Source: an uncultured Candidatus Rokubacteria bacterium (GTDB lineage: Bacteria; Methylomirabilota; Methylomirabilia; Rokubacteriales; CSP1-6). Taken from it: a DNA stretch of 64,000 bases. The position numbers and the translations under genes were made by a program. Location: contig CAVWFS010000015.1 in assembly GCA_963754315.1 (NCBI GenBank), positions 86,207-150,206 on the forward strand, written 5' to 3'. A model generated the notes under the pieces. That model made no database searches and was not told where the DNA came from. It saw only the letters and a list, made by a program, of their open reading frames with translations. Shown piece after piece: positions 1-64,000 of this stretch (positions are counted from its first letter, which is position 1; each line of letters begins with the position of its first letter).

Positions 1-980
1 AGGTGGGGGAGACCTTGGGCTCGTTGCGATAGGCCCGAGCGCGCTCACCATCGACCTCACCCTCGCCATACTGGCCGCGCACGGTGTCTCGCAAGACCTG
101 CTCGGGGCTCATGGGCCGGATGGACTTGAGGACCTTGACCTTCTCGTCGCGGACGGCGTCCGCCTCGAAGGAGGCGGGCGGCTCCATGGCCACCAGGGCG
201 AGGAGCTGGAACATATGATTCTGGATCATGTCCCGCAGCACACCCGCCGTGTCGTAGTAGTTCCCCCGATCCTCCGCCCCGACCGTCTCCGCCACCTTGA
301 TCTGGACGTGGTCGATGTATCGGCGGTTCCAGATGGGCTCGAAGAGGCCATTGGCGAAGCGAAAGACCATGATGTTCTGCACGGTCTCCTTGCCGAGGTA
401 ATGATCGATGCGATAGATCTGGTCCTCCCTCAACACACTTGCGATCTCGGAATTGAGGGCGCGTGCGGAGTCGAGGTCGCGCCCGAACGGCTTCTCGATG
501 ATCACCCGTCGCCACACGCCGGGATCTTCGCGCACCAGACCCGCGGCGCCGAGGTGGCGCACGACCTCGCCGAAGAAGCTCGGCGGCACTGCCAAGTAGA
601 AGAGAACGTTGCCGCCCGTGCCGTGGGTTCGTGCCACCTCGGTCAGCAAGGTGGCCAGCTGCCGGTACGTCTCGGGGTCGGTGAACTCGCCCGCCTGGTA
701 GTACAAGGCATCACGCAATTCCTTCCACAGCGCGTCGTCCACGCGCACGGTGGCGAAGTCACGGATATCCTGGGACTGTTCCTCGCGAAACTGCTCATGG
801 CTCTTTGGCTTGCGGGTGACCCCCACCACGGCCAGCTGATGAGGCAAGAGACCGTTGGCTTTGAGGTTGTAGAGAGCCGGCATCAATTTCCGCTTGGTGA
901 GGTCGCCGGCCGCGCCGAAGATGACGATCGTACAGGGGCGGGCCGGTCTGAGGAGCCCGGACATCGTGTTCTCGGTCATG
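1..980 (-). CDS. zwf: glucose-6-phosphate 1-dehydrogenase, N-terminal about 326 aa (3' end lies beyond window start)
   Basis: Reverse-strand translation from the ATG at 978-980 gives MTENTMSGLL...IVIFGAAGDLTKRKLMPALYNL (NADP-binding), EKPFGRDL and RIDHYLGKE signature motifs. It is absent from the ORF track only because it runs off the window edge. The overlapping 215..1252(+) and 57..515(-) track ORFs are antisense or out of frame. Confidence 0.9.
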
Positions 981-1200
981 GTGCTCGTCCTCCCTCCCGG
1001 AGCGTACCGGAAATCGATCTCAAGCGTCTGACCACCGGTGCATCGTGTCGGTTGCCTCGCATGCGGGCAGGACGGGGTGACAGGTACGCCAGACAGACAC
1101 GCCGCTCGGGTGATCGATGCACGGTGGGAGAACGGAAGGACACGCAGCCGACGACACGCGGGGGGGAGAATCCACGCGCCGCCGGCTGCGCCGGGGCGGG

Positions 1201-1353
1201 TTACTTCGCGGCGCTCTGGTTAGGGCGCCGTTGGCGGCCGCCCCCGAAGTAGTCGATATATCGATCGATCAGCCGGGGTTGATTCTCGAGAAGCAACGAC
1301 AGGTACAGTATGGAGTCGACGATGCGTCGCCGGGTGGCTATCTGGGTTGTCAT
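1201..1353 (-). CDS. unlisted 50-aa small ORF upstream of zwf (hypothetical)
   Basis: ATG at 1351-1353 preceded by GGGAGGGG 6 nt upstream; stop TAA at 1201-1203. Translation is MTTQIATRRRIVDSILYLSLLLENQPRLIDRYIDYFGGGRQRRPNQSAAK. No family recognised. Confidence 0.25.
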   Translation of the reverse strand: MTTQIATRRRIVDSILYLSLLLENQPRLIDRYIDYFGGGRQRRPNQSAAK

Positions 1354-1442
1354 GACCTACCCCTCCCGTTAGCCCTTAGACTCCCGGGGACCCATCCCCA
1401 TTCACACGTCTCGGAGGGCACTTCCTCGTCGTGCTCCGCGGG

Positions 1443-1628
1443 CTACAACGTTGCCACGTCCTCCTCCCGATCGCCGCGAGGGAGCCGGGCGGGCTCCTTG
1501 CCGCGATGGAGAAGATCACACAGGATGCGGTTGCCCTCGGCCCACCGATCGTCGCCGGACAACTGGTGATGTCCGCATAGAGAAGAGCCGTCGGTGAGCT
1601 CGGCTCCGCAGGAGGCGCAGAGGCTCAT
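1443..1628 (-). CDS. small Cys-containing (zinc-ribbon-like) protein, 61 aa
   Basis: Track ORF MSLCASCGAELTDGSSLCGHH... with four Cys. An RBS-like gaggagaag lies about 8 nt upstream of the ATG. Confidence 0.4.
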   Translation of the reverse strand: MSLCASCGAELTDGSSLCGHHQLSGDDRWAEGNRILCDLLHRGKEPARLPRGDREEDVATL

Positions 1629-1684
1629 AGGTCTTCTCCTCTGCCTGAAGAACCTCCCGCCGCCGCCGTTTGTTCCGAAACCTC

Positions 1685-2046
1685 CTAGCGATACTCCGGC
1701 GCCGCCACGCCCTCGATCGCGACGTTGACACAGGCGGGCAGACCCGACCTTAGGGCCCGGTCGAGGGCCGGCGCGAGGTCGTCGGCGTCCTCCACGAACT
1801 CACCGTGGGCGCCCAGGGCCTCCGCCAGCTTGTCGTAGCGTGAAAGCAGCAGCCGGCATCCGACGGCGCGCTCGCGCCGTAATGCCGGATCTGCAGCTGG
1901 TGCTCGGCGTTCCAGCAGGCGTCGTTTCCGATCACGGTCAGGATCGGCAGGATCTGGTTTCCCGACAGCGAGAAGAGGTGTCGCACGCCGGCCGCCACCA
2001 GCGCGTCAACCACGAGGTCAGCTCCTCGCAGGGGCATGGGCGTCAC
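1685..2046 (-). pseudogene. remnant of a TPP-dependent acetolactate-synthase-like gene (N-terminal 35 aa fused to C-terminal about 90 aa, plus a frameshift)
   Basis: The N-terminus MTPMPLRGADLVVDALVAAGVRHLFSLSGNQILPI is a typical TPP-enzyme N-terminal domain. It runs directly into LTVIGNDACWNAEHQLQI, which corresponds to the C-terminal ...LPVKIVVLNNG..QWQ region. The final C-terminus YDKLAEALGAHGEFVEDADDLAPALDRALRSGLPACVNVAIEGVAAPEYR* is only readable in the +1 frame. About 400 codons are missing. Confidence 0.5.
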
Positions 2047-2079
2047 GCGGCCTCTGCGCGTTCGTTACAATACGGCTCC

Positions 2080-2607
2080 GTGGCCGAGCGCCGGAACCGG
2101 CACCACCTGTTTGTCATCGTCCATCTGCTGGCGCTGGCGATCGGGCTCGGCACGGCGTCGACGAGTGCAGCCGCCGATGCCCCCGGCGGCCTGGTTGGCC
2201 TGCGTCGGGTGAGTGTGCTTGTCGATCTGGAGCATCCCATCGACCCCGTGTCCGTCGAGGACTTGGTGACGCGCGTGGAGGAGGCCTTGCGGGGGACAGA
2301 GCCGCCCCTGGCCATCCACGAACCCGCCACCGACAGGATTCGGCTCATCGTCTCCGTGGGCCCGGTGAGCGCCACGACGCTCCGTGGATTCTGGCTCCCC
2401 CTGTCAGGCACGTACGGGATCGGTTCCGTCCGGCTGGCCGTGGAACGGCTGGTGACCCTGCCGGGCGCGCCACACAAGTTGACCGCCACCGTATGGCAGA
2501 CTGACCGTCGTGTGGCCGGGCCGTGGCGCACGATCGGCCCCGAGACGATGCATGCCGTCGACGAGTTGCTGGCCGAGCTTCTGGAAGCCCGCCGCCAGGT
2601 ACGGTGA
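2080..2607 (+). CDS. hypothetical secreted protein (Sec-type signal peptide)
   Basis: GTG start at 2080 gives (M)AERRNRHHLFVIVHLLALAIGLGTASTSAAADAPGG...: positively charged N-region, hydrophobic core, A-x-A motif. The remaining about 140 aa have non-biased composition. Start is uncertain. Confidence 0.5.
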   Translation: MAERRNRHHLFVIVHLLALAIGLGTASTSAAADAPGGLVGLRRVSVLVDLEHPIDPVSVEDLVTRVEEALRGTEPPLAIHEPATDRIRLIVSVGPVSATTLRGFWLPLSGTYGIGSVRLAVERLVTLPGAPHKLTATVWQTDRRVAGPWRTIGPETMHAVDELLAELLEARRQVR

Positions 2608-2610
2608 GCC

Positions 2611-2802
2611 CTACTGAGCTTGAAAGCCGACCTTGTTATGGGTGCCGTCGCAGAACGGCTTTGTCGTGGAGCTGCCACACCGACAGAGGGCAATCCGCGG
2701 ACGGGCGCTCGTATCGATCTTGTTGCCGGCGGGATCGAGGACCTCGACCTCGCCCTCGATCAGGTAAGGTCCGTTGGGGCGGCAGGCAATCTTGACGGTC
2801 AT
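2611..2802 (-). CDS. CDGSH iron-sulfur domain protein (mitoNEET-like), 63 aa
   Basis: MTVKIACRPNGPYLIEGEVEVLDPAGNKIDTSARPRIALCRCGSSTTKPFCDGTHNKVGF carries the CxC-x2-S-x3-P-x-CDG(S/T)H signature. RBS aagggggac lies 5 nt upstream of the ATG at 2802. Confidence 0.75.
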   Translation of the reverse strand: MTVKIACRPNGPYLIEGEVEVLDPAGNKIDTSARPRIALCRCGSSTTKPFCDGTHNKVGFQAQ

Positions 2803-2896
2803 CACGGTCCCCCTTTGTGCGCGGCTCAGCCGCGTCGGGCCTACACTACCACGGTGAGAACGTTGCGTTGCAGCGCACACGGCGTACACTCGGGCC

Positions 2897-4258
2897 ATGA
2901 ACGAGCCGGGCGCGATCCTGCTCATCGCCTGTTATGAGCTGGGTCACCAGCCCCTTGCCGTCGCCTGGCCTGTCGCCTTCCTGGAACGTGCGGGGTATAC
3001 GCCGGACGTGCTGGACCTCTCGGTCGAGCCGTTTGATGCCGAGAAGGTGCGGCGTGCACGACTGATCGCCCTCTCCGTACCCATGCACACGGCGCTCCGG
3101 CTGGGGGTGCACGTCGCCGAGCGCATCCGCGCCCTCAATCCCGGGTGTCATCTGGCCTTCTATGGTCTCTACGCGACTCTCAACGCCGACTACTTGCGCG
3201 AGCACGGCGTCGACTCGGTACTCTCCGGTGAGGTCGAACAGGCGCTCGTCGAGCTCGCGAATGCGCTCGAGGGCAATCACCGTCCCCTGCACTCGCCCGC
3301 ACCACGGCTCGAGAAGCTCAGCTTCCCTCCCCCGAGCCGTCGTCTGCTTCCGGATCTGAAGAGATACGCCCGCCTCGAGCACGGCGGGCGTCAGGAGCTT
3401 GCCGGGCACGTGGAAGCCAGCCGCGGCTGTCGGCATCTGTGCGCGCACTGTCCGATCCCGCCGATCTACGGTGGGCGCTTCTTCGTGGTCCCGCGCGCGG
3501 TCGTGCTCGCCGACGTGAGACAGCTCGTTGAGGCCGGGGCCGCCCACATCACCTTCGGCGACCCGGACTTCCTGAACGGCCCCAAGCATGCCTTTGCCGT
3601 GGCGCAGGAACTCCACGCCGAGTTTCCTCACCTGACGTTCGACGTGACCGCCAAGATCGAGCACTTGCTCCGGCACCGGCACCGGCTGCCCGAGCTTGCC
3701 ACTGCCGGTTGCCTGTTCATCGTGTCTGCGGTGGAGTCGCTCAGCGATGTCGTGCTCGGTCACCTCGCCAAGGGCCATTCGCGCGCCGACGTCCTCGAGG
3801 CCCTGCACGCGGTGCGCGGGTCCGGCATGACCTTGCGCCCGACCTGGGTCCCGTTCACACCGTGGACCACCCTCGACGACTACCGCGAGATGCTGGACTT
3901 CGTGGAGCGGGAGCATCTCATCGATGCCGTGGACCCGGTCCAGTACTCGATCCGGCTGCTGGTCCCTCCGGGCTCCCTGCTTGCGACCAGCCAGGCCATG
4001 CGCCCACACCTCGGGCAGCTCGTGGCCAAAGACTTCTACTACGAGTGGACGCATCCCGACCCGTCGATGGACACGCTCCAGCGGGCGGTCGCCTCCCTGG
4101 TAGAGGACGCCGCCGCGCGCGCAGAGGACCCGGCGGTCACGTTCGGGAGGATCCGCGACACGGCTGAGGCGGCCGCCGGATGCCCTCCGCGATCGGCCCC
4201 GATTCTGCCCGCCGGACGGCCACGCGCGCCCCGACTCAGCGAGCCCTGGTTCTGCTGA
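2897..4258 (+). CDS. class B radical SAM enzyme with N-terminal cobalamin (B12)-binding-like domain
   Basis: N-terminal Rossmann-like segment ILLIACYELGHQPLAVAWPVAFLERAGY... The CxxxCxxC cluster CRHLCAHC sits in ...HVEASRGCRHLCAHCPIPPIYGG, followed by a TIM-barrel-like region. 453 aa. Confidence 0.85.
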   Translation: MNEPGAILLIACYELGHQPLAVAWPVAFLERAGYTPDVLDLSVEPFDAEKVRRARLIALSVPMHTALRLGVHVAERIRALNPGCHLAFYGLYATLNADYLREHGVDSVLSGEVEQALVELANALEGNHRPLHSPAPRLEKLSFPPPSRRLLPDLKRYARLEHGGRQELAGHVEASRGCRHLCAHCPIPPIYGGRFFVVPRAVVLADVRQLVEAGAAHITFGDPDFLNGPKHAFAVAQELHAEFPHLTFDVTAKIEHLLRHRHRLPELATAGCLFIVSAVESLSDVVLGHLAKGHSRADVLEALHAVRGSGMTLRPTWVPFTPWTTLDDYREMLDFVEREHLIDAVDPVQYSIRLLVPPGSLLATSQAMRPHLGQLVAKDFYYEWTHPDPSMDTLQRAVASLVEDAAARAEDPAVTFGRIRDTAEAAAGCPPRSAPILPAGRPRAPRLSEPWFC

Positions 4259-4355
4259 GCGGAACCTACTCGGGGCCAGTTGGCCCTCACGGAAAAGTCG
4301 GCTACAGTAGGAGTTTGAGACGGTTGGTGACAGCATAGGTTCGAGAGGTGACACC

Positions 4356-4637
4356 ATGAGTGACGAGCTGAAGGCAAAGGTCCAAGAGCTCATCGATTCG
4401 ACCATCAATCCGGCTGTGGCCGGTCACGGCGGCTTCGTCGAGCTGATCGATATCCAGGATAGCCGCGTTTATCTTCAGCTAGGCGGGGGATGCCAGGGCT
4501 GCGGCATGTCGGACGTGACCCTGAAGGCCGGCATCGAGCGGCTCATCAAGGAGGAGATCCCGGAGGTCGCCGAGGTCGTGGACACCACCGACCACGCCTC
4601 CGGATCCAACCCCTACTACACGCCCGGCAAGGCCTGA
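4356..4637 (+). CDS. NifU-like (Nfu-type) Fe-S cluster carrier domain protein, 93 aa
   Basis: ...GGFVELIDIQDSRVYLQLGGGCQGCGMSDVTLKAGIERLI... has the CxxC motif of the NifU C-terminal domain. RBS gagagg lies upstream of the ATG. Confidence 0.8.
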   Translation: MSDELKAKVQELIDSTINPAVAGHGGFVELIDIQDSRVYLQLGGGCQGCGMSDVTLKAGIERLIKEEIPEVAEVVDTTDHASGSNPYYTPGKA

Positions 4638-4663
4638 GCGCCCGGCGCTCAGTCGAGGGGCAC

Positions 4664-5920
4664 GTGGATCGCCTGCTGCTCCTCTTACCAACCACGACGT
4701 ACCGGACCGAGGATTTCCTCGAAGCCGCCAGCCGCCTCGGGGTTGACCTCGTGTGCGCGTCAGAGAGCCCCAGCACCTTCGAAAGCCACGCGCCCGATAG
4801 GCTGTTGACCCTGGACTTGACGGATCCGGAGGGGGCGGCCAGCACGACCGCCCGCTTCGCCGAGCGTTACCCAATCCACGGGGTCGTGGGGGTGGACGAC
4901 AGCACCACGGTCGTGGCGGCTGCCATTGCCGCGCGGTTGGGTCTTCGGGCAAACTCCATCGGCTCCGCGGCCGCCGGCCGAAACAAGCGGCTCATGCGCG
5001 ATCGGCTGGCCGCCGCTGGCGTTCGTCAGCCAGCCTTTCGCCCGTTGCCTCTGGACGGCGATCCGCTTGCTCTGGCCCAGGAAGTCGACTATCCGTGCGT
5101 GCTCAAGCCTCTCGCGCTGTCCGCCAGCCGTGGGGTGATCCGCGCCGACGACATTGGCCAGTTTACCGATGCCATGCTTCGCATTCGGGCGATTCTGGGC
5201 CGCGACGACGTCGCGGTGAGTGAAGAGGCGAAGAAAACATTCCTGGTCGAGAGCTTCATCCCCGGCTGCGAGGTTGCCCTGGAAGGGTTGCTGGTCGAGG
5301 GCGACTTGCGCGTGCTGGCCATCTTCGACAAGCCCGATCCCCTCGACGGACCATTTTTCGAGGAGACCATCTACGTCACGCCGCCACGTCTTGCTTGTGA
5401 CGTCCAGAAGGCCATCGCCCACACGACGGCGGAGGCCTGCAAGGCCCTTGGGCTCACCAGCGGGCCCATTCACGCAGAGTTGCGCCTGAACGATGACGGG
5501 CCATGGGTGATCGAGGTTGCCGCGCGCTCCATCGGCGGGCTTTGCTCTCGTACCTTGCGGTTCGGGACGGGTATGAGCCTGGAGGAGCTGATCCTTCGCC
5601 AGGCCCTCGGCTGGCCCCTGATGTCAACCGAACGAGACGATCGGGCAGCCGGTGTCATGATGATTCCAATTCCGCGGGCCGGTCGGCTGGCCGGCGTGCA
5701 GGGAGTGGAGGCCGCCAAGGCCGTCCTGGGAATCGAGGACGTCGTGATCTCGGCTCACCTCGACCAGGAGCTGATCCCCTTGCCGGAGGGCTGGCAATAC
5801 CTCGGCTTCATCTTCGCGCGGGCCCAGACCCCGGCCGACGTGGAGGCGGCCCTGCGCGATGCCCACGCGCGGCTCCGCTTCGACATCGCCGAGCCGGCCA
5901 GGAGACCACTACCGTCATGA
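4664..5920 (+). CDS. ATP-grasp superfamily ligase (carboxylate-amine ligase type)
   Basis: Pre-ATP-grasp N-domain, then CVLKPLALSASRGVIRADD, FLVESFIPGCEVALEGLLVEGDLRVLAIFDKPD, and GPIHAELRLNDDGPWVIEVAARSIGG, typical of ATP-grasp B and C subdomains. Start is taken at GTG 4664 (MDRLLLLLPTTTYRTEDF...). The track ORF 4490..5920 carries a low-complexity N-terminal extension. Confidence 0.7.
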   Translation: MDRLLLLLPTTTYRTEDFLEAASRLGVDLVCASESPSTFESHAPDRLLTLDLTDPEGAASTTARFAERYPIHGVVGVDDSTTVVAAAIAARLGLRANSIGSAAAGRNKRLMRDRLAAAGVRQPAFRPLPLDGDPLALAQEVDYPCVLKPLALSASRGVIRADDIGQFTDAMLRIRAILGRDDVAVSEEAKKTFLVESFIPGCEVALEGLLVEGDLRVLAIFDKPDPLDGPFFEETIYVTPPRLACDVQKAIAHTTAEACKALGLTSGPIHAELRLNDDGPWVIEVAARSIGGLCSRTLRFGTGMSLEELILRQALGWPLMSTERDDRAAGVMMIPIPRAGRLAGVQGVEAAKAVLGIEDVVISAHLDQELIPLPEGWQYLGFIFARAQTPADVEAALRDAHARLRFDIAEPARRPLPS

Positions 5921-6678
5921 CCCTCACCGAGATCGCCCAGAGCCTTCAAAGCTCCCTTTCGCTCACCTGGTCACCGGTGGCGATAGCCCTCACCGATTCG
6001 GCTCCGGCTGGCGTCCCCGCCTTCAGCGGCAAGGTGGCCGCCGGCTGCCGCTTCTGGCAGGAAGCCGCCACCCGGACGTTCGTGACCGCGCCACGTGACC
6101 ATGACCTGTGCGCGATCGGGACTTTCACCCATAACCTCGAGGTGAGTGCCGCCCACGAGACCGACCGGCGGGACGCGCTTCACGTTTTCGCCGACCTCGG
6201 CTACGTGCGCCCGGAGGATATCCCCAACATTCCCGTACTCGCCCGGCGACCGGCCTTCGTGGTGTACGGACCCCTCGCCGATTCGCCGCTGCCACCCGAC
6301 GTCGTGCTGCTCTTCGTTCGTGCCGACCAGACGCTCATCCTGTCCGAAGCCTCACAGTCCCTGGAAGGCGGCCTCCCGCCGGCCATGGGCCGTCCGGCCT
6401 GCGCGATCATCCCTCAGGTCAAGAATACCGGCCGTGCGGCCCTGAGCCTGGGCTGCTGCGGAGCGCGGGCCTACCTCGACATCCTCACCGACGACGTGGC
6501 GCTCTACGCGATTCCCGGACCTAGCCTCGAGGCCTTTGCGCTACGGGTCACCGAGCTGGCCAAGGCCAACCAGACCCTGAGCATCTTCCATCGCATCCGG
6601 CGGAAGGACGTGGAGGGCGGGAAGACCCCCACGATCAAGGAATCACTGGCGGCCATGGCCACTGGCGGCGGAGGCTGA
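5917..6678 (+). CDS. DUF169 family protein (uncharacterised)
   Basis: MTLTEIAQSLQSSLSLTWSPVAIALTD... matches the DUF169/COG2043 architecture. Its ATG overlaps the TGA of the ATP-grasp gene (ATGA), indicating translational coupling. Confidence 0.7.
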   Translation: MTLTEIAQSLQSSLSLTWSPVAIALTDSAPAGVPAFSGKVAAGCRFWQEAATRTFVTAPRDHDLCAIGTFTHNLEVSAAHETDRRDALHVFADLGYVRPEDIPNIPVLARRPAFVVYGPLADSPLPPDVVLLFVRADQTLILSEASQSLEGGLPPAMGRPACAIIPQVKNTGRAALSLGCCGARAYLDILTDDVALYAIPGPSLEAFALRVTELAKANQTLSIFHRIRRKDVEGGKTPTIKESLAAMATGGGG

Positions 6679-6725
6679 GCGCGAGGGCGCCCCGTCCTGG
6701 CCCACCGCCCCAAGGAGGTTCGACG

Positions 6726-8504
6726 ATGCCGTCGACGAAATTCGCGAATCTCGTGGAGATGTTCGAGCGCTCCGCCAGCACGTTTGCGTCCCATCCGCTG
6801 TTCGGGCTCAAGCGGGGCGGCCAGTGGTCGTGGATCACGTACCAGGACGTCGCCCGGCAAGTCGACGCGTTCCGGGGCGGCCTGGCCGGGCTCGGGGTAA
6901 AGCGTGGCGACCGCGTCGCCATCGTCTCCAACAATCGGCCGGAATGGGCGATCAGCGCCTATGCGTGCTTCGGCCTCGGGGCCTCGCTGGTGCCCATGTA
7001 TGAGGCGCAGCTACCCACGGAGTGGGGCTACATCTGCGCGGACTGTAGCCCGGTGGCCATCATCGCCGCCACCGGTGAGATCTTCGACAAGTGCCTGGCG
7101 TTGCCCAAGAGCGTGTCCGCCATGAAGCACGTCCTCGGACTCGCGCTGCCCTCGGATCATCCGAGCTCGTTCGAGGGCGTGCTGGCCGCCGGCACACGGA
7201 ACCCCACGCCGGCCATACGTCCCGAGCCCACGGACACCGCGTGCCTCATATACACGTCGGGCACCACCGGCTACCCCAAGGGTGTCATCCTTTCGCACAG
7301 CAACATCGCGTCGAACATCAGCGCCGTGCACGAGATGATGCCCATGGGCGGCCAGGACAGAAGCCTCTCCTTCCTTCCCTGGGCCCACTCCTTCGGACAG
7401 ACGTGCGAGCTGCACGCGCTCCTCTCGCTGGGTGCATCCATGGCGCTGTGCGAGGACGTGACCAAGCTGGTCGAGCAGCTGCCCGAGGTGAGGCCGACCC
7501 TGCTCGTGAGCGTCCCGCGCGTCTTCAACCGCATCTACGACGGCGTGCACCAGCAGATGGCCAGCAAACCCAAGGCCATCCAGAAGCTCTTCCACAATGG
7601 CCTGCGCGCGGCCAGCAAGCGACGCCAGGGCGCTGTCCTCGGCACCGGGGAGAGGCTCGTCCTCGCGCTGGCTGACCGCCTCGTGTTCTCGAAGATCCGG
7701 GCTCGGTTCGGGGGACGTATGAAGTACGCCTTCAGCGGAGGGGCCGCCCTCGCGCGCGAAGTGGCGGAGTTCATCGACAGCCTCGGGATCACCGTATACG
7801 AAGGGTACGGTCTCACCGAGACCAGTCCCATCGCCACCGGTAACCGGCCCGGTGTTCATCGCATCGGCAGCGTGGGCAAGCCGATCCCGGGAGTGCGGAT
7901 CGAGCTCGATCAGAGCGCCTCGACCGAGGGTGGTGAGGGCGAGATCGTCGTGTACGGCCCCAACGTGATGCAGGGTTATCACAATCAGGAAGCGGAGAAC
8001 CGCGCCGTCTTCACGTCCGACCGAGGCTTCCGCACCGGGGACCTCGGGCGCTTCGACGGGGACGGCTTCCTCTACATCACCGGGCGCATCAAGGAGCAGT
8101 ACAAGCTCCAGAACGGCAAGTACGTGGCGCCGGCCCCCCTCGAGGAGCAGCTCAAGCTATCGCCCTACATTCTGAACGCCCTCCTGTTCGGCGATAACCG
8201 GCCACACAACGTCGCGCTCATCGTGCCGGACATGGCTTCCCTCAAGCAGTGGAGCACCCGGCACGGGATCGTGACAACCAGTGACGAGGAGCTGCTCGCT
8301 CATCCGCGAGCGCTCGCCCTGATCCAGGAGGAAGTCGACCGGTACGCGGCTGGCTGGAGAGGGTTCGAACGGGTCCACAAGGTGACCCTCATCGCCGAGG
8401 ATTTCACCACGCAGAACGGTTACCTCACCCCCACCCTCAAGTTGAAGCGGCGGGTGGCGCTGCAGACTTACGGGCCCCGCATCGAAGCCCTGTACCGGGA
8501 GTAG
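6726..8504 (+). CDS. long-chain fatty-acid--CoA ligase (AMP-forming, FadD15-like)
   Basis: 592 aa with AMP-binding motif LIYTSGTTGYPKGVILSH, and YGLTETSP, GDLGRFDGDGFLYITGRIKE. RBS caaggagg lies upstream of the ATG at 6726. Confidence 0.85.
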   Translation: MPSTKFANLVEMFERSASTFASHPLFGLKRGGQWSWITYQDVARQVDAFRGGLAGLGVKRGDRVAIVSNNRPEWAISAYACFGLGASLVPMYEAQLPTEWGYICADCSPVAIIAATGEIFDKCLALPKSVSAMKHVLGLALPSDHPSSFEGVLAAGTRNPTPAIRPEPTDTACLIYTSGTTGYPKGVILSHSNIASNISAVHEMMPMGGQDRSLSFLPWAHSFGQTCELHALLSLGASMALCEDVTKLVEQLPEVRPTLLVSVPRVFNRIYDGVHQQMASKPKAIQKLFHNGLRAASKRRQGAVLGTGERLVLALADRLVFSKIRARFGGRMKYAFSGGAALAREVAEFIDSLGITVYEGYGLTETSPIATGNRPGVHRIGSVGKPIPGVRIELDQSASTEGGEGEIVVYGPNVMQGYHNQEAENRAVFTSDRGFRTGDLGRFDGDGFLYITGRIKEQYKLQNGKYVAPAPLEEQLKLSPYILNALLFGDNRPHNVALIVPDMASLKQWSTRHGIVTTSDEELLAHPRALALIQEEVDRYAAGWRGFERVHKVTLIAEDFTTQNGYLTPTLKLKRRVALQTYGPRIEALYRE

Positions 8505-8513
8505 GGCCGACGG

Positions 8514-9432
8514 TCAGTCGGGGTCGGGGTCCGGGTTCGCAGTACCGATGCTAGCCGTTTCCCGCCCCATCCGTCGGAGCCAGGCTTCGACCACGGCGAC
8601 GAAGCGCGTGGGCGCTTCCAGCTGGGGGACGTGGCCGACGTCATCGAAAATCTCGAACGCCCAGTCAGGGCGCTTTCGAGCCAGCGCCTGGGAAGCGGCC
8701 AACGGCACGAGCCGGTCTTTGGTGCCCTGGATCAGCAGGGTGGGGGCAACGATCGTGCTGACCATCGCGTCGTACAGTCGGCGGCGGCGCAATATGCCCA
8801 GCAGGGAGCGCGCAGCCTCCAGAAACGTCCGATTCGCCGCTGGCATTGTCGTGAGCCGGTCGGCGGTGAGCGCGACGTGCGCTCGGCGTACATCGTCCGG
8901 AACACGGGATGGATCGACACAGAGCAGGCGGAGCACCTCGCGAACGAGGCCCTCGGGACCCAGCCGTTCCCCGCGCCGGCGGAGATACCACTCGCCGACC
9001 CATGGGATCGAGTAGATGGCGAAGGCCTGCAAGATCTCGCGGTCGACCCGCGTCCCGGCCGGGAGGGGCTGCGCCGGCGCCACCAGTACGAGCCCGGCCA
9101 CGTTCTCGGGGTGGAGGGCGGCCTCCATCATCGCGATAAGCCCTCCCATGGAATTGCCGACAAGGATGACGGGCTGGCCAACCGCAGCGAGAAATCGATG
9201 CAAGGCATTCCCGATTGGCGGCAACGCGGGCCGAGCGCCCTGCCGGTGGCGTTCGGCCGAATCCTGGGAGATCCGGAGCGATGACCTGTGCCCGCTCCGC
9301 TAGCCTTGGCGCCACGGCCAGCCAGTTCGCATGCGAGCCGCCGAGTCCGTGGACGAGGACCAGACGGGAACCGGAGCCGCCGAAGTCCGCACAGTGCACG
9401 GGTCCGCCTGCGTCGACCGTTCGCATGTGCAT
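8514..9432 (-). CDS. alpha/beta hydrolase, interrupted by a single-base frameshift near 9205
   Basis: The N-terminal part is in the frame of track ORF 8665..9492 (MHMRTVDAGG...LVLVHGLGGSHANW...APDLPGFGRTPPAGRSARVAAN). The C-terminal part is in the frame of 8514..9224 (IGNALHRFLAAVGQPVILVGNSMGGLIAM..., the GxSxG nucleophile elbow). Confidence 0.6.
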
Positions 9433-9549
9433 CGAAGACCGCCCCTCCTGGTCCTCCCGGGATCGTACATCACGGTTTGCCGCGACCGTCACGTCTGAGA
9501 CAATGCGCCCAGACCTCCGGGTCGGCTATGACACAAAGGGGTGCGCCGA

Positions 9550-10532
9550 TGACCACGCACGTGATCGAACCACGGATGGAGCTGGAGCAGAACCTCCACC
9601 TGTACCGCCAGATGGCGAAGATTCGCGCCTTCGAGGAGCAGGTCCACGAGCTGTACAAGAGCGCCAAGATGCCGGGCCTGGCCCATCTGTACGTGGGCGA
9701 GGAAGGGGTGGCGGTGGGCGTGTGCGAAGCCCTGCGTCGCGACGACCTCATCACGAGCACTCATCGTGGGCACGGCCACTGCCTGGCCAAGGGAGCCTCC
9801 GTCAACCGGATGTTCGCCGAGCTGCTCGGCAAGGAGGCGGGCTACTGCCGCGGCAAGGGCGGTTCCATGCACATCGCCGATCCTGACACGGGGAACCTCG
9901 GGGCGAACGCCATCGTGGGCGGCTCGGCCGGCATCGCGACCGGCGCGGCCCTGTCAGCCAAGATGCGACGCACCGACCAGGTTGCGGTGTGCTTCTTCGG
10001 CGACGGGGCCCTCGGCCAGGGTCTCCTCTATGAAGCGATGAACATGGCAGCCCTCTGGAAGCTGCCGGTCATCTACGTCTGCGAGAATAACCTCTACGGC
10101 GAGTACACGCCGTGTGGCGAGACCGTGGCCGGCGAGATCCTCGCCCGCGCCCGGGCCTTCGGTATCCACGCCGAGATGGTCGACGGCCAGGACGTCCAGC
10201 TCGTGCAGGCGACGATGCGGCGGCTGGTGGAGCGCGCGCGCCGGGGAGAGGGGCCGGCCTTCCTCGAGTGCAAGACCTACCGCTACTACGGGCATCACGT
10301 GGGCGACGTCAACCGCGAGTATCGCTCGCGGGAAGAAGAGCATGAGTGGATGAGCAAACACGATCCGCTCGAGACCCTGGCCGGGCGACTCACGGCCGAC
10401 GGCCTGGCCGACACGAGCGTCTTCGAGCGCATCCAGGCCGACGTGAAGGCGGAGATCGACACCGGCGTGCAATTCGCGCTGGCGGCGGCGTACCCGGCGG
10501 CCACTCAAGTCGACGAGGACGTCTATGCGTGA
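9550..10532 (+). CDS. TPP-dependent 2-oxoacid dehydrogenase E1 component, alpha subunit (PdhA/AcoA-like), orphan
   Basis: MTTHVIEPRMELEQNLHLYRQMAKIRAFEE..., with LITSTHRGHGHCLAKG and FFGDGALGQGLLYEAMNMAALWKLPVIYVCENNLYG (TPP-binding). No beta subunit follows. ATG 9550 has aaagggg upstream. The track ORF 9288.. is a spurious N-terminal extension. Confidence 0.8.
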
Positions 10533-12013
10533 GGGGTTGGCCGCGGAGGCGTGACCGGTCGCCGTGGCGCCAGCGGCAGCGCGCGCAGACCGTTCAGATC
10601 GATCGGGGGCATCTCCAGGCTCAGACTCTGGAGCACAGCGTTGGCGAGCTCGTTGTAGCGATTGAAGGAGCGGCGGAGCCGACCGCGCCAGGCAGGAATT
10701 CCACCGTTGGCGTGAAGCTCGAACGCCGACTCCCGGCCGTCCAGGGCAGAGGCGACGTGATCGGCGGCCATCTGAAGCAAGGCCGAGCGCTGCAGAGCCG
10801 TGTAGCCGCCGCCCCTGAACGACTCCTCCAGCTCCGCTCCCACCTCGGGTGAGGCCAGGTCCTTGTCGGACGGGGCCACCATGAGCGACGATCCCGGAAG
10901 AATGCGCAGGATCTCGGTGATACGCTGCCGCGCCTTCTGCATGGCGATGCTGCCCGCCGCCACGTGGCCGCGCCCGGGAATGCAGTAGCCCTCGGCCGTG
11001 AGTTCCGGATCGAGCTCGGCGGCCGTTTGACAGCTTCGGACGGTTTGCACGTCCACGATCAGATCAACCAGGTACTCGATGGTCGGCTCATGCTCCGTGA
11101 GCCCCATGGCGTGCGTGCAGGCCAGGGCGAGCCCCAGCGTGAACTCCGCCTTCGAGAGCCAGCAGTAGAGCTGGTGCCAGAACAGCCAGGAAGCCATGGC
11201 TTCCGGCGATGGATCGAGGAGAAAGACACGCTCCCAGGGGACGAAGACATCATCGAGCCACATCTGGCCGTCGAGCTCGTCATAGCGGCTGCTCAAGGGG
11301 GCGAGGAACGGGTTCGCGTGGCGGGCCGAGATCTTCCGGCACACGATCGTGACGCCGGGAGCATTGACGGCAACGATGAAGGTCGCCCGATGCCCGTCGC
11401 GATCAATGCCCGAGTGCCCCCCCACGTACACGTCCTCGGCGTAGGCGGGGCTGGTGTGCATGCCAATCTTCCCCCGGACGATGACCCCGGCATCGGTCTC
11501 GCGGACGAGCTGAAGCGCGGCGCGGGCGTCAGGATCGTCGCGCAGGCGATAACCGATGGTGGCGGCCCCCGCCGAAAACGTCAGGAATCGTCCCGTGCGG
11601 ACAATCAGATCCCGGTACGCGGCGGCGTGGGTAATCTGCTCCCGGGAGACGTTGCGTTGCTGAACGGCGTCGAGAATGCCGAGCGCGATGAGATTTCCGT
11701 AGGCCGGAGTGTGGGTGATGTTGCCAGCGCTCAGAAAGGTCGTCGCCGAGAAACACTGACCCATTCCGCGCAGGTGATCGGAGCTCGTGGGGAGAGTGAA
11801 GGCCCAGGGCGTACGGCTCCCCTGGGGATCGGCGGGCCCCAGGACGGTGTCGCGCCACGCCGGGTCGAAGTGACGGTCATACCAGGCCACGTATTCGTCC
11901 ACCATGGCGCGCGTGGCGGGATGCACGGTGACGTCATCGATCAAGCCTTCACCCATGATCCACACCCGGCGACCATCGCGCAGCGCCTCTCGGTACTCGG
12001 CTCCCGTCCTCAT
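10523..12013 (-). CDS. 4-hydroxyphenylacetate 3-monooxygenase oxygenase-component family (HpaB-like) flavin-dependent monooxygenase
   Basis: 496 aa. MRTGAEYREALRDGRRVWIMGEG...VHPA is the characteristic HpaB N-terminus, and the length and composition match across the whole protein. Confidence 0.8.
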   Translation of the reverse strand: MRTGAEYREALRDGRRVWIMGEGLIDDVTVHPATRAMVDEYVAWYDRHFDPAWRDTVLGPADPQGSRTPWAFTLPTSSDHLRGMGQCFSATTFLSAGNITHTPAYGNLIALGILDAVQQRNVSREQITHAAAYRDLIVRTGRFLTFSAGAATIGYRLRDDPDARAALQLVRETDAGVIVRGKIGMHTSPAYAEDVYVGGHSGIDRDGHRATFIVAVNAPGVTIVCRKISARHANPFLAPLSSRYDELDGQMWLDDVFVPWERVFLLDPSPEAMASWLFWHQLYCWLSKAEFTLGLALACTHAMGLTEHEPTIEYLVDLIVDVQTVRSCQTAAELDPELTAEGYCIPGRGHVAAGSIAMQKARQRITEILRILPGSSLMVAPSDKDLASPEVGAELEESFRGGGYTALQRSALLQMAADHVASALDGRESAFELHANGGIPAWRGRLRRSFNRYNELANAVLQSLSLEMPPIDLNGLRALPLAPRRPVTPPRPTPHA

Positions 12014-13769
12014 GGCCGCGTGATCACGTCGACGAGGGCGGGGAGGCCCTCGTCCTTCACGACGCGCAGGGCGCGCCGCAGGGCTGGCCCCACGGCGTCA
12101 GGCGTCTCGATGGGGCCCTCCGCGTAAACACCGAATCCCTGGGCGATGCGCGCAAAGTCGGGGGCCGGGTTGTCGATGCGAATCCCCACGACCTTGTTCT
12201 CTACCGGGCGACCCCGGGTCTTGGCGACCGCGTCCTGATGCTCCTCGTCGTTGCCGTACGAGCGATTGTTGAACATCACCGTGAGCAGGGGCAGCCGGTG
12301 GTGAGACGCCGTGTAGAATCCGCTCACCACGTAGAGAAGGTCGCCATCCGCCTGCAAATTCACACAGAGTTTTCCGCTGCCTCGATGGGCGAGCGCCACT
12401 CCCAGCGCGGCCGGAAGGCCGTAGCCAAGTCCAGCTCCGCCGCTCCCGCCATAGCTACGCTCGGGCTGCCAGTCCCAGAGCCGCCGCGCCCAGCCCTTGC
12501 CAGTCCCGTTGGCGAGGATCCAATCCTCGTTCTGGATAACCTTCCACACTTCGGCGGCGAGGACGGATGGGGCAATGGGTCGCGCCGAGCGCTCGAGGTC
12601 GAGCGTGGTGTCCCATTCACGACGGAGCGCTGCATGGCGGGCCGCCACCCGCGCGGCGCGCGTCTGGCGCTCGGAGGCCCGAGGGTCGTTGGTGAGACGG
12701 TCGTCGACCGCCGCCAGCAGGGCGGGCAGCGCCAGCCCGGCGTCGGCAGCGATGGGAAGATCGACCGGGGCCAGCGACTGGTACGTCTGCGCCCAGCTCC
12801 GCAGCGCGTAGTCGTCGAGGGAAATTGAAATGACGTGCGCGCCCTCGTTCAGCAGTCGCACCTCGCGGGTGCTGCGATCGGTCTCGGCCAGCGCGCTGAG
12901 AAAGCTCGATACGTCGAGGGCCAGAACCACGTCGGCCTCGGCCACGACCTCACGGCGAGCATCGGTCATGTCGAGCGGATGGCGAGAGGAGACACTCGGC
13001 CGCCCCTGGGACTCACCGGCGAGATCGATGAGGGGTGCGGCGAGCCGCTCGGCAAGACGACCGAGGGCGGCACACGCATGAGGTCGACGCCCGAGCGACT
13101 CGACGAGAATGATGGGAAAACGCGCCTCGACAAGCCGCCGCGCCGCCTCGTCGAGCGCGCGCGGATCGGCGTGTGGTGGTGTGGACGGCCCGAAGCGCGT
13201 CACATCGGGCACAGAGACCGGACCGTCGAGAGCTTGCTCCTGGAGCGCAGCATCGAGGCAGAGGTACACCGGGCCTTGAGGTTCGCTCTGGGCCACCCGC
13301 CAGGCTCGCAGAAAGGTTTCGGGAATGGCACCGATGCTGGCTGGCTGGTCGTCCAGCTTGACGTAGTCGCGCACCTGGGTGCCCTGCACGAGGGCCGTAT
13401 GGATCCAGTCGATCCACGGCCGGCGGCGGGTCGAATCCATGGGGCCCGTGGCCCCCAGTACCAAGATCGGCGCCCGGTCGCAGAACGCGTTGAAGATCGC
13501 CATGCTGGCGTGCTGAAGGCCGACGATGTCGTGCACCACGGCCGCCATCGGCCTCCCTTTGGCCTTGGCATAGCCGTGGGCGAGGCCGACCGCGATCTCT
13601 TCGTGAGTGGTGAGGATCAGCTCGGGCTGTTGGGGTCCACGGTAGTTCACCAGCGAGTCGTGAAGGCCACGAAAGGTCGCGCCCGGATTGATCGCGACAT
13701 GCTCGACCCCCACCGCGCGCAGCAGGTCAACGACCAGGTCGGAGCCATAGCGAGCCGTCGGCGCCACGG
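12010..13769 (-). CDS. thiamine-pyrophosphate-dependent enzyme (acetolactate synthase / benzoylformate decarboxylase superfamily)
   Basis: ...GSDLVVDLLRAVGVEHVAINPGATFRGL (N-terminal TPP domain) ... GSGGAGLGYGLPAALGVALA ... VNLQADGDLLYVVSGFYTASHH...VMFNNRSYGN (GDG-x24-NN TPP-binding motif). Start is taken at GTG 13767-13769. The track ORF start at 13983 looks like an extension. Confidence 0.75.
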
Positions 13770-13829
13770 AAAGGCACCGTATGTCGGTCCCCGCAAGGTT
13801 GTCAAGCGCGCGCGAGCCATGGCGGCTCC

Positions 13830-13859
13830 TTGACACCGTCTCGCCCCTGACCTTAGAAA
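13830..13859 (+). promoter_or_regulatory. candidate sigma70-like promoter (TTGACA-N17-TAGAAA) for the cupin gene
   Basis: ttgacaccgtctcgcccctgaccttagaaat lies about 50 nt upstream of the first ATG of the cupin ORF, in a divergent intergenic region. Confidence 0.35.
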
Positions 13860-13908
13860 TGCGGCGTAATGGCCCTGTGATGCTGGTCCTCGAGGAAAGG
13901 CGGCGCGC

Positions 13909-14553
13909 GTGGCCTACTTCATGAGACTGCTCGAGGACAGGCTGACGGTCGGGGCTTTGTCGAGGCCGCTGCCACCCCTGCACCGTGTTCTGTTCGTGAT
14001 CGAAGGCGAGTCACGTGTGTCCGCCCAGAAGGTTGAGCGGTCGGTGGCCGCTGGCCACGCCTGGTACGGACACGAGCCCTGCGCGCTCGGGCCAGGTGAC
14101 GCGAACGCGCGCGTGCTACGTTTCGAGCTGTACCGGGATCGGCCCCCCGCGCTCGACGGCGGCATGCTGAAGCTCGCCCACTCGATCGACCTCGATCCGA
14201 AGGCAGCCTGGCTGATGCGCTGCGATCGGGTGGACTTCGAGCCGGCGGGCGAAGCTCCCTTGCATCGTCACCGCGGCGGCGGCATCCGCTGCCTCCTGCG
14301 TGGCGCGATCGAGGTCACCGTGGGCGACGAGCCGGCCCGCCGGATTCTCCCCGGAGGGGCCTGGTTCGAAAGTGGGCGCGAGCCCGTCTACGCGGCGGCG
14401 GCGCTTGACGAGGAGACGAGCTTCATCCGGGTGACCGTCCAGCCGGCGGAGATCCGCGGACGGAGCTCCATCATGTACGTGAACCCCGCCGACGCAACCC
14501 GAAAACCTCGCTCGTACCACGTCTTCGTCGACGAGCCCATCCGGCTGCGCTAG
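13909..14553 (+). CDS. cupin domain protein
   Basis: ...GEAPLHRHRGGGIRCLLRGAIEVTVGDEPARRILPGGAWFESGREPV resembles a double-stranded beta-helix (cupin) core. Start is 13909 or 13921. Confidence 0.55.
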   Translation: MAYFMRLLEDRLTVGALSRPLPPLHRVLFVIEGESRVSAQKVERSVAAGHAWYGHEPCALGPGDANARVLRFELYRDRPPALDGGMLKLAHSIDLDPKAAWLMRCDRVDFEPAGEAPLHRHRGGGIRCLLRGAIEVTVGDEPARRILPGGAWFESGREPVYAAAALDEETSFIRVTVQPAEIRGRSSIMYVNPADATRKPRSYHVFVDEPIRLR

Positions 14554-14662
14554 GATGTAGGCCCCGACATGATCCTCAACCTTCTGCGGCCGAACCGCTC
14601 CCGGGAACCAGGGGGCAGTTCTCGACGTTCCCAGCATGGTGGATCCTGAGAGACGATAGCCG

Positions 14663-15751
14663 ATGAGCATGTCCGCGCCCACGGTGGGAATCATCGGGCT
14701 CGGCTTCGGCCGCGCCCACATCCCTGCCTTCCAGGCCCAGGGCTGTCACGTGGTTGCCCTTTGCCAGCGCGATCAGGCGAGCGCCAAAATCCTGGCTGAC
14801 CGCTATCGCATTCCGCGCGTCTTCGACCGCTGGGAGGAGATGCTGGAGGCGGCTCGACCCGAGATCGTCGTCATTGCCGCCCCGCCGCATCTGCACCACC
14901 CCATCGCGTTGCGCGCGTTTGCCCAGGGCGCCCACGTGCTGTGTGAGAAACCACTGGCCATGAACCGGACCGAGGGCGAGGCGATGCTCAGCGCGGCCGA
15001 GCGCAGCCGCCGCACCGCCATGACCAGTTTCAACTGGCGCTTCGTGGCCGCCATGCAAGAACTTCACGCCCGCGTGAATGAGGGCGCCCTCGGTCGGGTG
15101 TTCCACGTGAACGGCCGGTGGATGGGTGGGCGCTGGGCAAAGGCGACGGACGCAGCGACCTGGCGCATGGACCGAGCCCAGGCCGGCCACGGCTCGATGG
15201 GTGACATGGGAGTGCATCTGGTCGACTTCGTGCGCTGGACCTTCGGTGACTTCGTCCGCGTAGCGGCACGGGCAGGCGTGGCGTTTCCGGAGCGTTCGGC
15301 GCCTGGTGTGGAGCGTCCCGCCGACGCCGAGGACTACTGCGCCATCGTCGGAGAGCTCACCTCGGGCGCCACGGTCGCGCTCAGCACGAGCCGGGCCGCG
15401 CGGGGGCTCAACGAGCACTCGCTGGATGCTTTCGGGAGCGGCGGTGGCCTCGCGTATCGCTTCGTCCGTGACGGCAGCCGCTGGTGGGACGGAGAGCTGC
15501 GCGCCACGGCCGACGGAGATGTCCTCAAGCTCGTGAGCCCGCGTGTCACGTCGGATGGGGCGGGCGAAGGCGACCAGATGGAAATCGTCGGCAAGGCCAC
15601 CATCGGCCCCCTCGTCGGCCGCTTTCTGGACGCCATCAAGACTGGCACGTCTGCCGAGCCCTCCTTTCTCGACGGTGTTCGGGCCCAGGCCGTCCTCGAC
15701 GCTGTGCTGGCCGCCACCGTGCGAGGGGACTGGGTGCCGGTAACACGATGA
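14663..15751 (+). CDS. Gfo/Idh/MocA family NAD(P)-dependent oxidoreductase
   Basis: VGIIGLGFGRAHIPAF (Rossmann GxGxxG) and VLCEKPLAMNRTEGEAM (the EKP motif). Confidence 0.85.
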   Translation: MSMSAPTVGIIGLGFGRAHIPAFQAQGCHVVALCQRDQASAKILADRYRIPRVFDRWEEMLEAARPEIVVIAAPPHLHHPIALRAFAQGAHVLCEKPLAMNRTEGEAMLSAAERSRRTAMTSFNWRFVAAMQELHARVNEGALGRVFHVNGRWMGGRWAKATDAATWRMDRAQAGHGSMGDMGVHLVDFVRWTFGDFVRVAARAGVAFPERSAPGVERPADAEDYCAIVGELTSGATVALSTSRAARGLNEHSLDAFGSGGGLAYRFVRDGSRWWDGELRATADGDVLKLVSPRVTSDGAGEGDQMEIVGKATIGPLVGRFLDAIKTGTSAEPSFLDGVRAQAVLDAVLAATVRGDWVPVTR

Positions 15752-15863
15752 AGGGACGGGTCACGCACCTATGTTGCCGCGCCCGCCACCACCCGGATTT
15801 GATAGCGTCGTCCACGCGACGTTCCCGTGAAGTCAACCGTCCACCACAGAAAGGAGTCACTCA

Positions 15864-16296
15864 GATGATTCGACGCATGCTCACCCTCACCGCCGCGGGT
15901 GCTTTCCTCATGTCGGTCGCGGCGCCCGTCCTGGCCCAGCAGCCCGCGGCAGCACCGCCCAAGGCCGATGCCCCCAAGGCTGACATGGCCAAGCCGGACG
16001 CCAGCAAGGCCACGGCGAAGCCCGCCAAGGCGGCCACAAAGACGGCGACCGGTCAGCTCAAGAAGGTCAGCGATACCGAGATGGTCGTCATCGTCACCCC
16101 GAAGGGCAAGAACGCCGAAGACGTCACCTTCATCGTCGAGAAGGAAACGAAGATCATGAAGGGCGGCAAGGTCGTCGCGGTCAAGGATGTGATGGAGGCC
16201 GAGACGGTCACCGTGACCTACGCCGAGGCCGACGGCAAGAAGACCGCCAAGTCGGTCACGAGCAAGGGCGCCCCTGCCCCAGCCGCCAAGAAGTAG
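15864..16296 (+). CDS. secreted Ala/Lys/Pro-rich protein with signal peptide (hypothetical)
   Basis: ATG 15864 with aaaggag RBS. MIRRMLTLTAAGAFLMSVAAPVLAQQ is the signal peptide; the C-terminal beta-rich domain is TEMVVIVTPKGKNAEDVTFIVEKETKIMKGGKVVAVKDV. The track ORF start at 15484 is an extension. Confidence 0.6.
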
Positions 16297-16309
16297 CCAC
16301 ACGTCAGGA

Positions 16310-17440
16310 TTGCCGGACCCCCGGGGTCGCGCGACTCCGGGGGTGCGGAGTCGGTTGTCGCTTGCTCTGCTGATTCTGCTCGCCACGGTGCTCACGGGAG
16401 CGCTCGTGGCGAGCTACTTCACCTTCTGGCGGGCCGTTCGGCCACCCCGTGCCAAGGTCCCTCTGAAGCCGTCCGATGTCGGTCTCGAGGTGCGCGATAT
16501 CACGATCGACGCCGAGGACGGTGTCGCTCTGCACGGCTGGCTCGTTCCCCGTCCAGGGGCCCCTGGTGTCGTGGTCCTGCATGGCTATCCGGCCGAGAAA
16601 GCGGAGATGTTGCCGATCGCGGCGACATTGGCCCAGCACTTCTCGGTGCTCCTCATGGACCTCCGATACTTCGGAAAAAGCGGAGGTGGCGCCACGACCT
16701 TTGGAGTCCGCGAACGTGGCGACCTGCGGCGCGCTGTCGACGTCCTGATGGCACAGGGCACTTCTTCCGTCGGGGTGTTCGGGCTGTCCCTCGGCGGGGC
16801 GGTGGCGATCCTGACGGCGGCCGAGGACCCCCGCATCCGGGCCATCGCCGCCTGCGCGCCCTATTCCGACCTGAAGACCCTGGCGCGTGAGCTCCACGAA
16901 TGGCTCGGCCTCGCGAAGTACCCTTACGTCGAGCTGATGGCGCTGTGGGGTCGCCTCCTCCTGGGCGTCGATCTCGGCGTTGCCTCGCCAGCAACGGCGG
17001 CGCGCCATCTCATGACGCCAGTGCTTCTGATCGCCAGCCGTGAGGATGAGCTGATCCGCTTTCACCATGCGGAAGCTCTGCAGGCTGCCCTGCGCGGAAA
17101 TCCGGCGGCCGAGTTCGTGGTCATGGCGCGCGGGCGCCACGGGGAGTTGCCGGCCGACGTCGTGTCACGCCTGGCGCGATTCTTCCGCGCTCACCTCACC
17201 TCGACGAAGCTCGACGCAGAGCCAGTGTCCGAATCTCCCGGCCGCGTCAGCGGAATCCCCGTCACCCGGGCTCCGAAGGGGGCCAGAGCGTCCTCGATTG
17301 CCTGGGCTATGAGCGGATGGACCGGCATGATGCCGCCCTCCCCGGCCCCCTTGGCTCCAAGTGGGTTGAGCGGGGTGGGCGACTCCAGATGGCGAATCTC
17401 GAATGTGCGTGGGGCGTCGGCCGCCGTGGCCAGCGCATAG
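16310..17440 (+). CDS. membrane-anchored alpha/beta hydrolase (dienelactone-hydrolase/BAAT-like)
   Basis: N-terminal TM segment LSLALLILLATVLTGALVASYF, then VVVLHGYPAEK and GLSLGG (nucleophile elbow), and RGRHGELP (catalytic His). The ORF runs about 250 nt into the convergent coxL-like gene before its first stop, so the 3' end is uncertain. Confidence 0.65.
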   Translation: MPDPRGRATPGVRSRLSLALLILLATVLTGALVASYFTFWRAVRPPRAKVPLKPSDVGLEVRDITIDAEDGVALHGWLVPRPGAPGVVVLHGYPAEKAEMLPIAATLAQHFSVLLMDLRYFGKSGGGATTFGVRERGDLRRAVDVLMAQGTSSVGVFGLSLGGAVAILTAAEDPRIRAIAACAPYSDLKTLARELHEWLGLAKYPYVELMALWGRLLLGVDLGVASPATAARHLMTPVLLIASREDELIRFHHAEALQAALRGNPAAEFVVMARGRHGELPADVVSRLARFFRAHLTSTKLDAEPVSESPGRVSGIPVTRAPKGARASSIAWAMSGWTGMMPPSPAPLAPSGLSGVGDSRWRISNVRGASAAVASA

Positions 17441-19503
17441 TCCATCAGGGTGGCCGTCAGCCGCTGACCGGACTCATCGTAGGCGAGCTGCTCGTTGAGG
17501 GCGTCAGGAATACCCTGCACCACGGCGCCATGGATCTGGCCGTCGACGAGAGTCGGTTGCAGCACGCGACCACAATCATGGGCCACGATCCAGCGCAGGA
17601 TCGTCACCGCGCCCGTCTCCAGGTCGACCTCGAGGACGACCGCATGGGTCCCGTTGGCGTAGGCCGACTGCGCCACCGTGAACACGTGCGTCTCTTCGAG
17701 GCCCTCCGCCTCTCCGGGCGCGCGAGCCGCGTGAGCGGCTGCCGCGATCTGCGCCCAGCCAACCGAGCGGCTCGGCAATCCCCTCACGAAGAACTGGCCG
17801 TTGTGGTTGATGACGTCGGCCGCGGCCGCTTCCAGCAGACGACCGGCAATGCGGGCAGCTTTCTGCACCACGGCGCGCCCGGCCAGCAACGCAGCGCTGC
17901 CTCCAATGGCCGCCGTGCGGCTGCCGTAGGTCCCACCGCCGGTCTCGATGAGCGCCGTGTCGCCCGTGAGAACCTCGATGGCAGACGGATCGATCCCGAG
18001 AAGGTCGCCCACGAGCTCGGAGAACATGGTGACGTGGCCCTGCCCCTGGGGGGCGGCGCCCGTGATCACCGTCACCTGCCCGTCGGCCCTCACGCGGACC
18101 GTCACGCTCTCGTGGGGGACGGTCGCGGTCGCTTCGATGTAGTTCACGAGACCGATGCCGAGGTAACGTCCCTCCGCGCGCAGGCGCGACTGCTCCTGCC
18201 GCGTGGCGGGCAGGTCGAGGGTTTCCAGTGCCAGCTCCATACAGCGAGGAAAGTTGCCACTGTCGTAGATGACGGGGCCTCGGCCCGCGGTCGTGAGTCC
18301 CGTGTCGTGCGGATGAGCATCGGCCGGGACAAGGTTACGCCGGCGCACCGCGATGGGGTCGACGGCGAGCTCGCGGGCGAGCGCGTCGATGGCGCGCTCG
18401 ATCACGGCCGTTCCCTGCGGGCGGCCGGCGCCCCGGTAGGCGCCTACCGGCGTGGTGTGGGTGAGAAGGCCCCGCATGCTCAGCTCCACGCTCGGGATCC
18501 GATAGGGCCCCACGGAGTGAATCATGGTGTTCTGGGGCAAGTTGAGGCCAGAGATGGTATAGGCCCCCATCTCGTGCAGGAAGCTATCGCGGAAGGCGAG
18601 CAGATCGCCCGCCCGCGTGGCGGCGATCACGAGGTCGTGGATCTGCTCGCGCTCCACGCACGCCACCAAGGTGTGCTCGCGACGGTCCTCGATCCACTTC
18701 ACGGGACGGCCGAGCTTCATGGCGAGCGCGGCCACCACGATGTATTCGGGATAGTACATACCCTTGGTGCCGAATCCACCCCCCACGTCGGCCGGCGCGA
18801 TCACCCGCACCTGCTCCTCGGCCAATCCCAGGTGGCCCGCGAACACGGCGCGGTGGCGGTGGACCATCTGGACGGCGGCCCATACGGTGAGCCGACCGTC
18901 CGCCCAGTGGGCCACGAGCCCGCGCGGTTCGAGAGGATGGGCGCCGCCGCGCGAGAGTCGAAACCGGGTGCGGACCACGACCTCGGCCGCCCGCATGGCC
19001 GCCTCGACGTCCCCCACGCGCTGTTGCCACTCGGTGACGACATTGGTGCCGAGCCAGTCGTGCACGAGCGGCGCGCCGGCCTCCAACGCCGCCTCGACGC
19101 CGACCACTGCGGGACGCGGGTCGTAGTCCACGCGAATGGCCTCGAGCGCGTCGTGGGCGCGGTATGTGTCGTCCGCGACGACAGCCGCCACCGGTTCGCC
19201 CACGAAGCGCACCACGTTCCGCGCCAGCGGCCTGATCCCGCACGGTCGCGGCAGCGCGGGATGCGGCGCATAGATTGGCATGGGCTCGGCCGCCGGCCCG
19301 AGGTCCTCCGAGGTGACGACGGCGATCACGCCCGGCGCGCCCGCGGCCGCCGTCGTATCGATACCGCGGATGACGGCGTGCGCATGGGGTGAGCGGAGGA
19401 TGGCGACGTGCACCGAGTTCGCCAGGCGGAGGTCGTCGACGAACTGTCCGGCCCCGGTGACCAGACGCGGATCCTCACGCCGGCGAACCCCGTCCGTCCT
19501 CAC
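17191..19503 (-). CDS. molybdopterin-binding large subunit of xanthine-dehydrogenase family, form-II CoxL-like
   Basis: 770 aa. HTTPVGAYRGAGRPQG carries the AYRGAGR motif characteristic of form-II CoxL rather than AYRCSFR. It has multiple XDH-family blocks (GGGFGTKG, GQGHVTMFSELV). No adjacent CoxM/CoxS genes. Its ATG overlaps the tctA stop (ATGA). Confidence 0.85.
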   Translation of the reverse strand: MRTDGVRRREDPRLVTGAGQFVDDLRLANSVHVAILRSPHAHAVIRGIDTTAAAGAPGVIAVVTSEDLGPAAEPMPIYAPHPALPRPCGIRPLARNVVRFVGEPVAAVVADDTYRAHDALEAIRVDYDPRPAVVGVEAALEAGAPLVHDWLGTNVVTEWQQRVGDVEAAMRAAEVVVRTRFRLSRGGAHPLEPRGLVAHWADGRLTVWAAVQMVHRHRAVFAGHLGLAEEQVRVIAPADVGGGFGTKGMYYPEYIVVAALAMKLGRPVKWIEDRREHTLVACVEREQIHDLVIAATRAGDLLAFRDSFLHEMGAYTISGLNLPQNTMIHSVGPYRIPSVELSMRGLLTHTTPVGAYRGAGRPQGTAVIERAIDALARELAVDPIAVRRRNLVPADAHPHDTGLTTAGRGPVIYDSGNFPRCMELALETLDLPATRQEQSRLRAEGRYLGIGLVNYIEATATVPHESVTVRVRADGQVTVITGAAPQGQGHVTMFSELVGDLLGIDPSAIEVLTGDTALIETGGGTYGSRTAAIGGSAALLAGRAVVQKAARIAGRLLEAAAADVINHNGQFFVRGLPSRSVGWAQIAAAAHAARAPGEAEGLEETHVFTVAQSAYANGTHAVVLEVDLETGAVTILRWIVAHDCGRVLQPTLVDGQIHGAVVQGIPDALNEQLAYDESGQRLTATLMDYALATAADAPRTFEIRHLESPTPLNPLGAKGAGEGGIMPVHPLIAQAIEDALAPFGARVTGIPLTRPGDSDTGSASSFVEVR

Positions 19504-21022
19504 GGCACCTCGCCCTCCACGCGCAGGCGCGCGCGCCAGTCCATCGAACGCGAGATGAGCGGCCGGAGGGCAAGCAACACCAGCACCGCCCCCACGGCCA
19601 GCAGAACTGCCGAGATGGGACGGGTGATGAAGACGTCATAGCGCCCACCGGACATGGCGAGGCCCTGGCGCAGGCTCAGCTCCATCATCGGCGCCAGCAC
19701 GAGACCCAGCACGATGGGCGCCGTCTCGAAGTCGAGCTTGCGCAGGACGTAGCCGAGAACCCCCATGGCCAGCATGATCCAGACGTCGACCACGCTGCTG
19801 TTGACCGCGTACACCCCGAGGATCGAGCAGACGAGAATGGTCGGGTACAGCACGGGATAGGGAACGCGCAAGAGATTCACGAAGAGTCCGACCAGCGGCA
19901 GGTTCAGGATGAGCAGGACGACGTTGCCCACGTACATCGAGGCGATGAACCCCCAGAAGAGTTGCGGGTCGTTCTTGATGAGCAGCGGGCCCGGGGTCAC
20001 GCCATGCACCATCATGGCCGCCAGCAGCAACGCCGCCACCGGCGCGCCCGGCACGCCGAGGGCCAGCATGGGCACGAAGGCACCCGAGGTCGCCGCGTTG
20101 TTGGCGGCCTCCGGTCCGGCCACGCCCGCCACCGCCCCCTGGCCGAAACGCTCGGGATGCCTGGAGATCCTCCGTTCGACGGCATAGGAGACGAACGTCG
20201 AGATGACGTGGGCAGAGCCGGGGATGATCCCAATCAGGAAACCCAGGAGCGCTCCGCGCCCGGTGGGCAGGCCCGACTCCCGCCACTCCTGAGCCGAGGG
20301 CAGCAACTCGCGGAAGCGCGGCTTGATGACCTGGGGGGGATTCTTCTGACCGGCCGTGATGAGAATCTCCGCCAGTCCAAAGAGCCCGACCGCTACCGGG
20401 ACCACGCCGATCCCATCGCCCAGCTCGGTGATGCCATAGGCGAAGCGAAAGTAGCCGCTCATCTGATCGATACCGATCATGCCAAGGAGGAGACCGAGGG
20501 AGGCCATGGCCAGCCCTCTCAGCATCGAGCCGGAGTTCATGTAGGCGAGCACGAGCAGACCGAGGAGGAGCAGGGAGAAGTACTCGGGAGGTCCGAAGCG
20601 CAGCGCGAACGAGGCCAGCGGCGGTGCCAGGAACATCAGCGCGACCACGCTCAACGTGCCAGCCACGTACGAGCTCACGGCGGCAATGGCCAGGGCAGCG
20701 CCGGCCCGCCCCTTCCGGGCCATCGCGTACCCGTCGATGCACGTCATGACCGAGGCAGCCTCCCCGGGATGCGCATCAGGATCGACGTGGTGGAGCCTCC
20801 GTACATGGCCCCGTAGTAGATGCCGGCCAGCATGACGATGGCGCGCGTCGCATCGAGACCGAAGGTGGCGGGCAGGAGCAGGCTGATGCCAGCCAGCGGC
20901 CCCACCCCAGGCAACACGCCCACCAAGGTGCCGACGAGACAGCCGATGAAACCGTACCAGAGGACGCCGGGGGAGAGCGCGACGGAAAAGCCCAGGTAGA
21001 GGCTCTGGAGCGTCTCGAGCAC
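19500..21022 (-). CDS. tctA: tripartite tricarboxylate transporter large permease TctA, split by a frameshift near 20755
   Basis: The N-terminal part is in track ORF 20744..21232 (...VLETLQSLYLGFSVALSPGVLWYGFIGCLVG...GGSTTSILMRIPG). The C-terminal part is in 19500..20747 (...MTCIDGYAMARKGRAGAALAIAAV...). The expected junction IPGEAASVMTC needs GGGGG where the sequence has GGGG (atcccggggaggctgcc). Confidence 0.75.
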
Positions 21023-21023
21023 G

Positions 21024-21467
21024 TCAGATCCCGAAGGGCCCCCGTGGCAGTGGTACGCGAAGAATGATGTCGAACAGCCAGAACGACCCCCAGGAGACGG
21101 CAACCGTGAGCAGGAGCGAGACGAGTATCCTTTGACGCTCCAGCACCAGCAAGAGGAAGAGAAGCACGGCAGCCATTGTGAGCCGGTAGCCGAGCCGCTC
21201 GAGTCCCCATGCCGCAAAGGCGCAGGCCGCAAAGATGGCGACGGCGTGCCGCCACTCGTCCCAGACGATGGCCGTGAAGCGCCCGCTCTCGGATCTCACG
21301 GCGATCAGGATCACTCCGAAGAGGATCAGCAGAAGAGCGAGCAGGAGAGGCATGTAGGCTGGTCCTGGGCGCTGCAGCGAGCCCAGCGGGAACTGGCGGC
21401 TCTGCCAGACAGCGATCAGGCCAACGACGACCAGCGCGCCACCTGCCACCCGGTCGACGGTCAGCAT
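21024..21467 (-). CDS. tctB: tripartite tricarboxylate transporter small permease TctB
   Basis: 147-aa hydrophobic protein MLTVDRVAGGALVVVGLIAVWQ... with 4 predicted TM helices. It is embedded in track ORF 21024..22049 and sits between tctC and tctA. Confidence 0.7.
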   Translation of the reverse strand: MLTVDRVAGGALVVVGLIAVWQSRQFPLGSLQRPGPAYMPLLLALLLILFGVILIAVRSESGRFTAIVWDEWRHAVAIFAACAFAAWGLERLGYRLTMAAVLLFLLLVLERQRILVSLLLTVAVSWGSFWLFDIILRVPLPRGPFGI

Positions 21468-21478
21468 CACCGAGCCTG

Positions 21479-22456
21479 CTACCGCGCGCTCTCGACCTTG
21501 CCTATTTTCTGGACCACAGCAGCCAGCTTGGCCGCATCCTGAGCCCACCACACGTTGAACTCGTCGGCGTCCATGTAGGAGATGGGGGTATCGAGCTTGG
21601 CGTGCGAGTTCACCACCTCCGGCTCCTTCACCGCCTGGCGCATGCCCTCCCGGAGAATCTTGATCACGTTGGGCGGGGTGTTGCGGGGCGCCACCAGGCC
21701 CGCCCACGCCGAGTACTCGACATCGTAGCCGAGTGACTTCAGGACCGGGACGTCCGGATAGGCGCCGATGGGAGCGCTGCCCGTGTGGGCCAGGAGCCGT
21801 AGTTTCCCGGCCTTCATGTGAGGCGCGACCAGCGAGTTGGTGCTCATCACAACCTGGGCATGGCCGCCCAGGATCGCGTTCATCATTGGACCGCCCCCTG
21901 TCGTGGGCAGGTGGCGCATCGTGAGGCCCGCCGCCAGCAGGAACATCTCCATGGGCACGTGCGAGGCGCCGTAGAGGCCAGAGGAGGTGAAGACGATCTC
22001 GCCCGGCCGCCGCTTCGCGTCTTCCACCAGGTCCTTCAGTGTCTTCCACGGAGCATCGACGGGGACGGTCAGGATCGAGGGTTCCGCGTTGATTCGCGCG
22101 ATACCGGTCAGCTGATCGCGCGTGTACGTCGGCGGACGCCCGAACAGCTTGTCGACCTCCGGCAGTACGGACACACTCACGAGCGCCAGCAACAGGGTGT
22201 ACCCGTCAGGCTTGCTCGTGGCCACGAACTGGTTGCCGACGGCGCCGGCAGCTCCCGGCTTGTTGGCGACCACCACGGGCTGCTTCAGGAGGCGCTCGAG
22301 GGCCAGCGCCACCGGACGAGCCGTGAGATCGGCCAGCCCGCCGGGCGGAAAAGCAACCACGATGGTGATGGGGCGTGTCGGATAGGGCTCCTGCGCTCCC
22401 GCTGGCTGAACCACTGCCGCCAAGAGAGCGGCCGTGGCGCACAGGGTTCGCATCAT
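21479..22456 (-). CDS. tctC: tripartite tricarboxylate transporter substrate-binding protein TctC (Bug family)
   Basis: Signal peptide MMRTLCATAALLAAVVQPAGAQ; ...ITIVVAFPPGGLADLTARPVA... is typical of Bug/TctC. RBS ggaaggag lies upstream. Confidence 0.85.
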   Translation of the reverse strand: MMRTLCATAALLAAVVQPAGAQEPYPTRPITIVVAFPPGGLADLTARPVALALERLLKQPVVVANKPGAAGAVGNQFVATSKPDGYTLLLALVSVSVLPEVDKLFGRPPTYTRDQLTGIARINAEPSILTVPVDAPWKTLKDLVEDAKRRPGEIVFTSSGLYGASHVPMEMFLLAAGLTMRHLPTTGGGPMMNAILGGHAQVVMSTNSLVAPHMKAGKLRLLAHTGSAPIGAYPDVPVLKSLGYDVEYSAWAGLVAPRNTPPNVIKILREGMRQAVKEPEVVNSHAKLDTPISYMDADEFNVWWAQDAAKLAAVVQKIGKVESAR

Positions 22457-22606
22457 CGTCGGTCTCCTTCCCTACTCCCGACGTCTCTGACGTCAGGCGC
22501 CGCCTTCATGGGTCGCGCGAGACTAGCAGCGGGGCGCGCAGAGCGTCAAGGCCGACAGCATACGCCTGTTCCGTTGACGAGCCTGGCGCGCGGTGGACCG
22601 CTCTGC

Positions 22607-23356
22607 CTAGACCAGGCGTGCGCGCAGACGGGAGCTGATGCCGTCGACGACGACCACCATCATCACGGTGACCAGCAGCACGGTGGCCGCCGCCGCGTAG
22701 TCGATCATCCTGAGATACGTCTGCAGGTAGAAGCCAATCCCACCGGCGCCGACGAAGCCGAGGACCGTCGCCGCCCGGATGTTCGTCTCGAATCGATAGA
22801 GCACATACGACATGAACAGGGGTAGCACCTGGGGCAACACGCCAAAGCGCAAGAGCTGCAGCCGCGTGGCACCGGTGGCGGTGATCGCGTCCACGGGCCC
22901 TGGATCGATGCCCTCGATGGCCTCGGAGTAGAGCTTGGCGAGCGAGGTGGTGGTATAGGCCACCACGGCGAGAACTCCGGGAAAGGGACCAAGACCGACC
23001 GCCGCCACGAAGAGCAACGCATAGACCAGCGTGTCGACGCTGCGTAGCACGTTGAGAACGGCGCGCATCCCGTGAAAGAGTGGCGGCGGAGCCACGTTGC
23101 GCGCGGCGAGGAACCCCAGGGGGAGCGCGAGGACGGCCGCGACGGCAGTGCCCAAGAGGGCGATCTCGACCGTCGTGAGGGCGCCGGCAAGGGCAGCGGG
23201 CAGCACACTCAAATCCGGAGGGAGCATGCGCCGGAGGAAATCGAGCATCCAGGGGATTCCCCGCGCGAGCCGCGCGGGATCGGCGCCAGTATCCCAGGCC
23301 GTCCAGATCAGCACGGCCGCTCCCACGACGAGGGTGACGGCTTGCCCGCGCCTCAC
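22607..23356 (-). CDS. phnE: phosphonate ABC transporter permease PhnE
   Basis: 249-aa permease with the EAA-like region. Its start overlaps the phnC stop (ATGA). Confidence 0.8.
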   Translation of the reverse strand: MRRGQAVTLVVGAAVLIWTAWDTGADPARLARGIPWMLDFLRRMLPPDLSVLPAALAGALTTVEIALLGTAVAAVLALPLGFLAARNVAPPPLFHGMRAVLNVLRSVDTLVYALLFVAAVGLGPFPGVLAVVAYTTTSLAKLYSEAIEGIDPGPVDAITATGATRLQLLRFGVLPQVLPLFMSYVLYRFETNIRAATVLGFVGAGGIGFYLQTYLRMIDYAAAATVLLVTVMMVVVVDGISSRLRARLV

Positions 23357-24099
23357 GAGGAACGCTCGTCGCCGTAGATCGCCTGCGCGACCTCGGGAGT
23401 CACGGCCGCAGGCGGCCCGTCGAACCCGACACGTCCGGCGCGGAAACCCACGATGCGGCTCGCGTACGCGCGCGCGGTCTCGAGCTGGTGCTGACTCACG
23501 ACCAGGGTGAGACCTCGTTCGACGTTGATGCGGCGCAGGATGTCCATGATCGTCGCGGTGAGCTGGGGATCGAGGCTCGCCGTCGGCTCGTCGGCCAGGA
23601 TCACGCCAGGGCGCTGGGCGAGCGCACGGGCAATGGCCACCCGTTGCTGCTCGCCGCCGGACAGGGTGTCAGCGCGACGCCCGGCGAGCTCCGCCAGCCC
23701 GACCTGCGCCAGGCACTCCTCGGCCAGATCCCGATCCCGTCGCGGAAAGCGGCCGACCAGGCTCGACCACGTGGGAAGATAGCCGAGGCGACCAGCCAGC
23801 ACGTTGTCCAGTACCGACGCCCGGCGAACCAGATTGAACTGCTGAAAGATCATGCCGATGTGCCGGCGCACTTCGCGCAAGGCCGCGGCGTCGGCTCCGG
23901 TGACCGGCCGCCCGGCAACACGGATCGTGCCCGAGGTCGGCTCCACCAGCCGGTTGATGGACCGCAGAAAGGTCGTCTTGCCGGCCCCGCTGCGCCCGAT
24001 GATCATCACGAACTCGCCCGGTCTGACCCTGAGATCGACGTCGGCGAGGGCAACCGTGCTGGGTGGGCGTACCACCGTGAGCCCCTCCACCTCGATCAT
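23353..24099 (-). CDS. phnC: phosphonate ABC transporter ATP-binding protein PhnC
   Basis: [10 protein letters not shown]...GRSGAGKTT (Walker A), [15 protein letters not shown] (signature), VILADEP (Walker B). The track ORF start at 24456 is an extension. Confidence 0.85.
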
Positions 24100-24163
24100 C
24101 ACGGCTGACGGCTGCCGGCCCCGCCGCGCCCTCGGCGTAGCGGTTCTCCGAGGTGGCGCGGTC

Positions 24164-25048
24164 TCAGCGGGGTCGCACGCCGAGCAGGTCGACGGCGGCA
24201 CGGACAGGGCCGTAGTCACCGTCGTCTGCTGGCTCGAAACCGTCGATATCGTAGAGTCGCTTGAGCAGCGGCGCGTACTCCGGTCCGTGCATCCGCAGGA
24301 GGGCGGACCGCACCTTGGCCACCACCGTCGGGTCGAGACCCGCGCGAGCGCAAATCCCGCTCTCCGGGATGGGTGGGCTCTCGGCGATCCACACGATGCG
24401 CTCGCGTTCGACGGGATCCTTGATGTATTGCTCGCGGGCCAGATCGAACGAGGCAAGCGAGTCCACGTGACCGTTCAGGAGCGCCCGCATGCCAGCATCG
24501 TGCGAACCCGCGAAGACAACCTCGCGAAAGAACGTCTTGGGATCGCGATTCTGGACCAGTCCGCGCTGCATGAGGAGCACCATCGGATAGATGTACCCCG
24601 ATGAGCTGGCCGGATCGATGAACGCGATCGTCCGCCCTCGCAGCGCCTCCAGGGTGGCGAGCCCGGAGTCCTTCCGTACGTAGATCCGCGAGGTGAAGGT
24701 CGTCTTGCCGTGCCAGCGGTTTCTGACCACGATCATGGCCTTCGCCTCGCGATTGGCCAGGACGTAGCCGACCGGATGTGCGAAGGCCAGGTCGGCTGTC
24801 CCGTTTCTGAGCGCCTCCACCACGGCCGCGTAGTCGGCGGCCACCGTCACCCGCACCGGCATGTCCACCAGTTTGCCGAGCTTCTCCGCGAACTCCTGGC
24901 CCGTGGCCAGCAAGTCGGTGGGCTTTTGCGAGGGCGTGAGGACAAGATGAAGCGGCTTCTGGGCTTCCAGACGCGGTGTCCCGGCGAGCAGGACGAGGAC
25001 CGCCGCCGACAACCACACGGACACACGTTTCGCCATGACGAGGATCAT
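24164..25048 (-). CDS. phnD: phosphonate ABC transporter substrate-binding protein PhnD
   Basis: MILVMAKRVSVWLSAAVLVLLAGTPRLEAQ is the signal peptide, followed by a PhnD-like periplasmic binding fold. The ATG at 25046-25048 overlaps the methyltransferase stop (ATGA). Confidence 0.8.
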   Translation of the reverse strand: MILVMAKRVSVWLSAAVLVLLAGTPRLEAQKPLHLVLTPSQKPTDLLATGQEFAEKLGKLVDMPVRVTVAADYAAVVEALRNGTADLAFAHPVGYVLANREAKAMIVVRNRWHGKTTFTSRIYVRKDSGLATLEALRGRTIAFIDPASSSGYIYPMVLLMQRGLVQNRDPKTFFREVVFAGSHDAGMRALLNGHVDSLASFDLAREQYIKDPVERERIVWIAESPPIPESGICARAGLDPTVVAKVRSALLRMHGPEYAPLLKRLYDIDGFEPADDGDYGPVRAAVDLLGVRPR

Positions 25049-25891
25049 GCTACCGCATTCGGCTGACTGTGTCGGCGACCGACCGTCATGATGTGCGCCC
25101 CCACGCCGAGCATGGACGGCTCGCGCTCGACGGCACGCGCGGCCATCAGCAGGTGCTGGCGCCATCCGGGATCTGCCCAGCGCTGCGCGACATCGGCCAG
25201 GACCCATCCCGGCCCCTCGATGCCGACCGTCTCGACGATCTCGAAGCCGCCTTCGGCGACCTCGCGCTCCAGCTCCTCCGGGCGATGGAAGAACGATGTG
25301 GTGAAGTAGTCGCGCGGGGTCGGGTTGCGATGCTGGCCGCTCCGGAGATCCTCTTCCACGATGCGGGCGGCAGTCGGATCCTCGAGGAGGCCCTCGAAGA
25401 GCCCGTCGAGGAGGGAAGCAAACCGGGAAACCCCGACCGCGAAGAGAAGCCCGCCCGGCCTCAGCACGCGCCAGGCCTCGCGGAGGGCGCGTATGCGGTC
25501 CGTCCGCTCCGTCAGGTGATAGAGCGGTCCCATCAGGAGCACGGCGTCGGCGCTTGTGTCAGGTGACATCGAGGTGCCGGGCGTCGCCGAGCCTGACGCT
25601 GGCCAGGGGATGGTCGGGCTGGTTGGCGGATGCCCGGCGCGCCTGCTCGACGTGGAGCGGCGAGGCGTCGAGGAGGTGCACGGTGTGGCCCCGCGCTGCC
25701 AGCCAGCATGCATAGGCGCCGGGCCCACCGCCCACGTCCAGAATATCCTGAGGTAAAGCGGGCAAGTGGCGGAGCAACAACTCGCGCGTGCGCTCGGCTT
25801 CCAGCGGGCCGTGGCCGAGCGACAGGCGCTGCTCCTCCCGCCCCTGCCCGTAGTAGGCGAGGATCTCCGGCGGGACGCGGGGAACACTCAT
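25045..25891 (-). CDS. class I SAM-dependent methyltransferase, split by a single-base frameshift near 25565
   Basis: The N-terminal part is in ORF 25559..25891 (...DVGGGPGAYACWLAARGHTVHLLDASPLHVEQAR...RLGDARHLDVT*). The C-terminal part is in 25045..25887 (...PDTSADAVLLMGPLYHLTE...). Restoring one C in accctgac gives the continuous DVTPDTSADAV. The start overlaps the upstream kinase stop. Confidence 0.65.
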
Positions 25892-27363
25892 GAATCCGAG
25901 GGCCAGCGCTCGACGTCGGCTTCGGCCGCCGGCGGCTCGTAGTGGCGGAGCTGAAGATCCAGCACGTCCTCGCGCGCATCGGAGAGATCGCGCCCTGCCG
26001 CCTGGCGCTCACGTAAGCGCTCGCGCAGCACCGTCTCCGGCGCCTGGCACCACACGATTCGAAACGACGCAGCCCTGTCGCGCGCCAGCGCCCGGGCCGC
26101 CTCCCGCTCGGTCCGCCGGCCGAAGACCCCGTCGAGCACCACGCTCCAGCCCGCCTCCAGCAGCTCGGCTGCGATATGCAGACACGTGGCGTAGGTCCGC
26201 TCGGTCATGGCGGCCGTGTACAGGCCTTCACCGACTGCCCCTGTGTGGTGCTGATGCCACGGGACTCCCGCGAGCTGCTTGCGAACGGCGTCGGTTCGTA
26301 CCACGATGGCGGAGGCGCCGTGGGCGATGCTGCGCGCTGCCGTCGATTTGCCGCTGGCGCTGAGCCCCGTCATCACGGTGAGCGTGGGAGCCCGGCGCCG
26401 GTCGGCATAGGAAGCCGCGAGGTCGAAATAGCTCCGCGCCCGTGATACCAGCGCCGCATGGTCTGCCCGATCAGGATCGACCGCTTGCAGACCGTACACC
26501 TTGCCCCGGATCCACGCGCGATACGCGCGGTAGAAGCCGAGCAGTGGGACGGCGCCGAAATCCCCGCTCGAATCCAGGTACGCGTTGATGAAGTCGAGGG
26601 CCAGGTCCGGGCGCCCGCTGGCGTCGAGATCCATGGCCAGGAAGGCGATCTCACTCGCCGTGTCGCCGTAGCGAAACCGGTGATTGAACTCGATGCAGTC
26701 GAATACCTGAACGGGGTCCGTGCAGCACACGTGCTGTGCCTGGAGGTCGCCGTGGCAGTCGCGCACACGGTCAGCTCGCCGGCGCTCGGCGAACCGCCGG
26801 CGCTGATCGCGCAGGGTGTCCCGCAAGAAGGTCCCCACGGTCGTGCGCGTGGCCGGGGTCAGTACCTCCGGCGGAAAATGCCCGGTCTGGGTGAGGCTCT
26901 CCTCCATGTTCCGCCGGATCACCTCCGGCCGACCAAAGCGGGCGATGGTCGGCCCGGAGGCCGCTGTCGCATGAAAGTCAGCGATCGTCCGACCGATATC
27001 CTCCAGCAGACGATGATCGGCGCCGGCTGTCTTCACGAGCTGGTCGAGCATGCGATCCGCCGGCAGGCGTCGCATCCACACCGCGACCTCCAGTGTCCGA
27101 CCGGAGCCGCCCAGCCGATACGCCCCTCGTCCGCCGGTCACCGCGACGACGTCCAGATACGCCTTGGGCGCGAGCCGCTGGTTCAGGCGGACTTCCTCCC
27201 GACAAAAGTGTCGGCGCCGCGCCAGGGTCCGAAAATCGAGAAAGCCGAGGTTGACGGGCTTCTTGACCTTGTAGACATACTCACCAGCCAGGAAAACCCA
27301 TGAGATGTGGGTTTCGATCAACTCCACGGAGGAGGGCCGGTGGGGATAGAACGTCGGATCCAT
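25888..27363 (-). CDS. bifunctional phosphotransferase-family (APH-like) kinase / P-loop kinase (gluconate-kinase-like AAA) protein
   Basis: MDPTFYPHRPSSVELIETHISWVFLAGEYVYKVKKPV (APH-like N-domain) ... CHGDLQAQHVC (Brenner-type motif) ... C-terminal TVMTGLSASGKST Walker A. The track ORF start at 27501 is an extension. Confidence 0.7.
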   Translation of the reverse strand: MDPTFYPHRPSSVELIETHISWVFLAGEYVYKVKKPVNLGFLDFRTLARRRHFCREEVRLNQRLAPKAYLDVVAVTGGRGAYRLGGSGRTLEVAVWMRRLPADRMLDQLVKTAGADHRLLEDIGRTIADFHATAASGPTIARFGRPEVIRRNMEESLTQTGHFPPEVLTPATRTTVGTFLRDTLRDQRRRFAERRRADRVRDCHGDLQAQHVCCTDPVQVFDCIEFNHRFRYGDTASEIAFLAMDLDASGRPDLALDFINAYLDSSGDFGAVPLLGFYRAYRAWIRGKVYGLQAVDPDRADHAALVSRARSYFDLAASYADRRRAPTLTVMTGLSASGKSTAARSIAHGASAIVVRTDAVRKQLAGVPWHQHHTGAVGEGLYTAAMTERTYATCLHIAAELLEAGWSVVLDGVFGRRTEREAARALARDRAASFRIVWCQAPETVLRERLRERQAAGRDLSDAREDVLDLQLRHYEPPAAEADVERWPSDS

Positions 27364-27499
27364 GAAGGGGCGAACGCGGGCGGGCAGCGCGGGGTCCTTC
27401 CCCGGCGACCCCTGCCCCGCTGTCGCCCCGATCCCTGGTGTCACGCGTGGTATCGTAGCGCGGCGCGGCCGTTCGCAGCGCATCGCAAGGAGATCGAAC

Positions 27500-29044
27500 A
27501 TGATCGTACCGCTAACCCTCGTCGACTTCCTCGAGCGTGCTGAGCTGGCCTATGGAGATCGCGAGGCCATCGTGGACGAGCCGAATCCCCCCGGGGGAGG
27601 TTTAGGCAGGATCACATACGCCGACTTTGGCCGCATGGCCCGCAGCCTGGCCACCGCGCTCGACGATCTGCGGGTCGAGCCCGGCGCGCGCGTGGCCATC
27701 GTCTCGCCAAACGCAACCCGCTTCCTGGTGAGTCTCTTCGGCGTGAGCGGATATGGACGCATCCTCGTCCCCATCAACTATCGTCTGCGGACAGACGAGA
27801 TCGCCTACATCCTCGAGCACTCCAGGGCTTCGGTGTTGCTCGTCGACCACGAGCTGGAAGAGTCGCTCCGGCCACTGAAGGTGGAGCACCGCTTCCTGCT
27901 CGGCGCGGCCACGGACCCCATCCTGTTCGGCCGCCCGGACGCTCAGCCACGCCATTCGGTCACCGACGAGAACGCCACCCTCTCGATCAACTACACCTCG
28001 GGAACCACGGCGCGGCCCAAGGGGGTGCAGCTTACCCACCGTAGCTGCTGGCTCAACGCCGTGGTATTCGGTTGGCACGTGGGTGTCACCGACCGCGACG
28101 TCTACCTGCACACCTTGCCCACCTTCCACTGCAATGGCTGGGGCATGCCCTACGCGCTCACCGCCATGGGCGCTCGTCAGGTGATCATCCGAAAGATCGA
28201 CGGCGAGGAGATCCTGCGTCGGGTGGAGTCGGAGGGGGTGACGCTCTTCAATTGCGCGCCTGCCGTCATCGCCGCCGTCCTCGATGCTGCCGCCGCTCGG
28301 CGCCAGCAGGGGCAGGGCACACCAGGGCGGGGGCGGGTTCGCATCGTGGTGGCGGGCGCTCCTCCGCCCTCGAAGACCATCGAGCGGGTCGACACCGAGC
28401 TCGGCTGGGAGTTCATCCAGATCTACGGACTCACGGAAACGTCGCCGCTGCTCACCATCAACCGGGCACCACGGGAGTGGGACGGTCTACCCCCCGATGA
28501 GCGGGCGCGGCGCCTGGCCCGGGCCGGTGTGCCTGGTATCGGGGTCCGCATGACCGTGGATGGCGAGGGCGAAATCTTGGCTCGCTCCAATCATGTGTTC
28601 GAAGGTTACTGGGACCAGCCCGAGGAGACGGCCAAGGCTCTGGAGGGGGATTGGTTTCACACGGGCGATGGGGGTCAGCTCGAAGGCCCGTATATCGTGA
28701 TTTCCGATCGCAAGAAGGATGTGATCATCACGGGCGGAGAGAATGTTTCCTCGATCGAGGTCGAGGACTGCCTCTACCAGCATCCGGCGGTAGCGGAGGC
28801 GGCCGTCATTGGCGTTCCCGACGAAAAGTGGGGTGAGACCATCAAGGCCCTGGTGACGTTGCGCCCGGATGGGCGCGTCACTGCTGAGGAGCTCGTGGCC
28901 TTCTGCCGCTCTCGCCTCGCCCATTTCAAGTGCCCCACCTCGGTCGAGTTCCGCGACGGCTTGCCGCGGACGGCCACTGGTAAGCTCCAGAAGTTCAAGC
29001 TTCGCGAGCCCTTCTGGCAAGACCGGACGCGGCGGGTTAATTGA
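27500..29044 (+). CDS. acyl-CoA synthetase (AMP-forming; medium/long-chain FadD-like)
   Basis: aaggag RBS then ATG 27500. MIVPLTLVDFLERAELAYGDREAI..., INYTSGTTARPKGVQLTH, YGLTETSP, ITGGENVSSIEVE. Confidence 0.85.
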   Translation: MIVPLTLVDFLERAELAYGDREAIVDEPNPPGGGLGRITYADFGRMARSLATALDDLRVEPGARVAIVSPNATRFLVSLFGVSGYGRILVPINYRLRTDEIAYILEHSRASVLLVDHELEESLRPLKVEHRFLLGAATDPILFGRPDAQPRHSVTDENATLSINYTSGTTARPKGVQLTHRSCWLNAVVFGWHVGVTDRDVYLHTLPTFHCNGWGMPYALTAMGARQVIIRKIDGEEILRRVESEGVTLFNCAPAVIAAVLDAAAARRQQGQGTPGRGRVRIVVAGAPPPSKTIERVDTELGWEFIQIYGLTETSPLLTINRAPREWDGLPPDERARRLARAGVPGIGVRMTVDGEGEILARSNHVFEGYWDQPEETAKALEGDWFHTGDGGQLEGPYIVISDRKKDVIITGGENVSSIEVEDCLYQHPAVAEAAVIGVPDEKWGETIKALVTLRPDGRVTAEELVAFCRSRLAHFKCPTSVEFRDGLPRTATGKLQKFKLREPFWQDRTRRVN

Positions 29045-29054
29045 TTAAATTGAA

Positions 29055-29323
29055 GGGGGGCCTCGAAGGGCCCCCTGGCCCCCCGCGCTCGGGACGTCCC
29101 GGGGAACCCGTGACGCCCCTCGGGATTACGCGGCGATGCTGGGGCCTCGAAGGGCCCCCTGGCCCCCCAGCGCTCGGGGACGTCCCGGGGAACCCGTGAC
29201 GCCCCTCGGGATTACGCGGCGATGCTGGGGCCTCGAAGGGCCCCCTGGCCCCGCGCTCGGGACGTCCCGGGGAACCCGTGACGCCCCTCGGGATTACGTC
29301 GCGGTGTGGGGCCTCGAAGGGCC
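29055..29323. repeat. GC-rich tandem repeat, about 84-bp unit x about 3.3 copies, each unit containing short palindromes
   Basis: Units start at about 29057, 29141, 29227 and 29307 (the last is partial). The unit is GGGGCCTCGAAGGGCCCCCTGGCCCCCCGCGCTCGGGACGTCCCGGGGAACCCGTGACGCCCCTCGGGATTACGCGGCGATGCT. It contains the hairpin GGGGCC-TCGAA-GGGCCCC and the perfect palindrome GGGACGTCCC. It lies between convergent fadD-like and yfbR genes. Confidence 0.8.
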
Positions 29324-29334
29324 CAGTTCTACGA

Positions 29335-29913
29335 CTACTTGAGTTCGTCGAGGGTGAGGCGGAAGCTGGGCACGAAGGTGCGGAGGAAGTAGCGCACCTC
29401 GGGAAGGTCGATGCCTTCAACGCTTTCCCGAAGGACTTTCTCCGCCTCCACGAACTCCCGGTTTCCGGCGCTGGTCTCCTCCAGACACTTGATGTAGGCG
29501 CAGAGCTTGTCAGCGGCCTTGATAAGGTCCACGTAGGGGCCGTCAGCCGCGCCCGGCTCCAGGAGAGCCCGGTAGTCCGGCTGCAGGGCGGCTGGAAGCA
29601 TGCCGAGCAGCCTTTCCCGAGCCACCCGCTCGATGACGTGGTAGGCACGTTCGATCTCGGGGGTGAAGTACTTCACCGGACGTGGCAAATCTCCCGTGAG
29701 CACCTCGCTGGCATCGTGGTAGATCGCCGCCACTGCCGCTCGCTCCGGGCTGACATCGCCAGCGAACAGCCGGTTGCGGATGACGGCCAGGGCGTGCGTG
29801 ATCATCGCCACCCGCAAGCTGTGCTCCTGGATGTTCTCCGTCTGGGTGCTATGCATGAGTCCCCAGCGCTGGATGAACTTCATGCGGGCCATCCAGGCGA
29901 AGAAGTGGCTCAT
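29335..29913 (-). CDS. yfbR: HD-domain 5'-deoxynucleotidase YfbR-like
   Basis: ...MHSTQTENIQEHSLRVAMITHALAVI...IYHDASEVLTGDLP has the HD motif arrangement of YfbR. Confidence 0.8.
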   Translation of the reverse strand: MSHFFAWMARMKFIQRWGLMHSTQTENIQEHSLRVAMITHALAVIRNRLFAGDVSPERAAVAAIYHDASEVLTGDLPRPVKYFTPEIERAYHVIERVARERLLGMLPAALQPDYRALLEPGAADGPYVDLIKAADKLCAYIKCLEETSAGNREFVEAEKVLRESVEGIDLPEVRYFLRTFVPSFRLTLDELK

Positions 29914-29935
29914 CCGACGCCGCCCTTGGCCTCTC

Positions 29936-30313
29936 TCAGCGAGGCTTCAGTTCGATCATGTAGCCGTCGGGATCGCGCAGATATAGCGAGGGGCCGGTCC
30001 CGTAAGCGCCCCGCCGGCTGGCGATCCCGCCCTGGAGCTGCACGCCGCGCGCCTGAAGGTCAGAGGCCACCTTCGCCAGATCATCACAGTGAATCGACAG
30101 ACACACGTGATCGACACCCCCGGACCCGCGCGGACGTTCCGCGGTGATCGGGAGTAAATCGATGTAGTGCTCGCCGAAGCGCAGGTGGATGAGCGAGATC
30201 CGCTCGTTGACGTGATCGAGCGTACAGCCGAGGACGTCCTGGTAGAAGCGCTGCGAGGCTTGCTGATCGCGCACGACCAGCACCACGTGATCCAGACCAA
30301 GCGGGGTGAACAT
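29936..30313 (-). CDS. VOC family protein (glyoxalase/bleomycin-resistance/dioxygenase fold)
   Basis: MFTPLGLDHVVLVVRDQQASQRFYQDVLGCTL...YLRDPDGYMIEL. Start is taken at internal Met 30313. Confidence 0.7.
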   Translation of the reverse strand: MFTPLGLDHVVLVVRDQQASQRFYQDVLGCTLDHVNERISLIHLRFGEHYIDLLPITAERPRGSGGVDHVCLSIHCDDLAKVASDLQARGVQLQGGIASRRGAYGTGPSLYLRDPDGYMIELKPR

Positions 30314-30348
30314 GGGCGCCTCCTGTTGGGACTCTGCCCTGATCATAC

Positions 30349-31545
30349 TCACGCACGGCGCTGGCGATGGATGGCATTGCGGCCGAGCCAGAGGGCAGTG
30401 GCGGCCGCCGCCGACAGGGCAGCAAATACCCCCCAGGCCACGGCGTAGGAATCGGTTCCTTCAAGTATGAGTCCGAACAGCGGGGCACCGAGTGGAATCC
30501 CGGTGAAGATCACGCCCATCGCCACCCCCGTCAGGAGACCGGCCTGCTCGCGACCACCGAGCTCGGCGCTCACCACCAGGTAGAGACCCACCCAGCCGAG
30601 GGTCCCGACACCGGCCCAGAAGGTGACCAGAGCCGCCACCACCCACGATATGGCCGGGGGCCAGGCGAACAGCATCAGCGAGAGAGCACCGATCACACAC
30701 GTCAGCACGAGCCAGGGAACGCGCTGGCCACCGAGCCAGCGGTCGCTGGCCATGCCGAGGGCGAGGCGAGCCACCGTCCCTCCTCCCTGGGCGACGGCAA
30801 GGAGGATGCCCGCACTCACCGTGCTCAGCCCGAAACCCTGGGTGGCGAAGAGCGGCAAGTAGCCGAGCACTGCCGATTGCACCATGCCGAGCACGAGGCC
30901 CGTGGCGAAGAAGATCACGAGGGCCGGCCGCCCGAGCCACCACCAGATCGCCGTCTCTCTCGCTGAGCTCTCCTGACGCTCCGGGACGGTCAGGGCGGCA
31001 AGTGGGCGCCATGCGAGGATGACCGGGACGAACGCCACCACGGCGCCAAGCACGAGCGCGGCGCGCCACCCCCAGCGCACCGCGACCGCCGGCAGTACCA
31101 TCGCCGAGGCAATCCCGCCGATGGTCAGCCCCATTTGCTTGATGCCCATGGCGACCCCGCGCTCGCCCAGCGGAAACAGCTCGATGATGGCGCGGCCGAG
31201 GGCAGGATTCACGATGCTCCACCCCATCCCCACCAGCGCGAGGCAGCCGAGCAAGACCCCGAAGCTCGACGCGGTTGCGCCCGCCCCGAGGACGGCGCCA
31301 CAGAGGGCCAGGCCACCGATCAAGCAGATGCGGGCACCGAAGCGATCCGCGAAGCGCCCGGCCGGCAGCGAAACCAGGAACCCTCCAAGATAGACGGCGG
31401 GCAATAGCAGACCTACCTCGAAGCGTGTCAGCCCGAATGCAGTCAGGAGGATCGGGGAGAGCGGCGACACGCCGAGGACGCCGAAGGCACCGGCAGCGTA
31501 GGCGACAGTCAGGTAGGCGAGCAACCGCCAGCGACGTGGGCTCAC
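30349..31545 (-). CDS. MFS transporter
   Basis: 12-TM-like hydrophobic profile; ...LPAGRFADRFGAR... is the MFS signature loop. Start is uncertain (GTG 31545; the track ATG 31629 would overlap the upstream gene by 60 nt). Confidence 0.75.
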   Translation of the reverse strand: MSPRRWRLLAYLTVAYAAGAFGVLGVSPLSPILLTAFGLTRFEVGLLLPAVYLGGFLVSLPAGRFADRFGARICLIGGLALCGAVLGAGATASSFGVLLGCLALVGMGWSIVNPALGRAIIELFPLGERGVAMGIKQMGLTIGGIASAMVLPAVAVRWGWRAALVLGAVVAFVPVILAWRPLAALTVPERQESSARETAIWWWLGRPALVIFFATGLVLGMVQSAVLGYLPLFATQGFGLSTVSAGILLAVAQGGGTVARLALGMASDRWLGGQRVPWLVLTCVIGALSLMLFAWPPAISWVVAALVTFWAGVGTLGWVGLYLVVSAELGGREQAGLLTGVAMGVIFTGIPLGAPLFGLILEGTDSYAVAWGVFAALSAAAATALWLGRNAIHRQRRA

Positions 31546-31565
31546 GGGCAGGGCTTGGTGGCGCT

Positions 31566-32771
31566 CTACACGACCCCGCGGGCGCGGAGGCCGGCGAGGT
31601 CGTCGCTCGTCAGGCCAAGCCGCCCACAATAGATCTCCTCGTTATCGCCGCCCACGGCCACCGGACCCGGGTGGTCGATGGCCCCGGGGGTCAGGCTGAG
31701 CTTCGGCACGATCCCCGCCATGTGAAGGACACCGCCGAGCGGATTGGGCACCTCCACGATGTTCTCGCGGGCCGCCACCTGGGGGTCCGCGAAAAGGTCG
31801 GCCACGCTGTTCACGAGCGAGCACGGGACCTGAGCGGCATCGAGGCGAGCCAGTGCCTCGGAGGCGTCGAAGGCCCCTACCCACTCACCCACGATTCGAT
31901 CGAGCTCGTCTCGGCGCCGGATGCGCTCAGGCATGGACGCGAATTCTGCCAGCAGCTCGGGGCGCTCCATGGCGTGCGTCACGAGTCGTTCGAACATCCG
32001 GTCGTTCGTGCACGCGATCGCAATCCAGCTCCCGTCGCGAGCGCGGTAGTGATTGTGTGGAACGACGTATTCTGTTCCCGAACCGATGCGCTCTCGTTGG
32101 TGTCCCACCGCCCCGTAGACGGGGATCAGCTCATCGAGCATGCGCAGCATCGGCTCGTAGAGGGCCACGTCGACCACCTGCCCCTGCCCCGTACGCTGTC
32201 GGTGCTGGAGCGCAACGAGCGCTCCCAGCGCTCCCATCGTCCCGGCGAGGTAGTCGGGGATGGTAGGGGTCCCAGGGGTTACGGGCGGCCGATCAGGGTA
32301 CCCCGAGAGATAGCTCACTCCACTCACGGCGGCGGCGATACGGCCGAAGCCGGGACGCGCGCGGGCTGGCCCCGTCTGGCCAAAGGCAGAGATGCGCACC
32401 ATGACGAGCCCAGGGTTGACCGCGCACAGATCCTCCCAGCCAAGGCACCAACCCTCCATCGTGCCCGGGCGAAAGTTCTCGGCGAGAATGTCCGTCTGGG
32501 TGGCCAGGCGCTTCATGAGGGCCTGGCCTTCGGGCGCGCGGAGGTTACAGGTGATGGACTTCTTGTTGCGCGACTCGACCAACCACATGTAGGCGGGCCC
32601 CGGGCCGGCTCCGCGCCCGAGGCGCCGCAGGTCATCGCCGATGCCGGGCTGTTCGACCTTGATGACCTCAGCCCCGAATTCGCCAAGCAACGTACAGCAG
32701 AATGGCGCCGCGATGAACGTGGCCAGGTCGAGGACACGTACACCCGTCAGGGCACGCGCGTTGGCGCTCAT
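31566..32771 (-). CDS. CoA-transferase family III (CaiB/BaiF-like)
   Basis: MSANARALTGVRVLDLATFIAAPFCCTLLGEFGAEVIKVEQP...DILAENFRPGTME. Typical length, 401 aa. Confidence 0.85.
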   Translation of the reverse strand: MSANARALTGVRVLDLATFIAAPFCCTLLGEFGAEVIKVEQPGIGDDLRRLGRGAGPGPAYMWLVESRNKKSITCNLRAPEGQALMKRLATQTDILAENFRPGTMEGWCLGWEDLCAVNPGLVMVRISAFGQTGPARARPGFGRIAAAVSGVSYLSGYPDRPPVTPGTPTIPDYLAGTMGALGALVALQHRQRTGQGQVVDVALYEPMLRMLDELIPVYGAVGHQRERIGSGTEYVVPHNHYRARDGSWIAIACTNDRMFERLVTHAMERPELLAEFASMPERIRRRDELDRIVGEWVGAFDASEALARLDAAQVPCSLVNSVADLFADPQVAARENIVEVPNPLGGVLHMAGIVPKLSLTPGAIDHPGPVAVGGDNEEIYCGRLGLTSDDLAGLRARGVV

Positions 32772-32789
32772 AGCAGGCCGCGCCTGGCG

Positions 32790-35313
32790 CTACTCCTGCC
32801 TGAGCACGGGCAACGGCTTCTCGCCGAGCAGCCGGAAGGTCGCCAGGAATCCCACCAGGAGCGCAACGGCCGCAGTGAGGGTGACGCCGACGACAAGCGC
32901 CTCCGGCTCGAACGTCCACGGGACCTCGAGAAGGTAGCGCAAGACCACCCACGAGAGCGCCATGGCCAGGGCGCTTCCGCCCAGGCCCGCCGCCACCCCC
33001 ACACAGGCGTACTCGACCGCGAAGATGCGCGCCACCACGCCCCGGGTGGCCCCGAGCGTTCGCCAGATCACCGACTCGCGCAAGCGCGTGTAACGACTCG
33101 CCGTGAGGGCCGAAATCATGACCACCAGACCGGCGCCGATGCTGAAGAGCGCCATCATCCGAATGGCCACGGCCATCTGATCGAGCACGGTCGCCACTCG
33201 CTCGAGCACGTCGCGCACGGGTATGGCCGTCACGTTGGGAAACGCGGTCACGACGGCGCCCTGGACGCGAGTCTCGTTGGCCGCAGGGACTCGGCTCGTC
33301 GCGACGAACGTGCCCGGCGCACCATCGAGGGCGCCCGGCGAGAGAATCATGAAAAAGTTGGTGGACAGCGTCTGCCAGTCGACCTTCCGAGTGCTCGTCA
33401 CCTCCGCCTCGACCGGCACGCCTTGCACCTCGAAGGTGAGGCGGTCGCCCACACCGATTCCGAGCTGCCTGGCCACGGCCTCCTCGACCGAGACGAGGGG
33501 CCGCGTCCAGTCGGTCGGGGCGCCACCAGTGCCCGCGGACGAGCACGTTGGCAGGAGGAAGATCGGCGGCGTAGGTCAGGACATACTCGCGGCGGAGATA
33601 CCAGGAGCCCTCGCTGTTCGGGCCGCCGCGCCGAGCATCGATCATGGCGCGGGTTACGGGCTGACCGTTGATGGCCGCCAGGCGCGAGCGCACCACGGGC
33701 GTGAGCACGGGGAGGGCGCCTCCTGCGGCCTCGGCTGCCACCCGCACGAACTCCTCGCGTTGATCGGGCTGTATATCGATGAAGAAGAACGACGGAGCCT
33801 CCCGCCGCTGCTCGTGATCGATCTGGCGGCCAAGGCTTGCCTCGAGCAACGCTACCGACACCAGCAGCATCACTCCGACTCCGAGCGCGATGACGATGCC
33901 CTCCGTCTGTGACCCGGGACGCGCGAGGTTGGCCACACCCTGCCGCCAGGCCAGCCCGCTCAAGCGCGGCCGCTGGCGCGCCGCCAGCGCCACCAAACGG
34001 GCCAGGCTCACCAGGAGCAGGAGTGCCGCTACCGAAGCGCCCACGAAGATCCCACCGAGCTTCCATGATCCGGCCTGCCAGAAGGCCAGCGCGACCAGGC
34101 CAAGCGCGATGGGCACGGCCGCGGCCGATGGTCTCCGCTTGGAGGCAGGATCGACCTCGTGACGCAGGAGAAGGGAGGGTCGTACCGTCCGGATGGCGAG
34201 CAAGGGCCAGAGGGCGCAAAGAAGTGCTGTCAAGACTCCCATCGCGAACGCTCGCCCGATGGTCAGCAGGTCCGGCCGCGACGATACCTCGATGGGCAGG
34301 ATGCCGGTCAGGACACCCACGACGATCGATTGCAAGGCCACGCCGAGAACGACTCCCGCCACGCTGGCGGCGACCGCCACGATCTGAGTCTGCAGGAGGT
34401 AGCCCGTCAGGAGCACTCGCGAGCTGGCCCCGAGAACTTTCAATATGGCGATCGTCGGACGCTGACGCCTCATGAACGTTGCCACGGCCGAGGCCACGCC
34501 GATGCCGCCGACCAGGAGGCTGACGAGCCCGATCAGACCAAGGTACGTCGCCATCTGGGAGAAGAAACGCCGCAGCCCAGGCTGCGCCTCGTTGAAGGAC
34601 GTCACCCTGATGGTCGGGTCCGAGATTTCGCGCGCGATGGCCTCCCGGCTCTCGCGCGCCGCCATTCTATCGGGCAAGCGAAGCAGGGTTCGGTAGCGTA
34701 CACGGCTCCCGAACTGGAGGAGCCCTGTGCCTTCGAGTGTCTGGCCGCTGATCAGCACGCGCGGTCCCAGCCCGAAGCCCACCGGGCTGTCCGGCTCCTT
34801 ACGCACAACGCCTCGGATGGTCACCGTCCCGTTGCCGACCAGGATACGGTCACCGACTCTCATGTCGAGCCGCGCCAGCAACGTCTCGTGCACGAGAGCA
34901 CCACCGTCGGCGAGCAGCTCTGCCAGTGGACGTTCGGGCTCGGTCTGCATGCGGCCGTACAGGGGATAGTCTGGCTCCACCGCTTTCAGCTCGACCAGCA
35001 GGGAACCCCCAGCACGAGGATCGCGGACCATCCCGACGAGCTCCCGCACACGGGTCACGGCAGCTCCGGCCGAGGCAACCCGCTCCACGGCCTGTGTTGC
35101 CTCGTCCCCAAGGGGACGCATGGCCCGAAGCTCGAGGTCCCCACCCATGAGCGTCCTGGCCTCACGGGTCAGAGCGCGGTCAACGTTGGCGGCAAGCGTG
35201 CCGACCGAGGCCAGCGCCGCCACCCCGACGGCGACGCAGGCGAAAAAGCCAACGAAGTGGCGCCACCCGCCCCGCATCTCGCGCAGGGCTATTAAGATGG
35301 GGGGCCCCGACAT
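32790..35313 (-). CDS. ABC transporter permease with two FtsX domains (YbbP-like), split by a frameshift near 33525
   Basis: The N-terminal part is in ORF 32668..35448 up to ...VLVRGHWWRP. The C-terminal part is in 32790..33476 (...QLGIGVGDRLTFEVQGVPVEAEV... second FtsX domain). The junction lies in gcgccccgacc. Removing one C gives the continuous HWWRPTDWTRPLVSVEEAVARQLGIG. The N-terminus is tentatively MSGPPILIALREMRGG at 35313, inside the repeat. Confidence 0.75.
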
Positions 35314-35478
35314 GGCCCCCCATACCCCCCAACGCTCGGGGCGCCCCGGGACACCCGGGTCACCCCTCGACATGACGCCAGCTTCTGGGGCCCCGATATG
35401 GCCCCCATACCCCCCAGCGCTCGGGGCGCCCCGGGATACCCGGGTCACCCCTCGACATGACGCCAGCCTCTTAACGTG
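35297..35478. repeat. about 2 copies of the same GC-rich about 84-bp repeat family, between the ABC ATPase and its permease
   Basis: Unit is GGGGCCCCGACATGGCCCCCATACCCCCCAACGCTCGGGGCGCCCCGGGACACCCGGGTCACCCCTCGACATGACGCCAGC. It aligns block for block with the 29055 unit (...CGCTCGGG.CG.CCCGGG.A.CCCG.G.C.CCCCTCG...). The second copy starts at about 35388. Confidence 0.7.
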
Positions 35479-35490
35479 GGGGGCCCCATC

Positions 35491-36186
35491 TCAGAGCCCA
35501 GCCTGATCGGCGGGCGGATGGCCGTTGCCGTTGACGAGGCGACCGTCCAGGAGGCTCACGATCCGATCAGCGTGGGCGGCCAGAGCCGGATCATGGGTGA
35601 CGAGCAGGAGCGTGCTTCCCCGTTCCCGTCTGAGCCGCAGCATCAGATCGATGATGGCGGCCCCGGTGGCGGAATCGAGGTTTCCGGTGGGCTCGTCGGC
35701 GAGGAGCAACTTCGGTCGAAGCGCCACCGCGCGCGCGAGCGCCACGCGCTGTTGCTCTCCCCCGGAGAGCTGCGCCGGATAGTGATGGGCGCGCCGGGTC
35801 AGGCCGACCTCGCTCAGGAGCCCTGCCGCACGGGTCAGGGCGTCGGCGTGGCCGGCGAGCTCGAGCGGAACCGCCACGTTTTCGCGCGCGCTGAGGGTCG
35901 GTATCAAGTTGAACGACTGGAAAACGTAGCCGATTCGTTGGCACCGGAAGCCCGCGAGCATATTCTCCGAGAGTCCGGTGATCTCGATGCCATCGACCTC
36001 GATACTCCCCGTGGTCGGCTGATCCAGCCCCGCGATCAGTCCGAGCAAGGTCGACTTGCCACTCCCGGAGGGGCCGGTGATGGCCACGAACTCGCCGGCC
36101 GCCACCTCGAGGTGAATTGCGTCGAGGATCGGGACGGGACGACCACCGCTGGCGAGACGCATAGAAAGGTCCCGTACCCGGATCAT
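35491..36186 (-). CDS. ABC transporter ATP-binding protein (YbbA/LolD/MacB-type)
   Basis: MIRVRDLSMRLASGGRPVPILDAIHLEVAAGEFVAITGPSGSGKSTLL (Walker A), [27 protein letters not shown]. Confidence 0.85.
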   Translation of the reverse strand: MIRVRDLSMRLASGGRPVPILDAIHLEVAAGEFVAITGPSGSGKSTLLGLIAGLDQPTTGSIEVDGIEITGLSENMLAGFRCQRIGYVFQSFNLIPTLSARENVAVPLELAGHADALTRAAGLLSEVGLTRRAHHYPAQLSGGEQQRVALARAVALRPKLLLADEPTGNLDSATGAAIIDLMLRLRRERGSTLLLVTHDPALAAHADRIVSLLDGRLVNGNGHPPADQAGL

Positions 36187-36212
36187 CTTGAATCCCATAC
36201 TACACTCGGGTC

Positions 36213-36833
36213 ATGAGACACGCCGCCCTCGCGGTAGTGCTCGTCGCCCTGGCGCTGACCGGCGTGGTCGAAGACATCTCGGCGGAAGAGACGCTCGCCG
36301 TGCTGGGTGACAGTCTCACCGCCGGCTTCGGCATCGGCCTTGAGGAGGCATTCCCGGCCCTCCTCCAGGAGCGGCTCCGGCGAGAGGGTTACGACTATCG
36401 AGTCGTCAACGCGGGCGTGAGCGGCGACACCACGGCCGGAGGCCTCAGGCGGGTGGACTGGGTGCTCCGCACACGACCGTCCATCGTCATCGTGGCCCTC
36501 GGCGGCAACGACGGCCTGCGCGGCCTCAGCGTGGATGCGATGCGCGAGAACCTGGAGGAAATCATCGCGCGTATCCGGGCCAGCGGCGCCCGGGTTCTGC
36601 TGGCCGGCATGCGGGTGCCTCCCAACTATGGTGGGGAATACGCGCGCGCGTTTGCTGCGGCCTTCCCGGCGGTGGCGCGCAAGGCTGGTGTCTCCCTGAT
36701 GCCATTCCTGCTCGACGGAGTGGCCGGCGACCCGGGTCTGAACCAGCCCGATGGCATCCATCCCAATGCGCGCGGTCAGCAGGTCGTCGCTGCGCGGCTC
36801 TGGCCCTATCTGACCCCGCTGCTACCGAAGTAA
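36213..36833 (+). CDS. SGNH/GDSL hydrolase, arylesterase / acyl-CoA thioesterase I (TesA-like)
   Basis: Signal peptide, then LAVLGDSLTAGFG (GDSL block I), ALGGNDG (block III), DGIHPN (block V). It is divergent from the ybbA/ybbP-like genes, as tesA is in E. coli. Confidence 0.8.
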   Translation: MRHAALAVVLVALALTGVVEDISAEETLAVLGDSLTAGFGIGLEEAFPALLQERLRREGYDYRVVNAGVSGDTTAGGLRRVDWVLRTRPSIVIVALGGNDGLRGLSVDAMRENLEEIIARIRASGARVLLAGMRVPPNYGGEYARAFAAAFPAVARKAGVSLMPFLLDGVAGDPGLNQPDGIHPNARGQQVVAARLWPYLTPLLPK

Positions 36834-36927
36834 CGCCGCCGGTAGTGGATGGGTCAGGGGCCGCCCCCATCCGGCGGTCCCCGGTATTTCCGACGGCTCC
36901 GCTCGGTCCGGTCTCTACCATGGGAGA

Positions 36928-37584
36928 GTGGCCGTTTGGCTTCCCCTGCTCGCGCTCGTTATCACAAGCGCTGCGTGCAGCACGTTCCCGGAGGGCGCGT
37001 ACCATCCCTTGGCACGCGATCCGCATGCCACCGCTGTGGCACGATCGCTCCACCGCGCAGCGCTGGCCGCTGACGACGACCCCAAACGCTACACGTTCGC
37101 CATGATCCAGACGCGGGACATCGCCGCCTATACCACGGACGATGCGTCGTTCTACTTCACCGACGGGCTCGCCCGCCTACCCGCACCGAGCCTAGACGCG
37201 CTCGTCGCGCAGCAGGTCGCGCACGAGATTCTCGGCCACCTCGGGCGGCGCCGCGCCCTCTCCCTCTCGATGGCGGCGGGATTCACGGTCTTCGGCTTCA
37301 TCGTACCCGGGATGGGACTGGTCGACTACCTCGTGAGCCCGCTCGTGGTGCGCGCGTACACGCGGGATCAGGTCCTCGCGGCCGATGGCAAGGCGGTGGA
37401 GATTCTCTCTTCAATGGGCTATCGGGCGCCCCGACGCGTGATGGCTGATGCGATCCGGACGGCCACCGCCCACCGTCCCGCTCAGGGAGGGGTGTTGGAT
37501 ACGGAGCCCAGTTCCGATGATCGCCTGACGGCCCTGGAGCCGCTGGAGTCCGTCTCGCGGAAAGCGGGGCCCCGCGCGCGCTGA
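36928..37584 (+). CDS. lipoprotein with HExxH zinc-metallopeptidase motif (M48-like)
   Basis: Lipobox LLALVITSAAC; QVAHEILGHLGRRR (HExxH); AADGKAVEILSSMGY resembles the M48 C-terminal region. Start GTG 36928. Confidence 0.6.
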   Translation: MAVWLPLLALVITSAACSTFPEGAYHPLARDPHATAVARSLHRAALAADDDPKRYTFAMIQTRDIAAYTTDDASFYFTDGLARLPAPSLDALVAQQVAHEILGHLGRRRALSLSMAAGFTVFGFIVPGMGLVDYLVSPLVVRAYTRDQVLAADGKAVEILSSMGYRAPRRVMADAIRTATAHRPAQGGVLDTEPSSDDRLTALEPLESVSRKAGPRAR

Positions 37585-37600
37585 AACGAGACCGAATCTC

Positions 37601-40225
37601 TCAGCGAGAACTATAGATCCGACGATACTCGTCCCAGGATAGCATGACACGCTTGACATAGTGGCGCGTCTCGTCGAACGGGATCTCCTCGACCCAGACT
37701 TCGATGTCGTCGTTGCGGCGCGCTTGCCACCACTGGCGTGCCCGCCGGGGACCGGCATTGTACGCGGCCAGTGCGAGCCGGGGATCGGTGAATTCCCGCA
37801 GGAGCTGCCCGAGGAAGCTCGTCCCGAGCTCGATGTTGGCCGCCGGCTCGTCGAGCAGGTCGCCCCCTCGGAAAGACCAGCCTCGCCCCGCCACCATGGG
37901 CTGGGCGGTGCTCGGCATGAGCTGCATGAGCCCGCGTGCCCCCGCTCGCGATACCGCGGCCGGATGGTAGCTCGACTCCTCACGAACCACCGCGGCCACG
38001 AGGCACGGATCGAGTCCCACGCGCTCGGCGGACTCTGTCACCTCCACACGCCAAGGCCACGGATAGAGGAGCTCCCAGAACGCGCGTGGAATTGCCGGGT
38101 GCCCGCTCGTGGCGAGCCCGGCGAAGTTTCTCCGCATGACTCGCAGTGCCAGGTGATGGCGCTCACCATCGACGTAGGCTCGGCTGAGCCCGTAGAGTCG
38201 AACGGTGTCGCCCGCCGAGCGCTGTACGACATCCGCGAGCTCGACGAGAGCCAGCTCGCCAAGGCCGACCCGGCGGAGCAGCTCGACGCGCTCGAAGCCC
38301 GGGTCGCCGGCGACGGCGTCTCGCGGGTTGGCAGGCAGACGCAAAGACGGTTCAGGGGGATCGTGAACGGCCGCTCGTGAGCCTGCCAGGCGGCGCTCGG
38401 CCAAGAGCCCGTAATAGCTGCGGGGCGCCTCGCTGATGACGCGCTGATACGCTCGCTGGGCCGGCTCGCGCGCGCCCAGCTGGTCCTTGGCACGTCCAGT
38501 CCAGTACAGCGCGGCTAACCGGTGAGCACGACTACCCGGCATCTCGGTGAGATGCGTCCAGCTCAGCGCCGCCGCACTCACGTCGCCACGGACGTAGGAC
38601 AGCCAGCCCAGGCGCCAGAGAGCATTCGCGCTCGCCTCGCGGGCAGGAAAGCGCCGGACCAACGCGCGATAGGAGTCCTCGGCGAGCGACTCGCGGCGCC
38701 GATCCTCGAAGAGGCGCGCTTGCAGATACATGGCCTCCGCCGCCTCGGCGTCTGGCCCCGTCCCGATCACCACGGTCAGGACCTTGTGCGCGCCATCCTT
38801 GTTACCGCTCCGGCTGAGAAGCCGGGCCTGTTCGAGCTGGAGTGCACTTTTCTGTTCGACGGGAGCCCGCGCCACGGCCGACTCGATGGCACGCACAGCC
38901 GCATCGTAACGACCGAGCCGCTGCGAAGCGTCCGCGGCGAGCTTGAGCGCGCGCACGACGATGCTGACATCCTGAGCATCGGCGGCGAGGCGGTCAGCCT
39001 CGTCTGCCGCGGCCTGGGGCACACCTCCGCGAAGCAGACGGTCCGCGCGATCAAGGCGTTGCTGGGGCGACAGCGGCGCGATGCGGACACCCCCGCGGGC
39101 GAGCGCGGACAGACGGTCTCCGGCGGCCGAGGCGTACGCCCCGGCCGGGGCGATCAGAGTAAGCTCGCGATAGGCCGCCGCCGCTGACTCGAGCTGCCCT
39201 CGTCCTTCGGCCGTCATGCCCAGCAGGTACAAGGCCTCCGGCACCTCCTCGGCATCGGGATAGTCGGCGATCAGCTTCACGATCGCCTCCTGGGCTCCCG
39301 CCTCGTCGCCGGCGCGCGAGCTTGCCCATGCCGCCACCAGCAGTGCGCGGGGTGCCAGCCGGCTATCGCGATGGTGCGTCGCCACGCTCAGCGCCAATTC
39401 ACGTGACGCGGTCCAGTTCTCGCGTCGTGCGAAGGCATCGGCGAGCAGCCACCGCACGTAGTCTGCGATGGGGCTGGCCAGCGCAGCTGGCGCATTGACT
39501 TGGTCGAGAAGCGGGCTCATATCACCCGCCTGGTAGGCGGCGATCGCCTGGGCCCACGTCCGTTCCTGCGCCGCCATCACCGGCGGGTCGGCCGCGCTCG
39601 CGGTCGGGCTGAGGAGGACCGTCGCGATCAGCACGCAGCGGGGGATGGCCGCCGGGCGGGTCGCGCGCCAGGTGAAGGCGATGCGCTGAAGCGCGGTGAG
39701 ATTGGCGAGGACAGCCAGAACCCACAGGGCCGGTTCCAGCACGTCCAGCAGGGCACCCAGGATCAGGCAGATCATCCGCTCGGGGCGCTCCATGAATCCG
39801 ATCGTACACTCGACCCCAATCGACGATGCCCGGGCCTTCGTGTAGCTGACCATCACCGATCCCACCAGACCGGCCATGGCCACCAGGGCCCCGCGCGTGT
39901 GTGGTGTGCGGGCGAACAGGACGACGATGGCGAGAAGCACCACGATGTCCGAGTAGCGATCGATCACCGAGTCCAAAAAGGCCCCGAATGGCGTCACCAT
40001 CCCGGAGGCACGGGCCAGGGAGCCGTCGAAGAAGTCGCAGAGACCCGCGATCACGAGGAGTACTCCCCCCGTCCGGATGTGGCCGGTCACGATGGCGGCA
40101 GCCGCCACCAAGCTGACGCCAAGCCCGATGAGCGTGAGGTGATTCGGTCGGAGGTGCAGGCGGACGAGGCTCCGCCCGACAGGGTCCGACCAGACGCGAG
40201 CCGTCTCGCGGTAACGACTGATCAT
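37601..40225 (-). CDS. 874-aa ORF: N-terminal CDP-alcohol phosphatidyltransferase (PgsA-like) membrane domain fused in frame to TPR repeats and a C-terminal SLT lytic transglycosylase domain
   Basis: N-terminus MISRYRETARVW...DFFDGSLARASGMVTPFGAFLDSVIDRYSD (DG-x2-AR-x8-G-x3-D-x3-D). There is no in-frame stop before CVLIATVLLSPTASAADPP (signal-peptide-like) ... C-terminal ESSYHPAAVSRAGARGLMQLMPSTA...AYNAGP (SLT). The start is 4 nt after the glnD stop. Confidence 0.7.
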   Translation of the reverse strand: MISRYRETARVWSDPVGRSLVRLHLRPNHLTLIGLGVSLVAAAAIVTGHIRTGGVLLVIAGLCDFFDGSLARASGMVTPFGAFLDSVIDRYSDIVVLLAIVVLFARTPHTRGALVAMAGLVGSVMVSYTKARASSIGVECTIGFMERPERMICLILGALLDVLEPALWVLAVLANLTALQRIAFTWRATRPAAIPRCVLIATVLLSPTASAADPPVMAAQERTWAQAIAAYQAGDMSPLLDQVNAPAALASPIADYVRWLLADAFARRENWTASRELALSVATHHRDSRLAPRALLVAAWASSRAGDEAGAQEAIVKLIADYPDAEEVPEALYLLGMTAEGRGQLESAAAAYRELTLIAPAGAYASAAGDRLSALARGGVRIAPLSPQQRLDRADRLLRGGVPQAAADEADRLAADAQDVSIVVRALKLAADASQRLGRYDAAVRAIESAVARAPVEQKSALQLEQARLLSRSGNKDGAHKVLTVVIGTGPDAEAAEAMYLQARLFEDRRRESLAEDSYRALVRRFPAREASANALWRLGWLSYVRGDVSAAALSWTHLTEMPGSRAHRLAALYWTGRAKDQLGAREPAQRAYQRVISEAPRSYYGLLAERRLAGSRAAVHDPPEPSLRLPANPRDAVAGDPGFERVELLRRVGLGELALVELADVVQRSAGDTVRLYGLSRAYVDGERHHLALRVMRRNFAGLATSGHPAIPRAFWELLYPWPWRVEVTESAERVGLDPCLVAAVVREESSYHPAAVSRAGARGLMQLMPSTAQPMVAGRGWSFRGGDLLDEPAANIELGTSFLGQLLREFTDPRLALAAYNAGPRRARQWWQARRNDDIEVWVEEIPFDETRHYVKRVMLSWDEYRRIYSSR

Positions 40226-40229
40226 GTGC

Positions 40230-42911
40230 TCAGAGGGGCCGCGCCAACGCGTCGCGCAGCGACGCGCGAATCCGCTCGACGACCCCGGTGTCTTCGATCT
40301 TCTGCCCCTGACCGTTGGTCACATAGAAGGTATCGACCGCCTTGTCGATCTCGGTGGCGATGCGCGCACTGGTGATATCGAGACCGAGGGCGGCCAGGGT
40401 AGCCGTGATCAGGTAGAGGAGACCCACCCGATCGGGACACTTCACTTCCACGACGGTGGCGACGTCGGACAGCTGGTTATCGACGACTATGCGGGGCGGG
40501 CCCGCCACGGTCGTGGGCTCTCCCTGCGCAGGGCGCCGGCTTTCCAGCAAGGTCTCCACGGTGCGGTCACCCGCGATCACGGCACGAAGGGCGTCCAGGG
40601 TCCGCGTCCAGCGCGCCGCCGCGGAGAGGGGTTCGCCCATAGGATCGTTCACCTGAAGGGTATCAATGGCAACGCCGTCCGCCCGGGTGTGAATCTGGGC
40701 GGAGATGATGTTGACCCGGTTGGCGGCCAGGGTCCCCGTGATGAGGGAGAAGAGACCGGACACGTCCCGCGCCACCACCACCAGGTCGGAGGAACCGAGG
40801 TCAGGGTGGTGGAACAGCTCGGTCACCACCGGTTGCTCCTCCAGACGCCGCAGCATGGCCAGATGCTCGGCCATGCGTTGCACACTGGTCGTCGTCAGAT
40901 AGCGATCGGAAACCATGGCCACGTGCGCCCGCACCGCTTGCCGGGGCACGTCGTCGCCCGCGTGCGCCTGGAGCCGCTCCACGAGCTGTTGGCGCGCCGG
41001 CCCTTGCTGGTGCCCGCCCGTGAGCTGGGCCAAGGTCCGCGCGAACAGCTCGTGGAGGATCTTCGCCTGCCAGCCAGTGAGCACACCTGGGCCCACGGCG
41101 CGCATGTCGGCGTAGGTCAGGAGATAGAGCATACGCAGACGCTGGGGGGTCTCGGCAATGGCCGCGAAGTTGGAGATGGTGCGGGGATCGTCGATGTCAC
41201 GCCGCTGAGCCACGTGGGACATACTGAGGTGATGGGCAACCAGGAATTCGACGAGGCTCGCTTCCTCCGTGGGAAGGTCGAGACGCGTGGTGAGTTGCCG
41301 CACAAGGGGGATTCCCTTGGCGACGTGCCCATGCCCCTTGGCCTTGCCGATGTCGTGCAGCAGCATGCCCAGCATGAGTAACTCGGGCTTCTCCACCTCA
41401 TGAAAGACGAGGGCTGCTCCCTCCGATTCCGCCGACTGCCCGGGGGCCAGCGCTTCCAGATGCTGCACGGCCAGGAGTGAGTGCTGGTCGGCCGAGAACT
41501 TGTGGTAGACGTCGTACTGCACGAGACAGGTGAGGGCCCCGAACTCGGGAAGGTAACGCCCGAGCACACCCAACTCGTGCATTTCGGAGAGCGTCTCGCC
41601 AATCCGCCCCCACCGCCGACAGATGTCGAGGAAGACGTCCCGCACACGAGGGTCCTGCTGCACACGCTCGTCGATCGCCTCGACGGCTTCCTCGATCGCC
41701 CGCTCGAGGTCCGGAGACAGCGTGCACCCCAGCCGATGCATGTGCCAGAAGACCTTCATGAGCCGAGCGGGCTCGGCCGTCAGATCCCTCGGATCGCGAT
41801 CGGCCAGATGCAGAGCGCCGTCCAGGAAAACGAGGCCATCGGCGAGGGCCTGTTGGCGCTGGCGCCGCCCGGCCCCCCCCCGTTGCGCGAGCGTGTCCTG
41901 GCAACGCGCGATCAGACGGCGCGACAACCGGTGGATCGTCCGCGCGTGAAGGTAATAATCGCGCATGAAACGCTCGACCCCCAGGCTCTGCTCGGTATCC
42001 TCGTAACCACCAAAGGCCTTGGCGATTTGCGGCTGCAGGTCCCGGGACAGCACGTCGTTCTTGTGGCCGGCCAGGAAGTGAAGCTCGTTGCGTACGCGCC
42101 AGAGAAAGGTCAGGGCGGCGTCGGTGGCGGCCCGCTCGCCAGGGGTGATGAGACCCTTGTCGGCCAGCTCGCGCAGGGTGCGGGCGCCGAACTTGGCCGA
42201 GCTCAGCCACATGGCGGTGTGCATGTCGCGCAACCCGCCCGCCGACTCCTTGACGTTCGGCTCGCCAATATAGGGCGAGGCGCCGAACTTGCGGTAGCGC
42301 TGGTCGCGCTCGGTCAGGGTCGTGGCCAGGAACTCGCCAAAATCGCGGCGAAAGAGGCTTTCGCGGAGATCGTGGCGGAAACGGTTGAAGAGCCGGCGAC
42401 TGCCCGCGACGAGGCGAGCTGCCTGCATGGAGGTGAGGCTCGGGAAGTCCGTGCGCGCGATGGCCACGCAATCGTCCAGGGAGCGCAGGCTATGGCCGAT
42501 CTGCAGCGACAGGTCCCACAGGGTGTAGAGCAGCTCCTGGGTGACGCGGTGAACGTAGGGCGTGCGCTCTCCCTCGTACACGACCATGAGGTCGATGTCC
42601 GAGGAGGGGTGTAGCTCCCCGCGTCCGTAGCCGCCCAGGGCCGCCACCACCAGCGGAGCCGGCGCCAGGCCAGCCGCCGCCGCGTCGGACGCGATCAGCC
42701 GGGTGAGGGCCCTGATGATCGCGTCGATGAACTCGGCGTGCGCGCGGACGGATTCCCCTCCCGACGCGCCCTCAGCATGCTTGAGCTTGAGAGACTCCAG
42801 CCCCTCAGCGAGGGCGGCGCGGAAAAATTCGAGTCGCAGACGGCGCCGATCGTCGGTGCGTTCGGCCTTAGCCTCGGCACGTCGGGCCCGGCGGAACAGC
42901 TCGGGCGGCAT
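40230..42911 (-). CDS. glnD: [protein-PII] uridylyltransferase/uridylyl-removing enzyme GlnD
   Basis: About 890 aa with nucleotidyltransferase, HD (HDIGK) and two C-terminal ACT domains. Start is taken at ATG 42911 (MPPELF...). Confidence 0.85.
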   Translation of the reverse strand: MPPELFRRARRAEAKAERTDDRRRLRLEFFRAALAEGLESLKLKHAEGASGGESVRAHAEFIDAIIRALTRLIASDAAAAGLAPAPLVVAALGGYGRGELHPSSDIDLMVVYEGERTPYVHRVTQELLYTLWDLSLQIGHSLRSLDDCVAIARTDFPSLTSMQAARLVAGSRRLFNRFRHDLRESLFRRDFGEFLATTLTERDQRYRKFGASPYIGEPNVKESAGGLRDMHTAMWLSSAKFGARTLRELADKGLITPGERAATDAALTFLWRVRNELHFLAGHKNDVLSRDLQPQIAKAFGGYEDTEQSLGVERFMRDYYLHARTIHRLSRRLIARCQDTLAQRGGAGRRQRQQALADGLVFLDGALHLADRDPRDLTAEPARLMKVFWHMHRLGCTLSPDLERAIEEAVEAIDERVQQDPRVRDVFLDICRRWGRIGETLSEMHELGVLGRYLPEFGALTCLVQYDVYHKFSADQHSLLAVQHLEALAPGQSAESEGAALVFHEVEKPELLMLGMLLHDIGKAKGHGHVAKGIPLVRQLTTRLDLPTEEASLVEFLVAHHLSMSHVAQRRDIDDPRTISNFAAIAETPQRLRMLYLLTYADMRAVGPGVLTGWQAKILHELFARTLAQLTGGHQQGPARQQLVERLQAHAGDDVPRQAVRAHVAMVSDRYLTTTSVQRMAEHLAMLRRLEEQPVVTELFHHPDLGSSDLVVVARDVSGLFSLITGTLAANRVNIISAQIHTRADGVAIDTLQVNDPMGEPLSAAARWTRTLDALRAVIAGDRTVETLLESRRPAQGEPTTVAGPPRIVVDNQLSDVATVVEVKCPDRVGLLYLITATLAALGLDITSARIATEIDKAVDTFYVTNGQGQKIEDTGVVERIRASLRDALARPL

Positions 42912-42990
42912 TTCGAGCACGAGCGTAACAGCCGCCCACAAAGACTGTCAAACTCGGCGCCGACTTACTAGAATCGAGACCGTGCGCTCC

Positions 42991-44082
42991 CGCTGGCGAC
43001 CCGTTCTTGACCGCATCACGCCGTATCCGTCTGGCAAGTCGCTCGAGGCCCTGGCCGCGGACCTCGGGATCGCGGACCTGGTGCGGCTGTCTGCCAACGA
43101 GAGCGCGCTTGGTCCCTCGCCGCGAGTGGTGGCGGCCATCGCGCGGGAGGCGGGCCGTGCACACCTGTACCCGGACGGGGGCAGCACCGCGCTGCGCGAG
43201 GCCCTGGGCCGGCGCCTCGGGGTGGCGCCCGGGCGGATCGTTGTCGGCAACGGCGGCGACGAGCTTCTGTCGATGATCGGAGGCGCGGCGCTGGAAGCGG
43301 GCGACGAAGTCGTGCTGCCGTACCCCTCGTTCGAGCCCTATACGACGGTGGCCCTGCTCGGTGGCGCCCGCCCGGTGACGAGCCCGCTCGCCGGATACGA
43401 AACCGACCTTGACGACATGCGGCGACGGATCACGGTGCGTACCAAGGTCGTGTTCATCTGCTCTCCTCACAACCCGGCCGCCACCATCGTCCGTCGCGCT
43501 CCGCTTCTCGCGTTCCTCGATTCGCTCGGAGCCGAGCCACCGCTGGTCGTGCTCGACGAGGCCTACCGCGACTTCTGTGACGACCCTGAGTACCCGGACG
43601 GCGTGACCCTCCTCGCCGACCGTCCGTACCTGCTCGTGCTCCGGACCTTTTCCAAGATCGCGGGCCTGGCCGGCCTGAGGGTGGGCTACGTCGTGGCCAG
43701 CGTGGAGGCCGTGGACCGTCTCAACCGCGTGCGGGCGCCGTACAACGTGAACCGCCTCGGGCAGGTGGCCGCGCTGGCCGCCCTGGAGGACGAAGGCCAT
43801 TGGAGGAAGACCCGGCAGCTCGTGCTCGACGAGCGTGAATTCCTCTCCCGGGAGCTGGCCCGTCGTGGCTTCGTCTTTCCGCCGTCCCAGGCCAACTTCC
43901 TGCTCGTGAAGGTGCCGGACGCGCCGCAGGCGCAGGCACGACTGCTCCGGGCCGGGCTCCTCGTGCGGGACGGGAGCGGCGTGGGCTTTGCCAATCACCT
44001 GCGCATCGCGGTGGGCCTGCGCGAGACGAACGAACGTGTGCTCGAGGTGCTGGATGCGATGAACACCGCGGGACCTTCTTAG
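42991..44082 (+). CDS. hisC: histidinol-phosphate aminotransferase
   Basis: ...ITPYPSGKS...LSANESALGPSP...PDGGSTALREALGRRLGV...FSKIAGLAGLRVGY (PLP-Lys region). GTG start assumed at 42991. The track ORF start at 42703 is an extension. Confidence 0.8.
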   Translation, partial: RWRPVLDRITPYPSGKSLEALAADLGIADLVRLSANESALGPSPRVVAAIAREAGRAHLYPDGGSTALREALGRRLGVAPGRIVVGNGGDELLSMIGGAALEAGDEVVLPYPSFEPYTTVALLGGARPVTSPLAGYETDLDDMRRRITVRTKVVFICSPHNPAATIVRRAPLLAFLDSLGAEPPLVVLDEAYRDFCDDPEYPDGVTLLADRPYLLVLRTFSKIAGLAGLRVGYVVASVEAVDRLNRVRAPYNVNRLGQVAALAALEDEGHWRKTRQLVLDEREFLSRELARRGFVFPPSQANFLLVKVPDAPQAQARLLRAGLLVRDGSGVGFANHLRIAVGLRETNERVLEVLDAMNTAGPS

Positions 44083-44459
44083 CGCGGTCGCCTCGATGCG
44101 GTCGGCCGGCGCCCAGCCGCCAGCCGTCGCTCGAGCTGCTCCACGCGGCGCGCCAGCTCGTCGCGCTCGGCGCGGAGGGTCTTGACGTGCTGCTCACGCT
44201 GCGCCTGATGCTGCTCGATCTGGGCGAGCTTCTCGTGGAGTCGAGCCTCCTGCGCGTACAGCGTCTTCAGCTCGGCCTCCAGGTGTCGCGCGCGGTGCTT
44301 GGCCGGCAAGAAGCCGGCGAAGAGCACGTAGAGCATGAGGGCGGCGAACAGCACGCTGGCCGCGACGAGGAACCACGGGACGGCTGCGCGCACGCGATCC
44401 GCCACCGGCCGCCATACTAGCAGAATGTCCCGAGATATCGGGGTGGCCGGTGCTATCAT
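44079..44459 (-). CDS. small membrane protein with coiled coil (FtsB/DivIC-like septum-formation-initiator type), tentative
   Basis: 126 aa from ATG 44459: TM segment AAVPWFLVAASVLFAALMLYVLFAGFL, then a heptad-rich LEAELKTLYAQEARLHEKLAQIEQHQ... The rest of track ORF 44079..44798 looks non-coding. Confidence 0.4.
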   Translation of the reverse strand: MIAPATPISRDILLVWRPVADRVRAAVPWFLVAASVLFAALMLYVLFAGFLPAKHRARHLEAELKTLYAQEARLHEKLAQIEQHQAQREQHVKTLRAERDELARRVEQLERRLAAGRRPTASRRPR

Positions 44460-44991
44460 CGATTCCTCAGAGGGACGCGTGGAGCTCAGACGTTTCTTCG
44501 ATCGGGCCATTCGCGCCAGCTTCTCCGACCTGGCTTTCCGCGACGATCCAGTGGTGCCGTACCTGGCCGATCTGCTGACGCGATTCGCGCGCACCGAGAA
44601 TCTGTTCCCGCGCGGAGCCACCGTGCCACGGCTGGAGACGGTGGTGGACATGGTCTCGGAGATCCACGGATTCTGGCAGGAGGAGGCCTCGTCGTTCCGA
44701 CCCGAGCGCGAAGTGTCCCTCCGACGCCACATCGGTGACTTCACCCTGTTCATGATCGGGATCTTTCGAGAACGGGTGGAGCGGTCCGCGTCGACCACCT
44801 ACTACATCGTCGAGGGCAAGCGCGCCTATCGCTTCGTGTCCGAGCACGCGCGGGCGAGCGACCGTCAGCCCACGCCGTACCATCGCCTGGCTGACCGCTT
44901 CGAGAACTACGCGCGCGTGCTCGACTACACCCGCCGTGTCCACTTCTTCGATCACCCGGCGCACCCGTTCTTTCGTCTGGACGGCACATGA
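44425..44991 (+). CDS. hypothetical protein (188 aa)
   Basis: ATG 44425. Balanced composition (…ENLFPRGATVPRLETVVDMVSEIHGFWQEE…YYIVEGKRAYRFVSEH…). The stop overlaps the next start (ATGA). Confidence 0.5.
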   Translation: MSRDIGVAGAIIDSSEGRVELRRFFDRAIRASFSDLAFRDDPVVPYLADLLTRFARTENLFPRGATVPRLETVVDMVSEIHGFWQEEASSFRPEREVSLRRHIGDFTLFMIGIFRERVERSASTTYYIVEGKRAYRFVSEHARASDRQPTPYHRLADRFENYARVLDYTRRVHFFDHPAHPFFRLDGT

Positions 44992-46133
44992 CGTCCCCGA
45001 ACGCCGGGGACGCCGCCCGAGGAATCCTGAACGCTGCCCTCGGCACGGACGGTCAGATCGCACCGGCCGCGCTGACCAGCATCGCCGAGCTGACGGCCGA
45101 AGTGCTCGACGAGATGCTTCGAGCCTTCGCCGCCGACGAGGGCGCCGCCGCTCTCCCCGTGCTCTCGACCCTCTCGGAGAAAGCGTCTCGCCCCGTTCGG
45201 CGCGCCGCCAAGCTCGCCTTGTATCGTCTGGCTCAGCAGGGAGTCGTCGCCCCGCGCCCGACATCAGCCCGTCACGTCGTCGAGCGTGAGGCCGAGCGGC
45301 CGACCCGAGCGTGGATCTCCGCGGTCGACGGCACCGGGTCGCGGGCGGCCTGGATCCTCTTCCAGGGATCGTTTGGCGGGGGCGCCCTGTGTTCCCTGAT
45401 CTTCAGCGATACGATCGGGATCGTCGAGGTTGCCGGTGGCGATATCACCAAGAAGCGCTTCGAGCGCGAACTCGGTGCGCTGCGACAGTCGCAAACCCTG
45501 CCGTGGGTCGAGACCGACCCCGTGCGCGTCGTCAGGCTGGTGGGAGAATCACTGGCGCTGCACGCGGCGCTCGGGACGTCTCCTCCCCCTGCGTTCGCCC
45601 GCTGGAAGACAGCGTTTGCCTCCGTCGACGCCGCGCCCGCCCATGACGTCCCCGACCCGAGCCCGGCGGCACCGCTCGATCCCGCCCTGCTGGAACGCTC
45701 GGCTGCCTTGCTCGATCTCCCGGAGTTTGCGGGGTGGTTCCTCGATCCGGAGGCGCTTCAGAGCGATTCCGTCGCGCTGCTACAGACTCGCGAGAGCCGG
45801 CTGGTCGTCTCCGATCACGTCAAGGCCGAGCGCGAGTCAGCCATCGTGGACGGCGTCATCGTGCGTGAGCTGACGCCCCAGGCGCGCCGGCGATGGGCAC
45901 GGCGCCTGGAGGAGATGGCGCTGATTCTGGCGTCGACCGATCGCCCCGAGCCGGCGACGTGGGCCGCGGCCGCCGCCGCCGGGCTGCGCGACGAGGCGCG
46001 CGAGGTCATTCGCCATCCGTTGATCCAGGCGTTGGCGCGACGCGGGCTGGACGTGGCGGCCGAGGTCACGCTCGGTCGCCGCAAGCTTGCCGACGTCAGC
46101 CGCACGCCGAGCCCCACGACGTCGGTGAGGTGA
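44988..46133 (+). CDS. hypothetical protein (381 aa), Ala/Leu-rich helical-repeat-like
   Basis: Translationally coupled to the upstream and downstream genes. No recognised family. Confidence 0.55.
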   Translation: MTSPNAGDAARGILNAALGTDGQIAPAALTSIAELTAEVLDEMLRAFAADEGAAALPVLSTLSEKASRPVRRAAKLALYRLAQQGVVAPRPTSARHVVEREAERPTRAWISAVDGTGSRAAWILFQGSFGGGALCSLIFSDTIGIVEVAGGDITKKRFERELGALRQSQTLPWVETDPVRVVRLVGESLALHAALGTSPPPAFARWKTAFASVDAAPAHDVPDPSPAAPLDPALLERSAALLDLPEFAGWFLDPEALQSDSVALLQTRESRLVVSDHVKAERESAIVDGVIVRELTPQARRRWARRLEEMALILASTDRPEPATWAAAAAAGLRDEAREVIRHPLIQALARRGLDVAAEVTLGRRKLADVSRTPSPTTSVR

Positions 46134-47110
46134 TCACCCGCGTCCCCGGCATTCGCGTCGGCCACGCGACCGATACCGCTGCCCTGACCGGGGTCACTGT
46201 CGTGCTGTGCGATCGTCCCGGTATCGCCGCGGTGGAGCTGAGGGGCGGTGCCAACGACGTGATCGGACTCGACTACCTCGATGCCCGCCACCTGGTTCCG
46301 ACCGTGAACGGTATCGTCCTCGGGGGGGGCAGCCGATTCGGGGGGGAGGCCATCTGGGGCGTCCTGCGCTATCTCGAAGAGCGCGGCACCGGATTCGCGG
46401 CCGGACCCGCGGTGATCCCTCACGTGCCCGGCGCCTTCCTGTTCGACCTCGGCGTGGGCGACGGACGCGTTCGCCCGACGCGGGAGATGGGCTATGCAGC
46501 CGCGGCCGCGAGCACGAGGAGCGACCCCGCAGAGGGTAACGTGGGGGCGGGCACGGGGGCCAGCATCGGCAAGCTCTTCGGGATCACCCGAGCCATGCGA
46601 GGCGGCATCGGCTCCGCGAGTGTGGCTGTGGGCGACGCCGTGGTGGGCGCCATCGTGGCCGTCAATGCCGTCGGTGACGTCCGCGATCCCGACACGGGTA
46701 GGTTGATCGCGGGCACGCGCGCAGCGCCCGACAGTCTGCGTCTGAGCGACTCGGCGGCGCTGCTGCGTTCGACGGTTGCCCTCGGGCGCTTTGCCGCGCC
46801 CCAGAACACGACCATCGGCATCGTCGCCACCAACGCTCAGCTCGGCAAAGCGCAAGCGGCCAAGGTGGCCGCGCTGGCTTTCCTCGGCTTCGCCCGCGCG
46901 CTCTCCCCGCCCCACACCGCGTTCGACGGCGATACCTTGTTCGTTCTCTCCGTGGGGGACGTGCCCGTCGATCTGACCCGGCTGGGGTTAGCCGCGGCCG
47001 ATACGGTCGCCCACGCCATCGCCCGGAGCGTGAGGGCGGCCACGCCCCTGCCTGTCCTTCCTGCCGCCTGCCAGCTTACGGACCCTGGTGCGGCTACGCG
47101 GGAGTCCTGA
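46128..47110 (+). CDS. P1/S58 family peptidase (DmpA-like L-aminopeptidase/D-esterase)
   Basis: VITRVPGIRVGHATD...GVTVVLCDRP...GGANDVIGLDYL...AGTGASIGKLFG (self-processing G-S/T region). GTG 46128 with ggtgagg RBS, overlapping the upstream stop. Confidence 0.75.
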
Positions 47111-47198
47111 GGAGTAGCCAAGACAACTCCGCCAGGGCCTGGTGTGGGCCCGTCCCGCTCAGCAGCGGGGCGAACGCCGAGAGCCGGCGCCACGTCCG

Positions 47199-48591
47199 CT
47201 AGTCCGGGAGCGGTCGGCCGCGTGTCTCCGGTCCGGCGAATGGCGTGACGATGAGCCCGATGAGATAGACGGCGCTCATCATGACGGCGGCGCGCGCGAT
47301 ACCCCCCAGGGACTCCGCGAGCCATCCGGCGACGAGAGGACCGAGGGCGGCCACGTAGCGCGCGCTATTGAATACCACGGCCGTGCCGGTACCACGCACC
47401 GCGGTGGGATAGACCTCGGGCGGATACATGACCAGCCATGCGAACTGGCCGGTGGTGAAGAACCCGTTTACCGCGACCGCGAAGAGGAAGAGAGGGAGGC
47501 TCTTCTGCACCAGGAAGGGAGCACCGGCGGCGACCAGCGAGCCGGCAAAGAAGAAAGCGAAGGATCGCTTGCGGCCCCAAGCATCGGCCATGCTCCCCAG
47601 GCAGAGATACCCCGCGATCCCTCCTGCGCTCCATAGCAGCCCCGCCCGGGCCCCCCAGCCATCCGGCCCCAGCCCAGCTCGGGTGGCCACCTGGGTCGCG
47701 TACTGTGGAATCCACGTGGACACCGCCCAGTAGCCGACGATGGTGGAGAGCGCCATCATCAGGAGCAAGAGCGTTCGCCTCCTGAGCTCGTGGCTGGCGA
47801 AGAGGTCCACCACCGTGAAGCGCGTCAGGCGGCGCTCCTCCTCGCTCAGGCGACGCCCCTCCAGCGCCGCCCGACGGGCAGCTTGCCGTCGGCGATCGGC
47901 GGCGATCCACACCGCGGGATCGGCAACACCCCGACGCATCCACAGCAAGAGGAGCGCGGGGAGCACTCCGATCACGAACAGGTATCGCCAGGACCCATGC
48001 CCCAGGGGTTCGATCAGGAACCAGAGGCCAGCGGCGAGCAAGGTTCCGATGCCGAAGGCCGAGGCAAGGACCCCCGCTGCTCTGCCCCGCCGCGCCGGGG
48101 GCCACAGCTCGCCGACCAGGGCGGCCCCTGGACAGAATTCTCCTCCCAGCCCCAAACCGGTCAAAAAGCGGAAACCGAGCAACATCCAGTAGGTCTGTGC
48201 CAGCGCGCTCATCCCTGTGAACACCGCATAGCAGAGAACCGACAGCATGAGCATGCGGCGCCGCCCCAGATAGTCGGCGAGCACCCCACCCACGAGCCCT
48301 CCGGTGGCCCATCCGACGAGCGTTACCCCGATGAGGCCTCCGAAGTAGAGTGGACTCTGGGCACGCTTGGTCGGGCGGCAGGAGGTCGCCGATGGCCACC
48401 GCTCCGACCAGGATCAGGGCGTATGTCTCGTATCCGTCAAATAGCCAGCCGAATGCGGCAGCCAGCAGCGCACGCCACGCGGCCGGATCGAGCGGGCGAG
48501 AAGCCTTCCGGTCGAAGGCAGGCGCCGGCGAGCCCTCGGCTGCCTTCGTGGCGGTCATCGTGCCCCGATTGTAGACTGTCACTATGGCCAA
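47199..48591 (-). CDS. MFS transporter, split by a frameshift near 48345-48380
   Basis: The N-terminal part is in ORF 47365..48591 (...AAFGWLFDGYETYALILVGAVAIGDLLPP). The C-terminal part is in 47199..48293, whose frame upstream also reads ...QSPLYFGGLIGVTLVGWATGGLVGGVLADYLGRRRM (MFS motif A). Confidence 0.65.
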
Positions 48592-48901
48592 GCGAGGTAA
48601 GGTTATTCCCTTTCCCGGATCCCGGCCCGTGCTGCCGGAGCCTGGTGTCGAGCGCGAGCTGGCAGAAGTCCACCGGTGCCATCATGCAGAGGCAATCGTC
48701 GTGCGGAGCCTGTTCGAGAGCGAGGGGATCCCGACCTTGTTACGCTCTCGGCTCCTCGCGTCGGTTCACCCTTTCAACGTCGGCGATCAGGGAGAGGTGG
48801 TGGTGCTCGTCCCCACGCGCGAGGTCGCCCATTGCCGCGTGCTCCTCGAGATGGGGATCATTCGCTGGCCCGACTTCGCCCCTAGCCCATCTCGGCGATA
48901 A
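48584..48901 (+). CDS. DUF2007-like small protein (putative signal-transducing protein fold)
   Basis: ...AEAIVVRSLFESEGIPTLLRSRLLASVHPFNVGDQGEVVVLVPTREVAHCRVLLE matches the DUF2007 pattern. Confidence 0.5.
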   Translation: MAKRGKVIPFPGSRPVLPEPGVERELAEVHRCHHAEAIVVRSLFESEGIPTLLRSRLLASVHPFNVGDQGEVVVLVPTREVAHCRVLLEMGIIRWPDFAPSPSRR

Positions 48902-49808
48902 CCGCCTCGATCGCGCCGAGGACGAGGGCCAGGGCTGCCGGCTCGACGGTGACGGTCAGGTCACGCGGCGTATGGTACGTGTCGAACGGTGGCGGTCGTC
49001 GCACCACGTGCATGAGCGCGCTCCTTGCGGGGCTCAGCACGAACTGACGCAGAGCCTCTGCCTGGGCCACCGGCACCACGCTGAGCCCGTAGGCAGGAAC
49101 ACCGACCGCTGCGAAGGCCCGATGATCGCTGCCGAAGACGGGGATCCGGCCCACCTGGTGATAACTCTCGTCCGGCCTCAGCCCCGAGCCCTCGAATGCG
49201 GCGCGTATCCGGCCCAGGAACGGGGTCTCGGCACCGGCGTCCCAGATGGCGACGCTGTCACCGATGCCGCAGAGCTCCAGACTCAGCACCCCCACGATAT
49301 CGTCCAGGGAGACGTCGTGGACGTAGGCGCGAGCCCCGAGATAGCCGAGCTCCTCGGCCGCCGTGAAAAGCAGACGCACGCGCAGCCGAGACGTCACCAC
49401 CTGCGGTAGCCGCTCCAGCAACGTGAGCAGGATGGCCACGGCCGCCGCGTTGTCGTTGGCACCGGGACTACCCGGAACCGCATCGTGATGGGCGATGAGC
49501 ACGAGGGTCCGCGGGCCAGTCCCGACGTCGACGACAAAATTCTCACCCTGCCCCTCGAAGGTCGCAAAGCGGTGGCGGGTCAGCTCGACCCCGCGCGCGG
49601 TCAACCAGCGCGCCACCGCTGCTTCTCTCGCTTCGTTCGATCGCCCCTCGAGGAGGGCCAGGAGAGCCAATGGCGAGCGCGCGGTCCGGATCACGTCATC
49701 AACCGGAGGTGGGATGATGCCGTGCGGCCGCGCACGCCCGTTGATGAGATGGCTCAGCCCGCTGTTGAGCCTCCCGCGCACGTAGAACCCCACCTCTCGA
49801 AGGCCCAC
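48882..49808 (-). CDS. M28 family zinc peptidase
   Basis: ...LVLIAHHDAVPGSPGANDNAAAVAILLTL...LLFTAAEELGYLGA (Zn-binding H/D/E blocks). Confidence 0.7.
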   Translation of the reverse strand: MGLREVGFYVRGRLNSGLSHLINGRARPHGIIPPPVDDVIRTARSPLALLALLEGRSNEAREAAVARWLTARGVELTRHRFATFEGQGENFVVDVGTGPRTLVLIAHHDAVPGSPGANDNAAAVAILLTLLERLPQVVTSRLRVRLLFTAAEELGYLGARAYVHDVSLDDIVGVLSLELCGIGDSVAIWDAGAETPFLGRIRAAFEGSGLRPDESYHQVGRIPVFGSDHRAFAAVGVPAYGLSVVPVAQAEALRQFVLSPARSALMHVVRRPPPFDTYHTPRDLTVTVEPAALALVLGAIEAVIAEMG

Positions 49809-49817
49809 GATGCCCTC

Positions 49818-50597
49818 CTATCGCAGGCGAAACAGGGTACGAGCAGTCTCGGTCGTGCGCACGGCCAGTTGCTCCAGCGTCTCGCCGCGCAGCTCGGCCA
49901 CGCGGACCGCGGTCAGGGTCAGATACGCCGGCTCGTTGCGTGTCCCGCGGTGACCCTCCGGCGGCAGAAAGGGACAGTCCGTTTCGACCACGAGACGGTC
50001 GGCGGGCACGAAGCGCGCGACCTCGGGAAGCGCGCGAGCGTTCCGATAGGTCACGGGGCCCGCCAGCGAGATGAGAAGACCGAGATCCAGACACTGACGA
50101 GCGACGGCCACGTCCCCCGAGAAGCAATGCATGATGCCGCCCAGGTCGCTCACGCGTGCCTCAGCGAGGATGGACAGCGTCTGCGCATGCGCGTCGCGGC
50201 AGTGCACGAGCACGGGCTTGTCGACCCGATGCGCCAGCTCGAGCTGACGCCGAAAAACAACCTCCTGGACATCGCGAGGTGAGAGGTTGCGGAAGAAGTC
50301 GAGCCCGACTTCGCCCACGGCAACCACACTGGGGTCCGCCGCGAGATGCTCGAGTTCCGTGAAATCCTTCTCGGTGGCGGCGGCCGCGTCGTGCGGGTGG
50401 ACACCAACCGAAGCCCACACGCCTGGCTCGAGGGCCGCGAGAGCGACGGCCGCCTGCGAGCTGGCCATGTCGGTGCCCACCGTGACCAACCCGGTCACGC
50501 CCGCCGCTCGGGCGCGAGCAAGAACGGCCGCGCGGTCCTCCGCATAGTCGGCAAAGTGGAGGTGGGCGTGGGTGTCGAAGAGCACCGGTATGGTCAC
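49818..50597 (-). CDS. tatD: TatD family metal-dependent deoxyribonuclease/hydrolase
   Basis: (M)TIPVLFDTHAHLHFADY...VAVGEVGLDF...VLVHCRDAH...MHCFSGD...VETDCPFL. GTG start 50597 overlaps the upstream stop (GTGA). Confidence 0.85.
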   Translation of the reverse strand: MTIPVLFDTHAHLHFADYAEDRAAVLARARAAGVTGLVTVGTDMASSQAAVALAALEPGVWASVGVHPHDAAAATEKDFTELEHLAADPSVVAVGEVGLDFFRNLSPRDVQEVVFRRQLELAHRVDKPVLVHCRDAHAQTLSILAEARVSDLGGIMHCFSGDVAVARQCLDLGLLISLAGPVTYRNARALPEVARFVPADRLVVETDCPFLPPEGHRGTRNEPAYLTLTAVRVAELRGETLEQLAVRTTETARTLFRLR

Positions 50598-51925
50598 TGG
50601 AGAATTTCCTCGAGAACACGCCCCTCCACCGCGGGGGCCGCAATACCCAGAAGGCGCGCGGCGGTAGGAGCGATATCGACCAGACGGATCCGGTCGAGGA
50701 CGGTGCCCGCCCGTACCCCGAATCCGGCGGCGATGAAGCCGGTCGCCATGCTGGGACGGAAGGGCAGAAAGCCGTGCGAGCCGCGCGAGATGGCGGACGC
50801 CTCCCTCTTGGCGCCAGACCGCGAGCACGAGCCCGACAAGTCGAAACCGGGCGCCGCCTCGATAGCGAAGGCCGCGCCGGGCATGGCGCCCATCGAGTCG
50901 AGCTCCTCACGGCTGACGATCGTCAGCCGGCCCGTGGCGGCGCCCCTGAGCGCGGCTTCGGCCTGGCGGGCCGTCGTCGTATCCCCGGCCGGAGCGACGA
51001 ACACGGCCGCCGCACCTCCCGCGATGTGCACGGTCGCGCGCCACCCATCCCCGGCGCGCGGGCAGTCTCGCAGGCCAGCGGCGGCCAGGATCTGGTTGGG
51101 AAAGAGCGTGCGCTCGACGTCCTGGAAGCCGTGGTCGCCGGTGATGACGATGGTCGTGCGCGTGGCGACTCCCGCCTCCTCAAGCGCGCGGCGCAGTGTT
51201 CCGATGTGAGTGTCCACTCGGGCCAGAGCCGGCTTCACCCCCGCCCCGGCGCGCCCGCCCCGATGCTGGAAGTGGTCGAGCTGGACCAGGTGAAGCATGA
51301 GCAAATGGGGGCGCGCGTCACGAATGATGGCGGCGCTGACGGCGGTGAGAAACGCATCCCACTCGATCGCGTCACGGAAGATGTCCGGGCGAGGAACGAG
51401 ACCCAGTCGTTCCAGCAAACCGGGCGTGACCGCCGCCCCCATCACATCGAGGGGATCGGGCCGAACATGGTAGTCGCGCTCGGGCAGAAGCCAGTCGATG
51501 CGCGCTCCGAGGGTCGAGGGCCATGACACGCCGGCGGTTCGCAGTCCTGCCGCCCGCGCCCATTCCCAGAGGGGCGACGCGCGCAGGTCGGAGGCCTCCT
51601 CGTACCATCGGCCGCGGGCGCCGAGGGGATCGAATCGCACATTGAAGAGGATCCCGTGGCGGGCCGGGCGGACACCGGTGACGATCGATGCGTGGGCCGG
51701 ATAGGTGACCGTCGGAAAGACCCCTTCGGCCGCCCGCGCGGCGCTGCCCGCACGCACAAGGGCGCGTAGCTCGGGAGCCGCGAAGGCATCGTCGAGATAG
51801 AACTCGGGACGGAGTCCGTCCAGGGAGATCAGCACGAGGTAGCGCTCCCCGACTTCGTGGGCACCGGCCCCGGTGTCGAGCCCGAGGAGCAGCAGGGCCA
51901 CGAGGATCGCCCGCCCGCACCTCAC
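50594..51925 (-). CDS. secreted nucleotide pyrophosphatase/phosphodiesterase (alkaline-phosphatase superfamily, NPP type)
   Basis: Signal peptide, then YLVLISLDGLRPEF...TVTYPAHASIVTG...ITGDHGF (metal-ligand blocks of the type I phosphodiesterase family). Confidence 0.75.
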   Translation of the reverse strand: MRCGRAILVALLLLGLDTGAGAHEVGERYLVLISLDGLRPEFYLDDAFAAPELRALVRAGSAARAAEGVFPTVTYPAHASIVTGVRPARHGILFNVRFDPLGARGRWYEEASDLRASPLWEWARAAGLRTAGVSWPSTLGARIDWLLPERDYHVRPDPLDVMGAAVTPGLLERLGLVPRPDIFRDAIEWDAFLTAVSAAIIRDARPHLLMLHLVQLDHFQHRGGRAGAGVKPALARVDTHIGTLRRALEEAGVATRTTIVITGDHGFQDVERTLFPNQILAAAGLRDCPRAGDGWRATVHIAGGAAAVFVAPAGDTTTARQAEAALRGAATGRLTIVSREELDSMGAMPGAAFAIEAAPGFDLSGSCSRSGAKREASAISRGSHGFLPFRPSMATGFIAAGFGVRAGTVLDRIRLVDIAPTAARLLGIAAPAVEGRVLEEILQ

Positions 51926-52353
51926 GGGCTGACCTGGAATGACAGCCGTCCGATGAGCTGTCCCGAGCCGGTCATCACGTCACTGACCAGCGACCAACCG
52001 GATCAGGGGGAAACCCCGTCTTGCGCGAGTACGTGCGGAATCCGCCGGCGCGCCCGCCGCGTACCGCCGACAGCCGCACGACCGTGATCGCACGGCCGTT
52101 CAGTCGCCACACGTGCTCGATGGGTTGACCCAGGCCGGCCGGCGCATAAATCGCAGTGTACGCGACGAGGCTTCCCCACCTCGAAAAGCCCTCGGAACTG
52201 GGCCAGCATCGCGGCCAGAAGCCATATCAGATATCCGCAGGACGATCCATGCCAGGGTTGGAAGGCCGCGGCGGAAGACGATCAGGGTGAGCAGCCCCGC
52301 GAACAGCGAGGCAAGCGAGATCCCCCAGCGACGAAGGAGGCAGCCGGGATGCG

Positions 52354-52599
52354 TCAGGGGGACGGGCCGAGCCGGGCCGCCAGTCGGTGGGCGAGATCGT
52401 CTCCGCGAAGGGCCTCGAGACATTGGAGGACGTCTGCCGAGGCGCGGCGTCCCAGGTGTATTCCGACCAGATCAAGGGCCGCGCGGCGCGCCGCATCATC
52501 CAGGGCACAGATCTCACGGAGCACCTTGGCGATCGACTCGTCCCGCGCCGCGACCTGGAGAATGAGATCGACGTCGATCGTCACCTCACGAAGCTCCAC
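52354..52599 (-). CDS. hypothetical 81-aa helical protein immediately downstream of metG
   Basis: The ORF starts 4 nt after the metG stop. Composition is plausible but no family is recognised. Confidence 0.3.
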   Translation of the reverse strand: MELREVTIDVDLILQVAARDESIAKVLREICALDDAARRAALDLVGIHLGRRASADVLQCLEALRGDDLAHRLAARLGPSP

Positions 52600-52603
52600 G
52601 TTG

Positions 52604-54529
52604 CTATCGTACCTTGGACCCCGGGGGAAGCTCGCGATCGAGCGTCACCAGGGCCAGGCCCCCCGTGCCGGAACCGGCCAGCACCATCCCGTTCGACTCG
52701 ATCCCCATGATGGTCGTGGGTTGAAGATTCGCCACCACCACCACCCGTCGGCCCACCAGATCGCCCGGCGCGTAGTGCTCGGCGATCCCAGCGAGCACGG
52801 TGCGTGGCTCGCCGCCAAGGGAAACGGTGAGCTTGAGCAGCCGCTTCGATTTCGGCACCGCTTCCGCTGCGAGGATCTCGGCCACGCGAAGATCCAGCCG
52901 CGCAAACTCGTCAATGGTCACGGGGGCCGGCTTCTCCGCGTCGGTCTCGGCTGACGGCTCCCTCTTCGCCGATTCCTGGCCCGCCCGGGAGCCGACACCC
53001 TCGGGAGGATGCGTTCGCGGGAAGAGCCCTGTCAGCTTGCTCACCCGCGTGCCGGCAGTGATTCCGCCCCACGCGAGGTCGGCCAGGCTGAGCTTGCCGG
53101 TCTGGCCGAGAGCCGTCCGGATCTTCTCGGCCGCCACCGGCAGGAAGGGATCGAGCACAATCCCGAGGCAGCGCAACGATTCGGCCAAGGTGTACAGCAC
53201 CGTATCGAGACGCGGCCGCTGGGCCGGGGTCTTGGCCAGGGTCCAGGGGCGTTCGGTGTCGACGTAACGGTTCAGGCCCCCGACCCACTCCCAGATAGCA
53301 GCCAGGGCGCGGTGGAAGGCGAAGCCGTCCATGGCGTTCTCGACGTCGACCAGCGCCCTGGTCAACCCGCCGCGCACCTCCGCGTCGGCGGCCGTCTCGG
53401 CGTTCGGGGTGGGCACGGAGCCTCCGGCGAAATTGACGATGAGGGTCGTCGCGCGAGACACGAGGTTACCGAGATCGTTGGCGAGGTCGGCGTTGAGGCG
53501 TCCGAGGAATGCTTCTTCCGAGAAATCGGCGTCCAGCCCGAACACCATCTCACGTAACAGGAAGTACCGGAACGCGTCGTGACCGTACTTGTCGGTGAGC
53601 GCCAGCGCCTCCACGACGTTGCCGATGGACTTGGACATCTTGCCGCCGCCGAGACCCCAGTAGCCGTGGACGTTCAAGTGCCGATACACGGGCAGCCCGG
53701 CCGCCTTCAGCATGCAAGGCCAGTAGACGCCGTGCGGCTTCAGGATGTCCTTGCCGATCGCGTGCTGCACGTGAGGCCAGAACGTCGCATAGCTGTCGCC
53801 GCCGATCTCGCCGAGGGCGGAGACGTAGTTGATGAGGGCATCGAACCAGACGTAGGTCACGAAGCGGTCGTCGAAGGGAAGCGGAATCCCCCACTGCAAG
53901 CGGCTGCGCGGGCGGCTGATGGAGAGATCTTGCAGCGGCTCGCGGAGGAAGCCGAGGATCTCGTTACGATAGCGCTCGGGTCGAATCAGGTCCGGATTCG
54001 ACTCGATGTACCCGACCAGCCAGTCCTGGTAGGTCGACATCCGGAAGAAGTAGTTCTCCTCTTCGATATAGGTGAGCGGCCGCTGGTGGTCGGGGCACTT
54101 GCCGTCGACGATTTCCTTCTCCGTGTAGAAGCGCTCGCAGCCGAGGCAGTATTGGCCTCCGTACTTGCCGAAGTAGATCTCACCGGCGTCCCACAGCTGC
54201 TGCAGGATCTGCTGGACGATCCGTGCGTGGCGGGGCTCGGTGGTGCGGATGAAGTCGTCGTTGCTGATGCCCAGCCGTCGCCACGTCTCGCGGAAGGCGG
54301 CCGAGATCTCGTCCGTATAGGCCTGGGGTGATACGCCGGCCCGGGCGGCCGCCTGGGCGATGTTGTCGCCGTGCTCGTCGGTGCCGGTGAGGAACCACAC
54401 CCGATCCCCGCGAAGCCGACGGTAGCGGGCCATCGTGTCGGCGACGATCGTGGTGTAGGCATGACCCAGATGGGGCCGGGCGTTGACGTAATAGATGGGG
54501 GTAGTGAGATAAAAGACCGACTCGCTCAC
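52604..54529 (-). CDS. metG: methionine--tRNA ligase with C-terminal tRNA-binding (EMAP-like) domain
   Basis: (M)SESVFYLTTPIYYVNARPHLGHAYTT (HIGH), KMSKS at GGGKMSKSIGN, C-terminal ...LDLRVAEILAAEAVPKSKRLLKLTVSLGGEPRTVLAGI. GTG 54529 with ggagcgg RBS; its first two bases overlap the yaaT stop (GTGA). Confidence 0.9.
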   Translation of the reverse strand: MSESVFYLTTPIYYVNARPHLGHAYTTIVADTMARYRRLRGDRVWFLTGTDEHGDNIAQAAARAGVSPQAYTDEISAAFRETWRRLGISNDDFIRTTEPRHARIVQQILQQLWDAGEIYFGKYGGQYCLGCERFYTEKEIVDGKCPDHQRPLTYIEEENYFFRMSTYQDWLVGYIESNPDLIRPERYRNEILGFLREPLQDLSISRPRSRLQWGIPLPFDDRFVTYVWFDALINYVSALGEIGGDSYATFWPHVQHAIGKDILKPHGVYWPCMLKAAGLPVYRHLNVHGYWGLGGGKMSKSIGNVVEALALTDKYGHDAFRYFLLREMVFGLDADFSEEAFLGRLNADLANDLGNLVSRATTLIVNFAGGSVPTPNAETAADAEVRGGLTRALVDVENAMDGFAFHRALAAIWEWVGGLNRYVDTERPWTLAKTPAQRPRLDTVLYTLAESLRCLGIVLDPFLPVAAEKIRTALGQTGKLSLADLAWGGITAGTRVSKLTGLFPRTHPPEGVGSRAGQESAKREPSAETDAEKPAPVTIDEFARLDLRVAEILAAEAVPKSKRLLKLTVSLGGEPRTVLAGIAEHYAPGDLVGRRVVVVANLQPTTIMGIESNGMVLAGSGTGGLALVTLDRELPPGSKVR

Positions 54530-55398
54530 GCACCGCTCCGCGGGGCGGGGCGATCCAGGGTGATCTTGATGTGCGCGCGCCCCTCCCAGGTCAGCTCCGA
54601 TAGCGGCACCTCGGCCTCCGTGCCGTCGGGGAAACCGACGACGACTACTTCCTTCAGGACGCGCAGCGACCGCACCTTGCCCGTCATGCAGCCTCCTCCA
54701 CCGCAGTCGGCCTGACAGGGCGTGTTCACCTTGGGCAGACGCCCGCGTAGCTCCTCGTAGGTGGAGAACTCGTAGAGCAAGCAGCACTTCAGTCGTCCGC
54801 AGTTACCGAGGAGCCGGCTGTCCGTCAGCGGCACATCCTGGATCTTGGCCATCTTGACGGCCACGGGCTCGAACTTCCTGAGGTGCGACGAGCAGCAGAG
54901 CTGGCGACCGCAGGGACCGATACCGTCCATGACCTTGGTGGTATCCCGGGCGCCGATCTGCCGCATTTCGATGCGGGCATGAAACTCGCGGGCGAGGTCG
55001 CGCACCAACTCGCGAAAGTCTACCCGCTCCTCCGCGTTGAAATACACCAGCACGCGCCGGGCACGCGGAATGATCTCCACGTCGACGACCTTCATGGCCA
55101 GGCCGCGCTCGCGGGCCAGCCGTTGGACCGTGTCGACGGCGTCACGCTCGCGCGTGGCGTGCGCGCGGTGCTCGCCGACCTCGCTCTCGGTGGCCACCCG
55201 CAGCACGCGACGGTACAGGTGATCGCGCTTGGCCTCCGGGAGCGGCCGCCGGGGGCGCCGAACCTCGCCGATGGCGGGCTCGCCCTCCGTTTCCACGAGA
55301 CAGAGGTCACCCACGTGCAGGTCGAGATGTTCCCCGAGCCGATAGTCGTTCGCGTTCTGACCCGTGCGAAGGCGAATCCCGATCAGGAATTCATCCAT
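54526..55398 (-). CDS. yaaT: PSP1 C-terminal domain protein (YaaT/RicT-like)
   Basis: ...MDGIGPCGRQLCCSSHLRKFEPVAVKMAKIQDVPLTDSRLLGNCGRLKCCLLYE... (PSP1 Cys-rich core). It sits downstream of holB as in many genomes. Confidence 0.8.
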   Translation of the reverse strand: MDEFLIGIRLRTGQNANDYRLGEHLDLHVGDLCLVETEGEPAIGEVRRPRRPLPEAKRDHLYRRVLRVATESEVGEHRAHATRERDAVDTVQRLARERGLAMKVVDVEIIPRARRVLVYFNAEERVDFRELVRDLAREFHARIEMRQIGARDTTKVMDGIGPCGRQLCCSSHLRKFEPVAVKMAKIQDVPLTDSRLLGNCGRLKCCLLYEFSTYEELRGRLPKVNTPCQADCGGGGCMTGKVRSLRVLKEVVVVGFPDGTEAEVPLSELTWEGRAHIKITLDRPAPRSGA

Positions 55399-55410
55399 GC
55401 CTCCGACCCT

Positions 55411-56292
55411 TCATGCCGCCCGTGCGGCGAGGCGGCTCAGCAGAACTTCCACGGTGAGCCGCGGCGATACGTTCGTTTCCAGGGCAGCCCGGGCTACCCG
55501 GCAGTTCGCCATCTCCTCCAGCAGGTCTCGCATCGTCCATCGTTCGGCCTCGCGCGCAAGGTCCACGATCATACTGGCATGGGCAAGCAGGGCGGGTGGC
55601 GCGCCGCTCTGGACAACGAGCAGGTCCCGGCACCAGAACCAGTAGGCATCGATGAGGACGACGGCCTTGTCGCGGTCGACGGTCGGAAGGCGTCTGATGA
55701 GGGCGTCGACCCCCTTCGCTCTGACCTCTGCCACCAGGGTGAGCGCTCCCGCCCGGGCCTCCGCTGCGGCGGGATCAGCGTGGGGCGCGCAGCGCACGAT
55801 CTGACAGCGCGAGAGCACCGTGGCCGGCAGCGCCCGCACCGTGGAAACGCCCAGGATCAGGATGGTGCCGGGGGACGGTTCCTCCAGCGTCTTGAGGAAG
55901 GCCTGGGGGGTATCGGCCGTCATGCGGTCGGCGTCCTCCACGATGAAGACCTTATGCCGTCCCATAGCGGGTCGCAGAGCGGCTCGGCGCTCCAGCTCAC
56001 GAATGGCGTCGATCCGGATGGCCCGGGGGCCGCGCGGGTTCCGCTCGGGAGGGGTCGGCACGATCAGGTGGAGGTCGGGATGCTGGCGTTTAGCCACGAG
56101 CGCACACGCGCGGCATTGGCCGCAGCCCCCGACGGCCGAGGCGCGCTCGCAGAGGAGCGCCTCCGCGAAGACCGCCGCCAGCGCGCTCCGGCCGGACTCC
56201 GCTGACCCCACCAGAGCGTAGGCGTGGGCGACTCGCCCGCTGGCCAGGGCGCGGCCGAAGAGGGCGATAGCTCTGGGTTGACCCTCGACCAC
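55411..56292 (-). CDS. holB: DNA polymerase III delta-prime subunit
   Basis: ...AHAYALVGSAESGRSALAAVFAEALLCE...GGCGQCRACALVAKRQHPDL...HKVFIVEDADRMT...SRCQIVRC. Start is taken at GTG about 56292, just after the tmk stop. Confidence 0.8.
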   Translation of the reverse strand: MVEGQPRAIALFGRALASGRVAHAYALVGSAESGRSALAAVFAEALLCERASAVGGCGQCRACALVAKRQHPDLHLIVPTPPERNPRGPRAIRIDAIRELERRAALRPAMGRHKVFIVEDADRMTADTPQAFLKTLEEPSPGTILILGVSTVRALPATVLSRCQIVRCAPHADPAAAEARAGALTLVAEVRAKGVDALIRRLPTVDRDKAVVLIDAYWFWCRDLLVVQSGAPPALLAHASMIVDLAREAERWTMRDLLEEMANCRVARAALETNVSPRLTVEVLLSRLAARAA

Positions 56293-56293
56293 G

Positions 56294-56917
56294 CTATAGG
56301 GCACGCAGATAGGCCTCCACCGTCCTCGCCACGTCTGCGGCAACCTGGTCCGGTGGCCGAACGGCGCGGATCAAGCGGACACGCTTGGGTTCCGCGCGCA
56401 GGATTTCAAGGTAGCCCCGACGCACGCGGCGGTGAAAGGCGACCGCCTGCCGCTCGAAGTGATCGAGTCGCCGTCCGCGGATACGCCGCAGTCCCTCGAG
56501 TGGGGGAAGGTCAAAGATCAAGGTCAGGTCTGGCAACATTCCGCCAGTGGCCCTCACGTTGAGGTCCCGGATCAGATCACGATCGATCCCGCGTCCATAG
56601 CCTTGATAGGCGACGGTGGCGTCGGTGTAACGGTCGCAGAGAACGATCCGCCCTCCCTGGATCCAGGGCCCGATTTTCTCGGCCACGTGCTGCCGCCGTG
56701 CCGCCATGAAAAGGAACACTTCGCTGAGCGGCTGCGGCCGGGTGGCGGCGCGCTCGAAAAGGTGCCGAATGGCCACACCCAAAGGGGTGCCATCCGGCTC
56801 GGCCGTCCGCTCCACCTGGTAACCCTGCTGCTTGAGCCGCCGGGCGAGACGGATCATTTGAGTCGTTTTCCCCGACCCCTCGACCCCCTCGAACGTGATG
56901 AGCGCTCCGCGCACCAC
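56294..56917 (-). CDS. tmk: thymidylate kinase
   Basis: MVRGALITFEGVEGSGKTTQ (P-loop), ...DRYTDATVAYQGYGRG..., 207 aa. Confidence 0.9.
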   Translation of the reverse strand: MVRGALITFEGVEGSGKTTQMIRLARRLKQQGYQVERTAEPDGTPLGVAIRHLFERAATRPQPLSEVFLFMAARRQHVAEKIGPWIQGGRIVLCDRYTDATVAYQGYGRGIDRDLIRDLNVRATGGMLPDLTLIFDLPPLEGLRRIRGRRLDHFERQAVAFHRRVRRGYLEILRAEPKRVRLIRAVRPPDQVAADVARTVEAYLRAL

Positions 56918-56957
56918 TCAACCTCCCAGCACCAGTAAGCCACTCTAGCACGCCCCC

Positions 56958-57330
56958 TACAAGGGGGCCCTTTCGGGCCCCGCCCTCACGCATTCCCGAG
57001 GCGCGCCACGCTCCCCCGGGGCGTGCCGAGCCGCCTTGGGGGGCCAGGGGCCCTTTCGAGGCCCCGCCCTCGCGCATTCCCGAGGCGCGCCACGGGTCCC
57101 CCGGGGCGTGCCGAGCCACCCTGGGGGGCCAGGGGGCCCTTTCGGGGCCCCGCCCTCGCGCATTCCCGAGGCGCGCCACGCGTCCCCCGGGGCGTGCCGA
57201 GCCGCCTGGGGGGCCAGGGGGGCCCTGTTCGGGGCCCCGCCCGCCGCGCATTCCCGAGGCGCGCCACGGGTCCCCCGGGGCGTGCCGAGCCGCCTTGGGG
57301 GGCCAGGGGGGCCCTTTCGAGGCCCCCCTC
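56958..57330. repeat. GC-rich tandem repeat, about 85-bp unit x about 4.5 copies, same family as 29055 and 35297 but in inverted orientation
   Basis: The unit GCGCATTCCCGAGGCGCGCCACGGGTCCCCCGGGGCGTGCCGAGCCGCCTTGGGGGGCCAGGGGGCCCTTTCGAGGCCCCGCCCTC is close to the reverse complement of the 29055 unit. Copies are nearly identical and directly abutting, with no spacers. It ends at the acuC-like stop and lies about 40 nt upstream of the tmk start. All track ORFs inside (56577..57566) are repeat artefacts. Confidence 0.8.
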
Positions 57331-58460
57331 TACAAACGAAAAACCGGGAAGATCAGGCGGCGGATTGCCTCGATCTGACGCTCGGCGTAGGTCCTGACGG
57401 GCTCGGCGAGGTGGCCTGGAATAGGATCGGCGGGGTCCCAGAGATCCCCGGAGGAGAAGTTGTAGCGCTTGAGATCAGGCTCGAAGGCAAGCGGCATCTG
57501 GGTCGGGAGGTTCATGTCATTCATGATGGCCCAGGCCACTGTCCAGGCCCGGGCCACGTTGCGTAGATCATAGCCTCCTCCCCCCAGCGCGACCACACGG
57601 GGGGACAACGCGACCACGCGCCTGACGGCAGCAGCGAAAGTCTGCACGTCAAGTGCGAGATGCGTGAGCGGGTCGGTCCGATGGGCATCGATACCGAGCT
57701 GCAGCACCACCACGTCGGGATTGAATGCCTCCAGCAGCGGAGGAACCACGGCATTGAAAGCCGGCAGGTAGGTGTCGGGATCCGTGAACGCCTCGAGGGG
57801 GAGGTTGACGGAGTAGCCTACGCCCTTTCCCTCGCCGCTCTCCTCGACAAAGCCGGTCCCCGGAAACAGGCGGTCGCCGCGCTCATGCGTCGAGATGGTA
57901 AGAACGGTCGGATCCGCGTAGAACGCGTGCTGTACACCGTCGCCATGGTGGGCGTCGATGTCCACATACGCGACCCGAAGACCCCGGGCCCGCAACCTCA
58001 GAATCGCCAGGACGGCGTCGTTCACATAGCAGAAGCCCGACGCACGAGCTGGCATCGCGTGATGCAGTCCGCCGGCGAAGTGAAACGCTCGATCTACCTC
58101 CCCGCGCGCCACAAGGTCGGCGGCATCCAGCGACCCGCCGGCGGCAAGCCGAGCCACCTGCCAGAGGCCGGCAAACACCGGATTGTCTCCCGGCCCCAGA
58201 CCAAACAGCGCGGCTCGAGGGGGCGGATGGCCGCTGTCGGAGGCCTTCAGCACCTCGAGATAGGCGCGGCTATGAAACTCGGCAATTCGCGCTTCGTCGG
58301 CAGGCTCCGGCTCTCGCACGAGCATCCCCGGTAACGTGGTGAGCCCGTAAGCCTCCATGAGCCTCCACGTGAGTCCGAGCCGCTCCATCCGCAGCGGGTG
58401 TTCGGGCCCATAGTCGAAGCGCGTATAGGCGTCGGAGTAGAGGAGAGCGGTCTTCGGCAT
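57330..58460 (-). CDS. histone-deacetylase-family protein (AcuC/acetoin-utilisation-type deacetylase)
   Basis: ...FHFAGGLHHAMPARASGFCYVNDAVLAI...VDIDAHHGDGVQ...GGGGY (class I/II HDAC zinc-site blocks). Confidence 0.8.
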   Translation of the reverse strand: MPKTALLYSDAYTRFDYGPEHPLRMERLGLTWRLMEAYGLTTLPGMLVREPEPADEARIAEFHSRAYLEVLKASDSGHPPPRAALFGLGPGDNPVFAGLWQVARLAAGGSLDAADLVARGEVDRAFHFAGGLHHAMPARASGFCYVNDAVLAILRLRARGLRVAYVDIDAHHGDGVQHAFYADPTVLTISTHERGDRLFPGTGFVEESGEGKGVGYSVNLPLEAFTDPDTYLPAFNAVVPPLLEAFNPDVVVLQLGIDAHRTDPLTHLALDVQTFAAAVRRVVALSPRVVALGGGGYDLRNVARAWTVAWAIMNDMNLPTQMPLAFEPDLKRYNFSSGDLWDPADPIPGHLAEPVRTYAERQIEAIRRLIFPVFRL

Positions 58461-58496
58461 CGGCTATGTCATCCCGGGCCCATTGCGTTTGTCGGC

Positions 58497-58997
58497 CTAT
58501 CGCTTCCAGCGGCCGGACTTACCGCCGGACTTCTCGAGCAGCTGGATCTCGGCGATCGTGACCCCCCGCTCTACGGCCTTGACCATATCGTAAACGGTCA
58601 GGGCCGCCACGCTCGCCGCCGTGAGTGCCTCCATCTCCACCCCTGTCTTATCGACGGTTCGCACCCGGGCCTCGATGGCAAGCTCACCGCGCCGGGGATC
58701 CTCGCGAAACGCAATGTCCACCCCGGTGACACGGAGGGGGTGGCACATGGGAATGAGATCAGCGGTTCGCTTCGCGGCAAGCACACCGGCGGTGCGCGCC
58801 ACGCCAAGCACGTCCCCTTTGGGTGCATTGCCCTCACGGATGATCGCGAGGGTCGCTGATTTCATCCGGAGGACGGCGCGGGCGACGGCTTCCCGCACGG
58901 TCTCCGGCTTGGCGGAGACATCCACCATGCGGGCGTCCCCCTGCGGGGAAAGGTGGCTCAGACCGCGGAACGACTCGACTCGACGGTTCCGCGGCAT
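58497..58997 (-). CDS. moaC: cyclic pyranopterin monophosphate synthase accessory protein MoaC
   Basis: ...[27 protein letters not shown]...[29 protein letters not shown]...[18 protein letters not shown] (conserved MoaC blocks). Confidence 0.85.
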
Positions 58998-59019
58998 GGG
59001 AAAGCTCGCGGACCGGCCG

Positions 59020-59247
59020 TCAGGCGCCGACGCTGGCGCGAGTCTGCCGCGCGATGGCCTCCATGCGGTCCTTGGCCATGAGCTTCAACTTCTTGAGCTC
59101 GCTGATTCTCCAGTGTTGGTCCGCCGAGAGCGAGGGGATTGTGGTCAAGGTCGCCAGCTCCTGGTCATAACTCTGGTGCTCCGTCCGGAGCCGACGAAAC
59201 TCCTCGTTCTCGGCCATGAGTCGTGCTGCGATGTCTTCCTGATTCAT
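59020..59247 (-). CDS. DUF465 (YdcH-like) small protein
   Basis: [34 protein letters not shown]...[16 protein letters not shown] matches the DUF465 pattern. Confidence 0.6.
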
Positions 59248-59257
59248 GCGCGACCTC

Positions 59258-59300
59258 CCCTAAAAACACAGAAAGCCAGCGCCGTCATGAGGTCGCTGGC
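59258..59300 (-). terminator. candidate rho-independent terminator downstream of modC
   Basis: On the minus strand the hairpin is GCCAGCG-(12-nt loop)-CGCTGGC, followed by UUUCUGUGUUUUUAGGG. Confidence 0.45.
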
Positions 59301-59432
59301 CTTTGGGACTGCACTGTCCACCTTGGAGACCCGTTCCTGCGCTCCCATGCTACGGGGAATCGGCACCGGGTGATTTGTTTATACGCCTCGGTACGCGGCG
59401 GTGTCAAGCAAAGGGAGAACGCGCGAGTGCGT

Positions 59433-60587
59433 TCACGAGGGCAAGACATGGATGGATCCGCGATGGATCGAGAACTCCCACTGTCGGTCGTCCTTGATCT
59501 CGAGAATTTCGTAGACGAGGCTCGGCACCTCGACCTCCAGGTCGTAGTCACCCTGGGCGGCCGGCCCCGGTTCATCGAGCCGCATGCGGAGCGACCAGGT
59601 GGTTCCCCCATCGGCCTCGCCGACGACGCACCCGCGCATCAAGTTCATGTGATGCCCTGCGTCAGGGGCCATCCGATCCTTGCGGATCAGGCGGACGTAC
59701 TCGGGGCGGATGAAGAACGCGATGGAAGAGCCTGCTGGCGGCAGGTACGCCCGCGTCGGCGAGTTCACCGCCTCGAGGATCTGGCCGCGCCAGTGGAACT
59801 GGATGCGATCGGGGCTTGCCTTGGCCACGGTGCCATGCAGCACATTGCGCAGCCCGATCAGCCTCGCCACTCGCTCGGAGCTCGGCTGCCAGAGGAACTC
59901 CGTCTTGGACGAAGCCTGGATGACACGGCCATGGTCGTAGACGACCACGCGGTCGGCAAGCTGGTAGGCTTCGGACAGATCGTGCGTCACGAGCACGGCC
60001 GGCTTTCCCCAGTCGCGAAGGGTCCGTTCCAGGTCGTCTCGTAGCTGCCGTCGGAGCGGCGCGTCGAGAGCCGATAGCGGCTCGTCCAGCAGGAGCAGGT
60101 CTGGATCCACGGCCAGAGCACGGCCGAGGGCGACGCGTTGTTGCTGGCCTCCCGACAGCTCGCGGGGCGAGCGACGCGCAAGGTCGCCGAGCCCGAGCCG
60201 CTCCATGACTTCCTGGGCTCGCCGCCGCCGCTCCGCTCGCGGACGGTCCCGTAGCCCGAAGGCGATGTTCTGGCCGACCGACAGATGGGGAAACAGCGCG
60301 TACCCCTGGAATACGTAGCCGATGCGACGATGATGCGGCGGCAGGTCGACCCCCAACGCCGAATCGAAGAATACGCGGCCGTTGACGACCATCCGACCAG
60401 CATCAGGACGGTCGAGTCCAGCCAGGCAACGCAAGGTCAAGCTCTTGCCCGAGCCCGATGGTCCGAAGAGCACGGCCACCCCGTCGCCGGCGGTCCAGGC
60501 GACGTCGAGCACAAAGGCGCCCAGGCGCTTCGTGATCACCAGGTCGACCGAGTCCGCCGGGAGGCCGCTGCCCGGACTCCGCGTCAT
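59433..60587 (-). CDS. modC: molybdate ABC transporter ATP-binding protein ModC with C-terminal TOBE/Mop domain
   Basis: ...VLFGPSGSGKSLTL (Walker A), LSGGQQQRVALGRAL, LLLDEP, C-terminal TOBE. Start is at ATG 60587 (MTRSPGSG...), which overlaps the modB stop (ATGA). The track ORF start at 60857 is an extension. Confidence 0.85.
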   Translation of the reverse strand: MTRSPGSGLPADSVDLVITKRLGAFVLDVAWTAGDGVAVLFGPSGSGKSLTLRCLAGLDRPDAGRMVVNGRVFFDSALGVDLPPHHRRIGYVFQGYALFPHLSVGQNIAFGLRDRPRAERRRRAQEVMERLGLGDLARRSPRELSGGQQQRVALGRALAVDPDLLLLDEPLSALDAPLRRQLRDDLERTLRDWGKPAVLVTHDLSEAYQLADRVVVYDHGRVIQASSKTEFLWQPSSERVARLIGLRNVLHGTVAKASPDRIQFHWRGQILEAVNSPTRAYLPPAGSSIAFFIRPEYVRLIRKDRMAPDAGHHMNLMRGCVVGEADGGTTWSLRMRLDEPGPAAQGDYDLEVEVPSLVYEILEIKDDRQWEFSIHRGSIHVLPS

Positions 60588-61252
60588 GACGCGCGGGCCC
60601 CGAGTCGACCTGACAGAACGAGGACGATGCACGAGATGACCGTGAGCACCGCCACCAGGACCAGGACTTCGCCCGATTCGCCCGTCTGGACCGCCGTGTA
60701 GATGGTAAGCGGGACGGTGGCAGTCTTGCCCGGGATGTTGCCGGCCAGCATCAGGGTGGCGCCGAACTCGCCCAAGGCACGCGCGAAGGCGAGCACGAGC
60801 CCGGCCAGGATGCCCTTCCGGGCAAGCGGCAGAGTCACCTCGAACGCCGTGCGCCACTCCGAGCGTCCAAGGGTCCGTGCCGCCTTCTCGAGGTCAGGGT
60901 CGATCGACTCGATGGCTGCTCGCGCCGTCCTCACGAGTAATGGCAGCGCCATCACGGTGGCAGCGATGACGGCGGCATACCAGGTGAATGCCACCGTCCA
61001 TCCGGTGAGGTCATAGAGAGGCGCTCCGAGCCAGCCCTTCCGGCCGAGGACGACGATCAGGTAGTAACCCGTCACCGTCGGCGGTAGCACGAGGGGCAAG
61101 GTTACTGCGACGTCCAGGACCGCGTGGCCCCAGAAGCGTCGCTTGGCCAGCAGGTATGCCAACGGTATCCCGAGCAACGCGTTCAGGACCGTGGCCAGGA
61201 CGGCCACCTGCAGGGAGAGCCCGACACTGCTGAGCGCTTCCTGGCTCACCAC
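60584..61252 (-). CDS. modB: molybdate ABC transporter permease ModB
   Basis: ...LQVAVLATVLNALLGIPLAYLLAKRRFWG...MLAGNIPGKT (ModB-type EAA region). GTG start at about 61252 is assumed. Confidence 0.8.
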   Translation of the reverse strand: MVSQEALSSVGLSLQVAVLATVLNALLGIPLAYLLAKRRFWGHAVLDVAVTLPLVLPPTVTGYYLIVVLGRKGWLGAPLYDLTGWTVAFTWYAAVIAATVMALPLLVRTARAAIESIDPDLEKAARTLGRSEWRTAFEVTLPLARKGILAGLVLAFARALGEFGATLMLAGNIPGKTATVPLTIYTAVQTGESGEVLVLVAVLTVISCIVLVLSGRLGARAS

Positions 61253-61286
61253 CCACGTCCACCCCCCGCCTCGTGCCGAGCTCCCT

Positions 61287-61607
61287 TCACGGCCGAAATA
61301 TCCGCCGAAAGCGCCGCCGGGCAACATCATCGAGCCCGGTCCGGAACCGCCAGTACTGGGTCAGAAATAGCCGACCGCGAGTCGTCAAGCGCGTGCCGCC
61401 ACGGGAACCCCGTCCCGGGTGGCGCTCCAGGAATTGGAAGCCGGCCGCCTTCTCCAGCTCCCTCAGGTATCCCCAGGCGTTACGGTATGACATGTTGAAC
61501 CGCTCCACGGCCTGCTTCAGGGATCCGAGCTCGTCGATCATCTCCAGCAGCCGGGCTCGCCCATCCCCGAACTTCAATCGATCATCGAAGACCACCCAGA
61601 GCCGCAT
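61287..61607 (-). CDS. ModE N-terminal-domain-like winged-helix regulator (no Mop domains)
   Basis: MRLWVVFDDRLKFGDGRARLLEMIDELGSLKQAVERFNMSYRNAWGYLRELEKAAGFQFLER...GGTRLTTRGRLFL matches the ModE N-terminal HTH. Only 106 aa. Confidence 0.6.
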   Translation of the reverse strand: MRLWVVFDDRLKFGDGRARLLEMIDELGSLKQAVERFNMSYRNAWGYLRELEKAAGFQFLERHPGRGSRGGTRLTTRGRLFLTQYWRFRTGLDDVARRRFRRIFRP

Positions 61608-61701
61608 CTTCGGCTCCAGCTGGGACACGGGCGTCTCGGACGTGGGCGGTCGCCGTGAGAGCATGCGGCCCTATCTTAACGTCGGCAGCCCCGAGCGCCG
61701 C

Positions 61702-62802
61702 TCAGGCGTCGGGAAGTACGTGGGCGGCGATCGCCTTGAAGATGGCCACAACCGGTGATCCGGCCACCAGCCGCATGTCCTCGACCGATCGGCGTGTGAT
61801 CAGAGCCATGAGCGGAAAGCCGCAGTCGACCGTTACCCGTACATGGACGCCCTGAGGCTGGAGACTGATAACGGTCCCCGACAAATGGTTGCCGGGGCTC
61901 CCGCCGGTAATCTGCTCCGGGATGGCCAGGGCGACATCCTCAGGCCGCAGGCAGAATCGGACCCGATCTCCAGGCTGCGCGGCGGCGGCTACCTCGACCG
62001 TCTGCCCGCCAGCATCGAGAGAGACCAATCCGTCCTCGGCCCTGATCACCTTGCCATCAACGATCGTCTCGACTCCCACGAACCTGGCCACGACCTCCGA
62101 TATCGGGCTCTGGAAGAGGCGAGCCGTCTCGTCGATTTGCTGGATTCGGCCTGCCATCAGCACGGCCACGCGATCGCCCAGGGTCATGGCCTCACTCCGG
62201 TCGTGCGTCACCATGACCGTCGTGATGCGATCGTGGCGCAGAATGCGTCCTAGCTCGACGATGAGCGTCTCGCGGGTCGGCTGATCGAGCGCCGCGAAAG
62301 GCTCATCCAAGAGCAGCAGGGCCGGCTGCAGTACCAGCGCCCGCGCAAGGGCAGTGCGCTGAGCTTCCCCGCCTGACAGAGTCCTCGCACGCCGTTCTCC
62401 GAGGTGGCCAATGCCGAGTCGGTCGAGCCAGGGTTGCACTCGAGGGGCAAGGTCGGCTCGGGGCACGCGCCGAAAGCCAAGGCCGAGCGCGGCATTCTGG
62501 AAGACGGTGGCATCGATCAGCAGCGGATCCTGGAAAACACTCGCCATGTGCCGTCGCACGGCGAGGACTCTCCGCGCATCCACGGGCTCACCCTTGAATC
62601 GAATCGCGCCCGTGGCTGGCGTCTCGAGCAGCCCCAAGGTCCGCAGAAGGGTCGACTTTCCCGATCCGTTGGGACCGATGACGACCAGGATCTCCCCTTC
62701 GAGCACCTCGAGCCGGTCGACCTCCACGGCCACGGCGCCTCCGTACCGGACCGTTACTCCCACCAGCTCCAGCACGGGTGGGGCTTGGTGGTGGCCCGTC
62801 AC
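61702..62802 (-). CDS. ABC transporter ATP-binding protein with C-terminal TOBE domain (tungstate/molybdate-type, TupC-like)
   Basis: ...VVIGPNGSGKSTLL, LSGGEAQRTALARAL, LLLDEPF, and a C-terminal TOBE-like beta domain. Confidence 0.7.
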   Translation of the reverse strand: MTGHHQAPPVLELVGVTVRYGGAVAVEVDRLEVLEGEILVVIGPNGSGKSTLLRTLGLLETPATGAIRFKGEPVDARRVLAVRRHMASVFQDPLLIDATVFQNAALGLGFRRVPRADLAPRVQPWLDRLGIGHLGERRARTLSGGEAQRTALARALVLQPALLLLDEPFAALDQPTRETLIVELGRILRHDRITTVMVTHDRSEAMTLGDRVAVLMAGRIQQIDETARLFQSPISEVVARFVGVETIVDGKVIRAEDGLVSLDAGGQTVEVAAAAQPGDRVRFCLRPEDVALAIPEQITGGSPGNHLSGTVISLQPQGVHVRVTVDCGFPLMALITRRSVEDMRLVAGSPVVAIFKAIAAHVLPDA

Positions 62803-63500
62803 CGTCCCACGGATCCGCTCTGCTGGATGGAGGTGAGGGCCCAGTTCACGAGGAACACGAGCACGAGCAGGAGAACGGCCAGGGCCAGGGCGATGTCGAA
62901 GTTGCCCTTGCTCGTCTCGAGCACCATGGCCGTTGTCAAGGTTCGCGTGTGTCCCTTGATATTCCCGCCGACCATCAGAGAGGCGCCGATTTCGGAGATG
63001 ATCCCGCCAAAACCGGCCATGACGGCAGCCAGCATGGGCAATCGAGCCTCACGGAGGACGACCCAGGTCATCTGCGGCCGCGACGCCCCCAGGGCCAAGA
63101 GCTGCAATCGGAACTTCGCGGGCACGTTCTGCACGGCCGCGAGGGTGATCCCGGTGACGATGGGCGAGGCAATCACGGCCTGCGCCACAATGATGGCCGC
63201 CGGCGTGTACAGGATCTCCATGAAGCCAAGCGGCCCGCTTCGCCACAGCGCCAGAGATACGAACAGGCCGACCACGACCGGGGGCAGTCCCATCCCCGTG
63301 TTGACCGCGCTCACGATCAGGTTCCTGCCCCGGAAACGCCCAAGCGCGAGCGCGACGCCGGCGGGAATCCCCAGCCCCAGAGACACGAGCGTGGCCGTCG
63401 TCGAGACCTGAAGCGAGAGCCACAGCACGGCCCATACCTCGCCGTCGCCGCCGAAAAGCAGCGTGACGGCCTGGCCGAGTGCGTCGAGGAGCAGGCTCAC
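62799..63500 (-). CDS. ABC transporter permease (TupB-like)
   Basis: 233-aa, 5-6 TM, ...IISEIGASLMVGGNIKGHTRTLT... (EAA-like region). The start overlaps the tupC-like stop region. Confidence 0.7.
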   Translation of the reverse strand: MSLLLDALGQAVTLLFGGDGEVWAVLWLSLQVSTTATLVSLGLGIPAGVALALGRFRGRNLIVSAVNTGMGLPPVVVGLFVSLALWRSGPLGFMEILYTPAAIIVAQAVIASPIVTGITLAAVQNVPAKFRLQLLALGASRPQMTWVVLREARLPMLAAVMAGFGGIISEIGASLMVGGNIKGHTRTLTTAMVLETSKGNFDIALALAVLLLVLVFLVNWALTSIQQSGSVGR

Positions 63501-63503
63501 GCG

Positions 63504-64000
63504 CTAGAGATCTTCGTCCTTCTTGCCGGCGATGGGGACGAACAGCGCCCGTGAGAACTTCTCGACTCCGAACGTCTTGATGACCTCTTGCGTCGCCGGG
63601 GACACCATGAAGTCGGCGAACGCCTTGCCGGCCGCCGCGTTGACCCGCGGTCCGTTGGCCGGATTGACCTCCATCACCGAGTAGATGTTGAGCAGAGGCC
63701 GGTCTCCCTCGACCATGATGGTGAGCGCCACCCGCTTGGCGAATGCCAGCAAGGTCGCGCGATCGGTGATCGTGTACGCCTGACGATCGTCCGCAATGCC
63801 GAGGGTGGCCCCCATGCCTTGCCCTGACTCGATGTACCACGGCGGGCCGGGCGTGACGCCCGCCTCTTTCCAAAGGGCGAGCTCCAGGGTGTGCGTGCCC
63901 GACTTGTCCCCGCGCGACACGAAACGCGCCTTCGCCTCGGCGATCCGCTTGAGGGCGGCCACCACGCTCTTTTCCCCCCGAATCTTTGCTGGATCCGCCT
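63504..64000 (-). CDS. periplasmic oxoanion-binding protein (TupA/ModA-like), C-terminal part. The 5' end lies beyond the window end.
   Basis: ...SRGDKSGTHTLELALWKEAGVTPGPPWYIESGQGMGATL... is typical of tungstate/molybdate-binding PBPs. The ORF is open to the window edge. Confidence 0.6.
   Translation of the reverse strand, partial: ADPAKIRGEKSVVAALKRIAEAKARFVSRGDKSGTHTLELALWKEAGVTPGPPWYIESGQGMGATLGIADDRQAYTITDRATLLAFAKRVALTIMVEGDRPLLNIYSVMEVNPANGPRVNAAAGKAFADFMVSPATQEVIKTFGVEKFSRALFVPIAGKKDEDL

Follow-up and report, generated by a model that had tools for sequence, protein, structure and literature searches.

The window, the whole 64,000-nucleotide stretch analysed here, carries on its minus strand a single open reading frame (ORF) in which a phosphatidylinositol-phosphate synthase (PIPS)-type domain is followed by an internal signal-like segment and then by a Slt70-type lytic transglycosylase. 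An earlier note, made from the letters of this DNA, had described it as one ORF joining a CDP-alcohol phosphatidyltransferase to TPR repeats and an SLT domain, and the ORF listing and a Pfam search both bore this out. As that note had read, the frame runs without a stop into a signal-peptide-like stretch (...FTWRATRPAAIPR-CVLIATVLLSPTASAA-DPP...), and the ORF begins 4 nt from the stop codon of glnD (TGA 40232-40230, spacer 'gcac', ATG 40225). The features of the locus are as follows.

40230..42911, minus strand: glnD (PII uridylyltransferase), the upstream gene of the apparent operon (tblastn; Pfam on orthologues)
37601..40225, minus strand: complete fusion ORF, 874 aa plus stop, ATG start (ORF listing)
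39662..40225, minus strand: predicted PIPS domain, aa 1-188 (Pfam PF01066, NCBIfam, PDB 6h53/6h5a, AF2 model against 6h59)
39959..40036, minus strand: CDP-alcohol signature D64xxD67G68xxA71R72x8G81xxxD85xxxD89 (read from the sequence)
39590..39667, minus strand: junction, aa 187-212, the former Slt signal peptide (sequence, homologues, unfused Slt of L081 and L084, AF2)
38066..39574, minus strand: superhelical TPR-like alpha-solenoid, about aa 218-720, corresponding to the U and L domains of Slt70
37604..38050, minus strand: SLT catalytic (goose-lysozyme-like) domain, about aa 726-874 (Pfam PF01464, PDB 6fbt/1qsa)

Identity of the two halves

The N-terminal domain is predicted to be of the phosphatidylinositol-phosphate synthase type, like M. 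tuberculosis PgsA1. Pfam CDP-OH_P_transf matched aa 26-168 (E 1.7e-15, 58 bits against a cutoff of 22), and the PgsA1 structures 6h53/6h5a were matched by sequence at E 4e-22. In the AF2 model of the fusion protein (mean pLDDT 87) this domain consists of an N-terminal juxtamembrane helix and six transmembrane (TM) helices (residues 2-22, 29-46, 50-74, 79-105, 110-135, 147-159 and 163-188; pLDDT mostly 80-93), and Foldseek superposed it on 6h59_A/B with TMt 0.80-0.82 and rmsd 2.0-3.6 Å. The six-TM fold, the complete DxxDGxxARx8GxxxDxxxD signature and the residues of the inositol-phosphate pocket are shared with PgsA1 (6h53/6h59), with the PIPS of M. kansasii and R. salmoninarum (6wm5, 5d91) and with archaeal AIP synthase. 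Identity to PgsA1 is nevertheless about 34%, and the best NCBIfam families, NF040950 (AIP synthase; 166.4 bits, cutoff 180) and NF045883 (PIPSynth; 128.5 bits, cutoff 170), scored below their equivalog cutoffs, neither of which the window domain reached; we therefore filed it as PIPS-like, with a predicted substrate. The label 'PgsA-like' used in the earlier note did not hold, as the best matches were AIP/PIP synthases and PgsA1. Phosphatidylglycerophosphate synthase (PgsA) was rejected, since TIGR00560 gave 32.6 bits against a cutoff of 109.1 and NF008090 gave 26.4 against 304, while the PDB entry for PgsA, 7drj, was matched only at E 2.7e-4 over 54 residues, compared with 4e-22 for PgsA1.

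The CDP-OH motif that the note had pointed out is present in full (D64-x2-D67-G68-x2-A71-R72-x8-G81-x3-D85-x3-D89). It comprises the metal and catalytic aspartates, lies on TM2-TM3 and is followed directly by R90, the equivalent of PgsA1 R94; D64, D67, G68, A71, R72, G81, D85 and D89 are invariant in 120/120 homologues. In PgsA1 the inositol-phosphate pocket is formed by R94, S132, K135, R137, R152, R155 and R195 (PMC6506517). Alignment to 6h5a placed R90, S127, K130, R132, R147, R150 and R181 of the window protein at these sites, all of them invariant in the same 120 homologues except K130, which is Lys in 111 and Arg in 9. By homology R181 (PgsA1 R195) stands where TM6 ends and belongs to the substrate pocket on the cytoplasmic side. 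Again by homology, the domain would use a CDP-activated lipid and inositol-1-phosphate to make phosphatidylinositol phosphate on that side of the membrane. A search of the window and of about 1 Mb of related Rokubacteria loci turned up no inositol-1-phosphate synthase (MIPS) gene, so that the lipid product is a prediction from homology.

This negative search, together with the missed equivalog cutoffs, might suggest that the PIPS domain has decayed into a mere membrane anchor or export platform for Slt. We consider this highly improbable. All eight signature and all seven pocket residues are kept among the 120 homologues, the replacement of K130 by Arg in nine of them being conservative, and no part of the fusion protein is better conserved than the PIPS domain (at least 70% identity across the clade). 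Furthermore, an Inos-1-P_synth gene directly follows the PIPS gene of a close unfused relative (P0273 in L086, 46% identical).

The C-terminal 660 aa are predicted to be a complete exolytic lytic transglycosylase of the Slt70 type (family 1A). Pfam placed TPR-type repeats (TPR_6, TPR_8, TPR_16) between about aa 270 and 610 and SLT at aa 731-843 (E 2e-27); PF27553 (SLT_superhelical) is precomputed on orthologues, and the modelled solenoid (aa 218-720) is all-helical with pLDDT above 90. Both SLT motifs claimed in the note (ES and AYNAGP) were found, as the catalytic E750 (nt 37976-37978) with S751 and as AYNAGP821-826, together with GLMQLMP765-771; E750/S751 are invariant in 120/120 homologues, and GLMQLMP and AYNAGP invariant or nearly so. 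Among PDB sequences this half matched 6fbt (E 9e-26) and 1qsa (E 2e-21), and Foldseek aligned it with 6fbt, 5ohu and 1qte at TMt 0.55-0.58 (675-682 columns; E 2e-13 to 3e-10, and 2e-13 to 1e-11 for 6fbt and 1qte). With E. coli Slt70 (1qsa/1qte), P. aeruginosa Slt (5ohu/6fbt) and Neisseria LtgA (5o1j) it shares the solenoid, the goose-lysozyme-like SLT domain and the Glu-Ser, GLMQ and AYNAGP motifs (sequence E 1e-25, structural match over about 675 columns), although at no more than 20-23% identity and with a loose overall superposition (rmsd about 9 Å). From these homologies we infer the enzymatic activities of both halves.

Conservation and origin of the fusion

The earlier note had left two alternatives, a genuine fusion or two genes whose boundary stop codon was lost, and had thought the latter plausible in view of indels elsewhere in the window. 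A homologue search returned full-length matches of 861-1042 aa carrying both PF01066 and PF01464 in all of the best 120 clusters, far more than chance would give. Uninterrupted fusions were found in more than 120 protein clusters (57-100% identity) and in 64 of 80 species-level Rokubacteria/Methylomirabilota genomes; eight more read through the junction before the contig ended and two more carried a later frameshift, so that the junction is read through in 74 of the 80. A search with the PIPS domain returned the fused type at 70% identity or above and then dropped to unfused proteins of about 200-250 aa at 49% or below. Within the fused clade, which spans at least 64 species-level genomes and reaches down to about 57% identity, no reversion was seen. 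Indels at the junction were always multiples of three, and the catalytic residues of both halves were intact across the best 120 clusters. This recurrence, the frame-preserving indels and the invariant catalytic centres support a genuine fusion and suggest that both enzymes are under selection. The ORF is a genuine gene fusion, fixed in a clade of Rokubacteria, an uncultured soil group (phylum Methylomirabilota); the combination of PIPS and Slt domains is previously undescribed and modestly interesting.

Frame changes do occur in two other genes of the window, a MacB/FtsX-like permease (near 33514-33518) and an MFS transporter (near 48367-48374), and two distant relatives have separate genes; both points count for the idea that an erroneous base or indel erased a stop and joined pips to slt in the window. 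However, the fusion gene itself is untouched by such changes, the alignment to the L001 orthologue running in one frame over residues 1-874 at 86.7% identity. An identical protein (P0001, 100% identity) is present in an independent ENA assembly, and the same continuous ORF recurs in hundreds of independent assemblies (JGI, ENA, NCBI, Logan), besides the 74 genomes with a continuous junction. Nor does the window lineage offer a start codon from which a separate Slt could be made: the position of the relic Met discussed below is Thr189, and the sole in-frame GTG (V198) would leave a signal peptide without an n-region and has no Shine-Dalgarno-like sequence upstream. An assembly or sequencing artefact is thus effectively refuted, its probability being very small. 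A tryptic peptide across the junction of the window protein would be CVLIATVLLSPTASAADPPVMAAQER.

As an evolutionary event, on the other hand, the loss of a stop codon stood. The note had asked whether relatives have a stop at the junction. Two basal Rokubacteria do have separate genes with a stop and a start there; the 64 genomes above are fused. In Rokubacteria CSP1-6 (L084) the PIPS stop is followed by a 20-nt spacer and then by GTG-RSFASALVIGLLLTLSGPAAVA|GPADGE, the two genes lying in different frames, and in Rokuibacteriota AR9 (L081) the genes are in frame and 3 nt apart (...MVD-TGA-GCG-ATG-PSRIRRASWAWIVLVLATARGGGA...). In both, the unfused Slt has its own start codon and, by sequence, a normal N-terminal Sec signal peptide. 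The fused forms were monophyletic in the tree (bootstrap 90/100), with L084 and L081 branching below them, and separate pips and slt genes were shown to be the ancestral state. As all fused forms fall into one clade, the stop codon was lost only once in evolution. The loss occurred between adjacent genes of a glnD-pips-slt operon, a short C-terminal tail of PIPS probably being lost along with the stop. In 76 of 80 species loci, both unfused ones included, the gene immediately upstream on the same strand is glnD, and the window copy aligned by tblastn to residues 1-893 of the L001 GlnD at 91.8% identity. The lineage thus preserves a series from separate frames (CSP1-6) through genes in frame and 3 nt apart (AR9) to the fused clade, and illustrates a route by which a membrane enzyme that faces the cytoplasm can become fused to a periplasmic one and remain so.

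The junction and the fate of the exported enzyme

The substrate of Slt is peptidoglycan, so the enzyme must work in the periplasm. Homology shows TM6 of the PIPS domain to end in the cytoplasm, and the junction that follows it would therefore carry the Slt module from inside to outside; we infer export through an internal signal. The junction has the anatomy of a signal peptide, with a basic n-region (R187-A-T-R-P-A-A-I-P-R196), a short hydrophobic core (C197-L205) and a c-region (S-P-T-A-S-A-A212) before D213. By position it is the homologue of the signal peptides with which the unfused Slt of L081 and L084 begin, and the n/h/c anatomy is common to the 120 homologues although the sequence is poorly conserved. 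At least two Lys or Arg stand in the n-region in 119/120, the hydrophobic core has a median of 10 residues (strictly hydrophobic, 8-12 in most members), and the uncharged span (median 20 residues, mode 16) contains a Pro in 112/120 and is closed by an acidic residue in 110/120. The plain -3/-1 rule is non-discriminating in these Ala-rich proteins, as every TM helix passes it too. A composite c-region pattern (Pro or Gly upstream, small residues at -3/-1, Asp or Glu within +3) was met by 78/120 junctions, compared with 0-23/120 for each of TM1-6. In the AF2 model, residues 189-213 have pLDDT below 50 and are not modelled as a helix packed against the PIPS bundle.

The ancestral slt start might still be in use, in which case translation of Slt would begin within the junction, the protein would have a normal N-terminal signal peptide and the long fusion would be a by-product. 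A relic Met does stand at +1/+2 after R187, just before the n-region, in 46/120 fusions (e.g. ...FTRRAMRDAAIVPLAVAAL...), far above the Met background of 1.8%. Met is absent from this position in the other 74, among them the window protein and its 17 closest relatives (ATR...), no stop follows PIPS so that ribosomes must read on, and the sole candidate in the window, the GTG mentioned above, has no Shine-Dalgarno-like motif upstream. Internal initiation could work in a subset of lineages at best, and as a general account it is very unlikely.

Instead, the junction would act as an internal start-transfer signal that threads the Slt module across the membrane, and the gene would probably encode a two-enzyme polyprotein. 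Signal peptidase I would cut after the small-x-small c-region (at about A211 or A212, before D213), giving a soluble periplasmic Slt and a PIPS with a short hydrophobic tail. Because the junction resembles a cleavable signal peptide, the halves may separate after export, and the anchoring of a murein hydrolase by a phospholipid-synthesis enzyme, as the note had envisaged, is unproven.

On the other reading, which is possible and to us the less persuasive, the junction would be a seventh TM helix and an active PIP synthase would tether Slt permanently to the outer face of the cytoplasmic membrane. Glycan cleavage would then be confined to membrane-proximal (nascent) peptidoglycan, or coupled spatially or stoichiometrically to inositol-lipid synthesis. 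Several observations count for such a tether or against cleavage. The median uncharged span of 20 residues is of bilayer length and would suffice for a TM helix in many homologues. In a few lineages (P0066, P0092, P0116) the hydrophobic segment leads into a long Pro/Ser/Ala-rich linker of 76-176 residues. Such linkers are frequent in tethered periplasmic proteins and would suit a permanent tether reaching for the wall. Were the halves cut apart, persistence of the fusion would need no function, and the absence of reversion across the clade is then hard to explain. The adjacency of pips and slt is older than the fusion, and the conserved synteny with glnD hints at a functional link; PIPS relatives also adjoin wall-remodelling genes, namely ftsEX, an M23 peptidase and a CtpB-like protease in L005, and again a CtpB-like protease in L086. 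Against a tether, however, the core is only 8-12 residues long in most members and nearly always interrupted by Pro, the small-residue c-region with its acidic residue is just that of the cleavable signal peptides of the unfused ancestors, and the segment evolves as fast as a signal peptide and shows no packing on the PIPS bundle. Moreover, most members reach the first conserved Slt helix over a linker with a median length of only 13.5 residues, which would press the 70-kDa ring flat against the membrane, at a distance from the sacculus.

A fuller version of the tethered reading, in which an uncleaved seven-TM bifunctional enzyme would couple strand turnover to the site of inositol-lipid or glycolipid-anchor synthesis, co-transcribed with GlnD, is rather doubtful. 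Clearance of nascent, uncrosslinked glycans would be one example of such turnover. GlnD is a nitrogen sensor, and if the junction is uncleaved, conservation of the glnD-pips-slt operon would be a hint that nitrogen status is connected with envelope lipids and wall turnover. In that case we know of no earlier instance of a lytic transglycosylase anchored by a phospholipid-synthesis enzyme.

Comparison with known systems and implications

Unlike mycobacterial PIPS, the fused form lacks pimA or acyltransferase neighbours, and it continues C-terminally into a periplasmic enzyme, its own substrate and product being predicted here. Members of the Slt70 family are separate secreted proteins with an N-terminal signal peptide, whereas here the signal is internal and follows a polytopic enzyme of 190 aa. 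The nearest parallel to the favoured, cleaved reading is FbcH of Bradyrhizobium japonicum, the cytochrome b-c1 precursor, which according to Thony-Meyer et al. in 1991 is reportedly a polyprotein split at an internal signal peptide; its products are said to be subunits of one complex and their cleavage to have been shown experimentally. Its layout, a polytopic part ending in the cytoplasm and then a tripartite n/h/c segment leading into a periplasm-facing protein in one ORF, is present in the fusion protein, which likewise derives from neighbouring genes of one operon. PIPS and Slt, in contrast to the FbcH products, have no known partnership, and cleavage is here a prediction. The fusion may be topologically tolerated because the slt signal peptide also serves for export from within the protein, and possibly as a linker that removes itself.

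An uncleaved junction would instead recall MltG, a lytic transglycosylase held at the cytoplasmic membrane, but MltG has a single TM helix, a YceG fold rather than the Slt70 ring, and an anchor without enzymatic activity. IPCT-DIPPS (4mnd) and a GT4 glycosyltransferase-PIPS protein (P0254) likewise join a PIPS-type domain to another enzyme in one polypeptide; there the partner is N-terminal, cytoplasmic and of the same pathway, whereas in the Rokubacteria it is C-terminal, periplasmic and of a different one. In public annotations these fusion proteins go under 'soluble lytic murein transglycosylase' or 'SLT domain-containing protein', with the lipid synthase overlooked. The Rokubacteria may accordingly be producers of inositol phospholipids that have so far gone unrecognised as such.

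Conservation of the fusion gene in a single reading frame

The gene fusing a phosphatidylinositol-phosphate synthase (PIPS) domain to a lytic transglycosylase (Slt) and the neighbouring or comparable genes of the window are arranged as follows.

Genes of the window discussed here
37601..40225, minus strand: fusion ORF of 874 codons, from ATG to stop
40230-42911, minus strand: glnD, upstream neighbour on the same strand
36928-37584, plus strand: convergent gene downstream of the fusion, encoding a 218-aa protein with a HEILGH motif
32668-35448, minus strand: MacB_PCD/FtsX-type ABC permease, frame change near 33514-33518
47202-48606, minus strand: MFS sugar transporter, frame change near 48367-48374

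Pfam searches of the fusion protein recovered CDP-OH_P_transf at aa 26-168 (E 1.7e-15), several TPR-type repeats at about aa 270-610 and SLT at aa 731-843 (E 2e-27). The frame leaves the lipid-synthase domain (…LTALQRIAFTWR) and reaches the repeats via ATRPAAIPR-CVLIATVLLSPTASAA-DPP with no stop in between, and the tryptic peptide spanning the junction of the window protein is CVLIATVLLSPTASAADPPVMAAQER. The span, the domains and the stop-free frame are thus as the earlier note had described them. That note had also considered that two separate genes might have been joined by loss of a boundary stop codon, given indels elsewhere in the window. Frame changes were indeed found in other window genes. 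When compared with its 841-aa orthologue from L001, the locus which carries the 87%-identical orthologue of the fusion, the permease matched in frame -2 over residues 1-601 and in frame -3 over residues 600-841, and therefore the listed 926-aa ORF ends in a nonsense Arg/Gly-rich tail; this is either an indel error or a pseudogene. Similarly, the MFS transporter is split in two frames (L001 protein residues 1-80 and 78-468), which is a second indel in the window. The fusion gene, on the other hand, aligned with its L001 orthologue in one frame over residues 1-874, so this worry does not extend to it.

Furthermore, a full-protein search yielded 503 proteins at E ≤ 1e-10, and the 120 best of these, which we used for analysis, are 57-100% identical to the window protein, 861-1042 aa long and carry both PF01066 and PF01464 in every case. 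They come from JGI, ENA, NCBI and Logan assemblies and belong to Rokubacteria/Methylomirabilota wherever named. Species-representative genomes were also scanned with the junction-spanning alignment, and in the best 80 of the 239 loci obtained, nearly all from Rokubacteria/Methylomirabilota MAGs, ORFs were re-called and scored by HMMs for the three parts.

State of the gene in the best 80 of 239 loci
64 of 80: intact fusion
8 of 80: contig end reached after the junction, within the repeat region
3 of 80: contig ends too early to tell the state
2 of 80: frameshift inside the repeat region (L007, 6890-8685; L052, 7337-7812)
1 of 80: frameshift in the linker (L083, about 4520)
2 of 80: pips and slt separate (L081 and L084)

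The three frameshifts are probably assembly indels. When the PIPS domain alone was searched against 1.84 billion representatives, the fused type appeared at ≥70% identity and, after a gap, unfused proteins followed at ≤49%, mostly of about 190-260 aa. Homologues from independent assemblies, species genomes, the PIPS-domain search and the one-frame orthologue alignment taken together exclude an artefact. Two representatives of odd length, P0125 and P0123, with the PIPS domain at 305-489 and 144-328 respectively, probably reflect start codons called wrongly or contigs with frameshifts.

The PIPS-Slt fusion is previously undescribed in the literature that we searched. Our literature search returned no paper describing a fusion of a CDP-alcohol transferase with SLT, and none relevantly tying Rokubacteria to lytic transglycosylases or inositol lipids; public annotations call the protein only an SLT-domain protein or a soluble lytic murein transglycosylase.

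Two more ORFs of the window looked odd. For the TctA ORF (19500-20747, minus strand), the match with its Pfam profile does not begin before position 73, and the ABC ATPase ORF (23353-25207, minus strand) is extended N-terminally by 136 aa, overlapping the ORF of the phosphonate-binding protein; either case may reflect another indel or a start called wrongly. Conservation of the convergent HEILGH gene beside the fusion is limited to the closest relative. The L001 orthologue of this gene matched Peptidase_M48 weakly, and the window copy had no Pfam match at 1e-5.

Identity of the two halves

The N-terminal domain had been labelled PgsA-like in the earlier note, a label which did not hold. Among NCBIfam models it scored 166 bits with archaetidylinositol-phosphate synthase and 128 bits with phosphatidylinositol-phosphate synthase, both below their own equivalog cutoffs, against 33 bits with pgsA. 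Among solved structures the top match was PgsA1, the PIPS of M. tuberculosis (6h53/6h5a, E 4e-22), along with other PIPS enzymes, while S. aureus PgsA reached only E 2.7e-4. The inositol-phosphate pocket of PgsA1 is lined by R94, S132, K135, R137, R152, R155 and R195 (PMC6506517), which in our alignment correspond to R90, S127, K130, R132, R147, R150 and R181 of the window protein. These residues, together with D64, D67, G68, A71, R72, G81, D85 and D89, are invariant in the 120 homologues, except that K130 is replaced by R in nine. The view that PIPS has decayed and serves as an anchor only is contradicted by this pattern, in which every catalytic and pocket residue is kept and the single exchange is conservative. 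The lipid product of the PIPS half may be assigned by homology with these enzymes. An unfused PIPS relative of 46% identity has an inositol-1-phosphate synthase (MIPS) gene as its immediate downstream neighbour. No MIPS gene was found within the window itself, nor in the roughly 1 Mb of related Rokubacteria loci that were searched.

The C-terminal 660 residues match the Slt70 family (P. aeruginosa Slt, E 9e-26; LtgA; E. coli Slt70, E 2e-21), and the catalytic E750-S751 and the GLMQLMP and AYNAGP motifs are conserved in the 120 homologues. The AlphaFold2 model of the fusion protein, built from 70 homologues, had a mean pLDDT of 87; its N-terminal bundle superposed with PgsA1 (TMt 0.80-0.82, rmsd 2.0-3.6 Å) and its C-terminal part aligned with Slt and Slt70 across about 675 columns.

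In another taxon, P0254 (646 aa) carries a GT4 glycosyltransferase of PimA-like architecture N-terminal to the PIPS domain in one protein, a PIPS fusion of another kind whose functional sense is more obvious. Among the nearest unfused PIPS relatives, we noticed the order ftsE-ftsX-M23 peptidase-CtpB-like S41 protease-PIPS in L005 (1444-6633) and PIPS-MIPS-tmk-CtpB-like protease in L086 (6001-10214); a CtpB-like protease is thus close to PIPS in both loci, and other wall-remodelling genes adjoin.

Origin from adjacent genes

The ATG of the fusion, at 40225, is separated from the glnD stop (TGA, 40232-40230) by four bases (gcac). Directly upstream on the same strand, glnD is present in 76 of the 80 loci with gaps of a few bases only (window, L006-L085), and since these include both unfused loci, glnD-pips-slt is the ancestral gene order. 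The nitrogen-sensor gene glnD shares an apparent conserved operon with envelope enzymes.

Separate pips and slt genes of basal Rokubacteria
L081 (Rokuibacteriota AR9), 6300-6620: PIPS ends …SMVD-TGA; three bases (GCG); Slt follows in the same frame as ATG-PSRIRRASWAWIVLVLATARGGGA-AP…
L084 (Rokubacteria CSP1-6), 6300-6650: PIPS ends …RRQPVA-stop; 20 nt; Slt follows in another frame as GTG-RSFASALVIGLLLTLSGPAAVA-GPADGE…

Judged by sequence, the unfused Slt proteins of both loci have ordinary predicted N-terminal Sec signal peptides. We placed the PIPS domains in a neighbour-joining tree with unfused outgroups as the root; L084 branches first and L081 next, and the fused genes form a single clade (bootstrap 90/100; 99/100 for all Rokubacterial sequences together). 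The AR9 arrangement is one step short of fusion. As the fused genes, by the alignment, lack the C-terminal tail which PIPS has when unfused, a short deletion probably removed this tail along with the stop and the spacer.

Met occurs one or two residues past the invariant R187 in 46 of the 120 fused proteins (Met background 1.8%), and the single column two residues past R187 (homologues P0019-P0120) holds Met in 32 of 120. It may be a relic of the slt start or an internal start still used in those lineages. By internal initiation, Slt could be made on its own in no more than the 38% of lineages which retain Met; the window has Thr189 at the old slt position, and an internal start was rejected there, since Met is absent and the sole GTG has neither an n-region nor a Shine-Dalgarno sequence.

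The junction and the fate of the Slt half

Going by its homologue PgsA1, TM6 should have its C-terminal end, with the pocket arginine R181, on the cytoplasmic side, and the next hydrophobic segment would therefore cross from inside to outside, placing the Slt module entirely in the periplasm, the site of its substrate. That the fusion is genuine and conserved and that its Slt half is exported, taken jointly, we hold to be almost certain. Two well-known enzyme families are thus fused throughout a clade; the evolutionary origin of the fusion is clear, and its design makes sense topologically.

Across the 120 homologues the junction segment (aa 187-212) is poorly conserved in sequence and constant in anatomy: at least two K/R precede it in 119, its strictly hydrophobic core has a median of 10 residues, Pro lies within the uncharged span in 112 and an acidic residue closes this span in 110. 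The plain von Heijne -3/-1 small-residue rule was satisfied by 119 of 120 junctions but also by all six true TM helices, because these proteins are Ala-rich, and it was dropped as cleavage evidence without weight. Hydrophobic-run length likewise did not separate the junction from the TM helices. Only a composite criterion told them apart, requiring P/G upstream, small residues at both -3 and -1 and D/E no further than +3. It holds for 78 of the 120 junctions, and for any one TM helix in 0-23 of 120. In the AlphaFold model residues 189-213 have pLDDT < 50 and form no helix packing on the PIPS bundle. A lipobox reading of the Cys in some junctions was discarded, as this residue is not conserved and L-[AS]-[GA]-C does not occur there.

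We propose that the junction is the retained Slt signal peptide, which would serve as an internal start-transfer signal and would still be a site of cleavage by signal peptidase I, at about A211/A212, from which Slt would be set free in soluble form. In Bradyrhizobium, the cytochrome b-c1 precursor FbcH offers a parallel to such cleavage. Fusion, export and cleavage together make up a model which we favour with modest confidence. A permanently tethered, uncleaved bifunctional enzyme appears rather unlikely to us; it would be a membrane-tethered lytic transglycosylase coupled with inositol-lipid synthesis. The stability of the fusion throughout the clade, an uncharged span of at least 20 residues in half of the members and a pips-slt adjacency older than the fusion are consistent with it, as are Pro-rich linkers of 76-176 residues past the segment in a few lineages. 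These linkers, in P0066, P0092 and P0116, are Pro/Ser/Ala-rich low-complexity inserts which follow the signal-like segment and precede the first conserved helix of Slt, and may be tethers.
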